Source: Planctomycetota bacterium (lineage in GTDB: Bacteria > Planctomycetota > B15-G4 > JADJEK01). Taken from it: a stretch of 64,000 nucleotides of DNA. The notes beneath the pieces are model-generated. The model did not search any database, was not told where the DNA came from, and worked only from the letters and a program-made list of their open reading frames with translations. Of the stretch, positions 1 to 64,000 are shown piece after piece. The stretch lies in assembly GCA_044225365.1 (NCBI GenBank), contig JBGAIQ010000009.1, positions 96,462 to 160,461 on the forward strand, in the 5' to 3' direction. A program made the position numbers and the translations under genes. Within the stretch, counting starts at the first letter, position 1. The number at the start of each line of letters is the position of its first letter.

Positions 1-941
1 ACGTACTCGAGCTTCGACTTCGAGGGCGTCGTGACCGTGGCCGTGCGAGCCGGCGTGGAGCGCAGTTCGAAGGCGCCCGCAGCCGTCGTGACGATCGTCG
101 CGCGCGGATCCGGATGTGCGATCGTGATCGGCGCATTGCGCGTCGACGCGATCCCCGCGAGTCGACCGTCGCTTCCGTACGTGAAGTCCATCGCGAAGCT
201 CGCGTCGGACGCCGCGATCCGGACGAGTCGCCCGTTCTCCACCGTGAGGCCATAGCCGAGATCGTCCGTGACCTCGACCCGCGCGCCCGTCGGCAGCGAC
301 TTCCATACCGCGCTCGTATCGGCCCCCTCGATTCGTACGCGACGCATCTCACCGTCGGTCGTCACGACCCCCGTCGAATGCAGCGCCGATCCGAGATTGC
401 GAACGGAGCACGCCTCGAACACCGCCCCCGCCCGAAGATCTTTCAATTCGAACTCGACGACGTGATCCTTGCGGCGAGCACGAGCGAGCGGCGCGCCTTC
501 GCGCGCCCGTTCGATCGTGAGCCACCAATCACCCTCGTTCTCCTCCGCGCGGCCACGGTACACGCCTTCACCGAAAGAGGGCTCGGCGACGAACTCGACG
601 AGGCGCCCATCGTCGGTGAGCAGTCGCGGCGACTCCCCCCATTCGAGGCGTTGACCGAACGAACGCGTCCATCCCGGTCCGAGTCCCTCGGGGTCGGGAG
701 CGTCGGCGGTCGACGTGTCGTTGTAGTAGAGGACGAAGGGAGTGCGCGGAAGCTGCGTGACGAAGATCATGCCCCCCGTCGCGGGTAGGAGGCAGATCCC
801 GGAGTCCTCGATTGGGTAAGCGACGTCGCTGCCGATCGGGAGCCCGACTCCGCGCGAAGCCGAGCCGAGGTGATCGGCGCCGGACGAGGCCGGAACCGTC
901 GAGCACCACAGTGCGAGTATGCAGGTAAGGAGTGACATCAT
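1..941 (-). CDS. YD-repeat/Rhs-family secreted protein, N-terminal part (continues beyond window start)
   Basis: Reverse-strand reading frame from ATG at 941 running open to position 1, so it is not in the supplied track (no stop in window). Translation MMSLLTCILALWCSTVPASSGA... shows a Sec signal peptide. It contains a GLGPGW motif and YD-type repeats (FTYGSDGRLAGIAS, TVENGRLVRIAAS). Composition is not Arg-rich, unlike the competing plus-strand ORF 114..788. Start lies 12 bp after the stop of the upstream Rhs gene. Confidence 0.55.
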   Translation of the reverse strand, partial: MMSLLTCILALWCSTVPASSGADHLGSASRGVGLPIGSDVAYPIEDSGICLLPATGGMIFVTQLPRTPFVLYYNDTSTADAPDPEGLGPGWTRSFGQRLEWGESPRLLTDDGRLVEFVAEPSFGEGVYRGRAEENEGDWWLTIERAREGAPLARARRKDHVVEFELKDLRAGAVFEACSVRNLGSALHSTGVVTTDGEMRRVRIEGADTSAVWKSLPTGARVEVTDDLGYGLTVENGRLVRIAASDASFAMDFTYGSDGRLAGIASTRNAPITIAHPDPRATIVTTAAGAFELRSTPARTATVTTPSKSKLEY

Positions 942-952
942 GGCTCCTCCTC

Positions 953-3900
953 TCAGTGTCCTTGCTTCGTCCGAGTGTGTCGGCACTCGCAAGGGCTCTC
1001 GGCCATGTCGAGGAACCCCGCCAAACGGTCCGCATGTTCCTTGATGTCGTTCATTGCCTTCTGCATCGTCGGATGCTCGATGGATGTCGCAGGAATCGGT
1101 TTACCGTCTCGGCCGGGCGCTGTCGGTCCGGTCAAGGAATAACCATCTCCAATGACGGTGACCCGGGTCAGCTTTGGATCCGATGTATCCGGCACGTCGT
1201 GCGTCGGCTGACTCAGCATTCCATTGTGGACGACATCCGCCCACAGCATGATCGTGACGCTGCCGAACTGGTACTGATTCCAGATCTCGTTGATGATTCG
1301 CTTCCTCTGCAGTTCCCATTTCTCCTTCGCGTCGACATACGCCGCCATCGAATCATGCGTCATGAACGACTTGATTCCAGCGAGCGAGTTGAGCGCGTTT
1401 TGTAGGAAACGCTCCACGAAGGAGTACAAGAGCACGGCGTGGACCATTTCGTGGAAGTAGGCGGACTCCGTGATTCCTTTTCCAACCACTCTCAGCGTCT
1501 TATCAGGAGCCATGACGCTGGAATTCAGGGCTGCGATCTGCACCTTGATGCTGAAATCGGAATCTCCCGAGTGGGAGGTCCTCGCGTGATCCGTCTCGGC
1601 CGGATAGCACGGCGGATCCATCACGGGATTCACGTAGACGTACTTCTCGGAGTAGATGTCCACGCTGTCGAGCTCGGTGACGCCAAAGACCAGGCCTCCC
1701 AGCGCCTCCGAGAAGGCGACGCCAGCCAACTTCGGTCGCTGGATCTCACCGAGCACCCGACCGACCGTGCATAGGCCACTAGGATCGACGAAATCGACCG
1801 GATCGTCGCCGACCCGGCTGTATTCCTTCTGGAGCGAGCTGGCGCGAATCGGATCCGGCTCCACGAACCGGCAATCCTCCGGATCGTACATCCGAGCGCC
1901 GTTCCAGTAGATCCCGTGGTTCGCGTCCCAGCGCATGCCCTGGAACCGGTCGACGTTCCACGTCGCGCCGCTCGTTCCGAGCGAGCCCCCGAAGGGATAG
2001 TACTCGAACCCCGCGGTCGCGAGCGTCGACTCGTCGAGCGTGCGCACCACGCTGCCCGTGATCGGATCGGCGAGCACGACGTGATCGACGCCGGATCGCT
2101 CGGACCAGATCTTCTGATCGATGCCGGTACCGAAATCCTCCTCCTCGAGTACCCAGTTGTTGTAGGAAAGAACGGGCTCGCCGTTGGGATCGAGCGTGAA
2201 GTAACGAATCGTCGAGCCCGTCACGGCACCGAGGATCGAGCCGAACGGATCGCGATAGAACTGGGTGGTGACGGCGCCGGTCGTGAGGGTCGCGATGCGG
2301 CCCCAGGCATCGTAGGTGTAGGTGCGAGTCGAAGCGCCGTTCGATCGCGAGGTCACGCGGCCCGCTGCGTCGTACGCGTACGTCGTCGTTGCGCTACCCT
2401 TCTGTGCCGTGATCAGGCGACTCGCCTGGTCGTAGCCAAAGGTCGTCGTCACGCCGGACTGCGTGGAAGTCGCGATGCGGCCGGCGGCGTCGTAAGTCAG
2501 GCTGGAGGTATACGCATTCGGTCCGGTTCGCTTGCTCGACGCCAGCGCACCGAACGATGTGTAGGTGAACGTCTCGCTGTCGCCCGCCGCGTGATCGATT
2601 TGCGAGACGCGATCTTCGCCATTGTATTTGTAAACGCGGTGCACCAGCGTCGTGCTCGATCGCGCGGCCGAGTAGTCGTTCAGTCGACCGCATCCGTCGA
2701 ATGCGAATCTCTCGTCGACGAGGCCGCGGATCCTTCGAAGCACGATGCGACCGATCGAATCGTACGTAAAGCTCGTCATCGGTTCGGTGATGCTTCCCCG
2801 TACGAGGTCGATCGATGAGATTCGACTCATCGAATCGTAGGAATACGAGAATGCATCGCCGTTCGGAACGACTCGCGCGATGAGGCGCCCTGTCGAATCG
2901 TAGTAATACGAGAACACCTCCCCGAATCCATTGGAGAACGACGTGACCCGCCCCGACGCGTCGTAAGCGTACTGATACCAGGTCGTGCCTTCCTGGATCG
3001 CGGCGAGGCGATCGTGCGCGTCGTACGTGTAACTGCGCGTCGCACCACCGATGCTCGAGCTGGATTGCGTGAGCTTGCCCGAGGCGTCGTAGGCGAAGGA
3101 ATACGTGACACCACCGGGCTCGGTCTGACTCGTGAGTCGACCGTTCGCATCATGCGTGAGGGTGAACGTCTGCGTACCGTGGACGACCGTAGCGAGGTTG
3201 CCGAGCGCGTCGTAGGAATACGACCACGCGAGATCACCGCCGTTCTTCTTGTACGTGAGGCGGCCGAGGGAGTCGTACGCGTACGTCACGGCCGGCGCGC
3301 CGTCGGGGGTCGACGTGAGGGGCTGACCCGCGAGATTGTAGGTATACGAACACCCATACCCCGTCGGATGGACCATGCGCGAAAGTCGGCCGTTCACGTC
3401 GTACGAGTAGGTCGTCGTCAGCACGGTGCTCGTCGACTGGGCAACGGGGTATTTCTTCACGGATACGAGCCGACCGCCCGAATCGTAGGTCTGGTCGATC
3501 CGAATCTCGCTCGAGGTCCCCGGAGCGAGTTTCGATACGGTGAGTCGACCGACGACGTCGTAGGCGAAGGTCGCCACCAGCACGCCGTTCTGCCGGACTT
3601 CCGTGCAGCGCCCCGCCGCATCCCGCGTGTAGGTCGTGGTCACACCGCCGCAGGTCGTGGACACGAGATCCGTGTAGAGGAATTGCGACGTGCTCGGCAT
3701 GGACCCCGAGGCGGCGTGCGACGTCTCGAGCCCTGCGAGGTTGTAGGCGCGTTGCAGTACGACGGCGGGATCGGAGTCGTTCGCGAGGCCATCGCTGTTC
3801 GAATCGATCCAGGGGCCGGTCTCGGTGACGGGGCGGCCCAGCGCATCGCGAGCGACCACGGTCGTCCGACCTCCCGAATCCACCGCGCGCGTGAGTCGGT

Positions 3901-4978
3901 CGGCGGCATCGTAGTCGTAGGTCGCCGTGCCGAGACCGAAGTACGTGTGCGACGTCTCCTGGTTCCGCGCTCCGAACGCGACCGACTCCTGCGGAGTCAT
4001 CGCGCCATCGAAAGTGGTCGCCTGGCGATTCAGCGCGTCGAACTGCGCCGCCTCGAGCACCGACGTCTGGTTCGCGATCATGGTCTGAACGCCGGCGAGC
4101 GAGGCGGCGGGACCATGGCGCGAAACGACGTTGCCCGACGCGTCGTAGCGGTTGCCGATCCACGTGACATTGCTCGACGTCGTGCGGATTCCCTGCGCTT
4201 CGATCCGTCCGGCGGAGTCGTACGACGTGAATTCGCTGCCGAGCGCGGTCGAGACTCCCGGGCGCGTGACTTTGATCACGCGATGCTGCGAATCGTAGTC
4301 GAAGTACGTGACGAGACCGTTGGGATCGGTCTCCGAGATCTTGTCGTGCGTCGCGTTGTAGGACCGGAACGTGATCGCGCCGGCCTCATTGCGGATCTGG
4401 ACCAGGTCGCCGTTCGAGTCGTAAGTGAATTGGCGATATTGACCCGCGGTGATCATCGCCTGAACGTCGGTCTGCGTGAACGCGGGTCCCGCGCTCTGGA
4501 TCACGCGCCCCATCGAATCGAGCGTGTCGAGGGTGATGCCCCCGCGGAAATCGGTCGTCATCGTCCGATTGCCCGCGAGATACGCGAAGGTCCAGGTGTA
4601 CGTCTCGGTGCCATTCGTCGCGGTCCGTGACGCGAGGCGACCCATCGAATCGTAGGTGTACGACTCGGTCAGCGCCCCGCCCTGGCGACTGTGGCTCGTC
4701 ACTCGGTACTGCGCATCCCACGTCCAGTTCTCGATCTGCCCACCGGGATGCGTCGCCTGCTGCAGGAGCGAGTAGCCGCCGGAATACGTGTACGTGTAGT
4801 TGTGCGTCTGAGCGGCGAGTTCCGCCGGATTCGGCACCGGACCGTACACCGGTCCACGGTGCTGGGTCACGTTGCCGAAGGCGTCGTACTGGAAGTCCTC
4901 GTAGAGTGATTGGGCGCTGGCAATTCCCGCCAGCGACATGGCTGCGGCGAAGAGCGAGACGGGGAGACGGAGCGACAT
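953..4978 (-). CDS. Rhs repeat protein (1341 aa): Sec signal peptide, RHS core, C-terminal HExxH metallopeptidase-like polymorphic toxin domain
   Basis: N-terminus MSLRLPVSLFAAAMSLAGIASAQS is signal-like. Dozens of YD repeats (YTYDAHDRL, YAYDASGRV, FAYDGCGRL...). RHS core end signature GARMYDPEDCRFVEPDPI, then the DPSGL autoproteolysis-type motif. The ~350-aa variable tail contains AYFHEMVHAV (HExxH). Confidence 0.9.
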   Translation of the reverse strand: MSLRLPVSLFAAAMSLAGIASAQSLYEDFQYDAFGNVTQHRGPVYGPVPNPAELAAQTHNYTYTYSGGYSLLQQATHPGGQIENWTWDAQYRVTSHSRQGGALTESYTYDSMGRLASRTATNGTETYTWTFAYLAGNRTMTTDFRGGITLDTLDSMGRVIQSAGPAFTQTDVQAMITAGQYRQFTYDSNGDLVQIRNEAGAITFRSYNATHDKISETDPNGLVTYFDYDSQHRVIKVTRPGVSTALGSEFTSYDSAGRIEAQGIRTTSSNVTWIGNRYDASGNVVSRHGPAASLAGVQTMIANQTSVLEAAQFDALNRQATTFDGAMTPQESVAFGARNQETSHTYFGLGTATYDYDAADRLTRAVDSGGRTTVVARDALGRPVTETGPWIDSNSDGLANDSDPAVVLQRAYNLAGLETSHAASGSMPSTSQFLYTDLVSTTCGGVTTTYTRDAAGRCTEVRQNGVLVATFAYDVVGRLTVSKLAPGTSSEIRIDQTYDSGGRLVSVKKYPVAQSTSTVLTTTYSYDVNGRLSRMVHPTGYGCSYTYNLAGQPLTSTPDGAPAVTYAYDSLGRLTYKKNGGDLAWSYSYDALGNLATVVHGTQTFTLTHDANGRLTSQTEPGGVTYSFAYDASGKLTQSSSSIGGATRSYTYDAHDRLAAIQEGTTWYQYAYDASGRVTSFSNGFGEVFSYYYDSTGRLIARVVPNGDAFSYSYDSMSRISSIDLVRGSITEPMTSFTYDSIGRIVLRRIRGLVDERFAFDGCGRLNDYSAARSSTTLVHRVYKYNGEDRVSQIDHAAGDSETFTYTSFGALASSKRTGPNAYTSSLTYDAAGRIATSTQSGVTTTFGYDQASRLITAQKGSATTTYAYDAAGRVTSRSNGASTRTYTYDAWGRIATLTTGAVTTQFYRDPFGSILGAVTGSTIRYFTLDPNGEPVLSYNNWVLEEEDFGTGIDQKIWSERSGVDHVVLADPITGSVVRTLDESTLATAGFEYYPFGGSLGTSGATWNVDRFQGMRWDANHGIYWNGARMYDPEDCRFVEPDPIRASSLQKEYSRVGDDPVDFVDPSGLCTVGRVLGEIQRPKLAGVAFSEALGGLVFGVTELDSVDIYSEKYVYVNPVMDPPCYPAETDHARTSHSGDSDFSIKVQIAALNSSVMAPDKTLRVVGKGITESAYFHEMVHAVLLYSFVERFLQNALNSLAGIKSFMTHDSMAAYVDAKEKWELQRKRIINEIWNQYQFGSVTIMLWADVVHNGMLSQPTHDVPDTSDPKLTRVTVIGDGYSLTGPTAPGRDGKPIPATSIEHPTMQKAMNDIKEHADRLAGFLDMAESPCECRHTRTKQGH

Positions 4979-5096
4979 CGGGAATCCTCGAAGCGGTGGC
5001 GATGGTCGGGACCACCTGGGACGAGCGAGGATGCCGCGGCGACGTCACGCGGGATTCACGACTTTTTTTCCGTCCGTGGACGCCGCGGCGAACCGA

Positions 5097-8000
5097 TCAG
5101 GAGCGAAGAACGCGATCGGCCTCGCGCACGACGGCTGCGTTGAACAGATCGCTGGTCAGGAACGCCTCGCGCCGCTGGGCGTCCTCGATTCCCGTACTGC
5201 GCTCGAGCACGAGGTCGCGTGCCCGCACGAGGAACTCGCGAGCCTCGTCCTCACGATCGATCGCCTTCAGGCAGCGATAGTGGATGAACGACAGCTCGGC
5301 CTGGCGCTTCCTCGCGGCCTGGTGCGTCTCCAGGAACTTCATGCCCTTCTTGCTGACGGCGAGGGCGAACTTGGACTTGCCCTGCGCGAGGTAGGCGACG
5401 GCGAGCGCGGCGTAGGCGTAGGCCTCCTGTCGCGCAAGCTCGTACTTCTGCGCGATCGCCACGCCCGAGGCGGCATACGTCGCGGCGACGGCGGGGTCGC
5501 GCTCCGGATTCTGATTCGCGATGAAGAGGAGGGCGAGGGCGACGTGCGTGTACACCTCGAACGGCGCATCCGAGGTCATCTTGAACAGATCGAGCGCGCG
5601 TTCGAGGCGGGCCCTTGCTTCGGCATGGCGACGCGCTCGCATCGCGAGTTCGCCAGAGACGTACAGCGCGCGAGCCTTCAACGCCTGATCGGAGTTGGCC
5701 TCGGCGATCGTGAGCGCCGCGTCCGCGGACTTCTCGGCGCGTTCGAGGTCGCCGAGCTCGCGATAGGTCCTTGCGAGCTGAAAGAACGCGCGGCCCCGAC
5801 CGCGTTGATCCTCGAGTCGCTCGAAGAGCGCGAGGGCCTGCTTCTGCGTCTCGAGGGCGAGCTCGAGACGATCCGTCGCGAGATAGAGCTGGCCGAAGAT
5901 GAGGAAGCCGTAGGCGCGTCCCAGCTCGTCCCCCGCCGCAGCGGCGAGTTCGTCGGCACGCTTCAATTCGTCGTCATAATCGGTCTGACCGAGCGTCTCG
6001 AGCACGGCGGCCTCGACGCGGAGCGAGCGCGCCTCGAGCGCGAGATCACCCGCACGTCGCGCCGCCTCGCGCGAACGCTCGCAATGCTGCAGCGCCGCGA
6101 ACACGCGGCCGGTGGACGAGTCGTACGCAGCGAGTTCGACCTCGACCTGCGCGATGCGTCGATCGTCGTTGGCCGTGAGCGCTACGCGGGCGGCGGAGCG
6201 CAGCAATTCGCCCTGCCGCGCGCGCTGTCCCAGATGACCGTAGACCGAAGCCGCGCCGAGGAAGAGGGCCACGCGATCCGAGGCGACGATCGTGGCATCG
6301 TCGTCGGAAACCTGCGACAGGTGGTCGAGCGCCTTGTCGGCGAGCCGCTGCGCTCGCTCGTGGAGGTTGCGGTCCTCGCAGAAGTCCACGGCACCGATCA
6401 GATACCTGGCGGCGCGCGAGTGCGCCTCCGCGAAGGAGAAGTGGATGCCGGCTTCGTAGTTCGCGCGCGTCGCGGCGTGCGGGTCGGTGGACGACCGCGC
6501 GTGGATCTGCGCGACCGTCAGGTGATATTCGCGACGCAGGGCGGGATCGATCCCGAGGTACACCCGTTCACGCAGCAAGTGATGATCGAAGCGGTAGGCG
6601 TCGTCGAACGATCGAACGAGGTGATAGCGCTGGGTCAGTCGCGAGAGAACCTCGGAGGCCTTGAGGAGGTCGAGCCCGAGTCCCTCGATGACCGGCTCGG
6701 GTTTGAATCGCGCGCCGAACACCGACGCGAATTCGAGGAAGCGCTTCGCTTCGGCATCGATGTCCTCGAGCCTTCGCGCGAGCAGGTCGAGCACCGATTT
6801 CGGCAACGGCAGGCGCTTCAGCTCGGCGGGCTTGATCGAGCGCAGCTTGCCGCGCCGTTCCAGGTCGTCGATCAGCGCGAACAGGAAGCCGGGATTGCCT
6901 TCGCTCGCTTCGTGGAGGCGCTTGCCGAGAGATTTCAGGAGCGCCGGCGGAACGCCGACGTCCCGCAGCACGGAGCGGACGGCGGTGTCGTCGAGCCGCT
7001 CGAGCGTGACGTGGAGCGCTTCCTTCAGCTCGAACAGCTTCTTGAAGAACGGCGCCGACGGCGGCTCGCCCGGCATCGTCTCGGCGAGTGCGCTCTCGCG
7101 GGCCGTGAGCACGATGGCGATCGGGAACACCGCGAGCGTCGAGGCGAGTGCGAGCAAGGCGCGGAGCGAACCGCGATCGGCCCACTGGATCTCCTCGATC
7201 ACGAGGAAGATCGGCGAGCGCACCGACAGCGTGCGCAGGACCTCCGCGTACAGCGCGGGGACGGCTTCCGGCGGCAGTTGCTTCGCTGCCGAAGAACCGG
7301 CGAGCGCGCTCGCGCCCGGCGCATTCGTCCCGCCGGATGCGACGCCCGCGCCGCCTTCACCGAGAACGAGGGAAGCGAAAGCGTCGGCGAAGACGCGGCG
7401 CTCGGGCAGGTTCTCGCGCAACTTCTCGGCGAGCACGCGCGTGCGATCGGCGCGCGGGACCGCGTCGACGCCGAGGGCCATCAGCAGCGCCTCGTTCAGT
7501 GCGTAGTACGGCGTCGCTGCCGCTTGATCGAGGAAGCGCGAGACGAGGACCTGCGCGCCGAGCGGCTCGATCTCCTCGGACTCGAGTGCGCTATCGATGA
7601 GGCGCGATTTGCCGATCCCGGTCTCGCCGGTGACGACGACGACCCGTCCGCTCCGCGCGACGGCGGCCGTGCGCAATGCGTCGACGAGCGCGCCGCGCGC
7701 GGCGTCCCGTCCGTAGACCCGAGTCGCACGACGCACGCGCAATCGTCGCCGCGAACGCGACAGGTGCGCCTCCATGGCTTCGCCCTCGACGTAGGCCTTC
7801 CACCAGTCCGATTCCTCGCGTTCCTCGAGGATGCGAAGGAGGCGCGATGCCGGCTGGAGACGCCGCGCCGGGTCTTTCTCGAGCGCCTGCGCGACCACCC
7901 GCTCGAAGAAGTACGAAACGTCGGGCGCGAACGCCGAGACGGGACGCGGGACGAGCCTCGTCTGATTCGCCATCGTCGACGGCAGATCGGGACCGTGGAA

Positions 8001-8664
8001 CGGATTGAATCCCGTGAGGCACTCGTAGGCGGTGACGCCGAGCGAGTAGAGGTCGGTCGCCTTGCCGATCGGCCCGCTCGCGATCTGCTCGGGCGACGAA
8101 TACGCGGCGCTGCCGACGAACGTGCCGGGCAGCGAGATCTCCGTCCCCGGCTCCACGAGCCGCGAGAGTCCGAGATCGACGATGTGGAGATGGTCCTCGG
8201 CGTCGAGGAACAGGTTCCCGGGTTTGATGTCCCGGTGCAGGATGTCGTGCTCGTGGAGCGCCGCGAGCGCCGCGACGCCCTGTCGATAGACGTGGAACGC
8301 TCGGCTCTCGCTCATCCTCCCGTCGTCGTCGAGGACCTTCGAGAGCGTGCGCCCTCGCAGATACTCCATGACGATGAAGTGGAGCGTCTCGCCGCCCACC
8401 TTCTCGCTGCCGACGTCGTAGGTCGCGACCACGTTCTCGTGCTTGATCGCGAGGCCGACCCCGGCTTCGCGTTTGAATCGCCGGAGGATGTCCTCGTCGG
8501 CCGCGAGGTGCGGATGCAGGATCTTGAGCGCGACCTCGACGCCCACGCGCAGACCCTTCTTCGCCTTCACCACCTCGGCGAGGAAGACCGTTCCCATGCC
8601 GCCCGCGCCAAGGCGCTTGACGACGCGGTAGTTCTTGATGGTCTTGCCCTCGAGATCGTTCACG
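5097..8664 (-). CDS. Ser/Thr protein kinase fused to AAA/STAND-type NTPase and TPR repeats
   Basis: Kinase motifs LGAGGMGTVFLAEV, VALKIL, HRDIKPGNLFL, DLGLS, SPEQ. Walker A VVVVTGETGIGKSRL follows, then long TPR-like helical repeats. The track ORF starts at 8762, which is only 13 bp from the divergent cysS start. An in-frame GTG at 8664 (VNDLEGKTIKNYRVV, just before the G-loop) is the more likely start; the true start is uncertain between 8664 and 8762. Confidence 0.85.
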
Positions 8665-8775
8665 CACGTACTTTCGTTGTCAGGATCGAAGCTGGCGATT
8701 ATAGTCCGTGGCAGCGTAGGGCAAGCGTAAGCGATTGCGAGCGCGCTTTTAACGCACAGCAAACGGCAAAACCCA

Positions 8776-10203
8776 GTGATCCGCTTCTACAACACACTTT
8801 CGCGTCAGATCGAGGAGTTCGTCCCGCAGGAGAAGGGCAAGGTCCGCATGTACAACTGCGGCCCGACCGTCTACTCCAACCCCCACATCGGGAACTACCG
8901 CGCCTATGCGTTCTGCGATCTCCTGCGCCGCGTGCTCGAGATGGCGGGTTACTCCGTCACCCAGATCATGAACATCACGGACGTCGGGCACCTGCGCGAC
9001 GAGCGCAACGACGCCGGCGACGACCGGATGGAAGCGGCCGCGCGCGCGGAGCGGGTCGATCCGCAAACGATCGCGAAGCGCTACACCGATGAGTTCTTCG
9101 CCGGTCTCGAACTGCTCGGCATTCGCCGAGCGCACGAGCATCCGCGCGCTTCCGACAACGTGAAGCAGATGATCGAGATCATCGAATCGTTGATCGCGAA
9201 GGGCTTCGCCTACGTCGTCGATCACGAGGTCTACTTCGACGTGCCGAAGTTCCACGGCTACGGCAAGCTCTCCGGCAACGTCGGCGAAGAGGTCGAAGCC
9301 GGCGCTGGCGAGCGCGTCGCCGCCTCGGTCCTCGCGAAGAAACACGACAAGCGCGACTTCGCGCTGTGGAAGCACGATCCCGCGCATCTCCAGCAATGGG
9401 ATTCACCGTGGGGCCGCGGATTCCCGGGCTGGCACATCGAATGCTCGGCGATGGCGCGCCGCTATCTCGGCGACACGCTCGACATCCACACCGGCGGCAT
9501 CGACAACATGTTCCCGCACCACGAGTGCGAGATCGCGCAGAGCGAGGCATTCACGGGCAAGCCGTTCGTGCGCTACTGGCTCCACGCGGCGCACCTCGTG
9601 CTCGAAGGCGAGAAGATGTCGAAGTCGCTCGGCAACGTCCTGTTGCCGAGCGACCTCGTGAAGGACGGCGTGCCGGCGCGCGCGATCCGGTTCTACTTGC
9701 AGTCGGTGCACTACCGGCAGCCGATGAACTTCACGCGCGAAGAGTTGAAAGCGAAGTCCGCCGCGCTCGAGCGACTCCTCAACTTCTACGACGACATGCG
9801 GCATCGCGAGAAGAGCGGGAGCGACGCGCCGGTCACGGATTCGTTCCGCGCGCTCGTCGACACGGCCGCCGCACGCTTCCGCGATTGCCTCTACGACGAC
9901 CTCAATTCGTCCGGCGCGCTCGGTGCGATCTTCGAGATGATGAACGCCGTGAACGCGGCGTCGCCCGGAAAGGTCGGCGCCGCCCTCGTCACGAAGTTCC
10001 TGCGCGAGGCCGACTCGATCCTCGGCGTGCTGCCAATGGACACGCTCGATCTCGAATCGGAGATCGAAGCGAAGATCGCGCAGCGCGAAGCGGCGCGGAA
10101 GGCTCGCGATTTCAAGCTCTCCGACTCGATCCGCGACGAACTGCTCGCGCGCGGCATCACGCTGCTCGACACACCGCAAGGCGTGCGTTGGCGCAAATCT
10201 TGA
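8776..10203 (+). CDS. cysS: cysteine--tRNA ligase
   Basis: Class I aaRS motifs HIGN ([17 protein letters not shown]) and KMSKS. Zn-binding region HIECSAM...[15 protein letters not shown]. Full-length, ~475 aa, GTG start. Confidence 0.95.
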
Positions 10204-10215
10204 GCGTCGTGCGCC

Positions 10216-11007
10216 TCACGGCGCGCGGCGTCTCAGCTCCGACTCGAACGCGGCGCGGTGACTTCGACTGAGCGTCACCTGTTCGCCCGATGAGAGTTCG
10301 ATGCGAGCATCGCCCGCCGGCATCTTGGTGATCGTGACCACCGCGCCAACGCGGACGAGCGCCGAACGGTGCACGCGGACGAATCCAGAGGCGGCGAGCT
10401 CGCGTTCGGCTTGCGCGAGCGTCCGTCGCTCGAGGAGCGCTTCTCCCTTGCGATGCACCATCACGTAGTTCGAACGAGCCTCGATCCACTCGATCTCTTC
10501 GAGCGGGACGAGCACGATTCGACCGCGTTGCCGCACGATGAAGTTCGTTCGCCTGCGCGTCGCGGTCGCGTCGACGAGACGCTTCAGGTCCTGCTCGCGC
10601 GAGTGCGCTTCGTCACCGCCATCGCCGAACGCCGGTAGGGCACGCTTTGCGCGATCGAGCGCTCGCAGGAGTCGCTCACGATCGAACGGCTTCAGCAGGT
10701 AATCGAGCGCGTGGACGTCGAACGCCTTGAGCGCGTACCGATCGTACGCCGTCACGAAGATCACGACAGGAGGAGTGCCCTCGATTCGCGACAGCACCTC
10801 GAATCCATCGATTCCGGGCATCTGGACGTCCAGCAGTACCAGGTCCGGTCGTCTTTCCTCGATCCACTCCAGTGCCTCGATCCCGTCCTTTGCCTCCCCC
10901 ACGAGCTCGAATTCGGGCAGCGTCGCCAGGTCGTCGACGAGTCCGCGGCGTGCGATCGGCTCGTCCTCCGCGATGAGCACGGTGATGCGACGCCGCGCCG
11001 TCGTCAT
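10216..11007 (-). CDS. LytTR-family two-component response regulator
   Basis: Receiver domain (VLIAEDEPIARRGL...LLDVQMPGIDGFEVL...VIFVTAY) plus C-terminal LytTR DNA-binding domain (IVLVPLEEIEWIEARSNYVMVHRKGE...VHRSALVRV). The track ORF 10216..12099 carries a spurious Arg-rich N-terminal extension. Real start is MTTARRRITV at 11007, overlapping the HK stop in an ATGA junction. Confidence 0.9.
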   Translation of the reverse strand: MTTARRRITVLIAEDEPIARRGLVDDLATLPEFELVGEAKDGIEALEWIEERRPDLVLLDVQMPGIDGFEVLSRIEGTPPVVIFVTAYDRYALKAFDVHALDYLLKPFDRERLLRALDRAKRALPAFGDGGDEAHSREQDLKRLVDATATRRRTNFIVRQRGRIVLVPLEEIEWIEARSNYVMVHRKGEALLERRTLAQAERELAASGFVRVHRSALVRVGAVVTITKMPAGDARIELSSGEQVTLSRSHRAAFESELRRRAP

Positions 11008-12083
11008 TCGCTCGTGCCTTCTTCGATTTGGGCGAATGGGATCTTGAGGCGCACGCTCGCGCCGCCCCCCTGCCGACGCTCGAGCGTCAATTCCCCGGCT
11101 GTGCCATAGAGCGCGTCGATCCGCCGCCGCGTATTGCCGATTCCGATGCCTTCGACGAGATCGGCCGCCGCGGGCGGATCCTCGCCGTCGTCGTCCACGC
11201 CGAGAGTCAACCGATCGCCGTCGCGGCGCGCCCGTATCTCGATCCGCCGAGTTCCAGGACAGCGCTCGATGCCGTGGCGGATCGCGTTCTCGACGAGCGG
11301 GAGCAACGCCTGACTCGGAACGCGTGCGCCTCGCACGCCGGCCTCGATGTCGACGTCGATCACGATGCGATCGCCGAACCGGATCTTCTGGATCTCGAGG
11401 TAGGGATCGAGGCGCGCCACTTCGTGCTCGAGCGCGACCTCCTGCGTGTCTCGTTCGTCGAGATGCGATCGCAGGAGGTCGCCGAGGAGCGTCGTCATCC
11501 TCGTCGCGGACGTGGGATCGGTTCGCGCCGCGATGCCGACGGCATGCAATGTGTTGAACAGGAAGTGCGGTTCGAGCTGGCTCTTCAGCGCGGAGAGGCG
11601 GGCCGCGATCAGGTCGGTTCGCATGCGCTCGGCGAGCACGGCTTCGCGACGCTCCCTCCGCCGATGCGCAGCGAGCAAGGCGACGCCGACGATGGCGAGG
11701 GCATGCAGGCTCGTGAACGGGATCGATCGCCCGAGGTGATCGAGCGCCCCTTCGACGAGCGGCGTCTCGTCGAGGCGTTGCGGCGCGACGAAGCCGTACG
11801 CGATGAGCGTCCGCTGCACCCCGAACGAAGCGAGCGTGAAGAGCGTCGCGACCGCGCCGACGAGGAGCGCGACGAGCACGCTCCTCATGGGTTCCGTGAC
11901 CCGCAGGACGCGCGCGGAGACGTGGAACACGAACGGCGTCAGCGGCGCGAAGGGCAACCATTGCGTCGCCGTCGAGGTGGCGATCCCGGGCCAGATCGGT
12001 GCGTCGGGGGTCCAGAACGCATGCTCGTGGAGGAAGAGCAGGGAACCGAATGCGCAGAAGAACGCGAACGAGCCGATCCACAT
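11004..12083 (-). CDS. LytS/YehU-type sensor histidine kinase (multi-TM, His_kinase + HATPase_c)
   Basis: Four predicted TM helices (WIGSFAFFCAFGSLLFL etc.). His_kinase motif LEPHFLFNTLHAVGI and HATPase motif LPLVENAIRHG. The track ORF start (12758) adds an Arg-rich junk N-terminus. Likely start is MWIGSF near 12083 (+/- a few nt). Translationally coupled to the LytTR regulator. Confidence 0.85.
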   Translation of the reverse strand: MWIGSFAFFCAFGSLLFLHEHAFWTPDAPIWPGIATSTATQWLPFAPLTPFVFHVSARVLRVTEPMRSVLVALLVGAVATLFTLASFGVQRTLIAYGFVAPQRLDETPLVEGALDHLGRSIPFTSLHALAIVGVALLAAHRRRERREAVLAERMRTDLIAARLSALKSQLEPHFLFNTLHAVGIAARTDPTSATRMTTLLGDLLRSHLDERDTQEVALEHEVARLDPYLEIQKIRFGDRIVIDVDIEAGVRGARVPSQALLPLVENAIRHGIERCPGTRRIEIRARRDGDRLTLGVDDDGEDPPAAADLVEGIGIGNTRRRIDALYGTAGELTLERRQGGGASVRLKIPFAQIEEGTSE

Positions 12084-12208
12084 GCTCAGCCTCCGCCACG
12101 AAGCCGGATCCTCGGCAGCGGGTTCACCCGGCTCGATCTCACTCACAAGACGCACTCGGCTCGACAATCGACCCCTCACGACTCCTGTGTTCGCATTCGA
12201 TCCGGCGA

Positions 12209-13402
12209 TCAGCGCGCGCCCGTCGGACCCGATTTCGAAGCGCTCCGCACCGAGTTCGCCGGCGACTCCGAGCCCGACGCCGGCGGCCAAGGATACTCCA
12301 TCCCGCGGGCGGTCCTCTCGGCGACGTCCTTTCCGAGATCGCGCTCGACGAGATGGAGCGCCGCGTCGATCCCTGCGGAAACGCCCGCCGCGGTCACCAC
12401 CTTGCCATGGTCGACGTAGCGAACGCCCCTCACCACGTCCACCTTCGGGAAGTCGCGGGCGAGTCCGCCAAGAGCCGAGTGATGCGTCGTCGCCGACTTG
12501 CCGTCGAGCAGGCCGGTCTTCGCGAGCACGAAGGCGCCGGTGCACACGGAGAGGATCTGCGTCGAGGGCGTCGCGGCGGCCGCGAACCACTTCATGAAAG
12601 CCGTGTCTTCGAGGAGTCGTGGCGTATCGCCACCCGGCACGACGATCACGTCGGGAACGGGGCAGTTCTCGATCGTGTACGTCGGGACGATCGTCGCGTC
12701 GATTCCGTTTGGATGCACGGGAGTCGACGTCGAAGCCACGTAGAAGACCTGGTAGCACGGACCCTCGATGCGCCGGATCGCCGCTCCGAAGACTTCGGAC
12801 GGACCCGCGAAGTCGAGCATCTCGACGCCCTCGTGGATCACGATCGCCACCTTCGACGCATGACTCACGATCGAATCCATGGCGCGCTCGAAGCGCGGGT
12901 CGGCGCGCAGCTTCTTCAGGTCGGGATCATGACGGATGAGTCCCTCATTGCCGAGGCCCGCTGCGATCGCGCGCGAGAGACTCTCGAACGCGACGTCCGA
13001 TCGATCGAGCATCGCCTGCGCGCAGGCGATGTCGTACAGACTGAGGACGTGGACTTCGTGTTGCGATGGAGTCGCCGCATTCTCGGTGAGTTTCGCCGCG
13101 CGTTCGTGCGCGGGGAGCGCGTCGGTGAACCGCCCGAGTGAATGCAATGCGAACCCCAGGCGATGCCAGGCGACGGCATCGTCGTCGTGCGACGCGACGA
13201 GTCGCTGATAGGCCTCGGCAGCGGCCACCCAGTCGCCGGCATCGAAGGCCTGCGACGCTCGTTGCGCGAGATTCTCGTCCGCGGGTTTCGCCGCCTCACC
13301 GACGCCCGTCGGCGCGCTCCCTTGCGCATGGGCAGTACCGACGGCAAGCATGAGAATCGCGGGAATCAGCGCAAATCGGGTCCGTTCGAAATCCATGACC
13401 AT
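12209..13402 (-). CDS. exported TPR-repeat protein fused to a DJ-1/PfpI (class I glutamine amidotransferase-like) domain
   Basis: Real start MVMDFERTRFALIPAILMLAVGTAHAQG is a signal peptide. TPR-like helices (AEAYQRLVASHDDDAVAWHRLGFALHSLGRFTDAL). DJ-1/PfpI domain with nucleophile elbow ILSVCTGAFVLAKTGLLDGKSATTHH. The track ORF (to 14020) has a junk N-terminal extension. Confidence 0.8.
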   Translation of the reverse strand: MVMDFERTRFALIPAILMLAVGTAHAQGSAPTGVGEAAKPADENLAQRASQAFDAGDWVAAAEAYQRLVASHDDDAVAWHRLGFALHSLGRFTDALPAHERAAKLTENAATPSQHEVHVLSLYDIACAQAMLDRSDVAFESLSRAIAAGLGNEGLIRHDPDLKKLRADPRFERAMDSIVSHASKVAIVIHEGVEMLDFAGPSEVFGAAIRRIEGPCYQVFYVASTSTPVHPNGIDATIVPTYTIENCPVPDVIVVPGGDTPRLLEDTAFMKWFAAAATPSTQILSVCTGAFVLAKTGLLDGKSATTHHSALGGLARDFPKVDVVRGVRYVDHGKVVTAAGVSAGIDAALHLVERDLGKDVAERTARGMEYPWPPASGSESPANSVRSASKSGPTGAR

Positions 13403-13696
13403 CCTCTCGTATTCGAGCTCGCTTCGTCTTTGGGCGGCAGGGCGCGCTCGGCCAGCTCGATGACCGGCGCGCCTTGAATGGAACCGAGGCCAACGCCGGA
13501 TGCGTCCCTGCTGGGACCAACCGTTCTCTCCTTGTCGCGAGGGACGGCCGACGGGTCGATCTCGGGCGATTTCTCCCAAGTGCGCAGAATTTGGCGGAGC
13601 GACGGCGCCCGACTCCACCGTTTTGCCCACTGCTCGCGCCGATTCGTGCGGCACCTCGTTCGCTCTTCGAGCGAGCGAGCTTTCCGGAGGTGTTCC

Positions 13697-14509
13697 ATGC
13701 GTGTGATCGACATCATGACGAAGAACTGCGTCACCATCGAGCCGATGGCGTCGCTGAAGCAGGCGATGGACGAGATGGAACGGCACGACGTGCGACATCT
13801 CGTCGTCGTCGACGCGGATGGACGGCTCGAGGGCATCGTCTCCGATCGCGATCTGCTCGCGGCGACGGGATGGGTCGATGATCCGACCGATTCCCGGCGT
13901 GTCATGGATGTGATGCATCGCGACGTGAAGACGACGAATCGCCAGGCGGAGGTCGTCGCGATCGCGACCGAGATGATCGTCGATGCGATCGGCTGCTTCC
14001 CGGTCGTCGAGGACGACCACGTCGTCGGCATCGTCACGGAGACCGATCTCGTCGGGGCGTTCCTGAAAGCGCTGGAGCAGGGCATCCTCCCCCGCGACGC
14101 GGATCCGTTGATCGCGACGAAGATGACGCGCGATCCGCTCTGCATCTCACCCTCGGATACCTTGCTGGAAGCGCGACTCATCCTGCGAGCGCGCAAGATC
14201 CGCCATCTCCCAGTGATCGACGGGGATCGCGTGCTCGGCGTGCTGTCCGACCGCGATACGCGGCGCGTCGAAGGACGCCATCAACTTCGCGAGCCGGTGC
14301 TCGCGGAAGCGATCAAGCGTCACGTCGTCATCATCGCTCCCGATCAACGCCTCTCGACCGCCGCCGTGCTGATGTTGGATCGCAAGATCAGCTGCCTGCC
14401 CGTGGTCACGCCGGACACGAACAAGCTCGTCGGCATCCTGACCCTCGCCGATCTGCTCGACCATTGCGCCGCGACGCTCTGGCAACCGACGAGATTCGTG
14501 ACGGCGTAA
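13697..14509 (+). CDS. CBS-domain protein (four tandem CBS motifs)
   Basis: Repeated CBS signatures (VIDIMTKNCVTIEP, RHLVVVDADGRLEGIVSDRDLL, CFPVVEDDHVVGIVTETDLV, RHLPVIDGDRVLGVLSDRD, CLPVVTPDTNKLVGILTLADLL). ATG at 13697 after the upstream junk portion of track ORF 13478..14509. Confidence 0.85.
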   Translation: MRVIDIMTKNCVTIEPMASLKQAMDEMERHDVRHLVVVDADGRLEGIVSDRDLLAATGWVDDPTDSRRVMDVMHRDVKTTNRQAEVVAIATEMIVDAIGCFPVVEDDHVVGIVTETDLVGAFLKALEQGILPRDADPLIATKMTRDPLCISPSDTLLEARLILRARKIRHLPVIDGDRVLGVLSDRDTRRVEGRHQLREPVLAEAIKRHVVIIAPDQRLSTAAVLMLDRKISCLPVVTPDTNKLVGILTLADLLDHCAATLWQPTRFVTA

Positions 14510-14596
14510 ACGCGCGGCCGCGCACCCGGTTTTTTTGAACGCAACGGCGGGCGTAGGGGCGCACGGATTGTGCGCGCGAGTCTCACCCCGCCGACC

Positions 14597-14965
14597 CTAG
14601 AACGGCCGGTGGCGCGATTCGACGGCGTAGAGCTTCGAGTAGGCCTCGAGGAGTTGCCGCGAGCGCTCGTACGATTCCGATTCGTCGGCGGCGTCCGCCT
14701 CGGGCTTCAGCTTCGCGTCGTTGCGGAAGATCTCGAGCAAGGCCTCGTAACGCTCATGAGCGGCGAGCATCGAGCTGATGTTCGTGGCCTGATCGTGGCG
14801 GGCGACGTCGTCGAGGACGTTGATCGCTTCCTCGGCGGCGATATCGAGCGCCTCTTCCAGGCGATTCCAGCGCTTGTGACCTTCGGTCTGCGTATCGATC
14901 CGCTTCCGAGTCTCCTCGACTCGCGCAGCCACTTCGGAAGCGATCGCCTTCGGGTCGAACATCAC
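14597..14965 (-). CDS. hypothetical protein (122 aa, acidic, helical), co-transcribed downstream of rbfA
   Basis: Clean non-Arg-rich ORF. Its start overlaps the rbfA stop in an ATGA junction (14962..14965). No recognisable domain. Confidence 0.6.
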   Translation of the reverse strand: MMFDPKAIASEVAARVEETRKRIDTQTEGHKRWNRLEEALDIAAEEAINVLDDVARHDQATNISSMLAAHERYEALLEIFRNDAKLKPEADAADESESYERSRQLLEAYSKLYAVESRHRPF

Positions 14966-15411
14966 TCGTCCTCGTCCGGCTCCGATTCGTGCGGGGCCGC
15001 TTTATCCTCGGTCGGCTCGGGCGTCGCCTCGGGAGCTTCGGACTCGGGCAACTCTCCGCGGGCGCGGCGCTCCGCGTCGAGGTCCTTCAGGAGGTGGTCG
15101 ACGCGCATCGAGCCATCGATCGAATCGTCGTACTGGAAGATCAGGTGCGGAACGGTGCGGGTGCGCAGGACCTTTCCGAGCGTGTGCTGGATGAACCCGC
15201 GGGCTTCGTCGAGAGCGTGCTTCGTCTTGCTCTTGTCGCCCTCGCTGCCGAGCACGGAGTAGAAGACCTCGCAGCGCGACAGATCGCGCGCGAGCTTCAC
15301 GCGCGTGATCGTCGTGAACGCGATGCGCGGATCCTGCAATTCGAAGAGCACGATCTGCGCGACGCGCTCGCGGATCCGCTCTGCCAGTTTCGAGTCAGCG
15401 TTCCAGCCCAC
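14962..15411 (-). CDS. rbfA: ribosome-binding factor A
   Basis: RbfA signature ERVAQIVLFELQDPRIAFTTITRVKLARDLSRCEVFYSV. Classic position after infB. Acidic C-terminal tail. Confidence 0.9.
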   Translation of the reverse strand: MGWNADSKLAERIRERVAQIVLFELQDPRIAFTTITRVKLARDLSRCEVFYSVLGSEGDKSKTKHALDEARGFIQHTLGKVLRTRTVPHLIFQYDDSIDGSMRVDHLLKDLDAERRARGELPESEAPEATPEPTEDKAAPHESEPDEDE

Positions 15412-15420
15412 GTCGCGCCT

Positions 15421-15711
15421 TCATTCGATCGATTGAATGTTCCAGTCGAGCAGCTCCGCCTCGGGATGTACCCGAAGCTGCTGCAGGATCGCGTCGAGTT
15501 CGCCGCGAACGTATCCGCTGTCGGAGCCGACCGCCGCGAACCCCAGGACGATCGACTGCCAGAGATCCTGGTCGTCGACCTCCGCCACCGACACGTTGAA
15601 GCGCGCGCGGATGCGGTCCTTGATGCTCCGCAGCACCTTGCGCTTCTCCTTCAAGGAGTGCGAGGACCGCAGCCGCATTCTCACTTCGAGAACGGAGGCT
15701 TCGAGCGCCAC
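15421..15711 (-). CDS. DUF503 (YlxP-like) protein
   Basis: SHSLKEKRKVLRSIKDRIRARFNVSVAEVDDQDLW matches the DUF503 family that characteristically sits between infB and rbfA. Confidence 0.85.
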   Translation of the reverse strand: MALEASVLEVRMRLRSSHSLKEKRKVLRSIKDRIRARFNVSVAEVDDQDLWQSIVLGFAAVGSDSGYVRGELDAILQQLRVHPEAELLDWNIQSIE

Positions 15712-15723
15712 GAGTACCTTCGA

Positions 15724-18700
15724 TCAGCTCGCACCCGCCGAGAAGTCGAGCGTGCGCTTCTCTTCTGCGACCTCGAAGGCCTCGACGATGTCGCCGACCT
15801 TGATGTCGTCGTAGCCATCGACCTTGAGACCGCACTCGAGGCCTTCCTTGACCTCGCGCACGTCGTCCTTGAATCGCTTGAGCGAGGCGAGTTTGCCGGT
15901 GTGGACGATGCGACCATCGCGCGTGAGGCGAATCTTCGCGTTGCGCTTGACGATGCCGTCCTTGACGATACAGCCAGCGATCGTGCCGACCTTCGAGACC
16001 TTGAAGATCTCGCGGATCTCGACGTGACCGATGACCGCCTCCTTCTGGATCGGCGACAGCTTGCCTTCCATCGCGGCCTTCACGTCGTCCACCAGCTGGT
16101 AGATGATCTCGTAGGTCCGGATATCGACGCCGCGCTGATCGGCGAGGGATCGCGCCTTGTCGTCGGCGACCACGTTGAAGCCGATGATCGTCGCTTCGGA
16201 AGCGATCGCGAGCAGCACGTCGTCCTCGGTGATGCCACCGAGCGCGTCGCGGATGATCTTGATCTTCACTTCCTTCTTCGACAGCGACTCGAGCTCCTTC
16301 TTCACGACTTCGAGCGAGCCCTTCACGTCGCAGCGGACGATGAGGAGCACTTCCTCGGCCTTGCCGGCTTCGAGGTTCGCGAACAGGTTCTCGAGCGTGA
16401 TGTTGTTGCGCGACGGACCCGTGACGCGGTCCTTGTTCTTCGAATGCAATCGCTCCTCGGCGACCTCGCGAGCCTGCTTCAAGCTCTCGAGAACGAAGAA
16501 CGGCGCCGAAGCGTCCGGCGGGTCGTTGAGGCCGAGCACGTTGACCGGAGTGGATGGCGCCGCTTCGGTGATGCTCGTGCCGTCGTCCGCGATGAGCTTT
16601 CGGATGCGACCGTAGCTCGTGCCCGAGAGCATCACGTCGCCGACGCGGAACGTGCCCTCCTGCACCAGCACCGTCGCGATCGCGCCGAGCTGATCGTCCT
16701 TGCGCGCCTCGATCACGGTGCCGCGCGCCTCGCGCGTCGGGTCGGCCTTGAGGTCCATGACCTCGGCCTGCAACGTGATCTTCTCGAGCAATTCGTCGAT
16801 CCCGCGGCCGGTCGTCGCCGAGGTCTTCGCGACCTGGACGTCGCCGCCCCATGCCTCGACGAGCACGCCCGCGGTGGCGAGTTGCTGCATGACACGGTCG
16901 GCGTTCGCTTCGCCGCGGTCGATCTTGTTGAGTGCCACCACGATCGGGCACTTCGCGGCCTTCGCGTGCTGGATCGCCTCCTCGGTCTGCGGCATGACGC
17001 CGTCGTCGGCGGCGACGACGAGCACGACGATATCGGTCACGTTCGCGCCGCGGGCGCGCATCTCCGTGAACGCCTTGTGACCCGGCGTGTCGAGGAGCGT
17101 GATCTTGTGGCCGGTCGGCGACGTCACGCTGTACGCGCGCATCGACTGCGTGATGCCGCCGGCCTCACCCGCTGCGACGTTCGAGTTGCGAATGCGGTCG
17201 AGCAGCGAGGTCTTGCCATGGTCGACGTGGCCGAGGAACGCGACGACGGGCGGGCGCGGTTGCAGCCGACCGGTTTCCTCGCGGGCCGCGAGCTTCTTGT
17301 CCATCGCATCGACCTTGGCCATCAGCGTCTGTTCGAGGTTCTGCTTCGCGACGATGTTCACTTCGCGATTGCGAGCCGCCGCGACTTCGAGCACGGCCAT
17401 TTCGTTCAACGCGCTGTTCACACCGGCTTCGTGACCGCCGCCGAGAAGGATGCGCAAGATCTCGGAAACCTTTGCGCCGAGCAACGACGAGAGATCGCGC
17501 ACACTGATCGGAACCGCGACTTCGAGCGGACCGGTGGGGACCGGCGGAGCCTGGGGCTTCTTCGCTTTGCGCGGACCGACGCGGCGCGGCGGTCGCCGCA
17601 GACTGTTCGCCGCCTGCCGCAGGCGGATGCTCTGCAGCAGCGGATCGTCCTCGTCGTCCGGATTCCATGCCGCGGAGTCGGAACGTCCGCGGATCCCGCG
17701 TTTCTTCGCGTTCTCCGCTTCGGTGATCGGATCGAGGATCGGACCCCGTCCGGGACCGCGCGCCGCGGCAGCGCCCGCATCGGGGCTCGCGCCCGGCGCG
17801 TTCGTCGTCGTCGGACCCGGAGCGGTCCGCATCTGCCGCTGCCGCTCGAGTTCCTCGCGAGGCAGCTCGATACGACCGAGGATCTTCGCGCCACCCGCCG
17901 GGCGAGAAGGACGCTTGATCGGACTCTGCGGCGCCGCGCCCGTGGCGGCGGTGCCCGCTCCACCCTGCCCGCCCGGCGCGCCGTGCTGGCTGGAAGGATC
18001 GTTCGTGCGAGGCGGCGGCGGAGCCACCGGCCCACCGCGAACGGTGCGCCCGCCCGGGAGATTCGCGCCCGACATCGAACCGAGGGATCCGATCGGTCCG
18101 CGAGCTGCGATCGAAGGCCGCGCCGGCGGCGCGGAGTGACTGGGAGACGGCGGCGCCGTCGAAGGCGATGGCGTACGCGGCGGCGCGGGCGGCACGGGCG
18201 CAGCGGGCGTCACCGCGGCCGCGGCCGGCCGCACGGGCTCGGATGGATGACTCTCCTTCGGCTTCGCCGCGGGCACGTGCGCGGGCGCTACCGCGGGCTT
18301 CTCCGCTTCGGGGGCCACGCTCGCGGGAGCCGCCGGCGGCTCGACGCGCGCGACCGGAGGGGCGGCGCTCTGGGGTGCGGGCGACGGAGGAGCCGTCGGA
18401 GCCGCAGCGACCGGTGCCACGGGCTCGGGGGCACTCACGCTCGAGCTCTCGCTCTCGCTCGAACCTTCGAAGCCACTCTCACCGGGCACGGACTCGTAGG
18501 AGTCGCCATCGCCCTCGGTCGCTTCGCCTTCGTTCTCGGAGGTGCGCACGCGCATGCGGCGCTTGCGCGGCTCCGCCTTCGCGGCGTCGGCAGGAGCGAC
18601 TTCCACGGCCGCGACCGGCGGCGGCGTCGAATCGCCGTGTTCTTCGCGGTAGGCCGCCTTGAGCAGAGCGATCTCGCCGACCGTCAAGGTCGCCGAGTGA

Positions 18701-18789
18701 TTGCGCGCCTTGAGGCCGAGCTCCTTCGCGAGAGCGAGCAGGAGCTTGCTCTCGGCGCCGATTTCCTTGGCCAATTCGTGAAGTCTCAT
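15724..18789 (-). CDS. infB: translation initiation factor IF-2
   Basis: IF2_N ([26 protein letters not shown]). Long Pro/Ala-rich linker. GTPase motifs [22 protein letters not shown]-terminal domains. Start set at [11 protein letters not shown] (18789); an alternative ATG at 18837 would overlap the nusA stop. Confidence 0.95.
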
Positions 18790-18833
18790 CGTGTGATCAC
18801 CGCGTACGTCGCGACCTCGGAGGTCGGCGACGC

Positions 18834-20090
18834 TCACGCGCCTCCTGTCGAGGCGTCGCCAGCGCTTGCGTTCGCGTCCGGTTTGGCCGGGGATTCCGCG
18901 GACGCCGAACCGCTCGTCGCGGAATCGGGCGCCTCGGACTTCGATTCCTTGTCCTCACCGCGCGCGGCGGAGAGTTCAGCGCGGAGCCGGCGTTCGAACT
19001 CGTCGGCGCCGACGGGGCTCGCGGGGGTCGTCGAGGACGACGACTCCGGCGAAGCGTTGCCCGGCGCGACGCCGCCGGTGAGCAGCGCTTCGCGCGCCTT
19101 CTCGACCTCGGCATCGGCCGCACTGCCACGCGGCTCGTCGTACGCAGCCTGCGTCGGGCTCTTGATCTTGATGTCGTAGCCGGTGAGACGCGAGGCGAGT
19201 CGCACGTTCTGGCCCTTGCGACCGATCGCGAGCGAGAGCTGGTCGTCGTTCACGAGCACGTGAGCGATCTGGTTGGCGTCGTCGAGCTCGATCGAGTTGA
19301 TCGTCGCTGGCTTGAGCGCCTGCTGGATGAACTCTTCGGTGTCGTCGCTCCAACGGATGATGTCGATCTTCTCGCCGTTCAACTCGTCGGTGATCGCCTT
19401 GATGCGACTGCCGCGAATGCCGACGCAGGCGCCGATGCAGTCGACGCGCGAATCGATCGAATTGACCGCGATCTTGGTGCGGAAGCCCGGCTCGCGTGCC
19501 ACCGCTCGGATCTCGATCACGCGATCGGAGATCTCCGGCACTTCGAGCTCGAAGAGCTTGAGGACGAGCTCCGGTGCCGCGCGCGAGAGCATGATCTTGA
19601 CCTTCGGGCCGACCTTCTTGACGTCGTACACGATGGCCTTGATGCGGTCGCCCGGGTTGTAGTTCTCGGTGCGCACCTTCTCGTGCTTCGGGACGATGCC
19701 CTCGGCACGACCCAGGTTGACGATGATGTTGCCGAGCTCGATGCGCTGTACCGCACCGGACACGATCGTGTTGACCTTGTGCTCGTAGTCGCCGTAGATG
19801 ACGTCGCGTTCGGCGTCGCGGATTCGCTGGATGATGACCTGCTTCGCCGTCTGCGCGGCGATGCGGCCAAGCTCGGTCATGTTGATGCCTTCGGCTTCGA
19901 ACTCGCCGTCCCAGACATCGACCTTGCCGGATTCACGATCGATCTCGACGGCAAGGCCTTCGCGCTCGCCGTAGCGCTTCTTGACGGCGGTCAGCAACGC
20001 GCTCTCGATCGCTTCGAACAGGATCTCTTTGTCGATATCCTTGTCGCGATGGATGGCGTCGACCAGTCGAATGAGCTCTTCGCCGTTCAT
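18834..20090 (-). CDS. nusA: transcription termination/antitermination factor NusA
   Basis: N-terminal MNGEELIRLVDAIHRDKDIDKEILFEAIESAL, then S1 and two KH domains (IGACVGIRGSRIKAI, IGRKGQNVRLASRLTG), plus an acidic C-terminal extension. The track ORF start (20351) adds 87 junk residues; ATG at 20090 chosen. Confidence 0.95.
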   Translation of the reverse strand: MNGEELIRLVDAIHRDKDIDKEILFEAIESALLTAVKKRYGEREGLAVEIDRESGKVDVWDGEFEAEGINMTELGRIAAQTAKQVIIQRIRDAERDVIYGDYEHKVNTIVSGAVQRIELGNIIVNLGRAEGIVPKHEKVRTENYNPGDRIKAIVYDVKKVGPKVKIMLSRAAPELVLKLFELEVPEISDRVIEIRAVAREPGFRTKIAVNSIDSRVDCIGACVGIRGSRIKAITDELNGEKIDIIRWSDDTEEFIQQALKPATINSIELDDANQIAHVLVNDDQLSLAIGRKGQNVRLASRLTGYDIKIKSPTQAAYDEPRGSAADAEVEKAREALLTGGVAPGNASPESSSSTTPASPVGADEFERRLRAELSAARGEDKESKSEAPDSATSGSASAESPAKPDANASAGDASTGGA

Positions 20091-20307
20091 GGCCTCGGTA
20101 CCGTCCGATCCGTTCGAATCGGCGGCGCTGTCCTTTGGATCAGGTGATGAAAATCCGTCGCTCGCGTCTTCGGATCGCGAAACGACCGTTCGGTGAATGA
20201 CCGAGCGAGCGCACCCTCGGGCTTTCGCCTCGAAGGCCGCTACCCCGCGATTCACCGACCTGCACCCCCGACTCCGGACCACCAGAAACACGACGTACGA
20301 GGCGACC

Positions 20308-20339
20308 TCCAAAAAAAGAAAGTGGGCAGAGCCCACTTT
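20308..20339 (-). terminator. intrinsic-terminator-like hairpin in the nusA leader (minus strand)
   Basis: 9-bp perfect stem AAAGTGGGC/GCCCACTTT (20319-20327 / 20331-20339) with a 3-nt loop. On the minus strand it is followed by TTTCTTTTTTTGG. Lies ~230 nt upstream of the nusA start. Confidence 0.45.
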
Positions 20340-20523
20340 GCGGGGGTACACCTCGTGGTGCAGGCGGCGCTATCGTAAGCCGAGTCGTGAGGCCTTTCAA
20401 TTGCTTTCGCCCTACCGCCCACGCGGCCCGGTAAATAACCGTGAGACCGGGCTGCGTCGAATCGACCGCGATCCAGACTCCCCAAATGCCCAGTCGAAAG
20501 ACCTCTCGAGGCCAAGAACGTAC

Positions 20524-22506
20524 ATGACTGCCCGTTCCAAGCTGTTTCTCGGCCGCGTGGCGCTCGCGGTGTTCGGCCTCGGCACGCTGGGCCCGAGCCC
20601 ACGGGCAGCCGCTCGACAGCACGAAACAGAAACGCCCGTTCCCCCGCCAGCCCAGAAGCCGACGACCCCGGGCCAGGAAAATCCTCGCCGCGCATCCCGA
20701 GACGCGACGATCGAAAGCTTGATCTTCGGACCGAGCGGACTCGTGTCCGATGGCCCCCCCGGTGCCGCGGCCGTCGCGCTCGAAGAGGCTCTCACGGCGA
20801 GCGCACACCGCCTGCGGGCGATCACCGAAGCCTGCCCCCGCCCGCTCGGGGCGATCGGTCTCGACTTCGCGAGGGCTGCAGCGACCCGTCTCGACCCCAC
20901 TGCGCGACGCATCGCGACGGAACTTGCGGCGCGGGTGACTCCCTCCGACGCCGAGGACTGGCTGCTCGCGGGAGTCTCTCCCTGGCCTCCCGACGCGGGC
21001 GCCGCGACTCCCGTTCCGAGTCTGCCGCTCCCCGTGACGGACGTCCTCGACGCACTCGGTCGCGTCGGCAGCGAACACTCGAGCCACGCGATCGCCCGCT
21101 TCCTCGCCGCGAAGGACCCGCAGGTCGCGTACGCGGCGAAGAGCGCCGCCCTGCGCATCACGCCGCGCCTGCTCGCCCTCGGAAAGTCCGAGGAGGCCGC
21201 GCTCGCGCTGCGCGCCTTCGTCACCGGCGATCCGCGCGATCTCGTCCTGCGCGAGAATCTCGCCGTCGTGCTCGGCGTCTACCTCGAGCAGCCCGACGAG
21301 GGCCGCGCCGTCCTCGCGGCGTACCCCGAGACGGACGCGAGCCGCGGCCCGCTTTCGCACGACTTCGCCGAACTCGAAGTCGCACGCGCGATGATCGATT
21401 TCTTCGAAGGAGCGTCGGAGGGTGAACGCCACGCACTCGAACGACTGACGAGCGCCCGCGCGCGCGTGCTCGCCGCTCCGCCAGCGGTGGAAGCCGCGGC
21501 CGAGACTTTCGTGCGCGTCGAACTGTGTCGCGCGATCGTCCTGCTCGCGCAAGCGCAGCCCGATGTCGAAGCCGCCGCAAGAGCGATCGCGCTCGCCGTG
21601 GAGCACGCACCGCACGAGAACTCGCGCTACCGCTGCGACGACGCGCTCCATGGGCCGGCAGGACCGCGTGCCTGGCTCGAACGATTGCGGCGAATCGGTC
21701 GCCCCGAGATCCGTCGCGCGTTCTATCACGCGATGGCGAAGGCCGCGCACGCCGCGGATCCCGCCGCTTCTCCCGACGCCGAGATCCCGGCGCGCAGTTG
21801 GTCCGCGCTCTTCGCCGCGTCCGCCGCTCTCGACGACGGCGATCTCGACAGCGCGATCGAGAACGCGAGCGAACTCATCACGCGGATGCAGGGCTCGTCG
21901 GCGTGGTACGACCGCACGATGCTCGGAGAGGCCGAGTACGTGAAGGGAATGGCAACGCTCTTCCGGGGCGATGCGAAGGCAGCGTCCACGCTGCTCGAAT
22001 CCGCCTTCGCGCGGATCGAGGAGCTCGCGCGCGAGGAGGTCGACTCGTGGGCGCAGGACCGCATCGAACGCAACGCGCTCGTCGAAGCGGGCGCGGCGCC
22101 GATGCGCACGTCGCTCGCCTCGACCGAGGCGAGGATGGCACGCAGCGTCGTCGAAGCGGCGCTCGCGGCGAAGGATCGCAAGACGGCCCTGCGCTACGCC
22201 GCCGCCGCGGTCGCGGCCGATCCTTTCGATGACGCGTCGGTCGCACTCGAACTCGCCCTCGCCACGCCTGCCGAATCGAACCCGCGCGGCACGCGGGAGC
22301 GCGGCATGCGCGCCCTTTCGACCTTGCCCCGGTCGTCGGGGACGCTGCTCGATCTCGCTCGGCTCGCTGTCGCGCTGGGGGATGCGAGAGACGCTCAGAC
22401 GCTCTTCGAGCGACACGTCGAATGGAATGCCCTCACGCCTGCGCGCAAGGCGATCGAAGAGGGCCGCCGCGCCCGCGACCCTCTGCTCGCCACGATCGGG
22501 CGCTGA
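20524..22506 (+). CDS. hypothetical exported Ala-rich helical protein (~660 aa)
   Basis: Signal peptide [30 protein letters not shown] at ATG 20524. Long low-Arg Ala/Leu/Glu-rich helical sequence, preferred over the Arg-rich antisense ORF 20140..22698. No identifiable catalytic motif. Confidence 0.6.
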
Positions 22507-22582
22507 GCTGCGGAAAACGCGACGAGTGGCGCGGGCGAACCGTCGCGGGATAGAATGCGCGGTCGTTCCCAGGAGCCGAGAC

Positions 22583-22789
22583 GTGAAGATTCGAATCGTC
22601 CTCAACGGACGCGTAAGAGAGATCGACGACACGACGACGATCGCGCAGCTCCTGCTCACCCTCGAGCAGAAGCCCGCGCTGCTCGCGGTCGAGCGCAATC
22701 AGCGCATCGTGCCGAAGGCGCTCCATGCGACGACCTGCCTCGCCGATGGCGACCAGATCGAGATCGTCACGTTCGTGGGCGGAGGCTGA
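22583..22789 (+). CDS. thiS: sulfur-carrier protein ThiS
   Basis: 68-aa protein [24 protein letters not shown]...[10 protein letters not shown] ending in the diagnostic Gly-Gly. GTG start. 1 bp before thiG. Confidence 0.85.
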
Positions 22790-22790
22790 G

Positions 22791-23606
22791 ATGACGACGC
22801 AGGACGCAGCGACCGAATTCGCGATCGAACCGCTCGTGGTCGGTCCGTACACGATGAAGTCTCGACTCATCGTCGGCACCGGGAAGTACCGAGATTTCGA
22901 ACAGATGGAGCAGGCGATCGAGGCGTCGGGCGCCGATTGCGTGACCGTGGCGCTGCGCCGCGTCGACCTCTCCCAGAAGGAGACGATCCTCGATCATCTC
23001 GATCGGAAGAAGATCGTCCTCTTGCCGAACACCGCGGGCTGCTACACGGTCGAGGACGCGCTGCGCATCTCCCGCCTCGCGCGCGAGATGCTCGACACCA
23101 CGCTCGTGAAACTCGAAGTGATCGCAGACCCGGTGACGCTCCTGCCCGATCCCATCGCGACGCTCGAAGCCACCGCGGTGCTCGTGAAGGAAGGCTTCAC
23201 GGTGATGGCGTACACCAGCGACGATCCCGTGCTCGCGCGGCGGCTCGAGGCCGCGGGCGCGGCCGCCGTGATGCCGCTCGGATCCGCGATCGGTTCGGGG
23301 ATGGGCATTCTCAATCGCCACAACATTCGCCTGATCCGCGACACTTTGAAGTGCCCGGTGATCGTCGATGCCGGAGTGGGCACGGCGTCGGACGTGACGG
23401 TCGCGTTCGAACTCGGCGTCGCCGGTGTGCTGTTGAACACCGCGATCGCGCACGCGCAGGATCCCGTCCGCATGGCGCGGGCGATGCGGCTCGCGACCGA
23501 AGCCGGCATCCAGGCCTTCCGCGCAGGACGCATGCCGGCGAAGGCGTACGCGAGTCCGTCGTCGCCGACCGAGGGTCTCATCACGGGCGGGAGCAAGACG
23601 GCGTGA
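22791..23606 (+). CDS. thiG: thiazole synthase
   Basis: ThiG hallmarks [50 protein letters not shown]. Confidence 0.95.
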
Positions 23607-24457
23607 CGGGCGTGGAAGACGAACTCGATTCCGGGGCCGCGGCGGATCTCGACGCGAAGGAAGCGCGACTGCGTAGAGCGGTGCGGGAGCTCGAAGGCGG
23701 CGTCGTCGTCGCGTTCTCTGGCGGCGTCGATTCGGCGCTCCTGCTCCTCGTCTGCGCGGACGAGCTGAAGGGCCGGGTGCTCGCGGTCACCGCCGAGTCG
23801 CCGTCGTTCCCGCAGCAGGATCGCCGCGACGCCGCACTCGTCGCGAAGCAGCTCGAGGTCGCTCACGTCAGCGTCTCGACGCACGAGATGAACGATCCGC
23901 AGTACGTCCAGAACGACGCCTCGCGCTGCTACTTCTGCAAGCACTCGTTGTTCGAGACCCTAGAGCCGATCGCGCGCTCCTCCGGCCTTCGCCATCTCGC
24001 GTTCGGCGCCAACCTCGACGACGAAGGCGATTATCGACCGGGCCATCGCGCCGCGGCGGAGTTCGCCGTCAAGGCGCCGCTGCTCGATGCGGGATTGCGA
24101 AAGGCCGACGTCCGCGCGCTCGCGAAGAAGCTCGGACTCTCGATCTGGAACAAGCCCGGCTCGGCGTGCCTCGCCTCGCGGATCCCCTACGGAACGGCGA
24201 TCGATCCCGCCGTCCTGGCGCGCGTCGACGCCGCGGAGAATGCGCTGCGGGAGCTCGGATTCCCGCAACTGCGCGTGCGGCATCATGGCGACGTCGCGCG
24301 TCTCGAGCTCGATCCAAGCGACATCGCGCGTGCGGCGGAATCGCGCGAGGCGATCCACGCGGTGTTGCGCGCACAGGGCTGGCGCTATGCGACGCTCGAT
24401 CTGCTCGGCTATCGCACGGGCAGTCTCAACGAAGCGCTGCCGCGACGCGAGACCTGA
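23603..24457 (+). CDS. PP-loop ATP pyrophosphatase (TIGR00268/LarE-like adenine-nucleotide alpha-hydrolase)
   Basis: SGGVDS PP-loop ([14 protein letters not shown]). Conserved CYFCK cysteine pair and C-terminal [12 protein letters not shown] motif. GTG start overlapping the thiG stop (GTGA). Confidence 0.8.
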
Positions 24458-24481
24458 ACGATCGGCGACCCGCGTCGCCCA

Positions 24482-25765
24482 TCAGCCGCGGGTGCGGCGC
24501 AGGACGTCCGCGAGCGAGCGTGCCGAACGATAGCCGACGAGCTTCTCGACGATGCTTCCGTCCTTGTCGATGAAGACCATCGTCGGCACGATGGCCGCGT
24601 TGTGCCGCGCGGCGAGCGCGCGTTCGAGCGCCGGATTCAGTCGCACGCAGACGAAACGAGACCGCAAGAGCTCCGACACTTCGGCGTCCTGCAGAGTTCG
24701 CTGATCGAGATCACGCGCGATCTTCGACCAATCGGCGGTATAGAGCACGCAGAGCGTCTTCTTGTCCCTCTTCGCGAGCTCCTCGCCCTTGCCGATGTCG
24801 GTGAGCCATTCCACCGGCTTGTCGGTGCGGGGGCGCGGTGGCTCGAGCTGGAGCGGGTCGGAGTCGAGCAAGGCCTGCTGCGCGGAATCGACGCTCTCCT
24901 CGCCGACGTCGACCCGCCGCGCCTCCGGCATGAGACTCGTGATTCGATACGGAATGCCGCCGAACTGGATCGGAACGGTGCATGGAACGAGTTCGAGGCC
25001 CTGCGGGAGTGGCGCGCCTGGCGCGAGTTCGATCAGTGCCCAGCGTGCCGAGCCGACGGCGTACATCGCCGTACCGCTGTCGTCATAGAGCACGACCCGC
25101 GCGTCCTTGCCGAGCAGCTTCGCGGTTCCTTCGCGCCAGTTCGCATCGATCACGAAGAGCTTCGTCATCTCCGACGGATCGTTGGAGCGCGGGAGCCAGG
25201 AATAGAACGTGAATCGGCACGCGTCCTCGATCCGGTCCGAACCGCCGGACGTCTCAACCCTCGCGCCGAAGTAGACGGTGACGGGGACCGCGGTGAATTC
25301 GACGTAGTCGGTCTCGCGCTGCGGATCCTTCACGACGACACCCTTCACGGGCTCTTGTTCATCGCTCCCGGAGAAGGATTGATCGCGATCGCGATCGATC
25401 CACAGCAGGTCGTAGCGATGCGTCGAGGGATTCGATTGGTCGAGGATGATCGTCTGGCGCCCACCGCGGCCGAAGCGCACGATTCCGTAGAGCGGCGTGT
25501 CGCACCGGAGCTGCGGGAGTTGCTTGATCTCGAGCATCGGTTTCTGAGCGAGCGCGATGGCGGTCGGCGAGCGCGAGACGAACGGACGCTCAGCCGGGTT
25601 CCCGGCCACGAGTTCGAGGGGGAACGACGTCTTCTTGACGAGGTTTCCGGCCGTGATGCCAACCTGGTTCGGATCGTCCTGCTGCGGGTCGGGTTGTTGG
25701 GCGAACGCGCGGCTGAAGCACAGCGCGCCGAAGGCCACGGCGAAGGCGAACGGGAAACGAAGCAT
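24482..25765 (-). CDS. exported protein with C-terminal thioredoxin-fold domain (no CxxC)
   Basis: Signal peptide MLRFPFAFAVAFGALCFSRAFAQQ. The C-terminal ~100 aa (KTLCVLYTADWSKIARD...IVPTMVFIDKDGSIVEKLVGY) resembles a thioredoxin-like fold lacking the second active-site Cys. The track ORF (to 26029) has a junk N-terminal extension. Confidence 0.7.
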   Translation of the reverse strand: MLRFPFAFAVAFGALCFSRAFAQQPDPQQDDPNQVGITAGNLVKKTSFPLELVAGNPAERPFVSRSPTAIALAQKPMLEIKQLPQLRCDTPLYGIVRFGRGGRQTIILDQSNPSTHRYDLLWIDRDRDQSFSGSDEQEPVKGVVVKDPQRETDYVEFTAVPVTVYFGARVETSGGSDRIEDACRFTFYSWLPRSNDPSEMTKLFVIDANWREGTAKLLGKDARVVLYDDSGTAMYAVGSARWALIELAPGAPLPQGLELVPCTVPIQFGGIPYRITSLMPEARRVDVGEESVDSAQQALLDSDPLQLEPPRPRTDKPVEWLTDIGKGEELAKRDKKTLCVLYTADWSKIARDLDQRTLQDAEVSELLRSRFVCVRLNPALERALAARHNAAIVPTMVFIDKDGSIVEKLVGYRSARSLADVLRRTRG

Positions 25766-25829
25766 TCTCGAACTCTCTCTTCGAAGGAAGATCAGATTCT
25801 TCGGCGATCGACGGGCTCGCGCAAGAGCC

Positions 25830-27032
25830 CTACTTCTGGAAGATCGGCAAGTACTGCTGCGGCATGAGGAGGATGAGGCACGCGGACGCCGTGGAATAGA
25901 CTCGACCGTAGTCGCTCTCACCGATCGAGCCCTTCGGATCCTGGCTCTCCGCGAACTCGTCGACGATCGCCGTCTGCCACGCGCGGAACAGACTGGGATC
26001 ACGGTACAGGTAGTAGGCCTCTGCCGCATAGAGCCGCGCGTAGAAGGGATGAGTATCGCCGAGAGTGCGCAGGCTGGGATTCAGAACCGGATCCTTGATC
26101 TGCATGTACTCGATGCCGCGGTCGATCACGTCGCTGGCATAGTCGCCCGTGGCGTTGAGGGTCGCGATGGCGGCAGCCGTGAGTCCGTAACTCACCTGCT
26201 CCTTCATCATCTTGCTGTAGCAGAAGGCCCCGCTCGGCCGCTGGAGCTCCCTCACGTACTTCACGGCGTCGTCGATGCATTGCTTGTTGACGTAGATTCC
26301 GACGTCGCGTGCCGCTCGCAGGGCCTGGATCATCGTGATGGTGACCGACCCCTCGTGCTCGGCGTCTCCGGGCTCGTAATACCAGCCGCCATCCTTCGTC
26401 TGCGACCATTCGATGAGCTGGACGGCGTCGACGAGGATCCGGCGCAGCTCGGCCATCTCGCCGCGCACGCGCTTCACCGAGCCGTCCCCGTAGGCATCGT
26501 CGATGCGGTAGGTGCCATAGGCCTCGGCGAGGGCGAGGGTCGCGTACCCGTGGCCGTGCATCTTCGACGTCCCGTCACCGGGGAACGAGAAGTAGATGTG
26601 GTTGACGTCGATGTCCTCGGCCTTGTCCTCACCCAGAATCCGATGCGCGGTGAACGTCGTGGCGTTGCCGCACTTCATGAGGAACTGGATCGCCTTCTGC
26701 ACGTTCTCGCGATACGGCCCGCGGCCGAGCGTCGAGCCACCCGCCATGAACGCGAGCGCACTGAGGGCGGTCACGGCGACGGGAGCCGACGTCACTCCGG
26801 TATCGGACTTCGCCTTGTTGAACTGACCATCCTCGGCCTGTTGCTTCGCGAGCCACTCGAGCCCGCGCTGGCCGATCTCGAACGCGCGATCCTCGACCTC
26901 GCGCGTGGCGTGCTGGGAATTCCCGTCCGATCCGAAACCGGCGCCGCTCGGGCGGCACATCGCCTTCGCCGCGACGAGGATTGCCGCGACAGCGAGGACA
27001 GTGCTTACCGGGATGGCGCGGGCCGGGATCAT
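25830..27032 (-). CDS. exported prenyltransferase/squalene-oxidase-repeat (terpene-cyclase alpha/alpha-toroid fold) protein, paralog B
   Basis: Signal peptide MIPARAIPVSTVLAVAAILVAA. Repeated Q/W-rich toroid motifs (EWLAKQQAEDGQF, TKDGGWYYEPGD, RPSGAF). C-terminus YLPIFQK shared with paralog at 32941..34149. Start overlaps the upstream stop by 1 nt. Confidence 0.75.
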   Translation of the reverse strand: MIPARAIPVSTVLAVAAILVAAKAMCRPSGAGFGSDGNSQHATREVEDRAFEIGQRGLEWLAKQQAEDGQFNKAKSDTGVTSAPVAVTALSALAFMAGGSTLGRGPYRENVQKAIQFLMKCGNATTFTAHRILGEDKAEDIDVNHIYFSFPGDGTSKMHGHGYATLALAEAYGTYRIDDAYGDGSVKRVRGEMAELRRILVDAVQLIEWSQTKDGGWYYEPGDAEHEGSVTITMIQALRAARDVGIYVNKQCIDDAVKYVRELQRPSGAFCYSKMMKEQVSYGLTAAAIATLNATGDYASDVIDRGIEYMQIKDPVLNPSLRTLGDTHPFYARLYAAEAYYLYRDPSLFRAWQTAIVDEFAESQDPKGSIGESDYGRVYSTASACLILLMPQQYLPIFQK

Positions 27033-27742
27033 CAGGGCTGCTTGCTCTTGTTCCGCGTCCGGTAGTACTGCAACAGGAGCTCTCGATAGCGGTCCGGGAA
27101 CTCGTTCTGCGAGAGCTTCTGGAACATCTCCTGGACCTTCGGCGGCAGGACGCCCCAGCGGCCGGCGACGTTCTCGCGCTGGTACTTCTCCTTCTCCGAC
27201 GGCGGATCGACGCCATCCGCCTTCTGCTGATCCGGCTTGCTCTTGTCCGGCCCACCATCCTTCGGCTGGCCCGATTTCTCCTCGGGCTTCTGCTTGCCCT
27301 CGCCCTTGTCCTTCTCGCCTTGCTGCTTCAGCTTGTCGACCTCGGGATCCTTGCCCCGCTCGTCCTGCTGTTTCTGCTGGGGAGAGTTCTTGGGATCGGG
27401 CTCGCCCGACCCCTTGCCGCCGCTGTTGGACTGCCGCTTCGCCATGCGGACGAGTTCCTCGATGTCCGTCACGGCCTGCGACTGCTTGGATTGGATGTCC
27501 TTCAGCAGCTTGTCGAGATCGGCTTTCACCTGCTCGATCCTCGCGGCGGCATCCTTGGGCGCATCCTTCGCAGCCTGCAACAGCAGCTCGTCGATCTCGC
27601 CCATCTCCTTACGGATCTTGGCTTGGAGCTCCTTCGCCTTGATCTCGTCGGCTTGTCCCCCGTCCTGCGCGACCGCGCGCTGCGCGCTCACGCCCGTGAG
27701 GATCGCCGCGACGCAGAGGAATCGCTGGATGCGCGTGTTCAT
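27032..27742 (-). CDS. exported K/Q/E-rich low-complexity coiled-coil protein (236 aa)
   Basis: Signal peptide MNTRIQRFLCVAAILTGVSAQRAVAQ, then a highly charged, likely disordered region (KQQGEKDKGEGKQKPEEKSGQPKDGG...). Start overlaps the stop of the upstream gene (ATGA-type). Confidence 0.6.
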   Translation of the reverse strand: MNTRIQRFLCVAAILTGVSAQRAVAQDGGQADEIKAKELQAKIRKEMGEIDELLLQAAKDAPKDAAARIEQVKADLDKLLKDIQSKQSQAVTDIEELVRMAKRQSNSGGKGSGEPDPKNSPQQKQQDERGKDPEVDKLKQQGEKDKGEGKQKPEEKSGQPKDGGPDKSKPDQQKADGVDPPSEKEKYQRENVAGRWGVLPPKVQEMFQKLSQNEFPDRYRELLLQYYRTRNKSKQP

Positions 27743-30525
27743 TTGCCACCCGGGCCCTTCTCGTCCTTCACTTCGACCGGCGGCCCCTGCGAGTCGTCGA
27801 TCATGCCGCGGAAGAGTTTCGTGATCTCGGAGTGCTGTAGTCCGAGGCGGGTCAGGCGGTCACGCGAAATCGCGTCGAGACCACCCTCCGCATTGGCGCC
27901 CTGGAGCCGCATGAAGACGTCGAGACGCTTCATCATGCTCTCCTCCATTCGCTTCAACATGAGCAACTCGGCGACGGGCGGGATCAAGGGCTGCTTCTGT
28001 TGCTGCTGCGGCGAATTCCCGTTCTGGCCGTCCGGCGGCTGGCCCTCCTCGCCCTCCTTCGGCTTGAGCTTCGCCTGCTTGCGGCGCTCGACTTCTTCAT
28101 CGAGGGTCGCGAGAAGCGTGTCGTAGCGATCGAGGATGTCGCGCGCGATCGACTGCGTGAAGTCGTCGGTGCGGTAGGGAGCGGTCCCGAGCAGTTCGGT
28201 CACTCGATCGAAATCGCCGTCGTTCTGCTCGAGCGCGAACGTGAAGACCGTCGCTCCATCCTCGCGCAGCTTCGACACGACCTCCTGATTCTGCACCTTC
28301 AGTTCTCGCGACTTCTGCGCGAGCTTCTTCGACGTATTCTGTCCGACTCGCGACAGCTTGCCCTTGCTCTGGCGCTCGAGTTCGAGCTCCTCGGTCTTGG
28401 CTACGACCTCACCCTGGCCCGTACGAAGGAGGGTCAACTGCTCCTTCACCTTGAAGAGCAACTCCTCCTGGCGAAGGTTCTGGTACTTGTCCTTCTCCTG
28501 CTTCAGTTCCTGCTCGGCCTTCTTCAAGAACTTCTCGGCTTCTTCCTGGCGCGGGGTTGCTTCCTCGCCCTGCTCCTTCTTGAGGCTCGATGCCGCCTGA
28601 TCCATCTTCGATGCGGCGGCGGAGAGCGACTGCTCGCGTTCGGGCTTCTTCTCGTCGCGGATACGATCCATCAGCTCTTTCAGCTTCTTCTCGAGCTCCC
28701 GCTGACGGCTCTCGAGGTCGTCGTACTTCTGCTGCTGATCCGCGGCCGAAGGGGAGTCCTTCGCGGACTGCTCGGCTTCCGACTGCTGCTGGTCGAGCTC
28801 CTGCGAGGCCTTCTCGAGTTGTTCACCCGCCTCGCTCTGGCTCTTCGCTGCTTTCTCCTGCTGGCCGCTGCGCATCGATTGCGCCGCCTGCTGCATCGAC
28901 TGCGCCGCCGACTCCACGGCCTTCGAGGCTCCCGACGGCGAATCCTTCTTCATGGCCGCGTCGAGGCGGGAGAGCGTCTTCGCGAGAGCCTCGGCCTGCT
29001 GGCTCGCGTACTCCTGCTTCGCGGCGAGGGAGTCGCTCCGTTCCTGCGCAGCCTTCTCGGCACCGTCGATCGCGTTGCGCGCCTCCTTCATCTTCTCGAG
29101 CGCATCGCGTTGCGCCGCGGCCGCGCCTTCGAGGTCGGGCTTCTCCATCTCGGAACCGGCTTCGTTCGCCGCTTGCGCGCTCTGCTCGAGCGCCGCCGCC
29201 GCGTCGCTCGCTCGCTTCTGCGCCGCTTGGTTTCGTTCGGCGGCCTGCGGATCGCCCGCACTCTTCGAATCGCGTGAGTCCTGCGTCGGCAACTTCTCCA
29301 CCCGGGAAGCAGCTTCTGCGAGCTTCTTCGCTTCGTCACCGAGTTCGCGTTGCTGGTCGGCCGCCTTCGCGTCGGTCGCCGACTTCGAGAGCGCCTTGTC
29401 GAGCTGCGCCTTCGCGGCATCGACGTTCTCGTTCTCGGCGTTCGCGAGCTGCGCCGCCGTGGACGCGTCGCCGTTCTTCTCGGCGTCGCGCGCCGCCTTC
29501 ATCCGCTCCGAAGCACTCGCGAGTGCTTTGGCGAGGGCTTCGCGGGCGGTTGCGATCTCGGCGGCGTTCGCCGGATCCTTCGCGCCGTTCTCGCCGTTCT
29601 TTGCGTCGGCCGCGGTCGCCTCCTGTGACAACGCGTCCTTCGCCGCCGCGAGTTGTTCGGCAACCTTCTTCATCGCGTCGGCGTCGCCCGCGGCCTTCGA
29701 GTCGTCAGATGCGTCGGCCTTGGACTTCGGGGAGCCGTCGGCGGAGGCTGCCTCGGCCTTCTTGGCAAGGTCCTTCGCGAGAGCCTTCTGGGCTTCGATC
29801 GCGGCCTGTGCAGCGAGGAATCCGGGAGCCGCCCGCTCGAGCGAGTTCTCGGTCGCTGCGAGCGCGGCATTCTGCTTCGCGATCAGGTTCTCCAACTGGT
29901 GCTTCAGAGCGGCGAGTGCCGAGTCCTTCGACTGCGACTCGCTCGTGTTCTCCTTCGCCAGCTTCTGTTCGTTCTCCTTCAGGTCCTTCAACTGACTCTT
30001 CGCCTGCTCGGCGAGAGCCTTCGGATTCGTCGCCAGAACGGTCGTCTCGTTCGTCAGCTTCTGCTGCTCGCTCCGCACCTGCGCAATGTCGCGGACCGCT
30101 TGTTCGAGCTTCTTGGCTTCGGCGTCGAGCGAATCGAAGTCCGTTCGATCGAGGAGGATCGCGTACACGGACTCGAGATCCTTGAGCAGGTCCTCCTGCT
30201 CCTTCACCGAGGCGAACTCCTGGCGGTCGAGACTCGACCCGATCTTCTCGATCGTTCGGGTCAGCTCGCGCTTCTTGATCTCGGCGATCGCATTGTCGAG
30301 CAGGTCGGCGCTGTGCTGCTTTCCCTCCGCCCGCAGCCGCTTCGACAGCGACTCCATGTTCTTCTTCGTCGACTCGATGCGGCTCTTGAGGTTCTGCTGC
30401 TCCTGCGAGATGCGTTTGACGTCGGTCGCGGCGTCGGTCTCATCGCTCGCCCACGAGCGTGCGAACGGCAGTGCACAGAGCGACAGCGAGAGGAGACACG
30501 GAGCGAAGTGGAATCGGCTTCTCAT
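27739..30525 (-). CDS. exported giant coiled-coil protein (~928 aa)
   Basis: Start MRSRFHFAPCLLSLSLCALPFARSWA (signal peptide) at 30525. The remainder is almost entirely A/K/E/Q/S-rich heptad-like helix (SMC/apolipoprotein-like composition). The track ORF start at 30669 adds 48 junk residues. Confidence 0.7.
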   Translation of the reverse strand: MRSRFHFAPCLLSLSLCALPFARSWASDETDAATDVKRISQEQQNLKSRIESTKKNMESLSKRLRAEGKQHSADLLDNAIAEIKKRELTRTIEKIGSSLDRQEFASVKEQEDLLKDLESVYAILLDRTDFDSLDAEAKKLEQAVRDIAQVRSEQQKLTNETTVLATNPKALAEQAKSQLKDLKENEQKLAKENTSESQSKDSALAALKHQLENLIAKQNAALAATENSLERAAPGFLAAQAAIEAQKALAKDLAKKAEAASADGSPKSKADASDDSKAAGDADAMKKVAEQLAAAKDALSQEATAADAKNGENGAKDPANAAEIATAREALAKALASASERMKAARDAEKNGDASTAAQLANAENENVDAAKAQLDKALSKSATDAKAADQQRELGDEAKKLAEAASRVEKLPTQDSRDSKSAGDPQAAERNQAAQKRASDAAAALEQSAQAANEAGSEMEKPDLEGAAAAQRDALEKMKEARNAIDGAEKAAQERSDSLAAKQEYASQQAEALAKTLSRLDAAMKKDSPSGASKAVESAAQSMQQAAQSMRSGQQEKAAKSQSEAGEQLEKASQELDQQQSEAEQSAKDSPSAADQQQKYDDLESRQRELEKKLKELMDRIRDEKKPEREQSLSAAASKMDQAASSLKKEQGEEATPRQEEAEKFLKKAEQELKQEKDKYQNLRQEELLFKVKEQLTLLRTGQGEVVAKTEELELERQSKGKLSRVGQNTSKKLAQKSRELKVQNQEVVSKLREDGATVFTFALEQNDGDFDRVTELLGTAPYRTDDFTQSIARDILDRYDTLLATLDEEVERRKQAKLKPKEGEEGQPPDGQNGNSPQQQQKQPLIPPVAELLMLKRMEESMMKRLDVFMRLQGANAEGGLDAISRDRLTRLGLQHSEITKLFRGMIDDSQGPPVEVKDEKGPGGK

Positions 30526-30569
30526 GGTGTGCCTTACGACCGATTGCGCGCGGCGGGGTTCCATCGTTG

Positions 30570-32906
30570 TCATTCTCTCTTCAGCGACTGCTTGGTGCGC
30601 TGATTGAGCGACCGTTGATCCTCGACCAGATTGCGAAACGTCGCAACGATCTCTTGAAAACTCTCCCACTCATCGAGGCGGGCGATCAAGGCGTCGAGCC
30701 GTTCGAGCGCCCGTTTCTCCTCCTCGAGGGCTTGCCGCAAGGCCAAGGGCCGCTGCGCAGGATCGACGGCGAGCCGTGCATCGGACAGCGCTTTCGCGGC
30801 CGCCGGCGAATGCAGCTCGGCGACGTCGATCACGCAATGGATCATCTCGAAGATGCGACCGAGGATCTCGAGTCGACCGTACGCACTCGCGGCGTTCGCT
30901 TCGACGAGCGGTCGCCACAGCTTCGGATCGAACCCGTCCAATTGGGAGCTGCCGCGCTTCTTCTCGAGCATCACCGCGATCAATCCTTCGACGCCCGAAC
31001 TCGTGTCGAGCCGATTGAAGAGGTACTCCTCGAAGATCTCCGCGAACTCTCGGCACTGCTTCAGCGACCGTGCGGTCACCTGGTTCTGGCCCACCTCGAG
31101 CGTGGCGACGTCATCGGCCGTCGCGCCGGTCACCCCTTCGGCCTGGTCGAACTCCTTCAGGATCACTTCGAGTCGCTCGATCTTCTCCTGCTGGAGAGCG
31201 CGCAAGGAGCCGACCTCCTCCTTGGTGCGAGTCTGACGCTCCGCCAGGAGTCGCTGTTTCTCGCCGGGCGCGACGATGTCGACGCGCCGCTCCTCGATCG
31301 CCGTCTCGTTGCCGCCGGTCGAGGGCTTGCCGTCCTTGCCAAGGACGATGCCGTCGAAATTGTCCTTGGCCGCGACGCGATAGACGAGCGACTCCCCCGC
31401 CGCCATCGCGCGCGGCCCGCCTTCGTGCTCGAACACCTTCTGCTTGAGGTCGAGGTGCTCGTAGACGAGGACGCGACGCGATTCGTCCGGACCCTTGCCG
31501 ATCGGGAAGTCGATCTTCAGCGGGGTCGCACCGCCAAACGGCTTCATCTCGATCGCGAGGCTCGTGAGTCCGTAATCGTCGTCGGCGGCGATCCGCAACG
31601 GAACGATGCCGTTCGGTGTCACGTCGACGTCGGCGCGGCCGGGCTCGAGGACTCGCACGGTCGGACCGCGATCCTTGACGGCGAGGACCGAGTAGGTCGG
31701 GGGTTCGAGATTCTTGAACCCGATGTCCGAGACCAGCTCGATGGAATAGGCGCACGACTGCGTGATGTCGAACGACGCTCGCAGCTTCCGCGAATTCGAA
31801 TCGGCGACGAGTAGAAGCGGCAGTGCCGCGATCCCGCTGTCGAAGACGAGGCGACCGGCGGCCACCGCATCGGCGGTCTGGACGTCGATCGTGACGTGTG
31901 TCCCGACGAGTCCTTCCACGTCGCCTCGTGGTTCGACCCGCGGTCCGAGACCGGTGTAGGCCGGGAACTGGAGCTGCGACGTGACGCTCGCGACCGCGGG
32001 CGGCGTGAAGATCTCGACTTCGACTTCGCGGCCGCCGCCATCATCGTCGCCGCCGACCGGTCGGAACGTGAAGGGCGCGCGCACCGATCGGAACCGGCCC
32101 GCCCACTCACCATTGCCCGTCGACGACAGGGCGATCTTCGAATCCCCGCTCTCGCGCGACTCGGTCCGGACCTCGACGAGCTCGGGGTTCTCGCCGTTCG
32201 CCGTCACTGCGACCGGCAGACTCGCGCCACGAGCGATGCGGACGCGAATCGGGCGCTTCTCGTTCGAGGAGTCCTTCGCGTCGTATTCCACGACGTAGTG
32301 CGTGCCGTGCTCGGGGAACTTCACCGCGAGCATCGTGCGTTGCGGCCATCGTGCGCTCCCGCCGAGTAGGCGGCGGAAGAAGACGTCGGCGAGCGACGAC
32401 TGCGTCGCCACGAACGTGATGACGCCGAGGACGAGCACGGCCGCCGCCGCGCCGAGGCGCTGCAGGTGCCGATACTCGAAGATCGTCGAAAGGGGCAGGG
32501 TGGCCCGGATCGCCGAAGTCTCGCGCCGCAAGTCGGCGACGAGCTCGGGCGACACGTTGCGCTGCGGATCGATCGCCTCGCCCTCGAGTTCGAGGACCGC
32601 GAGCAGACGGCCGTCGAACTGCGGGAAGCGCCGCTCGATCGCACACGCGACATCGCGCTCGGTCGGCCGCTTCTTCAGGGGGTAGACGATGCCGCGATAT
32701 ACCTGCACGGCGAGGCCGGCGACGACGACGAGCAGCAGCACGATGCGAACCGGCGCGGGCAGGGCGAGCGACCGATCGAGGACGTAGAGGGCGGCGAGCC
32801 CGCAGCATACGAAGGCGACGACGCGCGCGATTCCATACAGCAGCGCGAGCTTGAGCCAGCGGCCCGCGAGACGCGAGAATTCGGCGCGCAGTTCGTTCAG
32901 GTCCAT
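30570..32906 (-). CDS. membrane-anchored large protein (778 aa; N-terminal double TM, large extracytoplasmic domain, C-terminal coiled-coil)
   Basis: TM helices LKLALLYGIARVVAFVCCGLAALYVL and IVLLLVVVAGLAVQVY near the N-terminus, a third after the FEYRHLQR segment. Long beta-rich middle. Helical E/R/L-rich C-terminus. No catalytic motif recognised. Confidence 0.7.
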   Translation of the reverse strand: MDLNELRAEFSRLAGRWLKLALLYGIARVVAFVCCGLAALYVLDRSLALPAPVRIVLLLVVVAGLAVQVYRGIVYPLKKRPTERDVACAIERRFPQFDGRLLAVLELEGEAIDPQRNVSPELVADLRRETSAIRATLPLSTIFEYRHLQRLGAAAAVLVLGVITFVATQSSLADVFFRRLLGGSARWPQRTMLAVKFPEHGTHYVVEYDAKDSSNEKRPIRVRIARGASLPVAVTANGENPELVEVRTESRESGDSKIALSSTGNGEWAGRFRSVRAPFTFRPVGGDDDGGGREVEVEIFTPPAVASVTSQLQFPAYTGLGPRVEPRGDVEGLVGTHVTIDVQTADAVAAGRLVFDSGIAALPLLLVADSNSRKLRASFDITQSCAYSIELVSDIGFKNLEPPTYSVLAVKDRGPTVRVLEPGRADVDVTPNGIVPLRIAADDDYGLTSLAIEMKPFGGATPLKIDFPIGKGPDESRRVLVYEHLDLKQKVFEHEGGPRAMAAGESLVYRVAAKDNFDGIVLGKDGKPSTGGNETAIEERRVDIVAPGEKQRLLAERQTRTKEEVGSLRALQQEKIERLEVILKEFDQAEGVTGATADDVATLEVGQNQVTARSLKQCREFAEIFEEYLFNRLDTSSGVEGLIAVMLEKKRGSSQLDGFDPKLWRPLVEANAASAYGRLEILGRIFEMIHCVIDVAELHSPAAAKALSDARLAVDPAQRPLALRQALEEEKRALERLDALIARLDEWESFQEIVATFRNLVEDQRSLNQRTKQSLKRE

Positions 32907-32940
32907 CGGTTGATCGGGTCCGTCTCGTGGTCCATCGGGC

Positions 32941-34149
32941 TCAGCGCTGCAGGATCGGCAAGTACCGGTAAGGGACCTGCAGGATGATCGACGCTACGGC
33001 GGTCGAGAAGGCGTCGCCGGGACCCTCCTTGTTGCGCCAGAAACCGTCGCGCGTCTGCACGTTCAACAGGTCCGCCTTGATGCTTTTATAGTACCGACTC
33101 CACCACGGGTCGCCCGCGACAAAGAACGCCTGCACCGCGTAGTAGTGGCCGTACCAGAAGAAGAAGTGTTCGTAGCGACTCCGCATCTGGTCGTACTCGC
33201 GCTCGAGGAGATCGAGCGACTCGCGAAGGGTTTCGTTCGAGTACACGCCTGCGTTGTAGAGCGATGCGATCCCCGCCGCCGTGAGCGCGAACGAACTGCG
33301 CGTGTTGTCCTGCTTCTGATACTTGAACGAGCCGCGCTTCAAGAAGTAGTAGTCGTTCGAGTCGCCGTATCCCGCGTAGGGGTCGTCCTCCGGCTGATAG
33401 GAGTCGATGACGTACTTCACGGCGTTGTCGATCGTGGTCTTCGGGACCTTGATCCCGATGTTGCGAGCCGAGCGCAGCGCCATGATCTGGCAGACCGTGA
33501 TCGACATGTCGGACTCGATCGCGAACGGCTCGTAGCGCCACGAACCGTAGCTGTTCTGCGATTCGACGATGAGGTCGACGGCGCGCTGCAGTTTCTCGCG
33601 CAGGTCGTTGCGATGCGTCATCCCGACGACTTCGGACAGGAAGAGCGTCGCGAACGCGTGGCTGTACATGCGCGTTCCGTCGCGCGAGATGTAACCGTGC
33701 TCGTCGACCGAGGTGAGGATGAAGTCGATCGCCTTCGTCAGCGTCTCGCCGTAGCGGCCGCGACCCGGCAGATTGCCGCCCGCGAGGTACGCCATGCCCG
33801 CGAGCGCCGTCACCCCGACGTGATGGACCTTCTCGTGCTCGACCATGTAACTCTGATTCAGCTTGAAGCCGACATCCCCGGTCCACGAGCCGTCGGCGTT
33901 CTGCTGCTTCTGGAGCCAGCGCAGCGCCTTGTCGACCGCGGTCGCCACCGCGGGATCGGGATCATCGGCACCCACGTTCGAATCGTCGCTCGCAGTGACG
34001 GGGACGGGTGCGATGGGCGACACCCCGAACGACACGAGCGGCGCGAGGAGGACGAAGCCCACGCCGAGTCCGAGCGACCGAAACATTCTCATGGATTCGA
34101 TTCCTTCAAGCGTTCGCGCGGGGTCCATCGACTTTCCTTTGCCGCTCAC
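32941..34149 (-). CDS. exported prenyltransferase/squalene-oxidase-repeat protein, paralog A
   Basis: Same architecture as 25830..27032 (LRWLQKQQNADGSW, SQNSYGSWRY, C-terminal YLPILQR). Start overlaps the stop of the 1544-aa gene (ATGA). A signal-like segment FRSLGLGVGFVLLAPLVSFG follows a possible internal start. Confidence 0.75.
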   Translation of the reverse strand: MSGKGKSMDPARTLEGIESMRMFRSLGLGVGFVLLAPLVSFGVSPIAPVPVTASDDSNVGADDPDPAVATAVDKALRWLQKQQNADGSWTGDVGFKLNQSYMVEHEKVHHVGVTALAGMAYLAGGNLPGRGRYGETLTKAIDFILTSVDEHGYISRDGTRMYSHAFATLFLSEVVGMTHRNDLREKLQRAVDLIVESQNSYGSWRYEPFAIESDMSITVCQIMALRSARNIGIKVPKTTIDNAVKYVIDSYQPEDDPYAGYGDSNDYYFLKRGSFKYQKQDNTRSSFALTAAGIASLYNAGVYSNETLRESLDLLEREYDQMRSRYEHFFFWYGHYYAVQAFFVAGDPWWSRYYKSIKADLLNVQTRDGFWRNKEGPGDAFSTAVASIILQVPYRYLPILQR

Positions 34150-37100
34150 TTCGAAGTCTCGTAGACGGCGAGAGCCGTTCCGGACAGGACCGCGAAGTGG
34201 CGCGGGGTTGCAACGCTCTGCACCGGCGCGCGTTCCGAGGTCAGCGGGATCTCGACCGCGGCGAACGTGCCGGCATCGGGCGCGAACGTGAATAGGTACG
34301 TGCGCCGGGGATTGCCCGACGCACGCCGGATCTCCGCGAGACCGTAGACGTCACCGGTTCGGGTGAGCGACGCGCGGAACGTCGGACTCCCGGGGGGCAG
34401 GGCCGTCATGTCGACCGTTCGTTCGATCGCTTTCTTGTCGAGGTCGATCACGACGAGGCGATCCCGCTTCGCCGCTCCCGACCCCGTGCCCGCGCCGACG
34501 AGCACGAAGCGGCGCTTGGACGTGCCGCTTCCCGTGTCGAAGGCTCGCAGGTTCTCGAGGCCCATGACACACTGTTCGACCGTTCCCGTCCGCGGCTCAA
34601 GTCGGCTGACCGAAACGATCCCGCGCGGGGATCGCGTGTAGGTCGGCGAGGTTCCCTTGGGCAACAGGAATCCGTTCGTGGTCGGAACGAGCCACTCGAA
34701 CGACATCGGGAACGGCACTTCCTTCACGTAGGCGAGCGGCCGACCGTCCTCGAGGTCGAACGACGCGAGCGACTTCGTCTCGGCGTTCTCGCGACCGAGC
34801 GTCAACACGACGCCGAACTCCTCGTAAGCGCGCGCTTCGAACCGCTTGTTCATCGCGAGGTTCGAGATCGCGAAACGCTTCACGCCCGTGAGCGCATCGA
34901 GCGACACGACCGTCGGCTGCTCGCTCGCGCCGATCGCCAGCACGGCATCGCGGACGGCTTGGATTTCGAGGCACTCGAAATCGAGCGGCGTCGACCACAG
35001 CACCATGCCGGTCGCGGTCTCGACGGCGACGATCATCGAAGCGCCTTGCGTCGGTGGCGTGAGCAGCGCGAAGATCAGGCTGCCCGCGGAATCGACCGCC
35101 CCCACCGAGGCCCCGGAACTCCCGGCGAGGCTCGTATCGAAGCGGGTGATACCGCTCTTCTTGTCGATCCCGAACAGCCGATCCCGCTGCCGAAAGACGA
35201 TGCGATCTCCGATCGAGAACGCTCGCAGCGGGTCGAGGTCCGACGCATAGGCCGGCACGCGAACGTGCCAGATCTCCGACAACGTCGCGAGGTCGATGCG
35301 ACGCAAGACGGCGTCGGGCGCTCCGAGTTGCTCCTCCTCGTACACCAGGATCGCATCCTCGGAGTCGAATTCGACGGGGACGAGCACGCTGCGCGTCACC
35401 TGGAGTTCGAGCGTCTTCGCCGCAGGATCGGGGAGTCGCTCGAGGCGCGCCCTCTCCGCGACCGCGGCCGGCTCGGCCCCGAGGGCTTCGAGATCACGGG
35501 TTGCGACGCTGCGCACGTCCGAGGCCGGCTCGACGACGCTCGCGGCCGCCGAACCCGTCGCGACGATGCGCTTCAGCATGAGGCGAGCGAGCGCGGAATC
35601 GCCAGCGAGCGCGGCGCCGCGCGCAGCGAGGAGGAGAGCGTTCTGCCGATCGCCGTCGTCGTTCGCGGAAGTGAGCAGCGGCGCGACGACGCGGAACACC
35701 TCGGAGTACTCCTTGCGTTCGAGGCGGATCATCGCGAGGTCGAGACGCGCCCGCGGCGCCGCGGCGGCGTTCGGGAATCGCATCACGATCTCGAGGAGGG
35801 CCGCCGCATTGCGCGACGCGCTCGCCGCGCTGCGGGCGTCGCTCGCGGCGGCGTCGAATTCGGCGTAGATCGATCGGCCGTACTTTGCGATGGCATCCGC
35901 GATGAGTCGCTCGGCGTGCTTGCCCGCAGTTCCACCCGGGAAAGGGGTGTCGCGATACAGATCGATGATCCGCTGCCAACTCGAAACCGCCGCCTTGGCG
36001 TCGCGGCGGCCGAGCGCATACACGGCGCGCCGATCGAGGGTGTAGAGACCCGCGGGGATCGGAGTGCCGTAGGCGTTCGCCGCGAAGGCGTACTGCGCAT
36101 TCGGACAGCGCTCGTCGATCCAGTCGAGGACCGCCGGGATCCGCGAAGGATCCGCAGCCTCGAGCGAGTGGATCAACTGTTCGCAGGCGCGGAGGAAGTC
36201 GGCGTCGTCGAGGGAATGCTCCGCCTCCGCGAATCGGTGCTGCGCGGCCACCGCTGCGAGCCCGGACTTGTCGGCGCGTTCTGCGAGTTGATGATGCGCC
36301 ACCGCGAGTCGCTCGTGTGCGCGACGAACCAGGCTCGCATCGGTCGCGGGGGACGAGATCGATGGATCGGCCAGTACGCCCTCGAACTCCGTGATCGCAC
36401 GCTCGACGTTACCGCGCAGTGCCAGCAACTCTCCGAGATCGACGTGATCGGCGAGCGTGCCCTTGCCGCTGCCGATCCGCGTCTCGACGCGCTGGATCAG
36501 GTTCTCGAGATCGTAGAACACCGTCATCTGGCTCGCGGAGACGACGATCTGGAAGTCGCGATGCACCAGGAGATTCCCGGGCAATCCCGCCGAGTCCGAG
36601 AAACCCCAGTCGAGCGTGCGATCGCGCAGATCCATTCCCGCCTTGGTCCGCTGGTACCGCAATTCGAGCAGGCCTTCGGCGAGCGGTTGGAAGAGGACAC
36701 CGTCGCCGAGGCAGCCGCGGCCCGCGTACGACCGCGCCTGGCGGAAGCGATAGGCCCCGAGGAGTCGACCGTTGCGAAGATCGTGGAAACCGATCCCGCT
36801 CGGCCCGGAGAAGATCACGGCCCCCTGATCCACACCGAGCACGGTGCAGTAGTCGAAGGGATGGTTCTTGTCCTGATTGCACTCGACCGACCAGAGGATC
36901 TTGCCCGTCGACGCCTCGTACGCGTAGGCCGAATCCGAGTCGAGCGGAGTGACGATGCAGACTCCCTCGCGCACGATGGCCGGATCGTTGATCCAGAACC
37001 GCGGCCGCTCGAAGGTGCGTCGATAGTGACGCGTCGCCTTGATGGGAATCGCTTCGTACTGCGCGAGCCAGCGAGGATTGCCGGTGAGACCGTCGAGGCA

Positions 37101-38780
37101 GCCGGAGAGCCCGAGATTCGTCGACAGGAAGATCGAGCCGTCCTTCTCCGCGACCATCTGGGTCGTGAATTCCTTGAACGGCTTGTTGAACATCGTCAGC
37201 TCCTGCTGACCGATGACGAGCGGCGTCTTCCACAGGAGCGAGCCGTCCTGCAGCGAGAGGCACATCGCGTAGACGTTGATCGCGCCCTCGAGCAGCGAAC
37301 CCGTCACGTAGATCCGATCCCCCACCGCGACGGGCGCCGAGAGGATCGAGACACGATTGATGAAATCGTGGAGCGGGCGATCATCGCGCCGCATGCGCCA
37401 CAGCAGCCTGCCGTTCTCGACGTCGACCGCGTAGAGCCCGCGCCGCGGAACGGTCTGGGTGATGCGCGTCTGATCGAACTCCACGTCCCGGCCGTGGGGC
37501 GCGGGTTCGAGGAGGGCGCCGAGAACCACGTGATCGGAGATCGTCGCGACGAGCGGCAAGGAGCGGGCCAGGGTCCCGAAATCGTTGTCCATTCCGGGCA
37601 TCGGGCTGTCCCAGAGCAGACTGTTGAAGTCGTAGAGCTGGGGCGCGACGGAGCCCGAGAGCGGCCCGATGTACTTCCACTTCGGCGTGGCCGAGTAGAA
37701 CGACCAGGCGCGGATCGAGAGACCATCGCAGAGGACGATGACATCGGAGGCGACGACCGGATGGAACGGACTCGATTCCCGGATCTCGCGAACCCGACGC
37801 CACGGATTCTCGTCACCACTGAAGGAGTCCGTCGTCCAGCGCGACGCGAACGTCAGCGCCTCGGGATCGAACTGGACGAGTCCATCGTGGGCGCCATTGC
37901 CGCCGACCACCGGCCACGCGGCGTCCCTCGGGGGCATCATCGAGCCGAACTCCGGCAGGATCCCACGGGCTTTCGCCGGCGAGCCGGAGACCGTGACGGA
38001 GGGATCGCCGAATCGCTCGATCCAGCGCGACGCCGGCGAGTCCGAACGGCCGAACGCCGCCGACGCGGCCGCGAGGAATGCATCCCCGGATGCCTTCTCC
38101 GCTGTGCTCGATACGGATTCGAATGCCAGCTTGCGGCCGTAGAAACGCTCGGATGCTTCGAAATCACCGCGCTCGAGGGCGAGGCGACCGAGACGATCGA
38201 GCGCGCGTTGCCCTTCGGGAGTGAGTTCCCAGAAGCGCACGAACTCGATCAGCTTCGAAGGATCCTGGGTCTCGGCGATCGCCCGCCAGAGCGACTCGGA
38301 TCGCAGGCGAGCGAACTCGGTGTAGGCGGCGCGACCCTCGGCCGGGAACGACGCGATGAGGTACTTTGCGTACTCCGCGGCCCCGACGTAGCGCGGCGGG
38401 TCGTTCGCCACTTGGTAGACGTGTGTCGGGTAGAGAGTGATCAACTCCTGGAGCGAGTCACACGCGACGCGGTATTCGCCGCGCCGCATCGCATCGCGCG
38501 CCGACTCGAACAGCACGCGGACCCGCGCCGTCGTCTGCACCGCGAACGTCGCGACGGCGCTGTGATCCGGGTCGTACTTGAAGTTCGGGTCCTGGATCGA
38601 CTCCCATCCGCCGAACGGCAAGAACGGTTCGTCCTGGGCCCGCAGGACCGAAGTCGTCAGGAGGCCAACGACGACCGCGGCCACCGCCGCGCCGGAGGCA
38701 GTGGAGATGCGAGCGGCCGGAACGGCGGCCGTTGCTCGCGGCGCGCCCTCGTCCGTGCGGTGTTTCGAAGCGAGCTTCAC
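34146..38780 (-). CDS. giant exported PQQ-like beta-propeller repeat protein (1544 aa) with TPR-like helical regions
   Basis: Signal peptide AAVAAVVVGLLTTSVLRAQDEP. Repeated beta-propeller blade patterns of PQQ/BamB type (GRLLWRMR, GSLLWKTPL, GKILWSV, GMVLWSTPL). Intervening helical repeat regions. Confidence 0.75.
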   Translation of the reverse strand: MKLASKHRTDEGAPRATAAVPAARISTASGAAVAAVVVGLLTTSVLRAQDEPFLPFGGWESIQDPNFKYDPDHSAVATFAVQTTARVRVLFESARDAMRRGEYRVACDSLQELITLYPTHVYQVANDPPRYVGAAEYAKYLIASFPAEGRAAYTEFARLRSESLWRAIAETQDPSKLIEFVRFWELTPEGQRALDRLGRLALERGDFEASERFYGRKLAFESVSSTAEKASGDAFLAAASAAFGRSDSPASRWIERFGDPSVTVSGSPAKARGILPEFGSMMPPRDAAWPVVGGNGAHDGLVQFDPEALTFASRWTTDSFSGDENPWRRVREIRESSPFHPVVASDVIVLCDGLSIRAWSFYSATPKWKYIGPLSGSVAPQLYDFNSLLWDSPMPGMDNDFGTLARSLPLVATISDHVVLGALLEPAPHGRDVEFDQTRITQTVPRRGLYAVDVENGRLLWRMRRDDRPLHDFINRVSILSAPVAVGDRIYVTGSLLEGAINVYAMCLSLQDGSLLWKTPLVIGQQELTMFNKPFKEFTTQMVAEKDGSIFLSTNLGLSGCLDGLTGNPRWLAQYEAIPIKATRHYRRTFERPRFWINDPAIVREGVCIVTPLDSDSAYAYEASTGKILWSVECNQDKNHPFDYCTVLGVDQGAVIFSGPSGIGFHDLRNGRLLGAYRFRQARSYAGRGCLGDGVLFQPLAEGLLELRYQRTKAGMDLRDRTLDWGFSDSAGLPGNLLVHRDFQIVVSASQMTVFYDLENLIQRVETRIGSGKGTLADHVDLGELLALRGNVERAITEFEGVLADPSISSPATDASLVRRAHERLAVAHHQLAERADKSGLAAVAAQHRFAEAEHSLDDADFLRACEQLIHSLEAADPSRIPAVLDWIDERCPNAQYAFAANAYGTPIPAGLYTLDRRAVYALGRRDAKAAVSSWQRIIDLYRDTPFPGGTAGKHAERLIADAIAKYGRSIYAEFDAAASDARSAASASRNAAALLEIVMRFPNAAAAPRARLDLAMIRLERKEYSEVFRVVAPLLTSANDDGDRQNALLLAARGAALAGDSALARLMLKRIVATGSAAASVVEPASDVRSVATRDLEALGAEPAAVAERARLERLPDPAAKTLELQVTRSVLVPVEFDSEDAILVYEEEQLGAPDAVLRRIDLATLSEIWHVRVPAYASDLDPLRAFSIGDRIVFRQRDRLFGIDKKSGITRFDTSLAGSSGASVGAVDSAGSLIFALLTPPTQGASMIVAVETATGMVLWSTPLDFECLEIQAVRDAVLAIGASEQPTVVSLDALTGVKRFAISNLAMNKRFEARAYEEFGVVLTLGRENAETKSLASFDLEDGRPLAYVKEVPFPMSFEWLVPTTNGFLLPKGTSPTYTRSPRGIVSVSRLEPRTGTVEQCVMGLENLRAFDTGSGTSKRRFVLVGAGTGSGAAKRDRLVVIDLDKKAIERTVDMTALPPGSPTFRASLTRTGDVYGLAEIRRASGNPRRTYLFTFAPDAGTFAAVEIPLTSERAPVQSVATPRHFAVLSGTALAVYETSK

Positions 38781-38951
38781 GTCGATTACCCCGCTAACGC
38801 GGAGACGATCGGGCGCAGCCTCCCCTCGGAACCGGCAAGGTTGCGAGGCGTCGCGGCAATCGTCTCCGTAAGTCCAATCAATGTATCGTCTTCTTTGCCC
38901 GGATGATCCAGTGTTCGGAGTTCGTGAGCGGCCGGGTCCGAGTCGTCGCCG

Positions 38952-40907
38952 TCAGTGCGGGTGGGAGACCTGGGAATCGTCGCTCGGACCGCGCGCCAGC
39001 TTCTCGAGCCGCAGGCGATAGGTACGAAGGATCTGCTCGCGTGACAGCAGCCCAATCAATTTCCAGCGATCGCCATCGGGAACCACGATCGGTACCTCGT
39101 CGCACTCCTCCTCGGAGAGCTTCTGGAGGGCCGTGAGCAGCGGGTCGTCCGGGCGGACGATCGGGTAGGCATCGCTCATCATCTCCGAGACCAGGACGAG
39201 TCGGTGGACGCTGGTGTCGAGCAAGAGGTCGCGAACGTCCTCGATCGTGACGATGCCGAGCACGAATCCGGCTTCGTCGAGCACCGGAAAGCACTGCTGC
39301 CGCGTCCGTCGCAGCATCTGGACCATGTCGGCGATCGTCTGACCCGGCTTCAGTGTCGCAACCTTCGAATGTTGAGCCGTGGCGTTCTCGACGGTGAGTG
39401 GCGCGAGCACGTCGACGCTGTACGAACCGAGGTGTGCCGGCGACTCGAAGCGCGATCCAACCTGGGCCGTGTAGACCGACGCGCGACCGGTGAACACGTA
39501 GGCGAGCGCGCAGACCAGCACGAGCGGCAGGAGCAGTCCGTACGAGCCGGTGATCTCGCACACCATGACGAGTCCCGCGATCGGCACCTTGGTGATACCG
39601 GCGAACACACCGCTCATGCCGACCAGGACGTAGGCCCCCGGATCGGTGACGACGTCGGGGAACAGGAGATGCGCGAGCTGTCCGTAGCCCGCACCCACCA
39701 TCGCGCCGATGTAGAACGCAGGGCCGAACACGCCTTCACCCCCGCGCGTCGCGAAGGTGATGCCCGTCGCGAGCGATTTGGCGAGCGCGAGTCCGAGCAG
39801 GAAGAGCACGCCGCGCATTCCGGGGCCCGCGAGGCTGCCATCGATCGCTTGCTGCACCCAGCCGTAGCCGGTGCCCCACACCTCTGGAACCGCGAGAACG
39901 AGCACGCCGAGGAGGAGCCCGCCGATCGCCGGCCGAGCGAACGACGGCAGCGTGAAGCGCGCGAAGATCTTGTCGAAGACGCCCACGCGCAGCGTTTTCA
40001 GCGCCATGACGTAGACGATGCCGGCGAGCGCGCAAACGAGTCCGAAGACAGCGTAGATCGGCAGCTCGAGCGGCGACATCAGTTTGAACGCCGTCGCATG
40101 GAAGACCGGTGTCCAGCCGTAGACACAACCGAAGGTCGCGTACGCCGAGAGCGACCCGATGATCGCGGGTACGAACGCCGTGTACTCGAACTCCGGATTG
40201 CGATACGGCGACTCGATGGCGAAGATCGCGCCCGAGAGCGGTGCGCGGAAGATCGCCGCGAACCCGGCCGCCGCGCCGACGAGTAGCGAGATCCGCCGAT
40301 CCGCAGAGCGCAGCTTGAACGTATCGGCGATCTTCGAACCGATCGCCGCTCCGAGTCCGACCGCCGGCCCTTCGCGACCGACCGACCCACCGGAGCCGAT
40401 GACGACGAGCGAACTGAGCGCTCGCAGGACTGGATCCTTCAATCCGAATTTCCCGCGTCGCTGATGGAACGCATCGAGCACGCCGTCGGTTCCGCCGCGG
40501 GTGGGATCGGGCCGTGCGATCGTGAAGAGCAGGCCCGCGAGGAGTCCACCGAGGCCGGGCACCAGGACGAGCATCCAGCGAATCGGTTCCGCGACCGCGC
40601 TGCCCGTGGGCTCGGGCGGATCGCCGCCGGGCACCGGCGGATGGAACGACGCGAGGCGATGCGTGAAGAACGCGACCGCGAGCCGCAGCGCCTCGAAGAA
40701 CACGATCGACACCGCGCCCGCGAGGACACCGATCAGCACCGCGAGGAAGAACCACTTCGCCGCGTGGCGGATGTCGGGCAGCGACGTGAACGAGGCCGGA
40801 CGCGACGCGTCCCGGCCGACAGGATGGAACGGCGCGATACGAGTCGTCGCGCTCGCCGCCGGATCGGGCCGTTTCAGATCAGATTGAATCTCTTGCGTAG
40901 GATCCAC
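38952..40907 (-). CDS. ClC-family chloride channel / H+-Cl- antiporter with C-terminal CBS pair
   Basis: Selectivity-filter motifs GSGGSVGREGP and GAIFAIE/GxFxP-type segments. ~10 TM helices. C-terminal CBS pair (CFPVLDEAGFVLGIVTIEDV, VPIVVPDGDRWKLIGLLSREQIL). GTG start at 40907 proposed (ORF track start 41192 is Arg-rich junk). Confidence 0.85.
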   Translation of the reverse strand: MDPTQEIQSDLKRPDPAASATTRIAPFHPVGRDASRPASFTSLPDIRHAAKWFFLAVLIGVLAGAVSIVFFEALRLAVAFFTHRLASFHPPVPGGDPPEPTGSAVAEPIRWMLVLVPGLGGLLAGLLFTIARPDPTRGGTDGVLDAFHQRRGKFGLKDPVLRALSSLVVIGSGGSVGREGPAVGLGAAIGSKIADTFKLRSADRRISLLVGAAAGFAAIFRAPLSGAIFAIESPYRNPEFEYTAFVPAIIGSLSAYATFGCVYGWTPVFHATAFKLMSPLELPIYAVFGLVCALAGIVYVMALKTLRVGVFDKIFARFTLPSFARPAIGGLLLGVLVLAVPEVWGTGYGWVQQAIDGSLAGPGMRGVLFLLGLALAKSLATGITFATRGGEGVFGPAFYIGAMVGAGYGQLAHLLFPDVVTDPGAYVLVGMSGVFAGITKVPIAGLVMVCEITGSYGLLLPLVLVCALAYVFTGRASVYTAQVGSRFESPAHLGSYSVDVLAPLTVENATAQHSKVATLKPGQTIADMVQMLRRTRQQCFPVLDEAGFVLGIVTIEDVRDLLLDTSVHRLVLVSEMMSDAYPIVRPDDPLLTALQKLSEEECDEVPIVVPDGDRWKLIGLLSREQILRTYRLRLEKLARGPSDDSQVSHPH

Positions 40908-43333
40908 TCGGCGGAGAGAAGGGCGAGGAACAGGAGCAACGTGCTCCAAGACGACCACAGTTCGCGGCGCCGTGGCTCGCCGGTCAAGCGCTCGCGCACG
41001 TCGCCTTCGATCGTCGCGAGTGCGTCCTTGATCTCGTGGACCCCAAAGTAGCGTCCGCGAGTCGCCGCTGCGACCTGTTCGAGTGCATCTCGCGCAAGTA
41101 CCGGATTCTCCCACTCGCGCTTCGGCACTTCGACGGTGAACGACTTCGGCGACAGATGTCCCGCGTCGCGACCGGCGGCATCCTCGAGCCATGCCTGGTA
41201 CGAACCCGGGAGCGCAAGTCGGATCGTACCCTGGAAACGACCCTCGGCGGGATCGACGTTCGTGAGTTCGAGTTGCGTGACCACACCTCGCGGATCGGCC
41301 AGGTGCGCGACGTACTTCGCGTCCGTGAGCGGACCGAAGTCGACGTTGCGGATGCGCGCGTTCAATCGGATCGGCTCATGGATGTCGTAGACCGACTTGT
41401 CGGTCGTGAGCTCGAAGCGCTTGTTGGTGCGGCGCAACTTGTTGAGCGCCACATAGCGAACGACGGCTCGCCAGAACCGTTCCGGATACCGGTTCCCGTA
41501 GTACTTGCGCCACAGCCACGTCGAGTCGAACCCGACGAACATCGTGCGCCCCGCCGGATAGAACGACGAAGCGAGCAGGACGTGCTTGCCGAAGGAGTTG
41601 CCGTTCTCCGGATGCCGGAGCATGACCTCGGCGCCGCCCTTCGCCTTGCGCGCCGCGAAGTACCACTCCTGCGGGGGAAGGCCGACAGCCGGGTCCTCCC
41701 ACAACTTGCGGTTCATCGCGAGATCCTTCTCGAGCCGCACCGGCTCCGGCGGATCGAGCGGGTTCTCGAGCATCGGGCGAAACGGCTTCTTCGCCGAATC
41801 GAGGCGCGCCCGCTGGTCCTCGGCGTCGTTACCGACGACGACCGGAAGGAGATCCTCGAGCGGCGTTCCGATGTAGGAGACGGGATCGTCGAGTTCGCCC
41901 GCGAGGAAAACCAAGCCGCCGCCGAGTTCGACGAACTGGCGGAGGTTCTTCAAGGCGTCGTCCGCCGCCTGCGTCGACGTCGGCACGATGAGGTACGGGT
42001 TCACGTCGCCCAGGATCACCACGTCGTACGTGAGCAGCGCTTCCTTGGTCGGGGGGAACGCCGTGAGCGCGGGGACGTTGTCGGACGACTCCTGGATGAA
42101 GTCCTTGTCCGCGTCGAGCAACAGGCACTGCACCTTGAAGTTCTTCGAGCGCAGCAGGATGTTCATCAGGAAACGGTATTCCCAGCGAGCGTAGCCCTCG
42201 ACGTAGAGGACCTTCACCTGCTCGGGATCGACGCGGAGATGGTGGTTGCGGACGTTGTCGTCCTGGAACTGCTCGCCCTGGAGCGGCGCCACCTGGATCT
42301 CGAGATCGAACTCCCCTTCGCGTTCCGGGCGCCAGTAGAGGGTCTCGAGTTGCTCGCGCCCGCTCTGCTGCGCGAGCGTGATCTCCTTGCTCGACAGGAC
42401 TTCGCCGCTCTCGCGCGACTTCAGCACGAGGCTCGTCGTGCGGCCTTCGTAGCCCTTGCTCGAGATCGTGACGTCGAACGCGACGTCGTCGTTCACGAGC
42501 GCGACGTCGGGTGCGCGCACGGCCTGGATCGCGATGTTGCGCGGTTCGTTCGGGTCGCCCACGCCGATGCAGTGGACTCGCACGCCGTCGAGCGACGCCT
42601 GACTCGCGGCTTGCGCGAGATCGAGCCCAGCGTTCGATCGTCCGTCGGAGATGACGATCATCTCTTGCACGCGATCGCCACGATTCTCGATGTCGGTCAA
42701 CGCATCGGCGATCGCCGACCCGAGCCGCGTGGAGTTGGACGATGCCGACCAATCGTCGAGCGAATCGAGGCTGCGCAATTCGTCGCCGAACGCCATGAGC
42801 CGCACGTCGTTCTTGACCTTCAAGGCGTCGAGCAGCGTGGACTGATTCTTCAGGATCGCCTTCACCAGATCGACACGCGGCGTCGTCGCGAGCGCGTCCT
42901 TCGAAGGCAGCTTGGCGAGGTCGGTGAGGGCGTCCGCGGCGTCCTTGTCGTTGTACGAGTCGGCCCGTGTCATCGATGCGCTCGCGTCGAACAGGATCGG
43001 CAAGACCGATTTCTCGATCTCGACCTGCTGCGTCTCGAGCACCGGACGGAATAGAACGACGAACAGAACCGCGAACGCGAGCGCGCGCAGACCGGCGAGC
43101 AGACCGCGCTGGCGCGCAGTCAGTGGCGCGCGTTCCTTTCGGTAGGCGTACACCGAGGCCGCGATCACTCCCGGGACGATCAACAGCGCGATGATCCAGC
43201 CGGCGGGCGCCTCGAGGAACTTGAAGGTCGTGATGTCGTGCGAAACGTTCGGCAACACGGAGTTCGGTGCGTTGGAAGACGTACCCTGCGGAATCGCAGC
43301 GAGCCAGAGTGCGACCAGGCGATCCTGAATCAC
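40874..43333 (-). CDS. vWA-domain membrane protein (BatB/BatD-like, ~819 aa)
   Basis: N-terminal TM (GWIIALLIVPGVIAASVYAY, LRALAFAVLFVVLF). vWA MIDAS motif ILFDASASM. Large C-terminal domain and terminal TM (LWSSWSTLLLFLALLSAEWIL). GTG start at 43333 overlapping the upstream stop (GTGA). Confidence 0.8.
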   Translation of the reverse strand: MIQDRLVALWLAAIPQGTSSNAPNSVLPNVSHDITTFKFLEAPAGWIIALLIVPGVIAASVYAYRKERAPLTARQRGLLAGLRALAFAVLFVVLFRPVLETQQVEIEKSVLPILFDASASMTRADSYNDKDAADALTDLAKLPSKDALATTPRVDLVKAILKNQSTLLDALKVKNDVRLMAFGDELRSLDSLDDWSASSNSTRLGSAIADALTDIENRGDRVQEMIVISDGRSNAGLDLAQAASQASLDGVRVHCIGVGDPNEPRNIAIQAVRAPDVALVNDDVAFDVTISSKGYEGRTTSLVLKSRESGEVLSSKEITLAQQSGREQLETLYWRPEREGEFDLEIQVAPLQGEQFQDDNVRNHHLRVDPEQVKVLYVEGYARWEYRFLMNILLRSKNFKVQCLLLDADKDFIQESSDNVPALTAFPPTKEALLTYDVVILGDVNPYLIVPTSTQAADDALKNLRQFVELGGGLVFLAGELDDPVSYIGTPLEDLLPVVVGNDAEDQRARLDSAKKPFRPMLENPLDPPEPVRLEKDLAMNRKLWEDPAVGLPPQEWYFAARKAKGGAEVMLRHPENGNSFGKHVLLASSFYPAGRTMFVGFDSTWLWRKYYGNRYPERFWRAVVRYVALNKLRRTNKRFELTTDKSVYDIHEPIRLNARIRNVDFGPLTDAKYVAHLADPRGVVTQLELTNVDPAEGRFQGTIRLALPGSYQAWLEDAAGRDAGHLSPKSFTVEVPKREWENPVLARDALEQVAAATRGRYFGVHEIKDALATIEGDVRERLTGEPRRRELWSSWSTLLLFLALLSAEWILRKRFNLI

Positions 43334-45648
43334 GGGCGGCCTCCGAGCGAGCGACGACCGAACCAGGCGGCGAGCGCCATCTCCGCGGCGAGCAGAGCGA
43401 TGATCACGTAGAGCATCGGCTTCCACAGCTCACCCTCGTGCGACGCGACCGATTCCTGCTTCTTCACTTCGATGCGATCGAGGATCGTCAGCGGGACGTT
43501 CGGGTAGATCGAAGCGAGAGACTTCGCATCGATGCGTTCGGGGTCGCTCTCGACGGGATCGAGATTCACGGCGTACGGAATGGTCTTCTTCTCGCCCGCG
43601 CTCGATGCAGCCGCGAGCGGGAACTCGAGGTCGAGGGAGTAGATGCCGGGCTCGTACGTCCGACTGAAGACGGGCAGGACGAATCGGCCGTGTTCCTTCT
43701 CGTCGAAGTTGGCCTCGAGCGCCACGCGCTCGTTGTTCGGTAGGACGATCGCGATCGACGAGGGGATCGCGCGCTCGGTGCGGCGCAAGCGATCGGAGAT
43801 GCCGATGTTGAATTGATCGAGGTCCGGCATCGTGAGGAACGCCGCGATCTCGTGGATCAGCGAAAGGTATCCCATCACGTTGTCGCCGTCGGCGAAGGAC
43901 GCCCAGCTCGAATCGATGCTCGTGCCGAAGAGGACGACGCGACCGTGCCCCGCGGGCTTCTCGAGGATGAGCGGGCTCGGCGATGCCGCGTCATCGTCGA
44001 GCGAGAGGACCGTGGCCGTCGCCGCATCCTTGTTCCCGACCACCACGCGAACGTAGCGCATCACGGGGATGCGGAGCTCCGAAGTGAGTCGCGGATCGCG
44101 GAACAGTTCGAGCAAAGGGTGCGAGAGGTCCTCGACTCGCGGGAGCACCGCGCGCGACTTGTCGGCAGCGGCGTCCCCTCGGAATTCGACGAGGCGGGCG
44201 GGCAATAGACCGGTCCCGTCCTCCCGATACAGGCGTTCGTTCCAGGCCCGCAGATCGAGATCGTCGCCGGCGAAGATCAGGAGGCCGGCACCATTGCGCA
44301 CCGTATCCTCGAGTTCGCGCGCGATCTTCTCGTCGATCCTTCCGACGTCCGCGAGCACGATCATGTCGTAGTCGGAGAGCGTCTCGGCCCCGAGATTGAA
44401 TCGCCGATCGTCCATCGTCTTCACGAGGTACGGCGAGAGGCTCGGCTGGTCGTCGACGCCCGGATTCAGCATCGCGGCGAACTCGGAGGTCGATCGCAGG
44501 TCGTCGCCCTTGTCGTACTGGCCGTCGACGACGAGGACGTTCACGCGATCGCGAACCGGGAACGCGAGGAAGCGGCGGTCGTCCCCGGGAATCTCGTCCT
44601 CAGCGATCTCGAACTCGACGCTCGCGAACCCCTCGTCCTTCATGCTCGCCGCGAACTCGACGCTCGCCGTTCCGTGCGCGGGGACGTCGAACGCCACGGT
44701 CCGCGCCTGCTCGCGCCGTCCATTCAGGACGAACGACCCTCGCACGCCGTGCTCCGCCGTCGCGCCCTGGTTCTTCACCGTCGCGGTGAACGAGACGACG
44801 TTGTCCTTCACCACGTTCTTCGGCGAGGAAACGAGATCCTCCACCGTCAAGTTGTGGGACGGCTCGGAGTCGCCGACGTCGACGATGACGAACGAGGCAT
44901 CTCGCGACGTCGCGCGACGAAGCGCTGCGGCGGGCAGCGCTTCGTTTCGACCCTCGTGCGTCGGCGGTGACGCCGGTTCCTTGCCCTTGCCGAGGTCAGC
45001 GGTGCTCGGATCGTCGGGATCGAAAGTCAGTCGCTGGAGATCGCTGAAGAGGAAGACCTCGTGATGCGAAGTCGCGGGAGCGAGCACGAGTTCGTCGACC
45101 AGTTCGACTCCGCGAACGAGATCGCAACCGCGCCACTCCGGCTTCAACCGCGAGATCGCGTCGCGCACGAGATCGAGGCGGGTGGACTCCTGGACGAGGA
45201 TCTGCGGAGCCGCGGAGAGCGAGACGAGGGTGACGCGATCGCCACGCTCGGCGGACAATTGATCGATGAGCTGCCGCGCCTGCTCCTTCGCGCGATCGAG
45301 CGCGCTGTCGCCGCCCCGGGTCGTCCGCGTCATCGAGTACGAAGTGTCGATCATCACGACGAGATTGCGCTGCGAATTCGTGAGCATCGACAGCGGATTC
45401 GACAGCGGCACGAACGGCCGCGCGAGCGCGAGCGCGAGCAGCACGATCAACGCGCAGCGCACGAGCAGGAGCAGGAGTGACTCGAGCGTGAGGCGACGAC
45501 GCGTCTTGCGATAGGCCTCGAGCAGGAACTCCTGCGCCGCCCACTTCACGGGCGTGAATCGCCGCCGATTCAGCAGATGGATGATCAGCGGCACCGCGAA
45601 GAGGAGCGCTCCGGCGGCGAGCGCTGGGCTCGCGAAGGAGAAGTTCAT
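43330..45648 (-). CDS. BatA-like vWA-domain membrane protein (772 aa)
   Basis: Aerotolerance-BatA-type N-terminus MNFSFASPALAAGALLFAVPLIIHLLNRRR. vWA MIDAS VVMIDTSYSMT. C-terminal TM LYVIIALLAAEMALAAWF. Start overlaps the DUF58 stop. Confidence 0.8.
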   Translation of the reverse strand: MNFSFASPALAAGALLFAVPLIIHLLNRRRFTPVKWAAQEFLLEAYRKTRRRLTLESLLLLLVRCALIVLLALALARPFVPLSNPLSMLTNSQRNLVVMIDTSYSMTRTTRGGDSALDRAKEQARQLIDQLSAERGDRVTLVSLSAAPQILVQESTRLDLVRDAISRLKPEWRGCDLVRGVELVDELVLAPATSHHEVFLFSDLQRLTFDPDDPSTADLGKGKEPASPPTHEGRNEALPAAALRRATSRDASFVIVDVGDSEPSHNLTVEDLVSSPKNVVKDNVVSFTATVKNQGATAEHGVRGSFVLNGRREQARTVAFDVPAHGTASVEFAASMKDEGFASVEFEIAEDEIPGDDRRFLAFPVRDRVNVLVVDGQYDKGDDLRSTSEFAAMLNPGVDDQPSLSPYLVKTMDDRRFNLGAETLSDYDMIVLADVGRIDEKIARELEDTVRNGAGLLIFAGDDLDLRAWNERLYREDGTGLLPARLVEFRGDAAADKSRAVLPRVEDLSHPLLELFRDPRLTSELRIPVMRYVRVVVGNKDAATATVLSLDDDAASPSPLILEKPAGHGRVVLFGTSIDSSWASFADGDNVMGYLSLIHEIAAFLTMPDLDQFNIGISDRLRRTERAIPSSIAIVLPNNERVALEANFDEKEHGRFVLPVFSRTYEPGIYSLDLEFPLAAASSAGEKKTIPYAVNLDPVESDPERIDAKSLASIYPNVPLTILDRIEVKKQESVASHEGELWKPMLYVIIALLAAEMALAAWFGRRSLGGRP

Positions 45649-46562
45649 CGCCGCGAACCTCGCCGTTCGCGCAGCGCGAGGTACGAAGTGAGTGCGACGT
45701 CGAGCGGCGTGTCGGTGAGGAGCACGCGGAAGTCGACTCCGTTGTTGAGACAGCCCTTCTTCAACTTGGCCTGATGCGCGTTGAAGACCTCAAGGTACGC
45801 GGCGCGCAGGGCCTGAGGATCGGCGATCAGGTCGCCCATCCCCTCGAGGCCCTCGAACTTCATCATGCGGTCGAACGCGAAGTCGACTTCGTCACGATCG
45901 AGCACCTGGAAGACCATGACGTCTTGCCGCTTGGTCTTGAGGGCGCGGATCCCCGCGAGCACTTTCTCGGGCGGCGCGAAGAAGTCCGAGATGACGGCGA
46001 CGATCGATCGCGGCGGGAGTCGCGTAGCGAGTTCACGCAGTGCGAGCCCAGGGTCGGTCTTCTTCACGAGCTTCACGCGCTCGATCGCGTCCGTGATCTT
46101 GAGCAGGTGCGAGGGCCGCGTCGCCGCGGGAACCCATTTGTCGACGTCCTCGCTCGTGAGCGCGAGCGCGGCGGCATCGCGGTGATCGAGGACGAGGAAC
46201 GACAAGGTCGCCGCGACGAATGCGCCGTAACGGAACTTGCTGACCCGATCGACGCCCGCGTAGCTCATGGACTCCGAGCAGTCGAGGACGATCGACAGCG
46301 TGAGGTTCGTCTCTTCCTCGTAGCGCTTGATGTAGTAGCGATCGGATCGTCCGAAGATCCGCCAGTCGAGATGGCGCAGGTCGTCGCCGGGCACGTATTC
46401 GCGATGCTCCGCGAACTCGACGGAGGCCCCGCGATGCGGGCTCTTGTGCATCCCGGCCATGAATCCTTCGACGGCCTGGCGCGCCTTCAGTTCGAGGCGC
46501 CCCAGCTTGTCGAGGACCTTAGGATCCAACCACTGGCGGTAGTCGTGTGTCGCTGAGGACAT
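45645..46562 (-). CDS. DUF58 protein (MoxR-associated)
   Basis: DUF58 signature FAEHREYVPGDDLRHLDWRIFGRSDRYYIKRYEEE...LDCSESM. Classic position between MoxR and the vWA proteins. Confidence 0.9.
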   Translation of the reverse strand: MSSATHDYRQWLDPKVLDKLGRLELKARQAVEGFMAGMHKSPHRGASVEFAEHREYVPGDDLRHLDWRIFGRSDRYYIKRYEEETNLTLSIVLDCSESMSYAGVDRVSKFRYGAFVAATLSFLVLDHRDAAALALTSEDVDKWVPAATRPSHLLKITDAIERVKLVKKTDPGLALRELATRLPPRSIVAVISDFFAPPEKVLAGIRALKTKRQDVMVFQVLDRDEVDFAFDRMMKFEGLEGMGDLIADPQALRAAYLEVFNAHQAKLKKGCLNNGVDFRVLLTDTPLDVALTSYLALRERRGSRR

Positions 46563-47562
46563 CGGATTCAGCGCGCGGAACGCTTTCGAGGATGCGCTTC
46601 ACGAGGTCGTCGGACGTGATGCCCTCCGCCTCAGCGCTGAAATTGGGAAGGATGCGATGGCGCAGCACGGGCTGCGCGACGGACCGAACATCGTCGCCGA
46701 GGACGTTCGCATGTCCCTTGAGGAGGGCGCGCGCCTTGGCAGCGAGGACGAGGAATTGCGATGCGCGCGGACCAGCGCCCCATGCCACCGACTCCCGGAT
46801 GAAGCCGGGCGAATCGGGTTGGGTCGGGCGCGAGACGCGCGCGAGGCTCATGGCGTAGCGGATCATCGAGTCGTGGATCGGGACCCGTCGCACGAGTTGC
46901 TGCAGCTTCAGGATCTCCTCGGCGGAGAGAACGGGGAGCGGCTCGGCGGATTCGCGCGCCGTCGTCCGACGAACGATCTCGAGTTCCTCGACATCGCTCG
47001 GATAGTCGATCCGGATGTTGAACATGAAGCGATCGAGCTGCGCTTCGGGCAGGGGATAGGTGCCTTCCTGTTCGATGGGGTTCTGCGTCGCGAGGACGAA
47101 GAACGGCTGACCGAGCGAGTGCTTCTTGCCCGCCACGGTGACCTGGTACTCCTGCATCGCCTCGAGCAACGCCGCCTGGGTCTTCGGGGGCGTACGGTTG
47201 ATCTCGTCGGCGAGGATCACGTTGGCGAACAGAGGCCCGGGGATGAATCGCATCTCGCGCTCGCCTGTGCTCTTGTTCTCCTGGATGACCTCCGTGCCCG
47301 TGATGTCCGACGGCATGAGGTCCGGCGTGAACTGAACGCGGTTGAAGGAGAGAGACAGGGTCCGCGCGAGGGTCGAGATGAGCAACGTCTTCGCGAGACC
47401 GGGGACTCCCGTCAGGATGCAGTGGCCGCGCGCGAAGAGCGCGATCAGGAGCTGATCGACGACTTCGTCCTGCCCGACGATGACCTTCTGGATCTCGGTC
47501 TTCAGGCTCGTGTACGCCGCGCGGATCTGCTCCACCGCGGCGAGGTCTTGCGACTCGGTCAT
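46519..47562 (-). CDS. MoxR-family AAA+ ATPase
   Basis: Walker A GVPGLAKT, Walker B ILADEINR, sensor and Arg-finger regions. C-terminal MoxR helical lid. Start set at MTESQDLAAVEQIRAAY (47562); the track ORF start at 47622 adds 20 residues. Confidence 0.9.
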   Translation of the reverse strand: MTESQDLAAVEQIRAAYTSLKTEIQKVIVGQDEVVDQLLIALFARGHCILTGVPGLAKTLLISTLARTLSLSFNRVQFTPDLMPSDITGTEVIQENKSTGEREMRFIPGPLFANVILADEINRTPPKTQAALLEAMQEYQVTVAGKKHSLGQPFFVLATQNPIEQEGTYPLPEAQLDRFMFNIRIDYPSDVEELEIVRRTTARESAEPLPVLSAEEILKLQQLVRRVPIHDSMIRYAMSLARVSRPTQPDSPGFIRESVAWGAGPRASQFLVLAAKARALLKGHANVLGDDVRSVAQPVLRHRILPNFSAEAEGITSDDLVKRILESVPRAESDVLSDTRLPPVVGS

Positions 47563-47677
47563 TGCGAAACTCCAGGTACGGCCGTGATTCCGCGGGACGT
47601 GAGGCCCCGCAGATCCAACCATCTAGGATACGATCGGCAAACGAGAGGCGAGAGACGAAATCGTTCGTGAGATCTCG

Positions 47678-49876
47678 TCACCGGCGCTGAACGACCGCGG
47701 TGAACTCCGGTGACGCGGACAGGATCGTCCCGCCGCTCGCCGTCAGATTTCCGAAGTACGAAGAATCCTGGTTCTCGTACGCCGTCGGCGGCGGCGCGAC
47801 GGCGCCGATCCACTTCAGCTCCGCACCGAGATCGAGCACCAGTAGCCGCCGATTCGTCGGCACGAACATGAGGTCACCCACGAATGCGACCTTGCCGAAG
47901 CGCTGCTCCTGCAGATCGAGAGGCGGAGTGATCCACGAACTCTTGTCGTTGCCATCGAGATCCGTGGCTTCGAAGAATACGCTGTCGACGTTCGCGCCGC
48001 TGACGTGCGCCGATTCGAAGATCAAACGGCCGTGCTCCTCGTCGAATCCGAGTAGCGTCGTACGCTCGCTCTTGAACAGCGGATCGTTCAGGAGGACGTC
48101 GCCGCGCTGCGACGGCGAGCGAGCGAGGACATAGAGGTATCGCGAGTCGGAGGGCGTGACGACGATTCGATCGCCGGTCACGATCGGGGGCGCCGTTGTC
48201 CACCCGCCCGTGATGTAGATCTGTTCGGGGGTGTACTTCCCCCGGTCCGTCGGCGTGATCCGATGGTACTTCACGATCCAGTCGATCGCGCCCGTTTGCG
48301 CGTCGACGGCCGCGAAGACTCCCACGTTGGTCTGAACGTAGGCAAGACCGTCGGCGACGACGACCGGCGAAGGTCGCGAGCGCCGTGCTTCGGTCGGCTG
48401 ATTGCGCATCTCGTACTCGGAGACGTCGGCCGCCGAGGCGATGAATCGGCTGTACACGAGCGCGCCACTCTTCCGATCGAATGCGAACAGGGCGCACTCG
48501 GAAGCGGTCGTGAGACGCGTCGCGGTGTAGAGGACGAGATCCCCCGCGATGGCGGGTGGAGTCTCGAACGCATAGCCCTCGAGCGCGTCATCGCGCTGTT
48601 CGGGTCCGGCATAGCGCCATGCGAGTTTGGGTGGAAGCGATGCGTCGCGGCCGATCGTGACGGCGCACGCGGCGCTGCGCGTACCGGCCGCCCCGACGGT
48701 CACGGCGAAATAGAGACGCTCGCCATCGAACACTCCGCCGACGCTCCGTGCCGTACGATCGATGGCCTCGGTCGTGGTCGAGAGGACCTTGGAGTACGGG
48801 AACTCCGCAGCGATCGGATCCCGCGGGTTGCCCGGCTGCGAAGCGTTGTGCTTGCCGCCCGCGAGGACGTGACGATGGAGATAGAGGCCACATCGCCCGA
48901 GAACAGCGAGACTGTCGCCGATGGGAATCACGGTCGTCGCCGGAATGGCTTCGAATTCGACGTCCGACAGCAGGTTCGTGCTGTTCCGGTTGAACGCCCT
49001 CTGCTCGGAGAGTTCCTTGACCGACTGACGCCCGACCTGGAAGGACTCGAACTTGCCGAGGTCGGCGCCGCTGGAGTCGGGCTCTTCGAATTCCGCATCG
49101 AACGATCGAACAAACTCGGAGAGCGGCATCGACTTGCCGGCGACCGTCACGGGTTCCGCCGCGAGCGAGTTCGCCCGCTCACGAATCGCGTCGAATTCCG
49201 AACGATCCCGCCGCGCCGCGGCCATGGCGAGGGCGCGTGCGAGATCGATCGTGCGCAATGCCGTGGAGTCGATCGCCTGTAGCTCGAGCAGCGCGTCGAA
49301 CGCGCGGTGACCGTTGTCGAAGTCGCCCTGTTCGACGGCGAGCGCGAGACTCTCGCGCAGCGCCGCTACCGCCGTGGCCGCGAGCGGAAAGCGGAGGCCG
49401 ACGTCGAGGAGTCGACGCGGCGAGTGCGAAGGGCGGGTCTGGGCGAGAGCGGCCGCGGCGGCGGATCCGAAGAGCTCTGTGTATCGCGCGCGCGCTTCGG
49501 GACCGAGGGCCAGGAGGCGCCGGCGCGCCGCGCCGGACGCCGAGAGCCAGGTCCGCGCGCCGAATTCGACGACGCCGTCCGAACTCTCGATCATCCGTTG
49601 ATAGCGCTGGACCGCTTCCGCCCAGTCCTTGCGCTTTGCCGCATCGTCGGCACCGAACAAATCGGCCTTCGCATTGTTGCTGACGACGACGAACGCGCCG
49701 TTCGTGAAGTTCTCGTCCTCACGCGGCATCACCTGCGCGCGAGCCAACGTGGCGAACACGACGAGGGCCGCGACGCAAGCGGTCGTCTTGCTTCGGAGAG
49801 AGGACGAGAACGCGCAGCGACGAGCGATCAGTCGTCGCGTGACGCTTCGTCGATACCGACCTTGCCTTGTGTCCAC
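47678..49876 (-). CDS. exported PQQ-like beta-propeller repeat protein (~730-755 aa)
   Basis: Signal peptide h-region ACVAALVVFATLARAQV. Repeated blade patterns (GDLVLYTAT, GALVYSRF, GAIDWIVKY, RIVVTPSDSRYLYVL). The start is uncertain: ATG 49945, GTG 49876 and a CTG at 49834 are all in frame. The later ones reduce overlap with the upstream ftsB-like gene that ends at 49828. Confidence 0.7.
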   Translation of the reverse strand: MDTRQGRYRRSVTRRLIARRCAFSSSLRSKTTACVAALVVFATLARAQVMPREDENFTNGAFVVVSNNAKADLFGADDAAKRKDWAEAVQRYQRMIESSDGVVEFGARTWLSASGAARRRLLALGPEARARYTELFGSAAAAALAQTRPSHSPRRLLDVGLRFPLAATAVAALRESLALAVEQGDFDNGHRAFDALLELQAIDSTALRTIDLARALAMAAARRDRSEFDAIRERANSLAAEPVTVAGKSMPLSEFVRSFDAEFEEPDSSGADLGKFESFQVGRQSVKELSEQRAFNRNSTNLLSDVEFEAIPATTVIPIGDSLAVLGRCGLYLHRHVLAGGKHNASQPGNPRDPIAAEFPYSKVLSTTTEAIDRTARSVGGVFDGERLYFAVTVGAAGTRSAACAVTIGRDASLPPKLAWRYAGPEQRDDALEGYAFETPPAIAGDLVLYTATRLTTASECALFAFDRKSGALVYSRFIASAADVSEYEMRNQPTEARRSRPSPVVVADGLAYVQTNVGVFAAVDAQTGAIDWIVKYHRITPTDRGKYTPEQIYITGGWTTAPPIVTGDRIVVTPSDSRYLYVLARSPSQRGDVLLNDPLFKSERTTLLGFDEEHGRLIFESAHVSGANVDSVFFEATDLDGNDKSSWITPPLDLQEQRFGKVAFVGDLMFVPTNRRLLVLDLGAELKWIGAVAPPPTAYENQDSSYFGNLTASGGTILSASPEFTAVVQRR

Positions 49877-50109
49877 CGGGCCTGCACCACTCGCGACAGC
49901 GTCGTCGGGTCGCGGGTCTCGAGAGCTTGCTTCTGGAGTCCCCATCGCTCGGCTTCGTCGCGCAGCTTCACGAGCTCCTGTTCGGAGTGCTTCTCCGCGT
50001 CGAGGAGCGCGCGCCGTCGGAACTCCGCGGGAATCGTTCGCCCGAAGTAGACGGCGACCATCAACCCGAGAAGGAGGAACAGGGCACCATTGCGTTGAAC
50101 TGCGATCAT
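49828..50109 (-). CDS. FtsB/DivIC-like septum-formation initiator (93 aa, TM + coiled coil)
   Basis: MIAVQRNGALFLLLGLMVAVYFG TM helix, then a coiled-coil EQELVKLRDEAERWGLQKQALETRDPTTL resembling PF04977. Located directly downstream of eno, as in many proteobacteria. The track ORF (to 50427) has junk upstream. Confidence 0.55.
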   Translation of the reverse strand: MIAVQRNGALFLLLGLMVAVYFGRTIPAEFRRRALLDAEKHSEQELVKLRDEAERWGLQKQALETRDPTTLSRVVQARWTQGKVGIDEASRDD

Positions 50110-50194
50110 CAAGCGGGACACGAAAGACCCTCCACCGTTGCCGCGCGGATTCTCGCGGTCACGGGGAGACAAGTCAAAGCGAACACCAACTTCT

Positions 50195-52166
<1,972 letters not shown>

Positions 52167-52167
<1 letters not shown>

Positions 52168-52754
52168 TACGACAGCGCGGGCCGCGAGAGGATCCCGGCC
52201 TCGATCTCGGCGACGAGCGCCGACGAACGCAAGCGCGTCACGATCGCGTAGGCGAATTCGAACGCCGTTCCCGGCGCCTGGCTGGTCAGGACATCGCCGT
52301 CGCAGACGACGCGTTCGCCCGCGTCGACCGCAACGCCAGCCGCCCTCAATTCATCCCGCACCGCGGGATGGCTCGTCACCCGGCGTCCGTGAAGGAGACC
52401 GGCGCGGAGGAGGACGATCGGCGCGGCGCAGATGGCGGCGACGAGCTTGCCGGCCGCCGCATGGTTGCGCAGCAGAGCGAGCACACGCTCGTCCTCGCGC
52501 ATCGCCTTCGCACCCGGAGCGCCGCCCGGCACCACGACGGCGTCGAAGAGCGGCGTGGCGTCCACTGTGCGGGCCAGGAGTTCGTCGAGCGTGATGTCGG
52601 GAACGAGGACGACGCCGCGCGAAGCGCGAACCGCGCCGGGATGGAGCCCTGCCACTGTGACGTCGATCGTCGCGCGACGCAATACGTCGATCACGGTGAC
52701 GGCTTCGATCTCCTCGGAGCCGTCTGCGATCAGAACGAGGGCGCGCGGATTCAC
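52167..52754 (-). CDS. DJ-1/PfpI family protein (YajL/ThiJ-like)
   Basis: ALVLIADGSEEIE...VVPGG...KLVAAICAAPIVL nucleophile-elbow Cys. ~195 aa. Confidence 0.85.
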
Positions 52755-52767
52755 GCGAAGGACGCGA

Positions 52768-54633
52768 TCAGAACGGCAGCGTGAGCTCGAGCATCAGCGC
52801 CGTTCGATTCTCCGGCGCCAATCCGCGCGCGCCGCCCAGGGCGTTCGCCGCGTTCGACCGTGTCGCACCCTCGCCGCTGCGCACCATCTTCTCGAGCGCA
52901 CGGAGCGTATCCGGGTTGCCCGCGTTCTTCGCGAGGATGCCCCGCAGGGCGTACGCCGCGGCGACGTGCGCCTCGGGGGACGCCGCCGCATCGCGCAAGA
53001 GCGCGAGCGCCGGGGCTTCGCCGTCGGCATGCCCGAGCTTGGAGAGCGCCACCATGGCCGGAACGCGGACCACGTCGTCGCGCTCGATCGCGGCGATCAA
53101 TGCGCGGCCCGCGGGCGCCAACGCGCCGCCGTCCATCGCCGCGAGAGCGAGCGCCGCCCGCCGCGAGAATTGCTCGGCCTCCATGCGTTCATCGTTGAGC
53201 GCGGCCTTCTCGAAGGCGGCGTCGTAGGCAGGCTTCAGGATCGCCCCGGACTTGATCGGTGCGGGCACGATCGCCGCGACCTTGTCGCCGAACAGGCTCT
53301 GCATGCGATCGCGATCGGCTTCGTCGACGACGAGGATGACGGGCAACGTCGCGGTGCGGACGTCGCGCTTCAGACTCGCGATGATCTGGTCGGCCTTCAC
53401 GTCGGAGACCGTCGAGCGAATCACGACGGCGTCCTTGATCGGCGGCTCCTTCGCGCGGACGAGCCCCATCGCGCCGGTCTCGGCCGTGATGGCGACGACG
53501 CGAAGCGACTGCGTCGCCGCGACGATCGAGTTGCGCTCAGCGGCATCGGGATCGATCACGAGCACCTGGCGCGTCGCGCTCTCGGACACCGCGTCACCGA
53601 GCGTCGCGACGATCTGCGGCGTCGGCTGGCCGGCGAGAGACAGGGCCGCGAGATAGCGCAGTCGCTTGTCGCCGCTGTTCTGCGCGAGGTCACTCGCACC
53701 ATTCACGTTCTCGGCCTTCGGCGCTTCGACTGCGGGAACATCGATCTGCGCGCCACCGAGGCGGAGCAGATCCTCGAGACGCGGCAGCGCCTTGTCCCAG
53801 CCGGCCGGGCCGACGACATCGCCGCCGCCCCGAATCACCTTGTTCAGCGCTTCGTAGGCCTGCGTCAGCGTCGCCTGCGCGGCGAGATTGGCCGGATCGA
53901 GTCGGAGGGCCCACTCGGCGTACATCTTGGCGTTCGCGGCGTTCGCCAGATTCGGCGTCGCCTCGCGATCCATCACCCGATGACCATTCCAGAAGTAGAC
54001 GTGGACCTTGCCATCGGCGCCCGCCGGCTGAGCGCGGCCACCCGCAAGGCACTCGTTGGCGGCGGTGAGCAGAGCCCCCGCGGCGGAACCCCCGGCTCCG
54101 GGCGCCATCGCGGCGAGCGCCTTGCTGGCCTCGGAGCGGGCGATCGGGTCGGAGTCGTGCTGCGCGATCGCGCCGAGCGCGGCCGCGGCTTCGACCGCGT
54201 TGACCTGCCCGAGCGTGATCACGAGGTTGCGCCGCACCATCGCGTCCTTCGATTGCAGCCCAGCGATCATCGCCGCGACCGAGTCGCTGCCGAGTCGCTT
54301 GAGGGCCATCACCGCTTGAGCGCGGGCGTCGTTGTCGGCGTTCGAACCGATCCAGCGCAGGAGCGCAGCGACGCCGCGTCCTCCATACTGCTTGCCCAAG
54401 GTCTCGAGGGCCGCGCGACGCGCGTTCCATTGACCCGTCGCAGCGTCTTCCGCGAGTTTCGCGAGGTCGCCGTCGATCGGGGCATCCGTCCAGGAAATCG
54501 CCGCGACCGGCGCGGCGTCGCCGCCCTTCTTGTCCGCAGCATCCGCGGCAGCATCCTGCGCGAAGGCATTCGCCCCGGCGAGAAGTGCGACGGCGATCAG
54601 GGACGACAAAGCCTTGCGGGTGATCGGAACCAT
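52768..54633 (-). CDS. exported HEAT/PBS-lyase-repeat protein with an internal CheY-like pseudo-receiver segment
   Basis: Signal peptide MVPITRKALSSLIAVALLAGANAFAQD at 54633. Repeated HEAT-like units (ARAQAVMALKRLG, MVRRNLVITLGQV, VRVPAMVALSKLG, AAAYALRGI). Central VLVIDPDAAER...DAVVIRSTVSD...LPVILVVD resembles a receiver fold. Confidence 0.65.
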   Translation of the reverse strand: MVPITRKALSSLIAVALLAGANAFAQDAAADAADKKGGDAAPVAAISWTDAPIDGDLAKLAEDAATGQWNARRAALETLGKQYGGRGVAALLRWIGSNADNDARAQAVMALKRLGSDSVAAMIAGLQSKDAMVRRNLVITLGQVNAVEAAAALGAIAQHDSDPIARSEASKALAAMAPGAGGSAAGALLTAANECLAGGRAQPAGADGKVHVYFWNGHRVMDREATPNLANAANAKMYAEWALRLDPANLAAQATLTQAYEALNKVIRGGGDVVGPAGWDKALPRLEDLLRLGGAQIDVPAVEAPKAENVNGASDLAQNSGDKRLRYLAALSLAGQPTPQIVATLGDAVSESATRQVLVIDPDAAERNSIVAATQSLRVVAITAETGAMGLVRAKEPPIKDAVVIRSTVSDVKADQIIASLKRDVRTATLPVILVVDEADRDRMQSLFGDKVAAIVPAPIKSGAILKPAYDAAFEKAALNDERMEAEQFSRRAALALAAMDGGALAPAGRALIAAIERDDVVRVPAMVALSKLGHADGEAPALALLRDAAASPEAHVAAAYALRGILAKNAGNPDTLRALEKMVRSGEGATRSNAANALGGARGLAPENRTALMLELTLPF

Positions 54634-54930
54634 CCTGCGGACCTCCCAGACTGCGAAGTTCTGGACTGGCGTGGACCTCGCACGCGCGTTCGCAGCGAAC
54701 CCGGCACTTCCCGGATCCATCCGCCACGACTGCGCACGATGCGCGACATCGAATTCCGCACTCCAAATCACGATACGTGTTTCGGCGAATGCGGAAAGCG
54801 CGCGATTAGAGCGGTGACCTTGGAAACGATCAAGCGAAACCTCCTCGTGTCCGCCGTTTGGCGTGCGAGGCGACGCGCGCGTCGTCGTTTACCGTCCGGA
54901 TCGGCAGCGGCAACGAGGTGAACTCGGATT

Positions 54931-54990
54931 CTGGACCGCCGGGCTCTACCCGACATCGTATGGGAAATGCCGGGCAGAGCCCGGCGGTCC
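54931..54990. repeat. 60-bp near-perfect palindrome (20-bp arms GGACCGCCGGGCTCTACCCG, 1 mismatch, loop ~18-20 nt), REP/MITE-like element
   Basis: Arms are reverse complements (GGACCGCCGGGCTCTACCCG ... CGGGCAGAGCCCGGCGGTCC). Sits 25 bp downstream of the sodC stop. A homologous copy of the arm plus flanking CATC motif recurs at 60283. Confidence 0.5.
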
Positions 54991-55015
54991 AATTGCCCGG
55001 CGGCCCGACTTCCCC

Positions 55016-55573
55016 TCACTTCGCAGGATTCGCGATTCCGATCACGCCGGCCGCGATGCGTGCACCGGCGTTACCCGTCGGCTGCGTCTTGAAGTCGTCG
55101 GCGTCGGCGTGGACGATCATGCCGCGGCCGTAGATCGAGTTCGGGCCGGTGAGGCGAAGTTGCTTGTCGACGCGCGAGTACTTCGCCGTGCCATCGGCGC
55201 CCGCCTCGAGATTGCCGAGATCACCGGCGTGGCGCACGGCATCCTCGGGCGCGCCGTGATTCTGGGCGCCGGGATTGAAGTGGCCGCCGGTGCACTTGCC
55301 GTCGGCGCAATCGAGGTCGCCCCATTCGTGGACGTGGAACCCGTGCTTGCCGGGCTTCAGACCATGGATCTCGGCTTCGATGAGAACGCCAGCCTCGCCG
55401 GGTTGCTCGGTGAAGTGGATCGTTCCCGTGACTTCGCTCCCAGAGCGCGGCGACAACACGCAGATCGCGCGGGCAGCCGGCTTGCTGTCCTTCGTATCGG
55501 TTTGCGTCATCGCGATACCTGCAGCGAGGGCGAAACCGGCGACGAGACCGAAGAGCATCGACTTCGAATGCAT
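55016..55573 (-). CDS. sodC: Cu/Zn superoxide dismutase
   Basis: Signal peptide MHSKSMLFGLVAGFALAAG. Metal-ligand motifs GFHVHEWGD, GGHFNPG, HAGDLGN, GRGMIVHADADD. Start 55573 after trimming the track ORF. Confidence 0.9.
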   Translation of the reverse strand: MHSKSMLFGLVAGFALAAGIAMTQTDTKDSKPAARAICVLSPRSGSEVTGTIHFTEQPGEAGVLIEAEIHGLKPGKHGFHVHEWGDLDCADGKCTGGHFNPGAQNHGAPEDAVRHAGDLGNLEAGADGTAKYSRVDKQLRLTGPNSIYGRGMIVHADADDFKTQPTGNAGARIAAGVIGIANPAK

Positions 55574-55775
55574 GATCCTGATTCCTCTGTAGAGCGCGGC
55601 GAGCGCCGCGAATCGCGGAGCGTGCCCAAAAGTGTAGGAAGATCGCGGACGAATCGCGCTACAAGATGTCGCTCGGTCGCCCAATCGCTTCGATCGCGAA
55701 ACCGAGCCTCATCGCGGCGCGACGACTCGTCACGATAGCGCGGAAATCCAACCCTGACTCCACGGGAGATCCTCG

Positions 55776-57161
55776 ATGGCACCGGTCCTCCAGTTCCTCG
55801 GCGCCGCCGGTTGCGTGACGGGATCGAAGTACCTGCTGTACGCGAATGGTCAGGAGGTGCTCGTCGACGCCGGGCTCTTCCAGGGCGAGCGCGAGTTGCG
55901 CGAGCGCAACTGGGACCGCATGCCGCTCGATCCGAAGAAGATCGATGCGATCGTCCTCACCCATGGTCACATCGACCACGTGGGGTACCTGCCGCGCCTC
56001 GTGAAGTTCGGCTACCGGGGGCCCGTGATCTGCACCGAAGCGACGCGCGCGCTGCTCCAGATCCTGCTCCCCGACTCGGCGCGGATCCAGGAGGAAGAGG
56101 CCGAGTACGCCAACAAGAAAGGTTACTCGCGCCACAAGCCCGCACTGCCGCTGTACACCGAGGACGATGCGAACCGCGCGCTCGGCCTCGTTCGCACGAT
56201 GGACTATGGGAAGTCGTTCGAGGCAGCGCCTGGGATCACGGCGATCTTCCATCCCGCTGGACACATCGTCGGCTCAGCCTTCGTCGAGATGCGTGCAGAA
56301 GAGCGCACGATCCTCTTCTCCGGCGACATCGGCGGCTACGACTCCGAGTTCATGAAGCCACCCGCGCCGCTCCCCGCGGCGTTCGACTACTTGTTGGTCG
56401 AATCGACGTACGGCGGGCGCATCGAGGAGGAGCCGCCGATTGGCGATCAACTGGAGAAGCTCCTCGGTCCCGTCCTCCGCGCGGGCGGAGTCGTCGTGAT
56501 CCCTGCATTCGCCGTCGGCCGTACCACGATCGTGCTCTACCACCTGCGCAAACTGATGGAATGCGGCAAGCTTCCGAACGTGAAGGTCTTCGTCGACAGC
56601 CCGATGGCGACCGATGCCGTCGAGATCTACCAGAAGTTCTCGTCCGAGCTCAATCTGCGCCCCGAAGAGCTCCGCGACGACGACCGCTGCGCGATCCGCA
56701 CCCAGCAGGTGCGTCTCGTCCGCGATCGGGAGGGCTCGAAACTCATCAACAAGGAGCCCGGTCCCGCGATCATCGTCTCGGCGAACGGCATGGCGTCCGC
56801 CGGCCGCGTGCTCCATCATCTGCGGCATCGTCTTCCCGATCCGAAGAACCTCGTCCTCCTGGTCGGGTATCAGGCCGAAGGAACGCGTGGACGTCAGCTC
56901 GCGCAGGGCGCGAAGGAAGTGAAGTTGCTCGGCGACTACATTCCCGTTCGCGCGAAAGTCGCGTCGATCCGTGGGCTCTCCGCGCATGGCGACTGCGGCG
57001 AGATCGTGCGGTGGCTGAAGACGGCGCAGAGCCGTCCGCGGATGACGTTCCTCGTCCACGGCGAAACCGACGCCCTGAGAGCGATGGGCAAGAGCCTCGG
57101 GGACGAACTCGGCTGGGCGAGCCACGCCCCGCAATATCTAGAGAAGGTTCCCCTGGATTGA
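55776..57161 (+). CDS. MBL-fold metallo-hydrolase of the beta-CASP RNA-metabolising family (RNase J/CPSF-like)
   Basis: HGHIDHVGYLP (HxHxDH). beta-CASP motifs (ESTYGG, VHGE...). 461 aa. Confidence 0.9.
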   Translation: MAPVLQFLGAAGCVTGSKYLLYANGQEVLVDAGLFQGERELRERNWDRMPLDPKKIDAIVLTHGHIDHVGYLPRLVKFGYRGPVICTEATRALLQILLPDSARIQEEEAEYANKKGYSRHKPALPLYTEDDANRALGLVRTMDYGKSFEAAPGITAIFHPAGHIVGSAFVEMRAEERTILFSGDIGGYDSEFMKPPAPLPAAFDYLLVESTYGGRIEEEPPIGDQLEKLLGPVLRAGGVVVIPAFAVGRTTIVLYHLRKLMECGKLPNVKVFVDSPMATDAVEIYQKFSSELNLRPEELRDDDRCAIRTQQVRLVRDREGSKLINKEPGPAIIVSANGMASAGRVLHHLRHRLPDPKNLVLLVGYQAEGTRGRQLAQGAKEVKLLGDYIPVRAKVASIRGLSAHGDCGEIVRWLKTAQSRPRMTFLVHGETDALRAMGKSLGDELGWASHAPQYLEKVPLD

Positions 57162-57180
57162 TCGCGCGCGTCGAAAACGA

Positions 57181-57217
57181 AACCGGCCGGTCCGCGCTTC
57201 TTGCGAACCGGCCGGTT
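57181..57217. terminator. inverted repeat between convergent genes (possible bidirectional terminator)
   Basis: AACCGGCCGG (57181-57190) and CCGGCCGGTT (57208-57217) are perfect reverse complements separated by 17 nt. Located in the 82-bp gap between the MBL RNase gene and the convergent dehydrogenase gene. Confidence 0.4.
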
Positions 57218-57243
57218 CCTCGTCTCACGTCACAGCTCTTCGA

Positions 57244-58809
57244 TCAGGGCTGCAGATCGACGCGGATGCCGTTGGACAATCCGACTCCGCCGGACGCGCC
57301 GGGATCGTCGATCGCCCACTGGCTGTAGAACGACACCGGGCCGCCGCCGCCCGCGACGGCGGGGATGTTGATCTCACCGTTCGCGTCGGTGAAGAGCGGA
57401 ACCGTGAGCACGATCGGGAAGCCGACCGTCAGCGTGCCGCCGAAGAACGGCGTCGCGCCCTGAGTGAACGAGAGGAAGAGCAGCGTCGGACGGCTCGGGG
57501 GACCATAGAGGAGCTGGTAGTCCGCCGTCTGACCCGTGCCCATCTGACCGCATGCGAACCAGTACGGCGTGCGACCGTTGCCGCCCACCTTGCCGCCGCC
57601 GAGATCCGCCATCGCCGTGACGGTCGGAACGATCTTGTAGAGTTCGCCACCCGTCTGATCGACGATCAGGATCTCGCCGCAGGCGTCGCGCCCGAAGCTC
57701 ACCGGATTGTTGATCGCGAGTGCGCCAGCGGGATCGAGTTCCGCCGTGCGATCGGTGAGGTTGCTCACCGCGCCGCCGACGATCTTGAATGACTGGATCT
57801 TGCCCGTGCAGTAGTCCGCGAAGAAGTACGTTCCGGCGAGATCCGGGATCGCGCAGCCGCGGTACACGACGCCGCCCGTGATCGAGCACGCGCCGCCGGT
57901 GTGCGAGTAGGTCAGGACAGGATACGTGAAGCTGGGGTCATTGCACAGGGGCGCCGACTGACAGGCCGCGAGGCCCGTGCAGTTGTTGCCTTCCATCACG
58001 CGCCAGCCGAAGTTGCGACCGCCCGTCGTACCCGACGCGACCCAGTCGACTTCCTCGATCAGGTTCTGGCCGACGTCCGCGATGAAGAGATCACCCGTCG
58101 CCGGATCGAAGTCCCAGCGCCACGGATTGCGCAGGCCGTAGTTGTAGATCAGCGGGTTGAAGGCCGTGTTGCCGACGAACGGATTCGTCGCTGGCGCCGA
58201 GGCTGGAACCGTGCTGACGTCGAGTCGCAGCATCTTGCCGAGCAGCGACATCTTGTTCTGCGCATTGCACGGCGGATCGTTGCCCGAACCGCCGTCGCCC
58301 TGACCCGAGTACAGGTAGCCATCGGGTCCGAACTGGAGGAGGCCACCGTTGTGGTTGGTGTTCGTCGGGTGCGGGATCGTCAGCATCGTCGTCGCGGAAC
58401 TGGCGTCCGCGACGTCGTTGACCATCGGATCGCCATTCACGTGATACCGGCGGATGTTGATCGTTCCGCCGGTGGCCGTGAAGTAGACGTAGAAGAGACC
58501 ACTCACTTCGTAGTTCGGGTCGAACGCCATCGAGAGCAGACCCTGCTCATTGCCACCTGCCATGCCCGACACGGTGACGAACGGCGCCGCGAGGAGCACG
58601 CCATCCTTAAGGATCTCGATGCGGCCCGTGTGCTGTTCGATCACGAAGATGCGATGCTTGTCACCTGGGGGCGAGCCCGCCCACACCGGCGCGGTGAATC
58701 CGCCTTGCAGCAGCACCGTCTTGAGAGGGGTCTGGGAGTGAAGGGTCGTGGCCATGAGCGCGCTGAGCGCGATGGCCGCGGTCAACGGACCGCGTTTCTG
58801 AGACAGCAT
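57244..58809 (-). CDS. exported PQQ-dependent soluble sugar (glucose/sorbosone) dehydrogenase-family beta-propeller protein
   Basis: Signal peptide MLSQKRGPLTAAIALSALMATTL. GSDH-family motifs (HNGGLLQFGPDGYLY, GDGGSG, NYGLRNPWRWDFD, NFGWRVMEG). Confidence 0.85.
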   Translation of the reverse strand: MLSQKRGPLTAAIALSALMATTLHSQTPLKTVLLQGGFTAPVWAGSPPGDKHRIFVIEQHTGRIEILKDGVLLAAPFVTVSGMAGGNEQGLLSMAFDPNYEVSGLFYVYFTATGGTINIRRYHVNGDPMVNDVADASSATTMLTIPHPTNTNHNGGLLQFGPDGYLYSGQGDGGSGNDPPCNAQNKMSLLGKMLRLDVSTVPASAPATNPFVGNTAFNPLIYNYGLRNPWRWDFDPATGDLFIADVGQNLIEEVDWVASGTTGGRNFGWRVMEGNNCTGLAACQSAPLCNDPSFTYPVLTYSHTGGACSITGGVVYRGCAIPDLAGTYFFADYCTGKIQSFKIVGGAVSNLTDRTAELDPAGALAINNPVSFGRDACGEILIVDQTGGELYKIVPTVTAMADLGGGKVGGNGRTPYWFACGQMGTGQTADYQLLYGPPSRPTLLFLSFTQGATPFFGGTLTVGFPIVLTVPLFTDANGEINIPAVAGGGGPVSFYSQWAIDDPGASGGVGLSNGIRVDLQP

Positions 58810-58981
58810 TCTTCTGTGCTCCTGGGATTCTGGTGGGGCTTCCGGGAATCGAGTTTCGTGGCTTGGCGTGAACCGTGAACGACTCGGGGCAGGTTCGCGC
58901 TGGAGAGAGGCTTGACTCGACCGGAGAGTCTACGTCGCCGCAGCTCTTCGGTCAACGTGACGTGGTACGCGCGCAGCTCGC

Positions 58982-60271
58982 GTGGGAAACGCAAGAATTC
59001 CGCATGACGGCGCGGCTCCAACCGCCGATGGCCAACCGCCGATCGCTCCTTATGATGCTCTCCCCCTAACGGAGCCCCGCGTGGACGATCTGCTGCGCTA
59101 TCGCGCCGAATTCCCCATCCTCGAGAAGTGCACCCATTTGATCTCGCATTCGCTCGGCGCGATGCCACGCGGCGTGTTCGATCGCATGCGCGACTACGCC
59201 GAGCTGTGGAACACCCGCGGGATCCGCGCCTGGGAAGAAGGCTGGTGGGACATGCCGCTCGCGGTCGGCGACCTGCTCGCGCCGATCCTCGGCCTCGGAT
59301 CCGACAAGGGTTCGATCGTGATGCATCAGAACGTCTCGGTCGCGATGTCCCTCATCCTCTCGTGCTTCGACATCGGCAAGCCACGGAACAAGATCGTCTA
59401 CTCCGACATGAATTTCCCGTCCGTGATGTACGTGAACGAAGCGCACAAGCGCCTCGGCGCGGAGATCCAGATGGTGAAGTCGGACGACGGCATCGGCGTC
59501 GACCTCGAGAAGCTGCTCGCCGCGATCGACGAACGCACATTGCTCGTGCCGATCTCCCACGTGCTGTTCCGTTCGGCGTTCATCCAGGACGCCGCAGCGA
59601 TCACGAAGCGCGCCCACGAAGTCGGCGCGATGGTCGTGCTCGACTGTTATCAATCGGCCGGCTGCGTCCCGATCGAGCTGAAGAAATGGAACGTCGACTT
59701 CGCCGTCGGCGGCAGCGTGAAGTGGCTCTGCGGCGGGCCGGGCGCGGGCTACCTCTACGTCCGCGAGGATCTGCGCGCGAAGCTCGAGCCGAAGATGACG
59801 GGCTGGGCCGCGCACGAGTCGCCGTTCGCGTTCGAGATCGGGCCGATCCACTACGCCTCGAGCATGCGCAGGTTCCTCCATGGCTCCCCCGCCATCCCGG
59901 CGCTCTACGCCGCGAAGACCGGCTACGAGATCGTCGGCAAGATCGGGATCGAGAAGATCCGTGCCAACTCGATGCGCCAGACCGCGCGCATGATCGCCAA
60001 GGCCGAAGACCTCGGGTTCACGGTGAAGTCCCCGAAGGATCCCGCACGCCGCGGCGGCGCGATCGTCGTCGACGTCCCGCACGGCAAGGCCGTCTGCCGC
60101 GAACTGAATCGCCGCGAGATCCTTTGTGACTACCGTCCGGGCGCTGGGATCCGCATGTCCGCGCACTTCTACAACACCGACGAAGAGATCGACCGCGCGA
60201 TCGCGGAGTGCCGCGCCATCCTCGAGTCGAAGGCTTACGAGAAGTTCCTGGACGCGAAAACCACCTATTGA
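58982..60271 (+). CDS. kynU: kynureninase
   Basis: PLP-fold class V motifs CTHLISHSLGAMP and VDFAVGGSVKWLCGGPGAGYLYV. C-terminal HFYNTDEEIDRA. The start could alternatively be the in-frame GTG near 59081. Confidence 0.9.
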   Translation: MGNARIPHDGAAPTADGQPPIAPYDALPLTEPRVDDLLRYRAEFPILEKCTHLISHSLGAMPRGVFDRMRDYAELWNTRGIRAWEEGWWDMPLAVGDLLAPILGLGSDKGSIVMHQNVSVAMSLILSCFDIGKPRNKIVYSDMNFPSVMYVNEAHKRLGAEIQMVKSDDGIGVDLEKLLAAIDERTLLVPISHVLFRSAFIQDAAAITKRAHEVGAMVVLDCYQSAGCVPIELKKWNVDFAVGGSVKWLCGGPGAGYLYVREDLRAKLEPKMTGWAAHESPFAFEIGPIHYASSMRRFLHGSPAIPALYAAKTGYEIVGKIGIEKIRANSMRQTARMIAKAEDLGFTVKSPKDPARRGGAIVVDVPHGKAVCRELNRREILCDYRPGAGIRMSAHFYNTDEEIDRAIAECRAILESKAYEKFLDAKTTY

Positions 60272-60282
60272 CCGCTCTGTCG

Positions 60283-60340
60283 GACCGCCGGGCTCTGCCC
60301 GGCATCTCGTGAAGGAACGGCGGGCGGATGCCGGCGTTTC
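60283..60340. repeat. second, degenerate copy of the GGACCGCCGGGCTCTGCCCGGCATC palindromic repeat family
   Basis: Sequence TCGGACCGCCGGGCTCTGCCCGGCATCTCGTG matches arm 1 and flank of the 54931 element. A weaker partner arm (GATGCCGGCG) lies ~25 nt downstream. It lies just after the kynureninase stop. Confidence 0.35.
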
Positions 60341-60402
60341 GATCGAGGCAGATCTTCCGTCACCACCTCGCGCGAAACGCGTCTCGACCATGGAGAGAAC
60401 CA

Positions 60403-61309
60403 TGGCGAGCGACGCGACGACCGACCACGATTTCGACGGCTTCTGGAAGGAACTCCTCGATGAGTTCCTGCCGGAGTTCCTCGCGTTCTTCGTGCCGGAT
60501 CTGCTTGGCGTGATCGACCTCTCACAGCCGATCGTCTCGCTCGAGAAGGAACTCCATGAACTGTTCCCCGAGGACCGCTCGGGCCGTGGGTTCGTCGACA
60601 AGCTGTTCAAGGTTGGATTACGCGATGGCGGGTCCGCCCGACTCCTCCTGCACATCGATGCACAAGGCGATCCCGAGGCGAGTTTCCCCGAGCGCATGTT
60701 TCGCTATCGCTATCGCCTGATCGACAAGTACCACCTGCCGATCTACTCCATCGCCGTCCTCGCCGATCGTGATCCGAACTGTTCCGGTTTCGGACGATCA
60801 AGCTGCTCGACTTCGCGGACCGCGTCGCCGAGCTCGAACGCAGCGAGAATCCCGTCGCGCTCTTGGCTCTCGCTCACCTGCGAACGCAGGCGACCCGCCC
60901 CGACCGTCGGCGGTTAGAATGGAAGAAGACGCTCCTTCGACTCGTGGTCGAGCGCGGCTTCCCGCGCCAGCGCATGATCCGAATGCTGCGGCTCGTCGAC
61001 TGGCTGATGACCCTGCCGCCCGACTTGAAACTGGAGTTCCGAAACGCCGTGAAAGAGATCGCCGAGGAGAAGACGATGCCGATCCTGATGGACATTGAGA
61101 TCGAGGCCATGGCCAGGGGTGCTCTGGGCGCGAAGCGGCACGACATCCGGCAGGTCCTTCGTGCACGGTTCGGCGAGTTGCCGCAGCGGATCGATCTCGC
61201 GCTCGAGGCGTGTGTCGAAGTCTCCGTGCTCGATCGCCTCGTCGTCGCCGCGGCCCTCGCGAAGGATCTCGCGGACTTCGAGCGCCAACTCGCGATCAGT
61301 TCGATGTGA
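60403..61309 (+). pseudogene. Rpn/YhgA-like (PDDEXK_7, transposase_31-type) recombination-promoting nuclease gene, copy 1, frameshifted by a 46-bp internal deletion
   Basis: N-terminal half MASDATTDHDFDGFWKELLDEFLPEFLAFFVPDLL...LLLHIDAQGDPEASFPERMFRYRYRLIDKYHLPIYSIAVLADRDPN is typical of this family. The reading frame breaks at ~60786: relative to copy 2 the 46 nt GCGTCCCGATCGTTTCGAGCTGCGCTTCCACGACGATCTCGTTCTC are missing. The intact C-terminal half continues in another frame (60863..61309, ...TLPPDLKLEFRNAVKEIAEEKTMPILMDIEIEAMARG...). Confidence 0.7.
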
Positions 61310-61665
61310 GGCTTCGCCCGAAATTGCAATCAGGGTGACCTGGATGAGAGTCCACGATTGCCCCCGTTGGGAATACGGGCTTGAAGATTGCGCCGATCAC
61401 CCGCGATCCGCGATCCATGAGGCGGCTTCGTGATGGGACACGGGCGGCCGGCGCGCACGCTCGCGGAAACGTCGCCTCCCGAATTCTCGATCCACCTCCA
61501 CGATCGACGCCACACGCCTGCAATTGCGGCAATCGACCGTAGGTGCACGATCATCGGTGATCGGCGCGGTGTGCGGCTTGCACCCTCCGACACGCGCCCT
61601 TTCATTTCTCGATGCCTCTCCTTCACCGCTGCGCCTTTTCTGCGTCACGTCCCTGGAGAAAACCA

Positions 61666-62640
61666 TGGCGAGCGACGCGACGACCGACCACGACTTCGAC
61701 GGCTTCTGGAAGGAACTGCTCGATGAGTTCCTGCCGGAGTTCCTCGCGTTCTTCGTGCCGGATCTGCTCGAACTCATCGATCTCTCGCAGCCAATCGAGT
61801 CGCTCGACAAAGAGCTTCATGAGTTGTTCCCCGAGGACCGCTCGGGCCGTGGGTTCGTGGACAAGCTCTTCAAGGTTGGACTACGCGATGGAGGGTCCGC
61901 ACGACTCCTTCTGCACATCGACGCGCAAGGCGATCCCGAGGCGAGTTTTCCCGAGCGCATGTTTCGCTATCGCTATCGCCTGATCGACAAGTACCACCTG
62001 CCGATCTACTCCATCGCCGTCCTCGCCGATCGCGATCCGAACTGGCGTCCCGATCGTTTCGAGCTGCGCTTCCACGACGATCTCGTTCTCTTCCGGTTTC
62101 GGACGATCAAGCTGCTCGACTTCGCGGACCGCGTCGCCGAGCTCGAACGCAGCGAGAATCCCGTCGCGCTCTTGGCTCTCGCTCACCTGCGAACGCAGGC
62201 GACCCGCCCCGACCGTCGGCGGTTAGAATGGAAGACGGCCTGTTCGTCTCGCAGGGTCGAGCGCGGCTTCCCGCGGCAACGCACGATCCGAATGCTGCGG
62301 CCTGCCGACTGGCTGATGACCCGCCGCCTGACCTGAAACTGGAGTTCCGAAACGCCGGGAAGAGCTCGCTGAGGAGAAGACGATGCCGACCCCGCGACAC
62401 GAGATCGAGGCCATGCCGCAAGGGCGAGGCCAAGGGCAATTGCTTGGCGAGGCCAGGGGTGCTTTGGGCGCGAAGCGGCACGACGATCCGGCAGGTCCTT
62501 CAGGCACGGTTCGGTGAGCGCCGTAGTGATCGATCTCGGTACCGGACTCGTGTGTCGAATCTCGGTGCTCGATCGCCTCGTCGTCGCCGCAGCCCTCGCG
62601 AAGGATCTCGCGGACTTCTGGAGCGCCAACTGTTGATCAC
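61666..62640 (+). pseudogene. Rpn/YhgA-like recombination-promoting nuclease gene, copy 2 (tandem duplicate), 3' half degraded by multiple indels
   Basis: First ~230 codons near-identical to copy 1 and retaining the segment deleted there (NWRPDRFELRFHDDLVLFRFRTIKLLDFADRVAELERSENPVALLALAHL). After RRLEWK the frame collapses: several indels relative to copy 1, premature stop at 62336, and remaining homology scattered over other frames to ~62640. Confidence 0.7.
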
Positions 62641-62808
62641 CTCGATGTGAGGCTTCGCCCATTACGATGTGGCGAGCGCGCGCGCTCTTTGCTTCCAGCT
62701 TCCTGTTTCTACTTTCCATCACCCACGCTTCGATAGACTTCCGCGTCTTCATCGACGGGGTCGAACCGATGCCGGACTCGAATCGCGCAGAGACATTGTT
62801 CCTCGGTT

Positions 62809-64000
62809 GGCTGAACTGCGTCGACGCCAGTATTGCATGGACATCGAACATGTCGCCGCGCGAATCCCGGAATGCGCCGAAGAACTGCGCCGACTGCACG
62901 CCAACTGGGTTCTCAACAAGGTCCTCGAGCAGCGGCTCGGCGTGCGCAACATCTCGTCGTTCTCCGATAGGTTGCGCGAAGTTCGGCTCCGGCGCCGACC
63001 CGGGCGTTGCGGCTCGACGACGACGCCACGACGACGGAAAGCGCGCTCCGCTTCGAGCGACGACTCCAGCTCGCCGAACTCCGCTCGCGCGGCCCCTCGT
63101 CTGGGCGCTACCGCCCTCGAGGGCGAAATCGCGCAAGGCGGCATGGGCATCCGTGACGCACGTGTTCGACAAGGACCTGCGCCACAACCTCGCCGATGAA
63201 GGTGATGCTCCACGAACACGAGGCGAAGCAGGGCAGGCTCTCGCTTCCTCGAAGAAGCGCAGGTCACGGCCAGCTCGATGCCCGGCATCGTTCCGGTGCA
63301 CGAACTCGGCATCGACGAGCACGGCAAGGTCGTCTTCACGATGAAACTGGTGAAGGGGAAGAACTCGCCGACGTGTTCGAGATGACGGTGACCGGTGAAG
63401 AAGGTTGAACGTCACCGGCGCGCTGGATGTGCTCCAGCGGGTCGCAGGCGATGGCCTCGCACGAGAAAAAGGTGATCCACCGCGACATCAAGCCCGCGAA
63501 CATCATGGTCGGCCGGCACGGCGAGTGTACGTCATGGATTGGAAACCGTCGCGAGTCCTCGAAGAAGGACTTGAAGGACGTGCGCCTACGGACCGCGCAA
63601 TCGATCGTCGACACCGAGCGCCGCGAGAAAGGCCGGCGATGCGCCGGACTCGCCGCTGCTCACGTGGACGGCGACGCGGTCGGCACGCCGTCCTACATGC
63701 CGCTCGAGCAGGCCGAAGGCGATCTCGATTCGATCGGGCCGCAGTCGGACGTGTATGCGGTCGTGCGATGCTCTACCACCTGCTCGCGGGCATTCCGCCC
63801 TACGTCGAGCCGGGGACGTCGCCGAGCGGCGCGGATCCTCGATCGAGTGAAGCGAGCGCCGCCCGCCGCGATCCGCTCGCTGGCGAAGTCCGCGCCCATC
63901 GAGCTGATCATGATCTGCAGGAAGGCAATGGGCAGGAAAGCCGGAGAGCCTACGCCTCGATGGTCGATCTCGGCGACGACCTGCGTGCCTACCTCGAGCG
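62809..64000 (+). pseudogene. Ser/Thr protein kinase pseudogene (multiple frameshifts), continues beyond window end
   Basis: Kinase subdomain remnants are scattered across all three plus frames: EGEIAQGGMG (G-loop); HVFDKDLRHNLA / MKVMLHEHE (VAIK region); PGIVPVHELGIDEHGKVVFTMKLVKGK (hinge); HEKKVIHRDIKPANIMVGRHGE (catalytic loop); GTPSYMPLEQAEG, SDVYAV (activation/substrate loops); APIELIMICRKAMGRKAGE (subdomain XI). No single frame is open for more than ~70 codons. Confidence 0.6.

Follow-up and report, generated by a model that had tools for sequence, protein, structure and literature searches.

To our knowledge, every solved bacterial Rhs cocoon has its N-terminal opening closed by a plug from the same chain, and a shell built from two proteins is known only for the Tc toxins. 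The Tc toxin cargo is about 30 kDa. Among T6SS effectors, the barrel of Tse5 comprises residues 125-1091 (about 967 aa without the plugs); the Rhs barrel is closed N-terminally by a plug, DUF6531; and the two C-terminal residues D1141 and D1164 are spaced 23 residues apart (PMC10684867). Among RHS toxins, export by Sec is an established class, and Sec-class members whose tail carries HExxH and for which no immunity protein is recognised have been catalogued (Zhang et al. 2012, PMC3482391). These Sec-dependent ("T2SS class") toxins, with Tox-MPTase1-5 or HopH1/M91-like tails, combine a signal peptide, RHS repeats, and the HExxH motif. The gram-positive WapA toxins likewise have a Sec leader, an Rhs barrel, autocleavage at TDPSG/DPxG, and an encapsulated C-terminal toxin; DUF6531 serves as a "lid" in cis, and wall-binding domains and a small immunity gene complete the system (PMC12704120).

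The window analysed here, a 64-kb stretch of DNA from a Planctomycetota bacterium, has at its left edge a member of a general class that is on record: Sec-type RHS toxins that end in an HExxH tail and lack a small immunity gene. Positions 1-4978 of the minus strand appear to form one conserved two-gene operon, rather than tandem Rhs toxin genes. The arrangement is rare, with three known loci (the window, L001, and L002). Other genes in the window have housekeeping or unrelated functions (IF-2, NusA, CysRS, enolase, and a Bat/MoxR operon).

Gene 1 (953-4978, minus strand; ATG start, stop codon at 953-955) encodes a 1341-aa Rhs protein with four parts: signal peptide, YD barrel, Rhs-associated core, and C-terminal cargo. 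The signal peptide (aa 1-23; 4910-4978, minus strand), recognised by reading the sequence and from its hydropathy profile, is MSLRLPVSLFAAAMSLAGIASA, followed by QS; its basic n-region is followed by about 16 hydrophobic core residues and an A-x-A site. Orthologue leaders are equivalent, ending in GASGAWG before QS (L001) and in ASSAVA before QQ (L002). This classical leader, conserved in both orthologues, suggests that gene 1 is exported by Sec. Searches of gene 1 revealed no PAAR, prePAAR, VgrG-type, or wall-anchor domains (Pfam, with NCBIfam for T6SS features), and T6SS features and genes are absent across the 64-kb window.

The YD-repeat barrel (aa 24-992; 2003-4909, minus strand) starts with hairpins directly after the leader. 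It matches Pfam RHS_repeat (6.9e-74, in 16 stretches), NCBIfam YD_repeat_2x (2e-54), and solved Rhs shells (1.7e-39 and weaker), and the T6SS effectors Tse5, P. protegens RhsA, Rhs1/Tre23, and RhsP match at 1.7e-39 to 1e-24. At 969 aa between leader and core, the array is barrel-length, close to the Tse5 barrel without its plug. Over 1334 aa, gene 1 shares 50% identity with P0001, a full-length orthologue; the L002 Rhs gene carries an in-frame TAG. DUF6531 was not found (Pfam, E<=1) in the N-terminal 226-251 aa of any of the three gene 1 orthologues, where RHS_repeat matched, and alignment of these N-termini with known plugs gave E=0.26 (hhalign). The same-chain DUF6531 plug expected of an encapsulated Rhs toxin is therefore not detectable. 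The best-conserved part of the barrel is its first 130 aa (67% and 55% identity), as would be expected of an interface.

The Rhs-associated core (aa 993-1069; 1772-2002, minus strand), comprising the C-terminal plug and aspartyl autoprotease, matches TIGR03696 (Rhs_assc_core; 6e-15, 55.5 bits against a cut-off of 32.5 bits). Its motifs are YDPEDCRF (aa 1031-1038), PDPI (1041-1044), and DPSGL (1065-1069). D1042 of PDPI and D1065 of DPSGL are 23 residues apart, the spacing found in Tse5, and both Asp motifs are kept in P0001 and P0003. Judged by these motifs, the autoproteolysis site of gene 1 is intact; cleavage is predicted between L1069 and C1070, by analogy with Tse5, RhsA, and Rhs1.

Downstream of this site lies the cargo, or toxin, domain (aa 1070-1341, 272 aa; 956-1771, minus strand). 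By sequence it is a previously undescribed family with three known members. None of the three tails matches a Pfam model at E<=10, including Tox-MPTase, M91, and other zincin models; the window tail has no NCBIfam match; searches against PDB, with the single sequence and with a profile, gave no match; and fold searches with the tail's two AlphaFold models, both poor, came back empty. When the tail was compared with 1.84e9 representative proteins (phmmer), the true matches were just P0001 (7.9e-40) and P0003 (3.1e-12), both from metagenome assemblies. All three orthologues carry the same tail, at 33-40% identity; C-terminal polymorphism was not observed among these three sequences, the only ones known.

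Alignment of the three tails (A1) contains 46 invariant columns. Among them are H107, E108, and H111 of an HExxH motif, which in the window is HEMVH (aa 1176-1180, within AYFHEMVHAV; 1439-1453, minus strand) and in the homologues HEDAH and HENGH, with both x positions variable. By chance, 0.02 HExxH motifs are expected in a tail of such composition, and across all likely window genes about 0.5 are expected and 2 observed. By itself the motif is therefore weak evidence; what carries weight is that all three homologues keep it unchanged. Further invariant columns include C1, C55, H62, H139, H182, C261, E262, C263, and H265, and all four Cys residues of the window tail are invariant. The last four form a C-E-C-x-H motif near the C-terminus (aa 1330-1334; 977-991, minus strand), which, with C1070, C1124, H1131, H1208, and H1251, may provide a second metal site or disulfides. 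Together, the invariant HExxH and the Cys/His-rich motifs support a metal-dependent enzyme. We infer that the cargo is probably a zinc-dependent hydrolase, with a zincin-like peptidase the likeliest kind.

These results bear on several claims of the initial annotation. It had described a 1341-aa Rhs protein with a DPSGL boundary, which the ORF, RHS_repeat, and Rhs_assc_core all bear out, and it had correctly seen no T6SS-type N-terminus. The tail, put at about 350 aa, measures 272 aa after DPSGL. Conservation of the HExxH in homologues had been set beforehand as a test, and is found in three of three; the DPSGL Asp is likewise conserved. For the proposed zincin protease, the invariance of the motif stands, whereas zincin identity found no backing in Pfam, PDB, or fold searches.

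Gene 2 follows after an 11-nt spacer (942-952, minus strand) that contains the ribosome-binding site GAGGAGGAG; L001 has 16 nt at this place and L002 has 5 nt. Gene 2 is probably translationally coupled to gene 1. Its first 313 codons are visible (1-941, minus strand; ATG at 941) before it runs past the window edge. Its orthologues are complete at 370 aa (L001) and 472 aa, their C-termini align with each other, and neither has an Rhs-associated core or tail. Window gene 2 shares 40% identity with the full 370-aa protein of L001 (E=4e-48) and collinear with both orthologues up to its last visible residue (three-way alignment A2), so its end is expected about 60 codons past the window edge. The family has only three members. 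GC3 lies within the range of real genes (0.80-0.93). The N-terminus, MMSLLTCILALWCSTVPASSG, is hydrophobic without a basic n-region; the L001 leader also lacks one, and the L002 orthologue alone has a textbook signal peptide.

What gene 2 contains resembles pieces of an Rhs shell. From about aa 215 it has a YD-type hairpin region including FTYGSDGRL (1-299, minus strand), supported by the A2 profile, which finds counterparts in the YD regions of solved Rhs shells (2.4e-5 to 6e-4); Pfam RHS_repeat matches the orthologues at 2.3e-8 (L001) and 7.2e-13 (L002). Upstream lies a plug-like (DUF6531-like) segment (aa 48-117; 591-800, minus strand) with an invariant G-[LF]-G-x-G-W and D-G. Pfam DUF6531 scores E=0.0014 and 19.4 bits, below its 24.1-bit cut-off, and does so for the window copy only (one of three members). 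Profile comparison with known plugs (hhalign) gave E=0.0054 (A2) and 0.0016 over 67 collinear columns (A5), against 0.26 and 0.37 for controls; a small HMM of plugs reached E=0.9, and searching PDB with a profile of the segment brought no match. The invariant G-x-G-x-x-W and D-G coincide with invariants of known plugs, and this motif is the densest invariant stretch of gene 2.

Comparison of the three loci (tblastx) identified the Rhs gene and gene 2 as the only shared genes, and the two are therefore read as one module. Identities drop in parallel for the shell (54/36%), the cargo (40/33%), and gene 2 (42/32%), which points to inheritance as one unit. The minus-strand ORF with GLGPGW and FTYGSDGRL is present from ATG 941, as first annotated, but several readings of it change: the gap, given as 12 bp, is 11 nt between the stop and the ATG; the supposed second Rhs gene has orthologues that are complete at 370 and 472 aa; and the position said to lack an immunity gene is occupied in all three loci by a conserved, tightly coupled short protein. 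Sec leaders had been assigned to both genes; that of gene 1 is classical and conserved, but that of gene 2 is hydrophobic without a basic n-region.

This suggests a model, which we hold tentatively, in which a Sec-exported, self-cleaving Rhs cocoon encloses a zinc-hydrolase-type cargo and is completed by a partner acting as a plug in trans. The gene 1 product would leave by Sec and then fold into a YD-repeat cocoon, within which the Rhs-associated core would cut after DPSGL to free the 272-aa cargo, invariant Cys first. The gene 2 product would be an exported protein of about 370 aa, like the first third of an Rhs protein: a DUF6531-like plug and a few YD hairpins. Since hairpins stand bare at the start of gene 1, where no plug is detectable, the gene 2 protein is proposed as the barrel seal; it would dock on the N-terminal aperture of the gene 1 barrel, sealing it and perhaps enlarging it around an unusually large cargo. 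Docking is the least certain step. The resulting two-polypeptide cocoon would be analogous in principle to TcB plus TcC, the two-chain precedent. Export by Sec of an unfolded, later encapsulated toxin directed against non-kin targets would fit the lack of a separate immunity gene.

Several observations count against a plug in trans. The plug similarity of gene 2 is below threshold, with a Pfam match in one of three members. The gene 1 barrel is already full length, and the gene 2 hairpins are not obviously needed. The cargo-bearing chain is encoded first, the reverse of the tcB-tcC order, and the gene 2 leaders of the window and L001 lack a basic n-region.

Gene 2 could instead encode an exported cognate immunity protein that neutralises a metal-dependent toxin in the producer's periplasm. 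It occupies the usual position of an Rhs immunity gene, with tight coupling kept in three loci; it always accompanies the cargo, whose divergence its own tracks; and its N-terminus is hydrophobic. There is also a precedent: a Salmonella Dublin Rhs-M91 toxin acts in the periplasm and is neutralised there by a periplasm-facing immunity protein that the next gene downstream encodes (PMC13556075). We nevertheless consider this reading unlikely. At 370-472 aa, gene 2 proteins far exceed typical immunity proteins, and none of the Pfam immunity families matched. They are made of Rhs parts, YD hairpins (2e-8 and 7e-13) and a plug-like motif, and it is that motif which is most densely invariant. Moreover, the cargo is not polymorphic among orthologues, unlike the products of toxin-immunity arms races. 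Far less probable is that the locus carries a tandem of two full-length Rhs toxin genes, of which the first encodes a zincin protease effector that needs no immunity because its targets are non-self, such as eukaryotes. The window edge does cut gene 2, hiding its end from direct view, the HExxH is conserved, Sec-class RHS toxins with Tox-MPTase1-5 are listed without an immunity protein, and immunity-lacking toxins tend to be host-directed (PMC3482391); yet both gene 2 orthologues end, with aligned C-termini and no core or tail, and the window copy follows them through its last visible residue. The slightest chance goes to gene 2 as a functionless, decaying 5' remnant of a former full-length Rhs gene. 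It does resemble just the first third of an Rhs protein, and the TAG in L002 indicates that such loci can bear lesions, but intact ORFs with matching ends and 27-42% identity across three lineages, GC3 values matching those of real genes, and a conserved ribosome-binding site and spacing all speak for a maintained gene. On balance, the likeliest role of the gene 2 product is to cap or extend the cocoon in trans; alternatively, it could be an exported immunity protein.

A separate question concerns the chemistry of the tail, which might not be a peptidase: the metal site could belong to another hydrolase, to a nucleic-acid- or lipid-modifying toxin, or to a structural zinc or disulfide scaffold. 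Neither HMM nor fold comparison relates the tail to a zincin family. No acidic residue on helix 141-167 is invariant in A1; His139, 28 residues past the second His of the motif, is the one invariant residue close by that could serve as third ligand. In the two homologues, polar residues or Gly follow the Glu inside the motif; HEDAH and HENGH fail what we take to be the PROSITE PS00142 zincin pattern, which the window HEMVH passes. The nine invariant Cys/His-rich positions beyond HExxH, C-E-C-x-H among them, also fit such a site. For a peptidase, the HExxH is predicted, in a poor AlphaFold model, to lie at the start of a long helix (102-131) preceded by strands 66-68 and 73-79, which would be the zincin arrangement, and zincin toxins recur as C-terminal cargo of Sec-class RHS proteins (PMC3482391). 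A non-peptidase tail is rather unlikely, and the zincin-like peptidase is retained as the preferred assignment. Against the latter, neither sequence nor fold searches connected the tail to a peptidase, and no invariant Glu or Asp follows the HExxH on the next helix.

Set beside the described systems, the locus differs from each. Relative to the toxins catalogued by Zhang et al., the tail matches none of the Tox-MPTase1-5, HopH1, or M91 Pfam models (E<=10); it is larger (272 aa), Cys/His-rich, and conserved rather than polymorphic among orthologues; and a conserved YD/plug-like partner gene comes next. The T6SS Rhs effectors have the same two-Asp C-terminal plug and the encapsulated, self-cleaved cargo predicted here, whereas here a Sec leader stands in place of a PAAR, prePAAR, or VgrG-binding N-terminus, the 64 kb contain no T6SS gene, and the DUF6531 plug is undetectable in cis with a similar motif in the downstream protein. 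With the Tc BC cocoon (10.1101/590430), the proposed principle is shared: a two-polypeptide YD/RHS shell and autoproteolytically released cargo. However, Pfam searches found no SpvB, TcdB_mid, or beta-propeller domains in gene 1, in gene 2, or in the genes around them at the three loci (window, L001, L002), where a TcA-like gene is also absent; gene order is reversed; the small chain is about 370 aa; and assembly here is a proposal from sequence. In contrast to WapA, which is a gram-positive system, the CysRS of the host is closest (48%) to Planctomycetota MAGs, gene 1 shows no wall-anchor domains, and a separate protein bears the plug-like motif. Salmonella Dublin SED_RS06335 and its immunity protein SED_RS06340 likewise pair an Rhs protein bearing an HExxH peptidase tail with a downstream exported or membrane partner (PMC13556075), but SED_RS06335 is PAAR/T6SS-delivered with a recognisable M91 domain; here M91 is not matched and the partner is a YD-repeat protein.

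It is possible, if doubtful, that the locus represents a split Sec-exported cocoon independent of the Tc toxins, its barrel sealed and its cavity enlarged by a separately exported plug-plus-hairpins chain around a new Cys/His-rich zinc hydrolase, in a deep-branching Planctomycetota-like lineage. The tail represents a new toxin-domain family, whose three members share the HExxH and for which no further relatives could be detected, and is therefore a candidate new enzyme. Were the partner a large, YD-built immunity protein, that too would be unprecedented. If the plug does act in trans, Rhs containers would be assembled from separate parts after Sec export, which would bear on how Sec-dependent Rhs toxins fold, stay sealed, and release their cargo.

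Gene 1 is a 1341-residue Rhs protein (positions 953-4978, minus strand) whose shell is well supported: Pfam RHS_repeat matches it in 16 stretches (6.9e-74), the NCBIfam model YD_repeat_2x matches at 2e-54, and solved Rhs cocoons are matched at 1.7e-39 at best. The Rhs-associated core, TIGR03696, occupies residues 993-1069 (6e-15; 55.5 bits, cut-off 32.5 bits). All of the motifs quoted in the initial annotation are present: YDPEDCRF at residue 1031; PDPI at 1041; DPSGL at 1065-1069; and HEMVH at 1176-1180. D1042 lies 23 residues ahead of D1065, which matches the spacing of the catalytic aspartate pair in Tse5 (PMC10684867). The tail behind DPSGL measures 272 residues (956-1771), not the ~350 first proposed. 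The predicted Sec leader holds up: the amino terminus, MSLRLPVSLFAAAMSLAGIASA/QS, is textbook, and equivalent leaders are found in both orthologues described below.

YD-type hairpins begin directly behind this leader, and a plug was not detectable in any of the three versions of gene 1. The first ~130 residues are the best-conserved stretch of the protein (67% and 55% identity to the two orthologues, versus 54% and 36% overall), and may serve for docking of a partner or constitute a plug that escapes recognition. The corresponding interval, 4589-4909 (residues ~24-130), includes a non-YD segment, RGPVYGPVPNPAELA.

The tail has very few relatives. Nothing in Pfam, NCBIfam or the PDB sequences matches it, even at E<=10. 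Word-indexed searches found nothing, either with the tail against 5.8 billion proteins or with the three-way tail alignment; likewise, metagenome and viral contig scans with the tail alignment and plasmid tblastn returned no relatives. Exhaustive phmmer against 1.84 billion cluster representatives produced seven hits, two of them real: P0001 (1332 residues; E=7.9e-40) and P0003 (735 residues; E=3.1e-12), each from a single Logan metagenome assembly (loci L001 and L002, respectively). P0001 is a full-length orthologue of gene 1, with 50% identity across 1334 residues; gene 1 itself has no entry in the assembly index by exact look-up. P0003 is the distal portion of a third Rhs orthologue (L002:559-4632), broken by one in-frame TAG at 2383-2385 (..TVARDT*GRHSTF..). 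Similarity carries on in one frame before and after this codon, which may therefore reflect a nonsense mutation, misassembly or translational read-through.

The other five hits were rejected. P0002, P0004, P0006 and P0007 are repetitive proteins of 700-1400 residues that match 25-40 tail residues many times over: tail residues ~155-196 are matched up to 18 times in each (NQYQFGSVTIMLWADVVH against NQFGTVNLVVWADLCH). They resemble translated repeats of metagenomic or eukaryotic origin, and we judge the similarity to be chance, amplified by repetition. P0005 is an unrelated repeat protein.

Several elements are invariant in the three-way tail alignment: C-T-x-G, with which the released fragment opens; H-E-x-x-H, in which the middle pair varies (MV, DA, NG); N-P...P-C-Y-P..T-D-H; T-H at position 139; H182; and C-E-C-x-H, close to the end. 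Cys1070 (1769-1771), the first residue past the predicted autocleavage site, belongs to the first of these (C-T-[VI]-G). All four cysteines in the window's tail are invariant, among them those of CECRH at 977-991; they could supply disulfides, another metal site or a latency element of the cysteine-switch type.

Is the tail a peptidase? By composition, HExxH is expected 0.02 times in the tail and ~0.5 times over the window's gene set. A bare motif occurs by chance at the scale of the window, as illustrated by MVEHEKVHHV in a prenyltransferase or squalene-cyclase-like protein (32941-34149, minus strand). The evidence therefore lies in conservation rather than in occurrence of the motif, and HExxH is retained in all three sequences; its loss among homologues was one of the refutations named in the initial annotation. 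The helix that follows carries no invariant acidic residue in the three-way alignment, and AlphaFold models of the tail reach pLDDT values of only 35 and 42. HEDAH and HENGH place polar residues or glycine at positions where, presumably, these are atypical for zincins by PROSITE PS00142. The tail is likely a zinc-dependent hydrolase; whether it is specifically a zincin peptidase we regard as evenly balanced.

GC content drops to 0.54-0.59 over the tail, as might be expected of a recently swapped cassette. This explanation is rejected, since in L001 and L002 tail GC3 equals shell GC3, and tail and shell are inherited together. The two parts diverge in step (shell, 54% and 36% identity; tail, 40% and 33%). 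Within this small sample of three orthologues, the gene 1 protein is passed on in one piece, which sets it apart from classical polymorphic Rhs toxins.

Gene 2 begins at position 941 (minus strand), 11 nt past the gene 1 stop and closely preceded by a GAGGAGGAG ribosome-binding site, and runs for 313 visible codons to the window edge. It had been taken for a second full Rhs toxin gene, a reading overturned by its orthologues. The L001 partner is complete at 370 residues, starts 16 nt past the Rhs stop codon, and shares 40% identity with the window copy (E=4e-48). The L002 partner (4638-6056) starts 5 nt past the Rhs stop codon and has 472 residues; its extra length is a ~90-residue insertion behind the leader, between signal peptide and plug-like motif, without a Pfam match. 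The carboxyl termini of these two proteins align with each other, so the window's gene 2 almost certainly encodes a short protein as well, predicted to end ~60 codons past the window edge.

The Rhs gene and gene 2 are the sole content common to the three loci by tblastx. A gene 2 profile search returned only the two known proteins, and no relatives of gene 2 turned up in scans of genome or metagenome contigs. The protein does not qualify as a lipoprotein: a canonical lipobox is missing, and cysteine residues are not conserved. Nor is an immunity gene hidden in overlapping alternative frames (e.g. 568-1035, minus strand); these are Arg-rich out-of-frame artefacts, and tblastx conservation tracks the gene frames only. 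Scans for Rfam families, tRNAs, promoters and terminators were uninformative.

The amino terminus of the partner is hydrophobic. In L002 it makes a good signal peptide, whereas the window and L001 versions are weaker and lack a basic residue. The invariant G-[LF]-G-x-G-W and D-G elements of the partner line up with the residues that are invariant at the core of DUF6531. The Pfam DUF6531 model gives E=0.0014, below threshold, in the window copy only. Comparison by hhalign of two gene 2 alignments with an alignment of known plugs (E. coli RhsA, Tse5, RhsA-Pp and two Salmonella-type cores) gave E=0.0054 with one and, over 67 collinear columns, 0.0016 with the other, versus 0.26 and 0.37 for two control alignments. 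Two less sensitive tests were both negative, so assignment of this segment as a DUF6531-like plug is suggestive only. As for the YD hairpins, RHS_repeat matches the partner orthologues at 2.3e-8 and 7.2e-13, and solved Rhs shells are hit by the gene 2 profile at 2.4e-5.

We prefer a model, built on sequence and analogy, in which the gene 2 protein would plug the gene 1 barrel in trans: the partner, comprising the plug-like segment and a few hairpins, would extend and cap the barrel's open edge. In Tse5, RhsA and Rhs1, DUF6531 is the amino-terminal plug that shuts the barrel (PMC10684867), and in Sec-dependent WapA it makes up a lid on the toxin chain itself (PMC12704120); nothing comparable is detectable in gene 1. 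The leader-to-core distance of gene 1, 969 residues, approximates the Tse5 barrel without the plug (PMC10684867), and conservation peaks where the barrel begins. The cargo is large, 272 residues as compared with 149 in Tse5 (PMC10684867), and it is not obvious how a free protein consisting of a plug and a few hairpins could form a container alone. Finally, Tc toxins show that a YD cocoon made from two chains is feasible (10.1101/590430).

Alternatively, the gene 2 product could act as an exported immunity protein. Position and coupling to the Rhs gene fit this role, for which Salmonella Dublin Rhs-M91 provides precedent (PMC13556075); the size and Rhs-derived make-up of the protein count against it. 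That gene 2 is a remnant without function is unlikely, given intact collinear open reading frames at 27-42% identity with gene-like GC3.

The window is ordinary chromosome (CysRS, IF-2, NusA, ThiG, a Bat/MoxR/VWA operon, enolase), with no T6SS, T7SS or Tc genes in its 64 kb. Directly upstream of gene 1, on the same strand, lies a 1221-residue protein with Ser/Thr kinase, AAA_16 and TPR repeats (5097-8762, minus strand); it is not conserved beside the Rhs pair in L001 or L002. Two large DUF4175 proteins and the BatA/VWA/DUF58/MoxR (AAA_3) operon, located at 27739-32906 and 40874-47622 (both minus strand), fit a Planctomycetota- or PVC-like genome. CysRS is at most 48% identical to any species representative, with Planctomycetota MAGs as best matches, which points to a poorly sampled lineage. 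The lineage is probably diderm; if so, Sec alone would bring both proteins only to the periplasm.

The general picture drawn in the initial annotation is that of a known class: Zhang et al. (2012) list Sec-class RHS toxins with HExxH tails, Tox-MPTase1-5, for which an immunity protein is not recorded (PMC3482391). What is new is that the tail forms an orphan family with three members, that gene 1 apparently lacks a plug in cis, and that a plug-like YD partner is conserved.

Follow-up and report, generated by a model that had tools for sequence, protein, structure and literature searches.

Previous studies of LarE, which inserts sulfur in the nickel-pincer cofactor branch, have reported that S180, R212 and R214 of the L. 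plantarum protein bind the phosphate of P2CMN, and that the cluster of T. maritima LarE (LarE_Tm) is held by C92, C95 and C172, the third cysteine being shifted by one residue relative to C176 of L. plantarum (PMC9283937). The mechanism of LarE_Tm was stated to be TtuA-like, with a [4Fe-5S] cluster, and the sulfur of TtuA comes from the thiocarboxylate of TtuB; Na2S was not usable by LarE_Tm as a sulfur source, and a heterologous IscS was the only donor tested (PMC9283937). LarE has also been listed with sulfur-relay genes that cluster with Thi4, ThiS and ThiF (PMC13325395). As for thiamine, ~80% of bacterial neighbourhoods couple ThiS to ThiG, whereas coupling to ThiF is seen in only ~20% (PMC1779556), so that thiS-thiG pairs usually lack thiF in cis.

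Here, we examined a 64-kb stretch of DNA (the window) in which thiS, thiG and a gene for a PP-loop protein, larE, form a tight operon, with a gap of 1 nt between thiS and thiG and an overlap of 4 nt between thiG and larE. The features of this locus are as follows:

20524..22506, + strand: gene for a 660-aa protein (gene call in L001), with an N-terminal signal-like segment and faint TPR matches only
22507..22582, + strand: 76-nt leader before thiS, without riboswitch, conserved sequence or significant fold
22583..22789, + strand: thiS, GTG start, TGA stop, 68 aa, C-terminal VGGG
22791..23606, + strand: thiG, ATG start, TGA stop, 271 aa, beginning 1 nt past the thiS stop
23603..24457, + strand: larE (the PP-loop gene), GTG start, TGA stop, 284 aa
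24464..24479, no strand assigned: hairpin GGCGAC-CCGC-GTCGCC, read from the sequence, with no T run
24482..25765, - strand: gene for a 427-aa protein with a C-terminal thioredoxin-like domain (PF13098/PF13899)

Each of the three genes has its own Shine-Dalgarno sequence: AGGAG at 22571-22575 for thiS (7 nt before the GTG), GGAGG at 22781-22785 for thiG and GGAG at 23590-23593 for larE (9 nt upstream of the start). The thiG stop and the larE start overlap in the GTGA at 23603-23606, which bears out the translational coupling of thiG to the PP-loop gene described in an earlier note on this DNA. The three genes make up one compact operon, of which the 660-aa gene is possibly the first.

The same note had reported that no TPP riboswitch precedes thiS, and a scan with the Rfam covariance model agreed: no Rfam family reached its gathering score across the whole 64 kb, and a search for RF00059 at E<=10 returned nothing TPP-like in 22200-22900. 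The riboswitch was not found in five syntenic relatives either. Compared with its shuffles, the leader shows no excess of structure (z = +1.25), and no sequence conservation was seen in an alignment of six relatives. Upstream of it, the 660-aa protein could be assigned to no Pfam or NCBIfam family. A counterpart of its gene lies directly before thiS in all nine relatives, at distances of 24-202 nt, and is an orthologous gene of 621-685 aa in seven loci (L090, L091, L093, L095, L096, L097 and L098). No terminator-like site was found between the 660-aa-type gene and thiS in the nine relatives, and the layout suggests that this gene may be co-transcribed with thiS. At the other end, the convergent 427-aa gene, which is syntenic in most relatives, bounds the operon. 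The hairpin at 24464..24479 lies within the 24 nt that separate larE from this thioredoxin-like gene and was not called by the terminator scan.

The identities proposed earlier for thiS, thiG and a LarE-like PP-loop gene were upheld by family scores far above the curated cutoffs. ThiS matches TIGR01683 with 74.6 bits (cutoff 37.45) and PF02597 with 62.8 bits, ends in Gly-Gly-Gly and adjoins thiG. ThiG is a full-length family match (PF05690, 348 bits) that carries the lysine of the KLEV motif (K107), and its closest solved structures are the ThiG entries 1WV2 (E 9e-84), 1XM3 and 1TYG. We also considered whether it could be a thiosugar-synthase paralogue that a different pathway has borrowed. 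This was ruled out, since ThiG proteins in the PDB score 220-284 bits (284 for P. aeruginosa ThiG) as against 118 bits for the BexX-type 4N6E.

The PP-loop protein scores 312.1 bits against TIGR00268 (LarE; cutoff 150), covering positions 2-259 of the 259 in the model. SGGVDS is found at residues 39-44, where S39, G40, G41, D43 and S44 are invariant among 39 homologues and V42 is kept in at least 90%, and CYFCK at residues 109-113. In the homologue alignment C109, C112 and C189 (the CXXC...C tri-Cys set) are invariant, and C189 aligns one residue past C176 of L. plantarum, the same shift as in T. maritima LarE. Likewise invariant are S192, R224 and R226, which align to the phosphate-binding S180, R212 and R214 of L. 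plantarum. The comparison with L. plantarum LarE 5UDQ gave an E value of 9e-50. The AF2 model (pLDDT 93.4, pTM 0.89) retrieved only LarE structures among its best 50 PDB matches by Foldseek, with TM 0.70-0.80. No match to the PF00899 E1 domain was obtained, the PP-loop being a different fold class. No THUMP, rhodanese or ThiI family was found in the 284 aa, which the LarE model spans end to end, and the TtuA, TtcA and Ncs6 families were missing from the protein's matches.

LarEs in other gene contexts gave comparable TIGR00268 scores, including 308 bits beside a ThiF-family E1 (L018), 330 bits in a locus with thiamine genes (L085) and 349 bits in Brocadia (L047), whose gene is overlapped by nadA and has larC nearby. 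The score of the window LarE lies within this range, and the protein gives no sign of an altered substrate. In a neighbour-joining tree the thiSG-linked LarEs form a single clade without a long stem, nested beside the larB/larC-adjacent LarEs of L011 and L065. The earlier note had named a placement in a tRNA-modification clade unrelated to ThiS chemistry as part of what would refute its reading. This was half right, in that the protein falls not in a tRNA-modification clade but in the nickel-pincer LarE family. These features mark the protein as an orthodox LarE of the [4Fe-4S] type, whose substrate would be P2CMN. It is expected to be catalytic rather than sacrificial because the cluster cysteines are present and Ala replaces the sacrificial Cys176.

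We consider it reasonably probable that the operon joins two canonical and separate sulfur-insertion branches, those of the thiazole and of the nickel-pincer cofactor, which share a sulfur supply. ThiS would be adenylated and thiocarboxylated by a ThiF/MoeB-type E1 and a persulfide source, both presumably encoded elsewhere in the genome, and ThiG would use ThiS-COSH to form the thiazole of thiamine. LarE would act as a regular tri-Cys [4Fe-4S] enzyme of the nickel-pincer branch, with LarB and LarC likewise presumably encoded elsewhere. The two branches would be co-transcribed and translationally coupled and would share mobilised sulfur; a proposed rationale for their coupling is that both tap the same supply. 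In this scheme LarE is a stand-in for neither ThiF nor ThiI.

A survey of the window by Pfam or NCBIfam, covering its ~35 larger ORFs, revealed none of thiF/moeB, thiI, thiC, thiE, larB or larC, and no thi gene other than thiS and thiG in the 64 kb. Nor were larA, larB or larC present in the window or within +/-10 kb in the nine clade members, and no thiF/moeB was found in the +/-10 kb flanks of the relatives. That neither larA/larB/larC nor thiF/moeB is seen in cis is an observation which we count against the two-branch reading. An aminotransferase class-V gene at 58961-60271 was examined as a possible cysteine desulfurase partner and ruled out, as it encodes a kynureninase C-terminal domain. 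A search with the Brocadia LarC as query yielded only anammox proteins among the 120 matches listed, with no link to the clade assemblies.

The lack of these genes in cis, together with the translational coupling of larE to thiG and the distance from any larB or larC, might suggest that LarE itself adenylates the C-terminal glycine of ThiS and converts it to ThiS-COSH with its cluster sulfide, replacing both ThiF and the ThiI/IscS relay in an E1-independent manner. The chemistry of LarE, from carboxylate through acyl-adenylate to thiocarboxylate, formally matches what ThiS needs. However, S192, R224, R226 and all other family-invariant residues are kept, the equivalog score matches those of LarEs encoded near larB/larC or nadA, and the stem branch in the tree is not accelerated. 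We know of no PP-loop enzyme that adenylates a protein C-terminus, and in L085 and L018 LarE accompanies an E1 rather than replacing one. Moreover, thiF is ordinarily absent in cis (PMC1779556). We therefore regard this explanation as highly improbable. The related proposal of the earlier note, that LarE stands in the operon instead of thiF/thiI and opens a non-canonical route to the ThiS thiocarboxylate, was not supported, given the usual absence of thiF in cis and the orthodox features of LarE.

LarE might instead resemble ThiI as a sulfur deliverer, its cluster sulfide attacking the ThiS-AMP formed by a ThiF encoded elsewhere, which would place LarE in the thiamine pathway and not in the nickel-pincer one. 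The operon context is as compatible with this as with the other readings, a thiI-like gene is absent from the window, and E. coli requires the PP-loop protein ThiI for ThiS-COSH (PMC13325395). Against it, such a role would need neither the ATP site nor the P2CMN phosphate site, yet both are intact and invariant, and there is no divergence from bona fide LarEs. Furthermore, it is the rhodanese domain of E. coli ThiI, and not its PP-loop domain, that serves ThiS. Such a role for LarE appears extremely improbable to us.

The thiS-thiG-larE block is present in all nine distinct members examined of one uncultured Planctomycetota clade, with thiG and larE overlapping in eight of them. Because the whole ~25-kb neighbourhood is syntenic throughout the clade, the conservation of this adjacency represents a single evolutionary event and not independent functional evidence. 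The block is missing from 86 other LarE loci, the exception being L085, which has ThiS, a rhodanese-ThiF fusion, thiE and thiM. A single-protein query of metagenome contigs yielded seven distant loci (45-56% identity), none in the clade. Outside the clade, larB and/or larC was located within 10 kb of larE in only ~23 of the 86 loci (identities confirmed with NF033503 and TIGR00299); thus, most LarEs are 'orphans' like that of the window. Sulfur-mobilisation genes recurrently adjoin larE elsewhere, which we count in favour of a shared sulfur supply. NifS is found nearby in L037 and L061, and CysK, CysE and MnmA in L037. A ThiF/MoeB-type E1 occurs near larE in four loci (L018, L048, L045 and L085); it ends 13 nt before larE in L018 and L048, and the order in L045 is larE-iscU-ThiF.

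These neighbourhoods bear on a refinement of the two-branch reading, according to which the ThiS thiocarboxylate is the physiological sulfur donor of the window LarE. An E1 encoded elsewhere would charge ThiS, ThiS-COSH would dock at the [4Fe-4S] cluster of LarE, on its open iron, and leave a non-core sulfide there, and LarE would pass this sulfide to adenylated P2CMN in the fashion of TtuB and TtuA. The coupling within the operon would then be explained by a single carrier that supplies ThiG as well as LarE. Such a donor is consistent with the TtuA-like mechanism of LarE_Tm and the feeding of TtuA by the TtuB thiocarboxylate, as well as with the failure of Na2S to serve LarE_Tm and the heterologous origin of the IscS tested (PMC9283937). 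It is also in line with the listing of LarE among sulfur-relay genes that cluster with Thi4, ThiS and ThiF (PMC13325395). Within the clade, thiS-thiG-larE is translationally coupled in eight of nine members, and independent lineages have related layouts (L085, with a ThiS-family GG protein, and L018, L048 and L045). A ThiF-family gene lies within 10 kb of larE in 7 of the 86 non-clade loci, as against ~1 expected by our own estimate from typical gene frequencies.

On the other hand, when a ThiS HMM was run against all ORFs of 99 loci, ThiS-family genes near larE were confined to the clade and L085, and therefore carrier adjacency is not general; most LarE loci have neither an E1 nor a sulfur-carrier neighbour. 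TcdA-like proteins account for two of the E1 neighbours. Across the 150 closest representatives of LarE clusters, the fusions found joined LarE to LarB, NUDIX, RNase H-like or GTPase partners, and none joined it to ThiS or ThiF. The existing biochemistry is that of persulfide donation by IscS, and no link between LarE and a sulfur carrier was found in the literature. Taken together, donation by ThiS seems to us a possible but rather doubtful addition to the two-branch reading.

Since each of the three proteins is an ordinary member of a known family, thiamine biochemistry is not overturned by this locus. Its value is that of a lead: [4Fe-4S]-type LarE is widespread, its donor has been shown in vitro only with a heterologous IscS, and larE is joined here to a sulfur-carrier gene and in other phyla lies beside a ThiF/MoeB-type E1. 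If ThiS-COSH does feed LarE, synthesis of the nickel-pincer cofactor would become a carrier-dependent pathway, like those of thiamine, molybdopterin and 2-thiouridine.

Compared with known systems, the canonical thiS-thiG(-thiF) module has the Gly-Gly end of ThiS and the adjoining ThiG in common with this locus, and differs in that larE stands where some operons have thiF and that no TPP riboswitch is present here. The sacrificial LarE of L. plantarum (5UDQ and related structures) has 35-38% identity to the window LarE with Foldseek TM 0.72-0.80, and the residues for ATP and for the substrate phosphate are common to both, whereas in the window protein the sacrificial Cys176 is replaced by Ala, and W97, A100 and S177 by cysteines (C109, C112 and C189, respectively). 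The [4Fe-4S] LarEs, that of T. maritima and a Methanococcus-type homologue of known structure (8CNZ), agree with it in length and fold, in the PP-loop SGGxDS, in the CXXC...C set with its shifted third Cys and in the Ser/Arg/Arg phosphate site. In contrast to these, the window larE lies directly behind thiS-thiG and is coupled to thiG, with no larB or larC within 10 kb; and while the demonstrated donor of LarE_Tm is the IscS persulfide, the operon partner of the window LarE is a sulfur-carrier protein.

The TtuA-TtuB, Ncs6-Urm1 and NcsA-SAMP2 pairs provide the model of a three-Cys [4Fe-4S] PP-loop enzyme fed by the C-terminal thiocarboxylate of a carrier with the ThiS/MoaD fold. In TtuA, additional CXXC pairs form zinc fingers; the window LarE lies outside the TtuA family, and no extra CXXC pairs were noticed in it by eye. 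TtuA-type systems act on tRNA, whereas the substrate of LarE is a pyridinium mononucleotide and carrier dependence is hypothetical for the window protein. The resemblance of the window LarE to TtuA is a mechanistic one only.

Three ORFs, all on one strand, occupy 22583-24457 downstream of a 660-aa ORF. Family scans assigned them unambiguously to thiS, thiG and a PP-loop gene (larE), each start being preceded by its own Shine-Dalgarno-like motif:

20524-22506, + strand, 660-aa protein with a signal-like N-terminus and faint TPR only
22571-22575, + strand, AGGAG motif for thiS
22583-22789, + strand, thiS (68 aa, C-terminus VGGG; TIGR01683, 74.6 bits, cutoff 37.45)
22781-22785, + strand, GGAGG motif for thiG
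22791-23606, + strand, thiG (271 aa; PF05690, 348 bits)
23590-23593, + strand, GGAG motif for the PP-loop gene
23603-24457, + strand, PP-loop gene (284 aa; TIGR00268 'LarE', 312 bits, cutoff 150)

The gene order and the 4-nt GTGA overlap of the thiG stop with the PP-loop start are thus as described in the earlier note, and thiS and thiG are 1 nt apart. ThiG scored 220-284 bits against solved ThiG proteins versus 118 bits against the thiosugar-synthase paralogue 4N6E. None of thiF/moeB, thiI, thiC, thiE, larA, larB and larC was found among the scanned ORFs of the window (GC content 65.8%), whose nearest named relatives are Planctomycetota MAGs. Records of the identical protein come from one NCBI contig of 161 kb and from two contigs of Logan metagenomes. 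We considered a class-V aminotransferase (58961-60271, + strand) as a cysteine desulfurase partner and rejected it; its PF22580 C-terminal domain makes a kynureninase more likely.

The PP-loop protein is an ordinary LarE of the iron-sulfur type. In an alignment of 39 homologues (46-72% identity to it), 43 columns were invariant, including the PP-loop residues S39, G40, G41, D43 and S44 as well as C109, C112, K113, C189, S192, R193, R224 and R226. Compared with L. plantarum LarE (E 9e-50), C109 and C112 replace W97 and A100, the sacrificial C176 is Ala with C189 one residue later, and S192/R224/R226 are the counterparts of S180/R212/R214. This is exactly the pattern reported for T. maritima LarE, in which a CXXC...C motif with the third Cys shifted by one residue holds a [4Fe-4S] cluster and the conserved S180/R212/R214 are the proposed P2CMN phosphate site (Chatterjee et al., PMC9283937). 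The AlphaFold2 model was confident (pLDDT 93.4), and its best 50 PDB fold matches were all LarE. The score on the LarE model lies within the 308-349 bits of LarEs from other contexts. The protein shows no divergence pointing to a protein substrate, and its nucleotide-phosphate site is intact. Family scans detected no THUMP, rhodanese, E1 or TtuA-type features in it; a ThiI-like role for this LarE would be most improbable.

To place the operon in context, we compared loci that encode relatives of LarE, 80 from genomes and 7 from metagenomes, and added nine more homologues by look-up. Both thiS and thiG lie immediately 5' of larE in 9/9 distinct members of one clade (the window, L003, L090, L091, L093, L095, L096, L097 and L098), whose LarEs are 56-100% identical to that of the window. 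Where thiG meets larE, stop and start overlap by 4 or 8 nt in all members except L097, which has an 8-nt gap. Also syntenic are cysS, rbfA-DUF503-infB-nusA, a thioredoxin-like gene, and squalene-cyclase-like and DUF4175 genes; since the entire surrounding region is shared, the conserved adjacency represents one ancestral event. In the NJ tree, thiSG-linked LarEs grouped into one clade that lacked a long stem, beside LarEs adjoining larB or larC (L011, L065). The protein belongs to the LarE family of the nickel-pincer cofactor and not to a tRNA-modification clade.

A 621-685 aa TPR-like gene stands directly 5' of thiS in every clade member (gaps 24-202 nt). Its 660-aa representative in the window matched no Pfam or NCBIfam family and may share a transcript with thiS. 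The 76-nt thiS leader lacks a TPP riboswitch, as the earlier note had observed: Rfam gave no family at gathering score across the whole window and no TPP-like match around the leader at E<=10, and none turned up in five syntenic relatives either. The leader is not conserved in sequence and its structure is not unusual (z = +1.25). All these results agree in speaking against a riboswitch or any other element in the leader.

Downstream, the 24 nt that separate larE from the convergent thioredoxin-like gene are taken up by a perfect 6-bp GC-rich hairpin (GGCGAC CCGC GTCGCC, 24464-24479). As this hairpin carries no T tract, the consensus terminator scan did not report it. Beyond lies a long run of genes on one strand, as is typical of Planctomycetota (25830-47622, - strand), its first part syntenic in all clade relatives, and two large genes occupy the left end of the window (953-8786, - strand):

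within 25830-47622, - strand, two squalene-cyclase/prenyltransferase-like alpha-toroid proteins
within 25830-47622, - strand, two DUF4175 proteins (about 800-980 aa)
within 25830-47622, - strand, PQQ-like beta-propeller protein (1600 aa)
within 25830-47622, - strand, CLC channel with CBS domains
within 25830-47622, - strand, BatA/VWA/DUF58/MoxR module
within 953-8786, - strand, RHS-repeat/YD-shell protein (1363 aa), first of the two
within 953-8786, - strand, Ser/Thr kinase-AAA_16-TPR protein (1229 aa), next after it

Outside the clade, neither thiS nor thiG occurred within 10 kb of larE in the 86 other loci, except for a ThiS-family gene in L085. About 23/86 had larB and/or larC (confirmed as NF033503 and TIGR00299/NF052512), mostly immediately 3' of larE. 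In a Candidatus Brocadia MAG (L047, 4558-10819), nadA (quinolinate synthase) and the larE start share 14 nt, with nadD and larC no more than 5 kb away, which ties LarE to the chemistry of nicotinate nucleotides in Planctomycetota; this anammox planctomycete has its NaAD-precursor genes grouped with those for the nickel-pincer cofactor.

Sulfur-mobilisation genes adjoin larE in several phyla. In two Chloroflexi MAGs (L018:9137-10834 and L048:9098-10777), a 281-aa MoeB/ThiF-type E1 (PF00899, 277 bits) stops 13 nt short of the larE start on the same strand, an apparent E1-larE operon. We also observed larE-iscU-ThiF family in Geosporobacter (L045), cysK, cysE, a ThiF-family gene, larE, mnmA and nifS in L037, nifS adjoining larE in Phycisphaerae (L061), and TcdA-like E1s in L031 and L062. 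ThiF-family genes lay within 10 kb of larE in 7/86 loci, where about one would be expected (our rough estimate from typical gene frequencies rather than a formal test). On a metagenomic contig (L085:9998-14405, GC 46%), a stretch of 4.4 kb contains five genes: larE, thiE and thiM in convergent orientation, a rhodanese-ThiF fusion and a ThiS-family protein (71 aa, ending Gly-Gly). This is the second case of LarE lying together with genes for thiamine and a sulfur carrier, and it is independent of the first.

The earlier note had read the PP-loop enzyme as standing in the operon instead of thiF/thiI, activating ThiS independently of an E1. We regard this as very unlikely. Iyer, Burroughs and Aravind (PMC1779556) report that about 80% of bacterial neighbourhoods couple ThiS to ThiG and only about 20% couple it to ThiF; therefore, thiS-thiG with the E1 elsewhere is the usual case. 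The phosphate site retained in LarE also argues against it, and E1 and LarE genes stand side by side where they co-occur, so LarE does not replace the E1 in those loci. Probably, the operon expresses together a canonical ThiS/ThiG pair and an equally canonical LarE of the cluster type, both consuming mobilised sulfur, and the genes for the E1, LarB and LarC would lie at other sites in the genome.

As a refinement of this co-expression reading, ThiS-COSH might reload the LarE cluster directly, which we consider possible but doubtful. ThiS-family genes near larE were found only in the clade and L085 among the loci compared, and none of the 150 closest LarE representatives was fused to ThiS or ThiF; the partners fused to LarE there were LarB, NUDIX, an RNase H-like domain and a GTPase. 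Five independent 50%-identity cluster representatives (P0292, P0321, P0323, P0374 and P0390) join a full LarE to a C-terminal RNase H-like domain (PF13456/PF00075), a pairing with no evident rationale, and LarE-LarB (P0262), LarE-NUDIX (P0296) and dynamin-like GTPase-LarE (P0322) also occur.

In a recent survey, LarE figures among the sulfur-relay genes that cluster with Thi4, ThiS and ThiF (PMC13325395), and the literature searched held no proposal of a sulfur-carrier protein as LarE donor. The locus is mainly of value because it points to a candidate for the physiological sulfur donor of [4Fe-4S] LarE that can be tested. Cluster-type LarE is described as working by a TtuA-like mechanism, and IscS persulfide served as its donor in vitro whereas Na2S did not (PMC9283937); reloading by ThiS-COSH would parallel that of TtuA by TtuB, and thiS-thiG-larE is an unreported operon variant assembled from known parts.

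Follow-up and report, generated by a model that had tools for sequence, protein, structure and literature searches.

Gene content and layout

The window, a stretch of 64,000 nucleotides from a Planctomycetota bacterium, holds an array of genes closely spaced on one strand and joined in part by ATGA, GTGA and TGATG overlaps. Its members, together with a hairpin at its distal end, are as follows:

47678-49945, minus strand: PQQ755, exported TPR-like and beta-propeller protein; weak PQQ_2 match
46519-47622, minus strand: MoxR-type AAA+ ATPase; AAA_3 (E 3.4e-63) and AAA_lid_2
45645-46562, minus strand: DUF58 protein, VWA-like; DUF58 (E 5.4e-39)
43330-45648, minus strand: BatA-type membrane protein; BatA (E 4.3e-15), VWA_2 and CARDB
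40874-43333, minus strand: VWA850, second membrane VWA protein; VWA, GATase1_like and MG2-like (Pfam)
38952-40870, minus strand: ClC chloride channel/antiporter with a CBS pair; Voltage_CLC (E 2.5e-87) and CBS
34146-38780, minus strand: PQQ1544, PQQ/TPR giant, 1544 aa
32941-34149, minus strand: toroid 1 (Tor1), probable start at the ATG at 34128
30570-32906, minus strand: TM778, membrane protein, 778 aa
27739-30525, minus strand: CC928, coiled coil, 928 aa
27032-27742, minus strand: KQE236, K/Q/E-rich protein, 236 aa
25830-27032, minus strand: toroid 2 (Tor2), 400 aa
24482-25765, minus strand: Trx-like protein, 427 aa
24464-24479, no strand assigned: GC-rich hairpin GGCGAC-GCGG-GTCGCC, read directly from the sequence

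The original prediction counted eight tightly packed minus-strand genes between 24482 and 38780. The packing is borne out, but the ORF check of this interval gives seven genes, a number also reached by independent gene calling in the orthologous contig L002. Two of the described overlaps, ATGA at 27739-27742 and TGATG at 27032, flank the KQE236 gene as stated, while the supposed ATGA at 34146-34149 reads GTGA; in the NCBI-derived toroid 1 product P0032 the start is the ATG at 34128, preceded by AAGGA. All seven products carry an N-terminal hydrophobic signal or anchor by a heuristic criterion, in agreement with the proposed export or membrane anchoring. On the other hand, 38780 is not the start of the module, as the same-strand array reaches upstream as far as MoxR (47622) at the least, and probably includes PQQ755 (49945), with a 172-nt gap and the ClC gene between its two halves in this genome. 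At the distal end, the Trx gene and a PP-loop gene converge, and the hairpin separates their stop codons; judged from its sequence, it is a possible bidirectional terminator that would close the unit. A T-run is lacking, and the hairpin was missed by the consensus terminator scan, in which terminator-like sites showed no excess (13 found, 12.5 expected). The surroundings of the array are housekeeping genes (enolase, ThiS/ThiG, NusA/IF2) that are kept across species.

Nearly all domain calls made beforehand were upheld, with Pfam returning PQQ_2, SQHop_cyclase_C/Prenyltrans and Thioredoxin_2/7. PQQ1544 is an exported protein that begins with a TPR-like region and combines it with two beta-propellers of the PQQ_2/BamB kind (two PQQ_2 stretches, E 4.5e-18) and a middle part that is helical, its TPR matches falling below the Pfam cutoff. 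PQQ755, the probable first gene of the array, encodes a collinear paralogue of its N-terminal half (BLASTP E 1e-8, collinear segments). The exported Trx-like protein joins an N-terminal domain to a C-terminal DsbH-like Trx-fold domain, which matches Thioredoxin_2/7 here and Thioredox_DsbH in orthologues; it lacks CxxC, as predicted, and all 7 of 7 orthologues have W-S/N-x-x-x in its place.

Topology was assigned by hydropathy and the positive-inside rule, with no dedicated predictor. MoxR, with intact Walker A (GVPGLAKT) and Walker B (ILADEINR) motifs, and the DUF58 protein, its presumed co-factor with a MIDAS-like DCSES motif, have neither a signal peptide nor a TM segment and are therefore predicted to be cytoplasmic. 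BatA, whose gene shares an ATGA overlap with that of DUF58, has TM segments at 8-26, 58-76 and 741-759, the first two forming an N-terminal hairpin whose loop is rich in R/K, followed by a VWA domain with the MIDAS motif DTSYS, beta-sandwich domains and the C-terminal TM; from this layout, the VWA domain appears to be periplasmic. VWA850 shares the topology of BatA and has the MIDAS motif DASAS, and its start is set at 43333 because of the GTGA overlap with the BatA stop codon. The start codon of ClC is uncertain, the ORF being open to 41192 and overlapping the preceding gene.

Conservation of the array and the split DUF4175 protein

Gene neighbourhoods, proposed earlier as a check, show synteny far above chance. 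It was found in 38 species-representative Planctomycetota genomes and also on contigs from metagenomes, at identities as low as about 28%, with the recurring order (PQQ755)-MoxR-DUF58-BatA-VWA-giant propeller-toroid-TM778-coiled coil-K/Q/E protein(-toroid)(-Trx). PQQ1544 lies upstream of toroid 1 in 26 of 27 informative loci, and the predicted order that follows was kept as well: toroid 1 directly upstream of TM778 in 32 of 33, CC928 downstream of it in 24 of 24, the K/Q/E protein next in 16 of 20 and then the second toroid in 15 of 20. VWA850 is present upstream at 21 of 24 loci, and its orthologues, found at most loci, are 34-77% identical. PQQ755 also precedes MoxR in L046, L047, L050 and L057, and metagenome loci carry enolase, PQQ755, MoxR, DUF58, BatA, VWA850, PQQ1544, Tor1 and TM778 in one string. 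The Trx-like protein is confined to a close clade. Only the window, L002, L010, L011 and L013 have ClC between VWA850 and PQQ1544, and it is a clade-specific insertion within the operon.

This insertion and the 172-nt gap could also mean that MoxR-DUF58-BatA-VWA and PQQ-toroid-DUF4175 are two mere neighbours with their own promoters and unrelated functions, and the available part of a report on the Leptospira bat cluster describes independent promoters inside it (PMC3557215). However, where relatives have no ClC, only 10-80 nt separate the end of the VWA gene from the giant propeller gene, DUF4175-type genes directly follow BatA/VWA genes in distant lineages devoid of the propeller and toroid 1, and the linkage persists at about 28% identity, so that we regard such independence as improbable. 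Given the gap and ClC, there may nevertheless be an internal promoter and separate regulation of the two halves.

The three genes between the toroids were described as encoding a double-TM protein, a coiled coil and a disordered protein. TM778 has three hydrophobic helices rather than two (25-43, 49-67 and 151-169), with a conserved loop of about 80 residues between the second and third that is probably cytoplasmic. Its AF2 model (pLDDT 88) shows a TM hairpin, the helical loop, the third TM, a string of Ig-like domains, presumably periplasmic, and a helical bundle. TM778 itself scores 26.2 bits against DUF4175, below the Pfam cutoff of 27.3, while its orthologues carry PF13779. CC928, an A/E/K/Q-rich helical protein with a signal-peptide-like N-terminus and heptads weakly enriched relative to shuffled sequences, is above the cutoff at 31.4 bits and covers profile positions 646-795 of 825. 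KQE236 is exported and of low complexity, with a conserved tail RWGxLPxK...FPxxYRxLxxxYYR that aligns with the C-terminal tail of one-piece DUF4175 proteins; its HMM matches the extreme C-terminus of P0024 (E 1.5e-4), and the motif is C-terminal in 3 of 9 long and 0 of 168 short family members. From the Pfam coordinates and the tail motif, we read TM778 as the N-terminal piece, CC928 as the middle/C-terminal piece and KQE236 as probably the tail piece of a split DUF4175 protein. The TM778 family comprises 23,815 representative clusters at 50% identity, and because the best 150 of these are mostly about 770 aa long, the split form is common in the clade.

One-piece DUF4175 proteins (PF13779), known from Gemmatimonadota and other phyla, share with the split form an N-terminal TM region, a beta-rich periplasmic region with FPAYTGL and DDDYG motifs, and a long Q/E/K/A-rich helical region closed by a PxxYRxLxxxY(F/Y) tail. 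Their genes likewise come after MoxR-DUF58-BatA, but form a single gene, whereas the window has three, with a signal peptide on each exported piece. Simpler variants are BatA-VWA-DUF4175-toroid and, in Gemmatimonadota, MoxR-DUF58-BatA-DUF4175; among distant loci, L004 and L005 retain BatA, VWA, DUF4175-N, DUF4175-C and a toroid, and L003 and L006 retain MoxR, DUF58, BatA and DUF4175. The sole experimentally studied DUF4175-labelled protein found, Acinetobacter baumannii AdvA, spans the membrane with two TM helices and has a role in the envelope or in division (PMC7481262). What it would have in common with TM778 is the DUF4175 label, and the available part of that report presents it as a cell-division protein, with no MoxR/Bat operon link stated there.

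The toroids

The toroids are exported single-domain alpha/alpha-6 barrels with QW motifs, and their predicted paralogy was confirmed (31% identity, E 2e-42, both C-termini YLPI(L/F)Q). Toroid 2 matches SQHop_cyclase_C (E 4e-8) and Prenyltrans. Toroid 1 is the most conserved extracytoplasmic component, with a median identity of 52% against 28-32% in its neighbours; the best 120 of its 4639 family matches are all at least 49% identical, and its many invariant polar and aromatic residues include H157, E166, W197, Y199, R219, R222, Y270, Y326 and Y330. Such conservation (52% against about 29% for the structural parts) is more in keeping with an enzyme than with a passive module of a scaffold.

In regard to this, the toroids, chiefly toroid 1, could be active periplasmic enzymes acting on an envelope lipid or glycan, for example a polyprenyl/hopanoid-type or polysaccharide substrate, with the DUF4175, propeller and VWA proteins as a positioning platform. 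The very large toroid 1 family, the QW motifs and the closest structures, which are enzymes (cyclases 8paj/8pak, MstE, AprG transaldolase, GH76 mannanases and 2-epimerases), agree with this. However, a motif search found the DxDD motif of class II cyclases in neither toroid, similarity to cyclases of solved structure is marginal at the sequence level (E 1e-3 to 0.1), the fold is equally common to non-enzymatic TED domains, toroid 2 is dispensable at 5 of 20 loci and the array has no isoprenoid or glycan biosynthesis genes. Tor1 and Tor2, which lack this general-acid motif and belong to a MoxR/VWA operon and not to a terpenoid cluster, are only 13-21% identical to the toroids of class II terpene cyclase type that consist of a single domain (8paj/8pak, MstE 6sbb); the exported uncharacterised protein YPO2471 (7tem), another structural relative, is equally remote (13-21%). 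We therefore consider an enzymatic module a possible but unlikely explanation.

The TED-like fold also suggests an alpha-2-macroglobulin-like trap or surveillance device, in which MG-like sandwiches of VWA850 and TM778 and TED-like toroids would seize proteases or foreign proteins in the periplasm. VWA850 has a weak MG2 match (E 1e-4), toroid 2 and the L004 toroid have weak TED_complement matches (E 4e-3), and A2M and C3 chains are among the Foldseek matches of TM778. These last, however, are Ig/FN3/MG-like matches only, of generic folds, and every A2M-related match is under the Pfam cutoff. With the CxEQ thioester motif in neither toroid (motif search), no bait-region-like architecture, and separate genes in place of one MG-TED chain, such a trap is highly improbable.

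Relation to Bat/MoxR operons and proposed role

The original prediction recognised no named system at this locus. Directly upstream on the same strand, however, lie MoxR, DUF58, BatA-VWA and a second VWA protein, and it was a Bat/aerotolerance apparatus that had been named beforehand as an assignment speaking against the proposal. Because of these genes and the DUF4175 matches of TM778 and CC928, the seven genes are taken to be the distal portion of an extended operon of the Bat/MoxR type. "Uncharacterised" is still a fair description, since Bat/MoxR-type systems have no established mechanism. It is well supported that the seven genes form the periplasm-facing distal half of an array that is conserved in Phycisphaerae-type Planctomycetota and has about 12-13 genes, in the order PQQ755, MoxR, DUF58, BatA-VWA, VWA/GATase1-like, (ClC), PQQ/TPR giant, toroid 1, DUF4175-N (TM778), DUF4175-C (CC928), DUF4175 tail (KQE236), toroid 2, Trx-like. 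The array is an elaborated MoxR-proper/Bat-type (MoxR-DUF58-BatA-VWA) operon whose DUF4175 gene, elsewhere usually a single one, is divided into three.

The Bacteroides aerotolerance (BatI)/MoxR-proper (MRP) operons (B. fragilis batA-E and the Leptospira, Borrelia and Riemerella bat loci) share with the array a MoxR AAA_3 ATPase with adjoining DUF58, a BatA-type protein with an N-terminal double TM and VWA, another VWA protein of the membrane and additional exported repeat proteins, all co-directional (PMC5700661, PMC3557215, PMC11834572). In the array, a BatD-family protein was not found, nor was a clear BatC/BatE TPR-SH3 protein, the TPR matches being sub-threshold only. In contrast to these operons, it has two PQQ-like propeller/TPR proteins, one or two alpha/alpha toroids and the split DUF4175, in addition to its clade's ClC and CxxC-less Trx protein, and belongs to another phylum. 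The broadly conserved Rhizobium leguminosarum operon RL3499-RL3502 (cmdA-D), going by the papers that cite it (PMC5118466, PMC5700661), also begins with a MoxR-like ATPase and DUF58 followed by membrane proteins, but has four genes only.

The joint presence of MoxR, VWA and beta-propeller proteins recalls the MoxR-vWA-beta-propeller "ternary" conflict or defence systems of the type of Kaur et al. 2020, and the ATPase does match Pfam bpMoxR (E 2.3e-11). Nevertheless, AAA_3 scores far above it, Pfam found no VMAP, iSTAND or effector domains in the array proteins, PADLOC gave no match for nine proteins, the components are membrane or exported proteins, and the context is a stable housekeeping one across species and not a variable island. 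We consider a defence role extremely unlikely.

The set of exported and membrane proteins is dedicated and conserved, with no catalytic motif recognised, as originally described, and an assembly in the envelope is the most plausible reading. In our view, the best explanation, with a probability of about 0.6, is that the seven genes are the distal half of a Bat-type array encoding a membrane-anchored periplasmic scaffold, remodelled by MoxR/DUF58, with a role in the envelope. According to this scaffold model, BatA, VWA850 and TM778 would be inner-membrane anchors whose MIDAS-VWA domains, beta-sandwich/Ig-like domains and helical bundle reach into the periplasm. The exported DUF4175 pieces, the beta-propeller/TPR proteins and the toroids would dock on these anchors to form a large scaffold, with the propeller/TPR proteins and toroids serving as ligand- or protein-binding modules. 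From the cytoplasm, the MoxR hexamer and its VWA-like partner DUF58 would work on conserved cytoplasmic loops and tails in the membrane subunits, with the R/K-rich loop of BatA and TM778 residues of about 70-150 as the candidate targets, and ATP hydrolysis would lead to the complex being assembled, gated or remodelled. The BatA-type protein BB0173 of Borrelia, with its VWA domain in the periplasm (PMC5700661), and the general model of a peptide captured by vWA and then remodelled by MoxR (PMC7159879) provide precedents. The coupling across the membrane we purely infer, since MoxR and DUF58 are predicted to be cytoplasmic and the VWA domains of BatA and VWA850 periplasmic.

Mutants of Rhizobium RL3499-RL3502 are cited in PMC5118466 and PMC5700661 as defective in envelope and cell morphology (Vanderlinde 2011), and Riemerella MoxR affects stress resistance (PMC11834572). 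An envelope or stress role generalises weakly, because deletion of the whole bat locus in Leptospira gave no phenotype (PMC3557215). By analogy with related MoxR/Bat operons, the most likely physiological role of the array would be in envelope homeostasis or stress tolerance.

Gene content of the region and of its upstream half

The G+C content of the window lies at 63-69% throughout, and spurious open reading frames are therefore abundant; a single set of minus-strand frames nevertheless fills the segment 24482-38780 and leaves no space for others. Eight genes had been claimed for this segment, but seven are counted here, as they are in the gene calls of the orthologous contig L002.

Genes filling 24482-38780, with the source of the domain or helix call
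34146-38780, minus strand: PQQ1544, the giant propeller/TPR protein, 1544 aa; PQQ_2 twice (Pfam)
32941-34149, minus strand: toroid 1, 402 aa; SQHop_cyclase_C/Prenyltrans (Pfam)
30570-32906, minus strand: TM778, membrane protein, 778 aa; three transmembrane helices (hydropathy)
27739-30525, minus strand: CC928, coiled coil, 928 aa from the signal-peptide start at 30525
27032-27742, minus strand: KQE236, K/Q/E-rich protein, 236 aa
25830-27032, minus strand: toroid 2, 400 aa; SQHop_cyclase_C/Prenyltrans (Pfam)
24482-25765, minus strand: thioredoxin-like protein, 427 aa from the ATG at 25765; Thioredoxin_2/7 (Pfam)

The domain calls made from the sequence alone for the giant, both toroids and the last protein are borne out by these Pfam matches, and hydropathy places an N-terminal signal or anchor on each of the seven products, as had been proposed. 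The paralogy of the toroids likewise stands (31% identity, E 2e-42, with YLPI(L/F)Q at both C-termini), while the membrane protein described as "double-TM" has three helices and not two. In regard to the gene junctions, the ATGA at 27739-27742 and the TGATG at 27032 are present, but the junction at 34146-34149 reads GTGA and not ATGA; the NCBI-derived protein P0032 begins at an ATG 21 nt inward of the start of this junction, with AAGGA ahead of the ATG. Rfam returned no matches in the window, and scans for promoters and terminators gave background levels only. A strong AT skew (-0.42) at 28001-30000 falls on the coiled-coil gene and is explained by its sense strand, which is rich in A owing to codons for Ala, Lys, Glu and Gln; it does not mark replication or a mobile element.

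Five more genes lie upstream on the same strand, encoding a ClC/CBS protein, VWA850 (a membrane protein with VWA, GATase1_like and MG2-like domains), a BatA protein with a VWA domain (BatA772), a DUF58 protein and a MoxR AAA_3 ATPase, and ahead of moxR lies the gene for a 755-aa exported protein (PQQ755) that is paralogous to, and collinear with, the first half of the giant at its N-terminal side. MoxR matches AAA_3 with E 3.4e-63 and retains intact Walker A (GVPGLAKT) and Walker B (ILADEINR) motifs. The DUF58 gene follows directly downstream (45645-46562, Pfam E 5.4e-39), an order repeated in the related loci L003, L006 and L046-L059. BatA772 carries PF07584 (E 4.3e-15) and VWA_2, transmembrane segments at residues 8-26 and 58-76 and the MIDAS sequence DTSYS; VWA850, at 40874-43333, has DASAS and counts as the BatB-like second membrane VWA protein. 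DxSxS MIDAS motifs occur in DUF58, BatA and VWA850. The genes overlap by ATGA at DUF58/BatA and by GTGA at BatA/VWA850. The ClC chloride channel/antiporter gene with its CBS pair (38952-41192, minus strand) stands between VWA850 and the giant, and a start at its first ATG would make it overlap the gene before it by about 300 nt; this insertion occurs only in the window and in four close relatives (L002, L010, L011 and L013), and elsewhere the flanking genes abut.

Three paralogue pairs are found in the array (40874-49945 and 25830-38780, minus strand), namely PQQ755/PQQ1544, BatA772/VWA850 and toroid 1/toroid 2, with BatA772 and VWA850 alike in topology and domain order, and they suggest that the array was duplicated internally long ago or that its products form a pseudo-symmetric assembly. 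The array is flanked by housekeeping genes for enolase, ThiS/ThiG, a PP-loop ATPase, NusA, IF2 and CysRS. Elsewhere in the window, an RHS-repeat/YD-shell protein of 1341 aa (953-4978, minus strand; RHS_repeat E 6.9e-74) is presumably a polymorphic toxin. Long frames without a Pfam match are found at 4938-9092, 14989-19179, 20197-22506 and 52432-54921 on the plus strand and at 20140-22698 on the minus strand; most of them overlap annotated genes of the opposite strand and are probably high-GC artefacts, while 20197-22506 may be a conserved gene of 604-651 aa that stands next to ThiS in L001 and L002.

The original prediction regarded the region as a stand-alone module that matches no named system. 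With MoxR, DUF58, BatA-VWA and a second VWA protein, the array has the core set that defines a Bat/MoxR-proper operon, so that the Bat/aerotolerance assignment, named beforehand as the outcome that would speak against novelty, is in substance what was found; nor does the module stand alone, as five Bat-type/ClC genes lie upstream and the 778-aa and 928-aa proteins fall on one DUF4175 model. In comparison with a Bat operon, the array adds the propeller giants, the toroids and the split DUF4175. Pfam gave no match to BatD or SH3 (BatE) among all array proteins and no clear match to TPR (BatC), the only TPR matches being sub-cutoff ones at residues 88-123 of PQQ1544. The ternary MoxR-vWA-beta-propeller systems of Kaur et al. 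2020 (PMC7159879) offer another comparison, and the array could accordingly be read as a conflict system. However, VMAP, iSTAND and variable effector domains are absent from Pfam scans of the array and PADLOC gave no matches for nine proteins, which makes such a reading less likely, and a defence role was rejected on these grounds. The full-text literature searched gave no description of this operon form, mentioned DUF4175 only for AdvA and did not yield YPO2471, and the individual genes carry routine public names (DUF4175 family, terpene cyclase/mutase family, prenyltransferase/squalene oxidase repeat).

A DUF4175 protein distributed over neighbouring genes

CC928 matches DUF4175 (PF13779) at profile positions 646-795 of 825 with 31.4 bits, above the gathering cutoff of 27.3 bits, and TM778 matches positions 192-325 with 26.2 bits, just under it. 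PF13779 is borne by the TM778 orthologues P0004, P0009 and P0013, and P0027 is named a DUF4175 family protein. The regions of this family (N-terminal transmembrane, beta-rich, and long low-complexity helical) are here spread over two to three genes instead of one polypeptide, while one-piece forms are found elsewhere (P0024, P0027, P0031). In its AF2 model (pLDDT 88), TM778 consists of a transmembrane hairpin, a helical loop, a third transmembrane helix, Ig-like beta-sandwiches at about 190-545 and a C-terminal helical bundle. The helical loop between the hairpin and the third helix, predicted to be cytoplasmic, is conserved, with A87, E91 and P95 invariant. A sequence search of TM778 against the PDB gave no matches, and Foldseek of the model gave only generic Ig, FN3 and MG-type ones.

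CC928 is rich in A, E, K and Q and has its own signal peptide. KQE236 is of low complexity apart from a conserved tail, RWGxLPxK…(F/V)PxxYRxLxxxY(Y/I)R. Of the nine family members of at least 900 aa, three, the fused proteins P0024, P0027 and P0031, terminate in a PxxYxx(L/M)xxxY(F/Y) tail, which is absent from all 168 short members; of the six other long members, at least two visibly stop within low-complexity repeats. From the Pfam positions and this tail distribution, we read TM778, CC928 and KQE236 as one DUF4175 protein divided into three genes. An HMM of the KQE tail matched only one fused protein significantly, and the place of KQE236 as the third piece, held with moderate confidence, therefore follows mainly from the motif pattern.

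Conservation of the array

A TM778-family profile gave 38 loci from species-representative genomes, and the proteins of the window served as tblastn queries to establish their synteny. All loci but one are labelled Planctomycetota or unclassified, many of them Phycisphaerae; the remaining one bears the label Pseudohongiellaceae, probably through mis-binning. Among informative loci, a toroid lies directly upstream of TM778 in 32 of 33, with the giant propeller (26 of 27) and VWA850 (21 of 24) farther upstream, while downstream the coiled coil is present in all 24, the K/Q/E protein in 16 of 20 and the second toroid in 15 of 20. The count for the K/Q/E protein is affected by tblastn misses that may hide its presence, as in L024, where a Q-rich 255-aa protein has the same tail. 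In the subclade of L024 (15375-18875), L026, L029, L033 and L041, the array ends after this K/Q/E-like protein, whose tail reads KYRKFWEAYLK, the second toroid is absent and the next gene encodes a P-type cation ATPase. The thioredoxin-like gene and the convergent PP-loop gene are confined to the close clade.

A metagenome scan with one BatA protein gave no matches. Seeded with BatA orthologues, the scan recovered contigs carrying enolase-PQQ755-MoxR-DUF58-BatA-VWA850-giant-toroid-TM778 as one string, together with simpler strings of MoxR, DUF58, BatA, VWA850, a TM778-like protein, (coiled coil) and toroid. In other lineages, Gemmatimonadota among them, more distant TM778 homologues follow (DUF4159-)MoxR-DUF58-BatA, and others stand within a string of BatA, VWA, DUF4175-N, DUF4175-C and toroid. 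The synteny counts at informative loci rule out a chance juxtaposition; that the array joins two unrelated neighbouring units is less likely. In an exhaustive search, the TM778-family profile matched the representatives of 23,815 clusters formed at 50% identity (E ≤ 1e-3), 10,641 of them at E ≤ 1e-30. At 16787-19441 of L003, a distant MoxR-DUF58-BatA-DUF4175 locus, a ubiquitin-like conjugation cassette (Prok-E2_B/ThiF and Prok-JAB) and a Peptidase_M78 gene adjoin; these are probably unrelated neighbours.

Proposed working of the array and the role of the toroids

Beyond the observed gene content, motifs and conservation, a working can be proposed in which topology is a prediction from hydropathy and the positive-inside rule. 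BatA, VWA850 and TM778 would be the membrane anchors of a periplasmic complex built from VWA, Ig-like, coiled-coil, propeller/TPR and toroid modules. MoxR and DUF58, both in the cytoplasm, would assemble or remodel this complex by way of the loops or tails that the membrane subunits expose on that side. Such a scaffold leans on the general vWA-MoxR model (PMC7159879), on the VWA domain of Borrelia BB0173, which is oriented towards the periplasm (PMC5700661), on the envelope and morphology phenotypes of a related Rhizobium operon (Vanderlinde 2011, as related in PMC5118466 and PMC5700661) and on the stress phenotype of the Riemerella operon (PMC11834572). The Leptospira bat deletion, which had no phenotype (PMC3557215), counts against it, and the aerotolerance or stress phenotype of Bat operons is inconsistent between model organisms (PMC3557215 vs PMC11834572).

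The toroids bear on this proposal in several ways. Toroid 1 is modelled (pLDDT 86, pTM 0.83) as one alpha/alpha-6 toroid into which a beta-hairpin is inserted, and both proteins combine the alpha/alpha toroid with QW motifs, as do class II terpene cyclases of the squalene-hopene cyclase type; these motifs tie toroid 1 to the cyclase/prenyltransferase superfamily. Fold and QW motifs are shared with class II cyclases, but the DxDD general-acid motif occurs in neither toroid, and a canonical terpene cyclase was rejected for this reason. The scores of the NCBIfam cyclase models, 22-41 bits, lie below their cutoffs (320-850), and sequence searches against the PDB gave marginal cyclase matches only. 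Alternatively, the assembly could trap its targets in the manner of alpha-2-macroglobulin, to which a TED_complement match (E 0.004, under the cutoff) would point. This is less likely, as the toroids, compared with the alpha-2-macroglobulin/complement TED, are stand-alone proteins separate from MG domains and not joined to them in one chain; they also lack the CxEQ thioester motif, and a thioester protein was rejected accordingly.

The main rival to a scaffold would make toroid 1 a true enzyme, for which the remaining components serve as a platform. The family of toroid 1 is very large, and toroid 1 is the most conserved extracytoplasmic component (median identity 52%, vs 29% for TM778), conserved like an enzyme; the missing DxDD weighs on the other side.

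The thioredoxin fold of the last protein lacks CxxC, as had been noticed: ADWSKIA replaces WCxxC and the cysteines are missing in all seven orthologues, so that a redox-active thioredoxin was rejected. Its domain is of the DsbH/DUF255 type, and the orthologues match PF03190. YyaL-type proteins, e.g., PDB 7tkv_B, have a DsbH/DUF255 domain fused to an alpha/alpha-6 toroid, and the adjoining genes of toroid 2 and the thioredoxin-like protein (24482-27032, minus strand) could possibly be a Rosetta-stone link to this fusion.

To a more far-reaching reading we give roughly one chance in eight: the array of about 12 genes would encode a machine, so far undescribed and specific to Planctomycetota, that spans the periplasm and is regulated by ATP. 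Its split DUF4175 coiled-coil stalk and two propeller/TPR giants, together with a toroid 1 that is catalytically active, would construct or maintain some distinctive feature of the envelope. This feature may be a planctomycetal envelope structure that is morphologically known and molecularly unassigned.

Few bacterial gene clusters without a mechanism are as widespread as the MoxR-DUF58-BatA-VWA operons, and the DUF4175-type component alone forms about 23,800 clusters at 50% identity. The downstream genes should not be taken as a separate novelty; the locus is a well-conserved, elaborated form from which all the extracytoplasmic partners can be listed, namely an Ig-like stalk, a coiled coil, a tail peptide, propellers and toroids. 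For a "known unknown" system, it thereby provides concrete lists of subunits and testable hypotheses on how they interact. If the periplasm-spanning machine proves true, toroid 1 would represent a new class of periplasmic enzyme within the terpene-cyclase fold.

Follow-up and report, generated by a model that had tools for sequence, protein, structure and literature searches.

The minus-strand array that runs from 49945 to 24482 of the window (the whole 64,000-nucleotide stretch of planctomycete DNA analysed here) is best explained, with a probability of about 70%, as an expanded form, specific to this lineage, of the widespread MRP-type MoxR-DUF58-BatA envelope operon, with a seven-gene core and a predicted envelope mechanism. 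The core would consist of MoxR, DUF58, BatA-vWA, vWA/GATase1-like, p778, p976 and p236. In a Phycisphaerae-like planctomycete clade, ClC, bprop2 and toroidA would have been inserted between core genes 4 and 5, and toroidB and a redox-dead thioredoxin-fold protein would have been appended; bprop1, a shorter paralog of bprop2, lies upstream. Operons of this family are widespread and functionally unsolved; the ClC, the BamB-like beta-propellers and the toroids are additions of this planctomycete lineage, and the function proposed below is a prediction.

Gene content and layout of the array

The genes are closely packed in the order of Table 1. All genes of the original prediction, which was made from the letters alone, were recovered by domain searches and by reading the sequence. 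It had counted 14 consecutive minus-strand genes; we found 13 from bprop1 to the Trx-like gene, or 15 when the 93-aa ORF and the enolase gene are included. Here, the MoxR-DUF58-BatA-vWA genes are called cassette A, and the seven genes from bprop2 to the Trx-like gene are called cassette B. The overlapping junctions claimed for cassette A were confirmed, with ATGA at 45648-45645 (DUF58/BatA-vWA) and GTGA at 43333-43330 (BatA-vWA and vWA/GATase1-like), as was the GTG start of ClC within the last vWA gene; this GTG at 40907 lies 34 nt inside that gene, no other in-frame start codon precedes the first TM helix of ClC, and a homologous overlap is retained in loci L003 and L004. In addition, MoxR and DUF58 overlap by 44 nt (an overlap of the two genes is also present in L003 and L008), p236 is joined to p976 by a 4-nt overlap, and p976 probably starts at ATG 30573 with an ATGA overlap with p778, although its longest ORF reaches 30669.

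Two larger gaps interrupt this packing, one of 171 nt between ClC and bprop2 (38781-38951) and one of 115 nt between bprop1 and MoxR (47563-47677). Neither contained significant structure (z = -0.5 and -1.7, respectively) or a terminator-like site, and conservation of the 38781-38951 gap across relatives was looked for and not seen. Promoter and terminator scans gave results at chance level, and the window had no Rfam matches. Internal promoters could lie inside both gaps; judging from gene spacing, the array is predicted to form one operon.

Table 1. Genes of the minus-strand array and its upstream neighbours
Feature	Coordinates	Strand	Matches and remarks
enolase	50195-51781	-	minus-strand run continues here
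93-aa small ORF	49828-50109	-	upstream of bprop1
bprop1, exported, TPR-like helical domain and BamB-like beta-propeller	47678..49945	-	AF2 model, Foldseek, weak PQQ_2
MoxR, MRP (MoxR-proper) type AAA+ ATPase, predicted cytoplasmic	46519..47562	-	AAA_3, AAA_lid_2
DUF58 protein, vWA-like, predicted cytoplasmic	45645..46562	-	DUF58 E=5e-39, VWA_2 E=6e-6; MIDAS motif DCSES
BatA-vWA, BatA-type membrane vWA protein	43330..45648	-	BatA, TIGR02226, VWA_2, CARDB
vWA/GATase1-like, second membrane vWA protein	40874..43333	-	VWA, GATase1_like, MG2
ClC transporter with CBS pair	38952..40907	-	Voltage_CLC E=2.5e-87, CBS E=1.7e-19
bprop2, exported, 1544 aa, TPR-like N-terminus and two BamB-like propeller regions	34146..38780	-	PQQ_2, TPR
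toroidA, exported alpha/alpha-toroid, squalene-cyclase/prenyltransferase-repeat type	32941..34149	-	SQHop_cyclase_C E=9e-11
p778, DUF4175 N-part homolog	30570..32906	-	DUF4175 profile positions 192-325, 26.2 bits (1 bit under the cut-off)
p976, exported, predicted long helical, DUF4175 C-part match	27739..30573	-	DUF4175 profile positions 646-795, 31.4 bits
p236, small exported K/E/Q-rich protein	27032..27742	-	signal peptide; conserved in 10 loci
toroidB, second exported alpha/alpha-toroid	25830..27032	-	SQHop_cyclase_C E=4e-8, weak TED_complement
Trx-like, exported thioredoxin-fold protein	24482..25765	-	Thioredoxin_2, Thioredoxin_7, E about 1e-6

The MoxR protein matched AAA_3 (E=3e-63, 211.8 bits) and AAA_lid_2 (E=1.5e-18, 66.7 bits), has intact Walker A (GVPGLAKT) and Walker B (VILADE) motifs, and is closest in the PDB to 2r44 (E=2e-78); its ORF spans 46519-47622, with a likely start at 47562. 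Its neighbours are those of an MRP-type MoxR, as DUF58 overlaps it and two vWA genes with 4-nt overlaps follow. Neither a signal peptide nor a TM segment was found in MoxR and DUF58, which are therefore predicted to be cytoplasmic, so that the claim that all genes of the array encode envelope proteins does not strictly hold. BatA-vWA has the double-TM and vWA composition of the Bat/RL3499-type membrane proteins (BatA E=4e-15, 56.3 bits; TIGR02226 E=7e-19, 67.9 bits; VWA_2 48.4 bits; MIDAS DTSYS), with an N-terminal double-TM hairpin, the vWA domain, CARDB and DUF7408 domains that are predicted to be periplasmic, and a C-terminal TM segment (predicted TM residues 8-26, 58-76 and 741-759). The vWA/GATase1-like protein has a TM hairpin, a vWA domain (DASAS), GATase1_like and MG2-like Ig domains, of which the GATase1-like part is matched by PDB 2gk3 and 3soz, and a C-terminal hydrophobic segment. 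Its two N-terminal TM segments scored above the cut-off; the C-terminal one scored below, was read from the sequence and may be a TM helix. In both proteins, positive charges in the loops between the TM hairpins put the vWA domains in the periplasm by topology prediction, which matches Borrelia BB0173, in which a periplasm-facing vWA domain was shown experimentally (PMC5700661).

The p778 and p976 proteins cover complementary parts of the Pfam DUF4175 profile (PF13779 / TIGR02302-like; gathering cut-off 27.3 bits). The p778 score lies just under this cut-off, the p778 homologs P0036, P0038 and P0039 score 32-42 bits, and p976 scores above it; NCBIfam had no matches for the assignment of either protein. 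The AF2 model of p778 (pLDDT 88) has three TM helices at the N-terminus, continues with Ig-like domains in tandem and ends in a helical bundle, and its structural matches are multi-Ig and MG domains, including the MG domains of A2ML1 and C3c, although the Ig-like matches are generic. In p976, 46% of residues are A/E/K/Q. DUF4175 proteins begin with two or three TM helices and continue into a long low-complexity extracytoplasmic region, a layout that is found across the pair. The two proteins were compared and are not paralogs.

Synteny of the core and of the lineage-specific genes

The synteny sample was small, with about 19 informative loci. Related MAGs are labelled Planctomycetota or Phycisphaerales. 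The whole array is syntenic in L003, L004, L008 and L010, and part of it in L011, L013 and L014. Within the clade, cassettes A and B are adjacent in the window, L003, L004, L008, L010 and L014, and this persists down to 27% bprop2 identity (L014). In L005, L009 and L015, cassette B has no cassette A upstream of it; therefore, the adjacency is not obligatory.

Outside the clade, distant p778 homologs directly follow MoxR-DUF58-BatA in L017 (Gemmatimonadota), L018 and L020 (Gemmatirosa); in L016, the homolog stands two genes after that trio. In L019, the contiguous order is MoxR-DUF58-BatA-vWA/GAT-p778-p976-like-p236-like, with ClC, propeller and toroid all absent; its p976 analog matches DUF4175 profile positions 610-797, and the gene after it matches the C-terminal motif of p236 (E=5e-5). 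Gemmatimonadota and other lineages (L016-L020, e.g. Gemmatirosa kalamazoonensis NZ_CP007129) thus share with the window, in the same order, MoxR, DUF58, BatA-vWA (and vWA/GATase1-like) and a p778-homologous DUF4175 protein; unlike the window, they lack ClC, BamB-like propellers, toroids and Trx. The DUF4175 protein is a single protein of 1,100-1,234 aa in L016-L018, and probably also in L020, whereas its function appears to be split into two genes in the window and L019. L016-L018 also have a DUF4159 gene upstream of MoxR, and L017 and L018 a TPR/Peptidase_MA_2 gene there as well. These neighbourhoods show DUF4175-type proteins, predicted to comprise a membrane protein with Ig domains and a long periplasmic coiled coil, as recurrent members of the clusters.

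Since p778 homologs lie beside MoxR-DUF58-BatA and L019 keeps the whole core order, the window is read as one ancestral operon into which ClC-bprop2-toroidA was inserted. The original prediction had linked the MoxR cassette to the downstream module. The gene association stood, as the modules co-occur in other genomes (the clade loci and L016-L020), in the L019 order and in the adjacency within the clade. The link does not run through the propellers that were said to head each module: it is conserved in the DUF4175-type genes, bprop2-toroidA and ClC are lineage-specific insertions, and, among the loci compared, bprop1 adjoins MoxR in the window and in L002, a relative, but in no other. In L010, an FG-GAP protein gene is found upstream of MoxR instead. 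As a member of the MoxR system, bprop1 is a weak candidate.

The exported propeller gene predicted upstream of MoxR was confirmed. The AF2 model of bprop1 (pLDDT 82, pTM 0.87; model residue 1 is ORF residue 50) is helical over model residues 41-237 and forms a propeller over 289-705, and its top Foldseek matches are to BamB (TMt about 0.7). The coordinates given are those of the longest ORF (755 aa), whose start codon is not certain. Homologs retain a signal-like segment at residues 55-73, and the NCBI call of 683 aa cuts off this conserved signal peptide. A word-index search returned only bprop1 itself and one relative, and an exhaustive HMMER search revealed a larger family (190 cluster representatives at E<1e-10) with ~700-aa and ~1,500-aa classes; about 26 family representatives are close to bprop1. 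The first gene of cassette B, bprop2, has PQQ_2 (E=4.5e-18) and TPR matches, BamB-type matches at 447-533 and 1166-1307, and orthologs in 13 loci at 26-52% identity. The two proteins, whose paralogy had been raised as a question, are distant paralogs, both with BamB-like propellers. BamB, an outer-membrane protein assembly factor, is a non-catalytic PQQ-like scaffold with eight blades. It gives the best superposition with the bprop1 propeller, a likeness in fold alone; unlike BamB, both proteins have a TPR-like domain at the N-terminus, and bprop2 contains two propeller regions. BamB, a lipoprotein of the BAM complex, is marked by an equivalog-level match together with a lipoprotein signal, a combination that the propeller proteins lack; the equivalog models TIGR03300 and NF008351 scored 15-30 bits against cut-offs of 285-423, and no BAM genes were found near the locus.

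The ClC protein is ClcB-like by family profile search and is found at the same position in six loci with 57-75% identity; it is absent from the other loci compared, outside the close relatives, and is a clade-specific accessory. Exchangers of the ClC-ec1 type have a gating Glu (GREGP), a central Tyr, a central Ser and an internal proton Glu (E203). Alignments to 1kpl and 8ga1 show that the protein retains GREGP and an equivalent of Tyr445. At the position of E203 it has Ser, and at that of S107 it has Thr together with a 2-residue deletion; it may be a channel or an exchanger. Among the other additions, toroidA is the best-conserved cassette B gene (55-70% identity) and toroidB is conserved at 44-63% identity. 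The Trx-like protein, which likely starts at M89 of the longest ORF (orthologs are about 429 aa), is probably redox-inactive because no CxxC was found in it.

Alternative readings of the locus

The array could instead be two independent neighbouring operons, a four-gene MoxR-DUF58-BatA-vWA operon with a hitch-hiking ClC, and a planctomycete-specific periplasmic operon from bprop2 to Trx, unrelated in function and transcribed from a promoter of its own. The 171-nt gap that precedes bprop2, a hairpin downstream of ClC in L004 and the three loci with cassette B but no upstream cassette A would fit such an arrangement. However, p778 homologs lie near MoxR-DUF58-BatA in five unrelated loci, including Gemmatimonadota, the L019 genes run from cassette A directly into p778, p976-like and p236-like genes, and adjacency is kept even at 27% bprop2 identity (L014), all of which makes this reading unlikely.

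Scarcely credible is a MoxR-vWA-beta-propeller ternary conflict (defence) system as described by Kaur et al. 2020, in which bprop1 or bprop2 would be the third component, made of TPR and propeller. In such systems, the vWA component strictly carries a C-terminal beta-propeller of about four blades, and the MoxR is a bpMoxR that frequently has a GXXXTAKS P-loop (PMC7159879). They have been reported in planctomycetes (PMC7159879), TPR-like and propeller proteins flank MoxR in the window, and MoxR does match Pfam bpMoxR weakly (E=2e-11), but that match of 43.6 bits is far below the AAA_3 score, the P-loop is the standard one, and propeller matches are absent from all three vWA-type proteins. These defining features led us to reject a conflict system; moreover, a DUF58/BatA pair is present instead, and the propeller proteins start with signal peptides rather than variable effector regions. 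Periplasmic protease control by alpha-2-macroglobulin-like trapping, in which MG2-like and Ig-like domains would act with TED-like toroids, would account for the MG2 match in the vWA/GATase1-like protein, the weak TED_complement match in toroidB, the A2ML1 and C3c matches of p778, and the two gingipain-like C25 peptidases that occupy the ClC position in L014. Yet the thioester CxEQ motif was found in neither toroid, on which ground this highly improbable reading was rejected; in addition, the toroids score higher as squalene-cyclase/prenyltransferase repeats, the Ig-like matches of p778 are of the generic kind, and toroids are missing from the conserved core in L016-L020.

Proposed function and known MoxR operons

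For the expanded MoxR-DUF58-BatA operon, a mechanism can be proposed from the gene content, topology predictions, synteny and folds described above. A cytoplasmic MoxR hexamer would partner the vWA-like DUF58 adaptor, and both would spend ATP on assembling or remodelling the inner-membrane BatA-vWA, vWA/GATase1-like and p778 proteins. In the resulting physical complex, the periplasmic vWA (MIDAS), Ig-like and GATase1-like domains, together with coiled-coil p976 and p236, would form a periplasmic scaffold that aids envelope integrity, a role suggested by analogy with R. leguminosarum RL3499. The BamB-like propellers and toroids would be clade-specific periplasmic partners or clients, and ClC an accessory, co-translated transporter of ions. 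The originally predicted role of the MoxR system and the downstream module, in assembling a periplasmic structure or controlling its quality, is plausible; we know of no explanation, for the whole family, of how a cytoplasmic ATPase acts on periplasmic domains, which counts against the mechanism. More doubtful is the idea that the seven-gene core is an unrecognised periplasm-spanning scaffold, anchored in the inner membrane and assembled by a MoxR/DUF58 motor, for which the clade recruited propellers, toroids and a translationally coupled ClC. If true, this scaffold would be the long-sought client of MRP-type MoxR ATPases, and recruitment of ClC would tie ion or pH control to envelope architecture.

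MRP-type MoxR-DUF58-BatA operons are, to our knowledge, among the most widespread bacterial clusters without a known mechanism, and we know of no identified client or structure; their mutants are affected in envelope integrity, aerotolerance or stress resistance. The planctomycete variant names candidate partners (BamB-like propellers, toroids and ClC), which makes the locus a useful lead on the open MoxR question rather than a new type of system. The R. leguminosarum RL3499-RL3502 operon, reportedly described by Vanderlinde et al. in 2011 (J Bacteriol 193:2684), is said to encode an MRP-type MoxR, a DUF58 protein and two membrane proteins (RL3501 and RL3502). In this broadly conserved operon, as in the window, large membrane proteins come after an MRP-type MoxR and DUF58; additional in the window are bprop1 upstream, the translationally overlapping ClC, and a seven-gene downstream block of bprop2, two toroids, the DUF4175 N/C pair, p236 and the Trx-like gene. 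RL3499 is important in membrane integrity and cell morphology (PMC3893208), and mutants of that operon are affected in envelope integrity and cell shape.

A role in aerotolerance or envelope integrity has so far been established in B. fragilis, R. leguminosarum and Francisella only (PMC5700661, PMC3893208). A full-text literature search for DUF4175 returned only four papers, none of which, judged by titles, was on MoxR, DUF58 or Bat operons. The BatI aerotolerance operon of Bacteroides fragilis and the spirochaete Bat loci (Borrelia BB0170-BB0176, Leptospira) resemble the window in having MoxR, DUF58 and BatA-N membrane vWA proteins. The Bat loci continue with TPR (BatC), BatD and SH3/TPR (BatE) proteins, whereas the domain search found no BatD or SH3 domains in the array proteins; in place of BatC, BatD and BatE, the window has the GATase1-like vWA protein, the DUF4175-type proteins, the propellers and the toroids.

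Gene content and junctions of the array

ORF listing and Pfam/NCBIfam scans delineate an uninterrupted minus-strand array, with a GC content of about 66% across the region, which extends from an enolase gene to a gene for a thioredoxin (Trx)-fold protein and is met at its far end by a convergent plus-strand ThiG gene and PP-loop gene. The original prediction counted 14 consecutive minus-strand genes; from the first beta-propeller gene (bprop1) to the Trx-fold gene there are 13, and counting enolase and the small ORF brings this to 15. The array itself and its junctions were borne out. As predicted, cassette A (MoxR, DUF58, BatA-vWA and vWA/GAT) has overlapping junctions at ATGA (45648-45645) and GTGA (43333-43330), and the ClC gene starts at a GTG (40907) 34 nt within the last vWA gene. 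This GTG is the sole in-frame start codon before the first ClC transmembrane (TM) helix, and the same start overlap is found in L003 and L004. The MoxR and DUF58 genes also share 44 nt. In cassette B (bprop2 through the Trx-fold gene), overlaps of 4 nt or 1 nt join bprop2/toroidA, p976/p236 and p236/toroidB, and p778/p976 probably overlap too, via ATGA, if p976 starts at 30573. There are only two sizeable gaps, bprop1-MoxR (115 nt) and ClC-bprop2 (171 nt), and scanning of both revealed no terminator-like site or unusual RNA structure.

Genes of the minus-strand array
Gene	Position	Strand	Match or feature
Enolase	50195-51781	-	Enolase_C/N
93-aa ORF	49828-50109	-	N-terminal TM segment, coiled coil
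bprop1	47678-49945	-	PQQ_2, weak
MoxR	46519-47562	-	AAA_3, E=3e-63
DUF58	45645-46562	-	E=5e-39
BatA-vWA (BatA-N/vWA/CARDB membrane protein)	43330-45648	-	BatA, TIGR02226
vWA/GAT (vWA/GATase1-like/MG2 membrane protein)	40874-43333	-	VWA, GATase1_like
ClC with CBS pair	38952-40907	-	Voltage_CLC, E=2.5e-87
bprop2 (1544 aa, TPR and propeller)	34146-38780	-	PQQ_2, E=4.5e-18
toroidA (alpha/alpha-toroid)	32941-34149	-	SQHop_cyclase_C
p778	30570-32906	-	DUF4175, weak
p976	27739-30573/30669	-	DUF4175
p236	27032-27742	-	no family matched
toroidB (alpha/alpha-toroid)	25830-27032	-	SQHop_cyclase_C
Trx-fold protein	24482-25765	-	Thioredoxin_2/7

The 93-aa ORF between enolase and bprop1 may be FtsB/FtsL-like, since its L002 counterpart has a weak FtsL match (E=1.4e-3). 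The TGA that ends it falls across codons 39/40 (CTG ATC) in the long bprop1 ORF, and no canonical start codon lies between this stop and the bprop1 signal peptide; bprop1 could start at ATG 49945 with a 118-nt overlap, or at a non-canonical CTG. A 1341-aa RHS-repeat/YD-shell protein encoded at the window's left end (953-4978, -; RHS_repeat, E=7e-74) is unrelated to the array.

Conservation of gene order and the DUF4175-type genes

Contigs of bprop2 homologs and GTDB loci of Planctomycetota/Phycisphaerales MAGs were mapped by tblastn. Cassette A, ClC and cassette B occur in full order in L003, L004, L008 and L010, and ClC followed by cassette B, to the contig end, in L011 and L013. In L014 (27% bprop2 identity), two Peptidase_C25 genes take the place of ClC between the cassettes; this tandem pair (5443-9751, between vWA/GAT and bprop2) is gingipain-like, with propeptides. 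Cassette B lacks an upstream cassette A or ClC in L005, L009 and L015. Directly upstream on the same strand, L005 (1-9763) carries GGDEF, STAS, T2SS-E/F ATPase and platform, pseudopilin and GAF histidine kinase genes, and L009 (1-3136; 3.3 kb available upstream) a GAF histidine kinase and a GspH-like pseudopilin.

The original prediction that the MoxR system and the downstream module are functionally linked is supported by comparative genomics, but the link runs via the DUF4175-type genes and not the propellers. Distant p778 homologs directly follow MoxR-DUF58-BatA in L017 (Gemmatimonadota), L018 and L020 (Gemmatirosa kalamazoonensis), and one lies two genes past it in L016. In L019, the contiguous order is MoxR, DUF58, BatA-vWA, vWA/GAT, a p778 ortholog, a 685-aa protein matching DUF4175 positions 610-797 and, last, a protein with the C-terminal motif of p236, and this locus has no ClC, propeller or toroid. 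In the window, p778 matches profile positions 192-325 (N-terminal to middle part) of Pfam DUF4175 and p976 positions 646-795 (C-terminal part), and comparison of the two shows that they are not paralogs. On the most parsimonious reading, each module is one half of a single ancestral operon, into which ClC-bprop2-toroidA would have been inserted and to which toroidB-Trx would have been appended. The association of DUF4175 with MoxR-DUF58-Bat operons appears to be undescribed in the open literature searched, where DUF4175 is mentioned in only four papers, none with a title on MoxR, DUF58 or Bat operons.

Among the non-planctomycete versions L016-L018, DUF4159 genes lie upstream of MoxR in all three and TPR/Peptidase_MA_2 genes also in L017 and L018; in L016, MoxR itself carries an additional N-terminal FHA-like (Yop-YscD_cpl) domain.

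Predicted topology and relation to known MoxR systems

Hydrophobicity analysis predicted signal peptides or TM segments for all array products except MoxR and DUF58, which are cytoplasmic; the claim that all encode envelope proteins thus needs correcting on this point. Both BatA-type proteins have a strongly basic loop between their paired N-terminal TM helices, a feature that puts the vWA domains on the periplasmic side, as found experimentally for Borrelia BB0173 (PMC5700661). The DxSxS MIDAS motif is intact in all three vWA-type proteins. In the predicted p778 model (pLDDT 88), three TM helices at the N-terminus are followed by tandem Ig-like sandwiches and, at the C-terminus, a helical bundle; the structures that it resembles are generic multi-Ig or MG-domain proteins. 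GREGP and the central Tyr are retained in ClC, and the residues at the S107 and E203 positions are Thr and Ser, respectively. A motif search found no thioester motif in either toroid, and the terminal Trx-fold protein has no CxxC motif anywhere in its sequence and is therefore unlikely to be a redox enzyme. The AT skew is strong (-0.42) at 28001-30000, where the p976 gene lies; it stems from the amino-acid composition of p976 (A/E/K/Q = 46%), and a replication or mobile-element signal was rejected.

The locus has the tested sequence features of the MoxR-proper (MRP) MoxR and Bat/RL3499 families, and its MoxR lacks the GXXXTAKS P-loop variant common in MoxR-vWA-beta-propeller conflict systems (Kaur et al. 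2020). The best-supported interpretation is an expanded MRP-type MoxR-DUF58-BatA envelope system; the locus is an expanded form of an already known operon type, to which this lineage has added the propellers, toroids and ClC. If they act like MoxR/vWA pairs in general (PMC7159879), MoxR and DUF58 would remodel or assemble the periplasmic vWA/Ig proteins anchored in the membrane, together with the coiled-coil partners of these proteins. The phenotype of R. leguminosarum RL3499, which concerns the envelope and cell morphology (PMC3893208), points to the same reading.

The propeller proteins

Whether the two propeller proteins are paralogs had been proposed as a test, and the answer is yes, distantly. 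Pairwise BLASTP aligns bprop1 and bprop2 over two collinear stretches, the helical N-terminal region (E=3e-4) and the propeller (E=1e-8), and in every locus the propeller of bprop1 also matches the bprop2 orthologs (E down to 4e-20). With exhaustive HMMER searching at E<1e-10, the family extends to 190 cluster representatives, which fall by length into groups of about 650-750 aa and about 1,400-1,600 aa. The bprop1 AF2 model (pLDDT 82, pTM 0.87) comprises a signal helix, a TPR-like helical domain and a propeller, and its nearest solved structures are BamB (TMt about 0.7); this likeness is structural, and by sequence the locus is not BamB. The collinear matches, shared family and BamB-like fold therefore indicate distant paralogs of one TPR and BamB-like propeller family.

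Among the loci mapped, the window and L002 alone have bprop1 upstream of MoxR, and bprop1 diverges fast (43% identity to L002 bprop1, versus 93% for MoxR); in L010, an FG-GAP protein gene occupies this position. On an unrelated metagenome contig (L006, 10001-15624), where no DUF58 or vWA genes lie downstream of MoxR, the gene for a 1506-aa TPR-PQQ-PDZ protein distantly related to bprop2 lies 18 nt ahead of a MoxR 63% identical to that of the window, which is a second, independent propeller protein-MoxR pairing.
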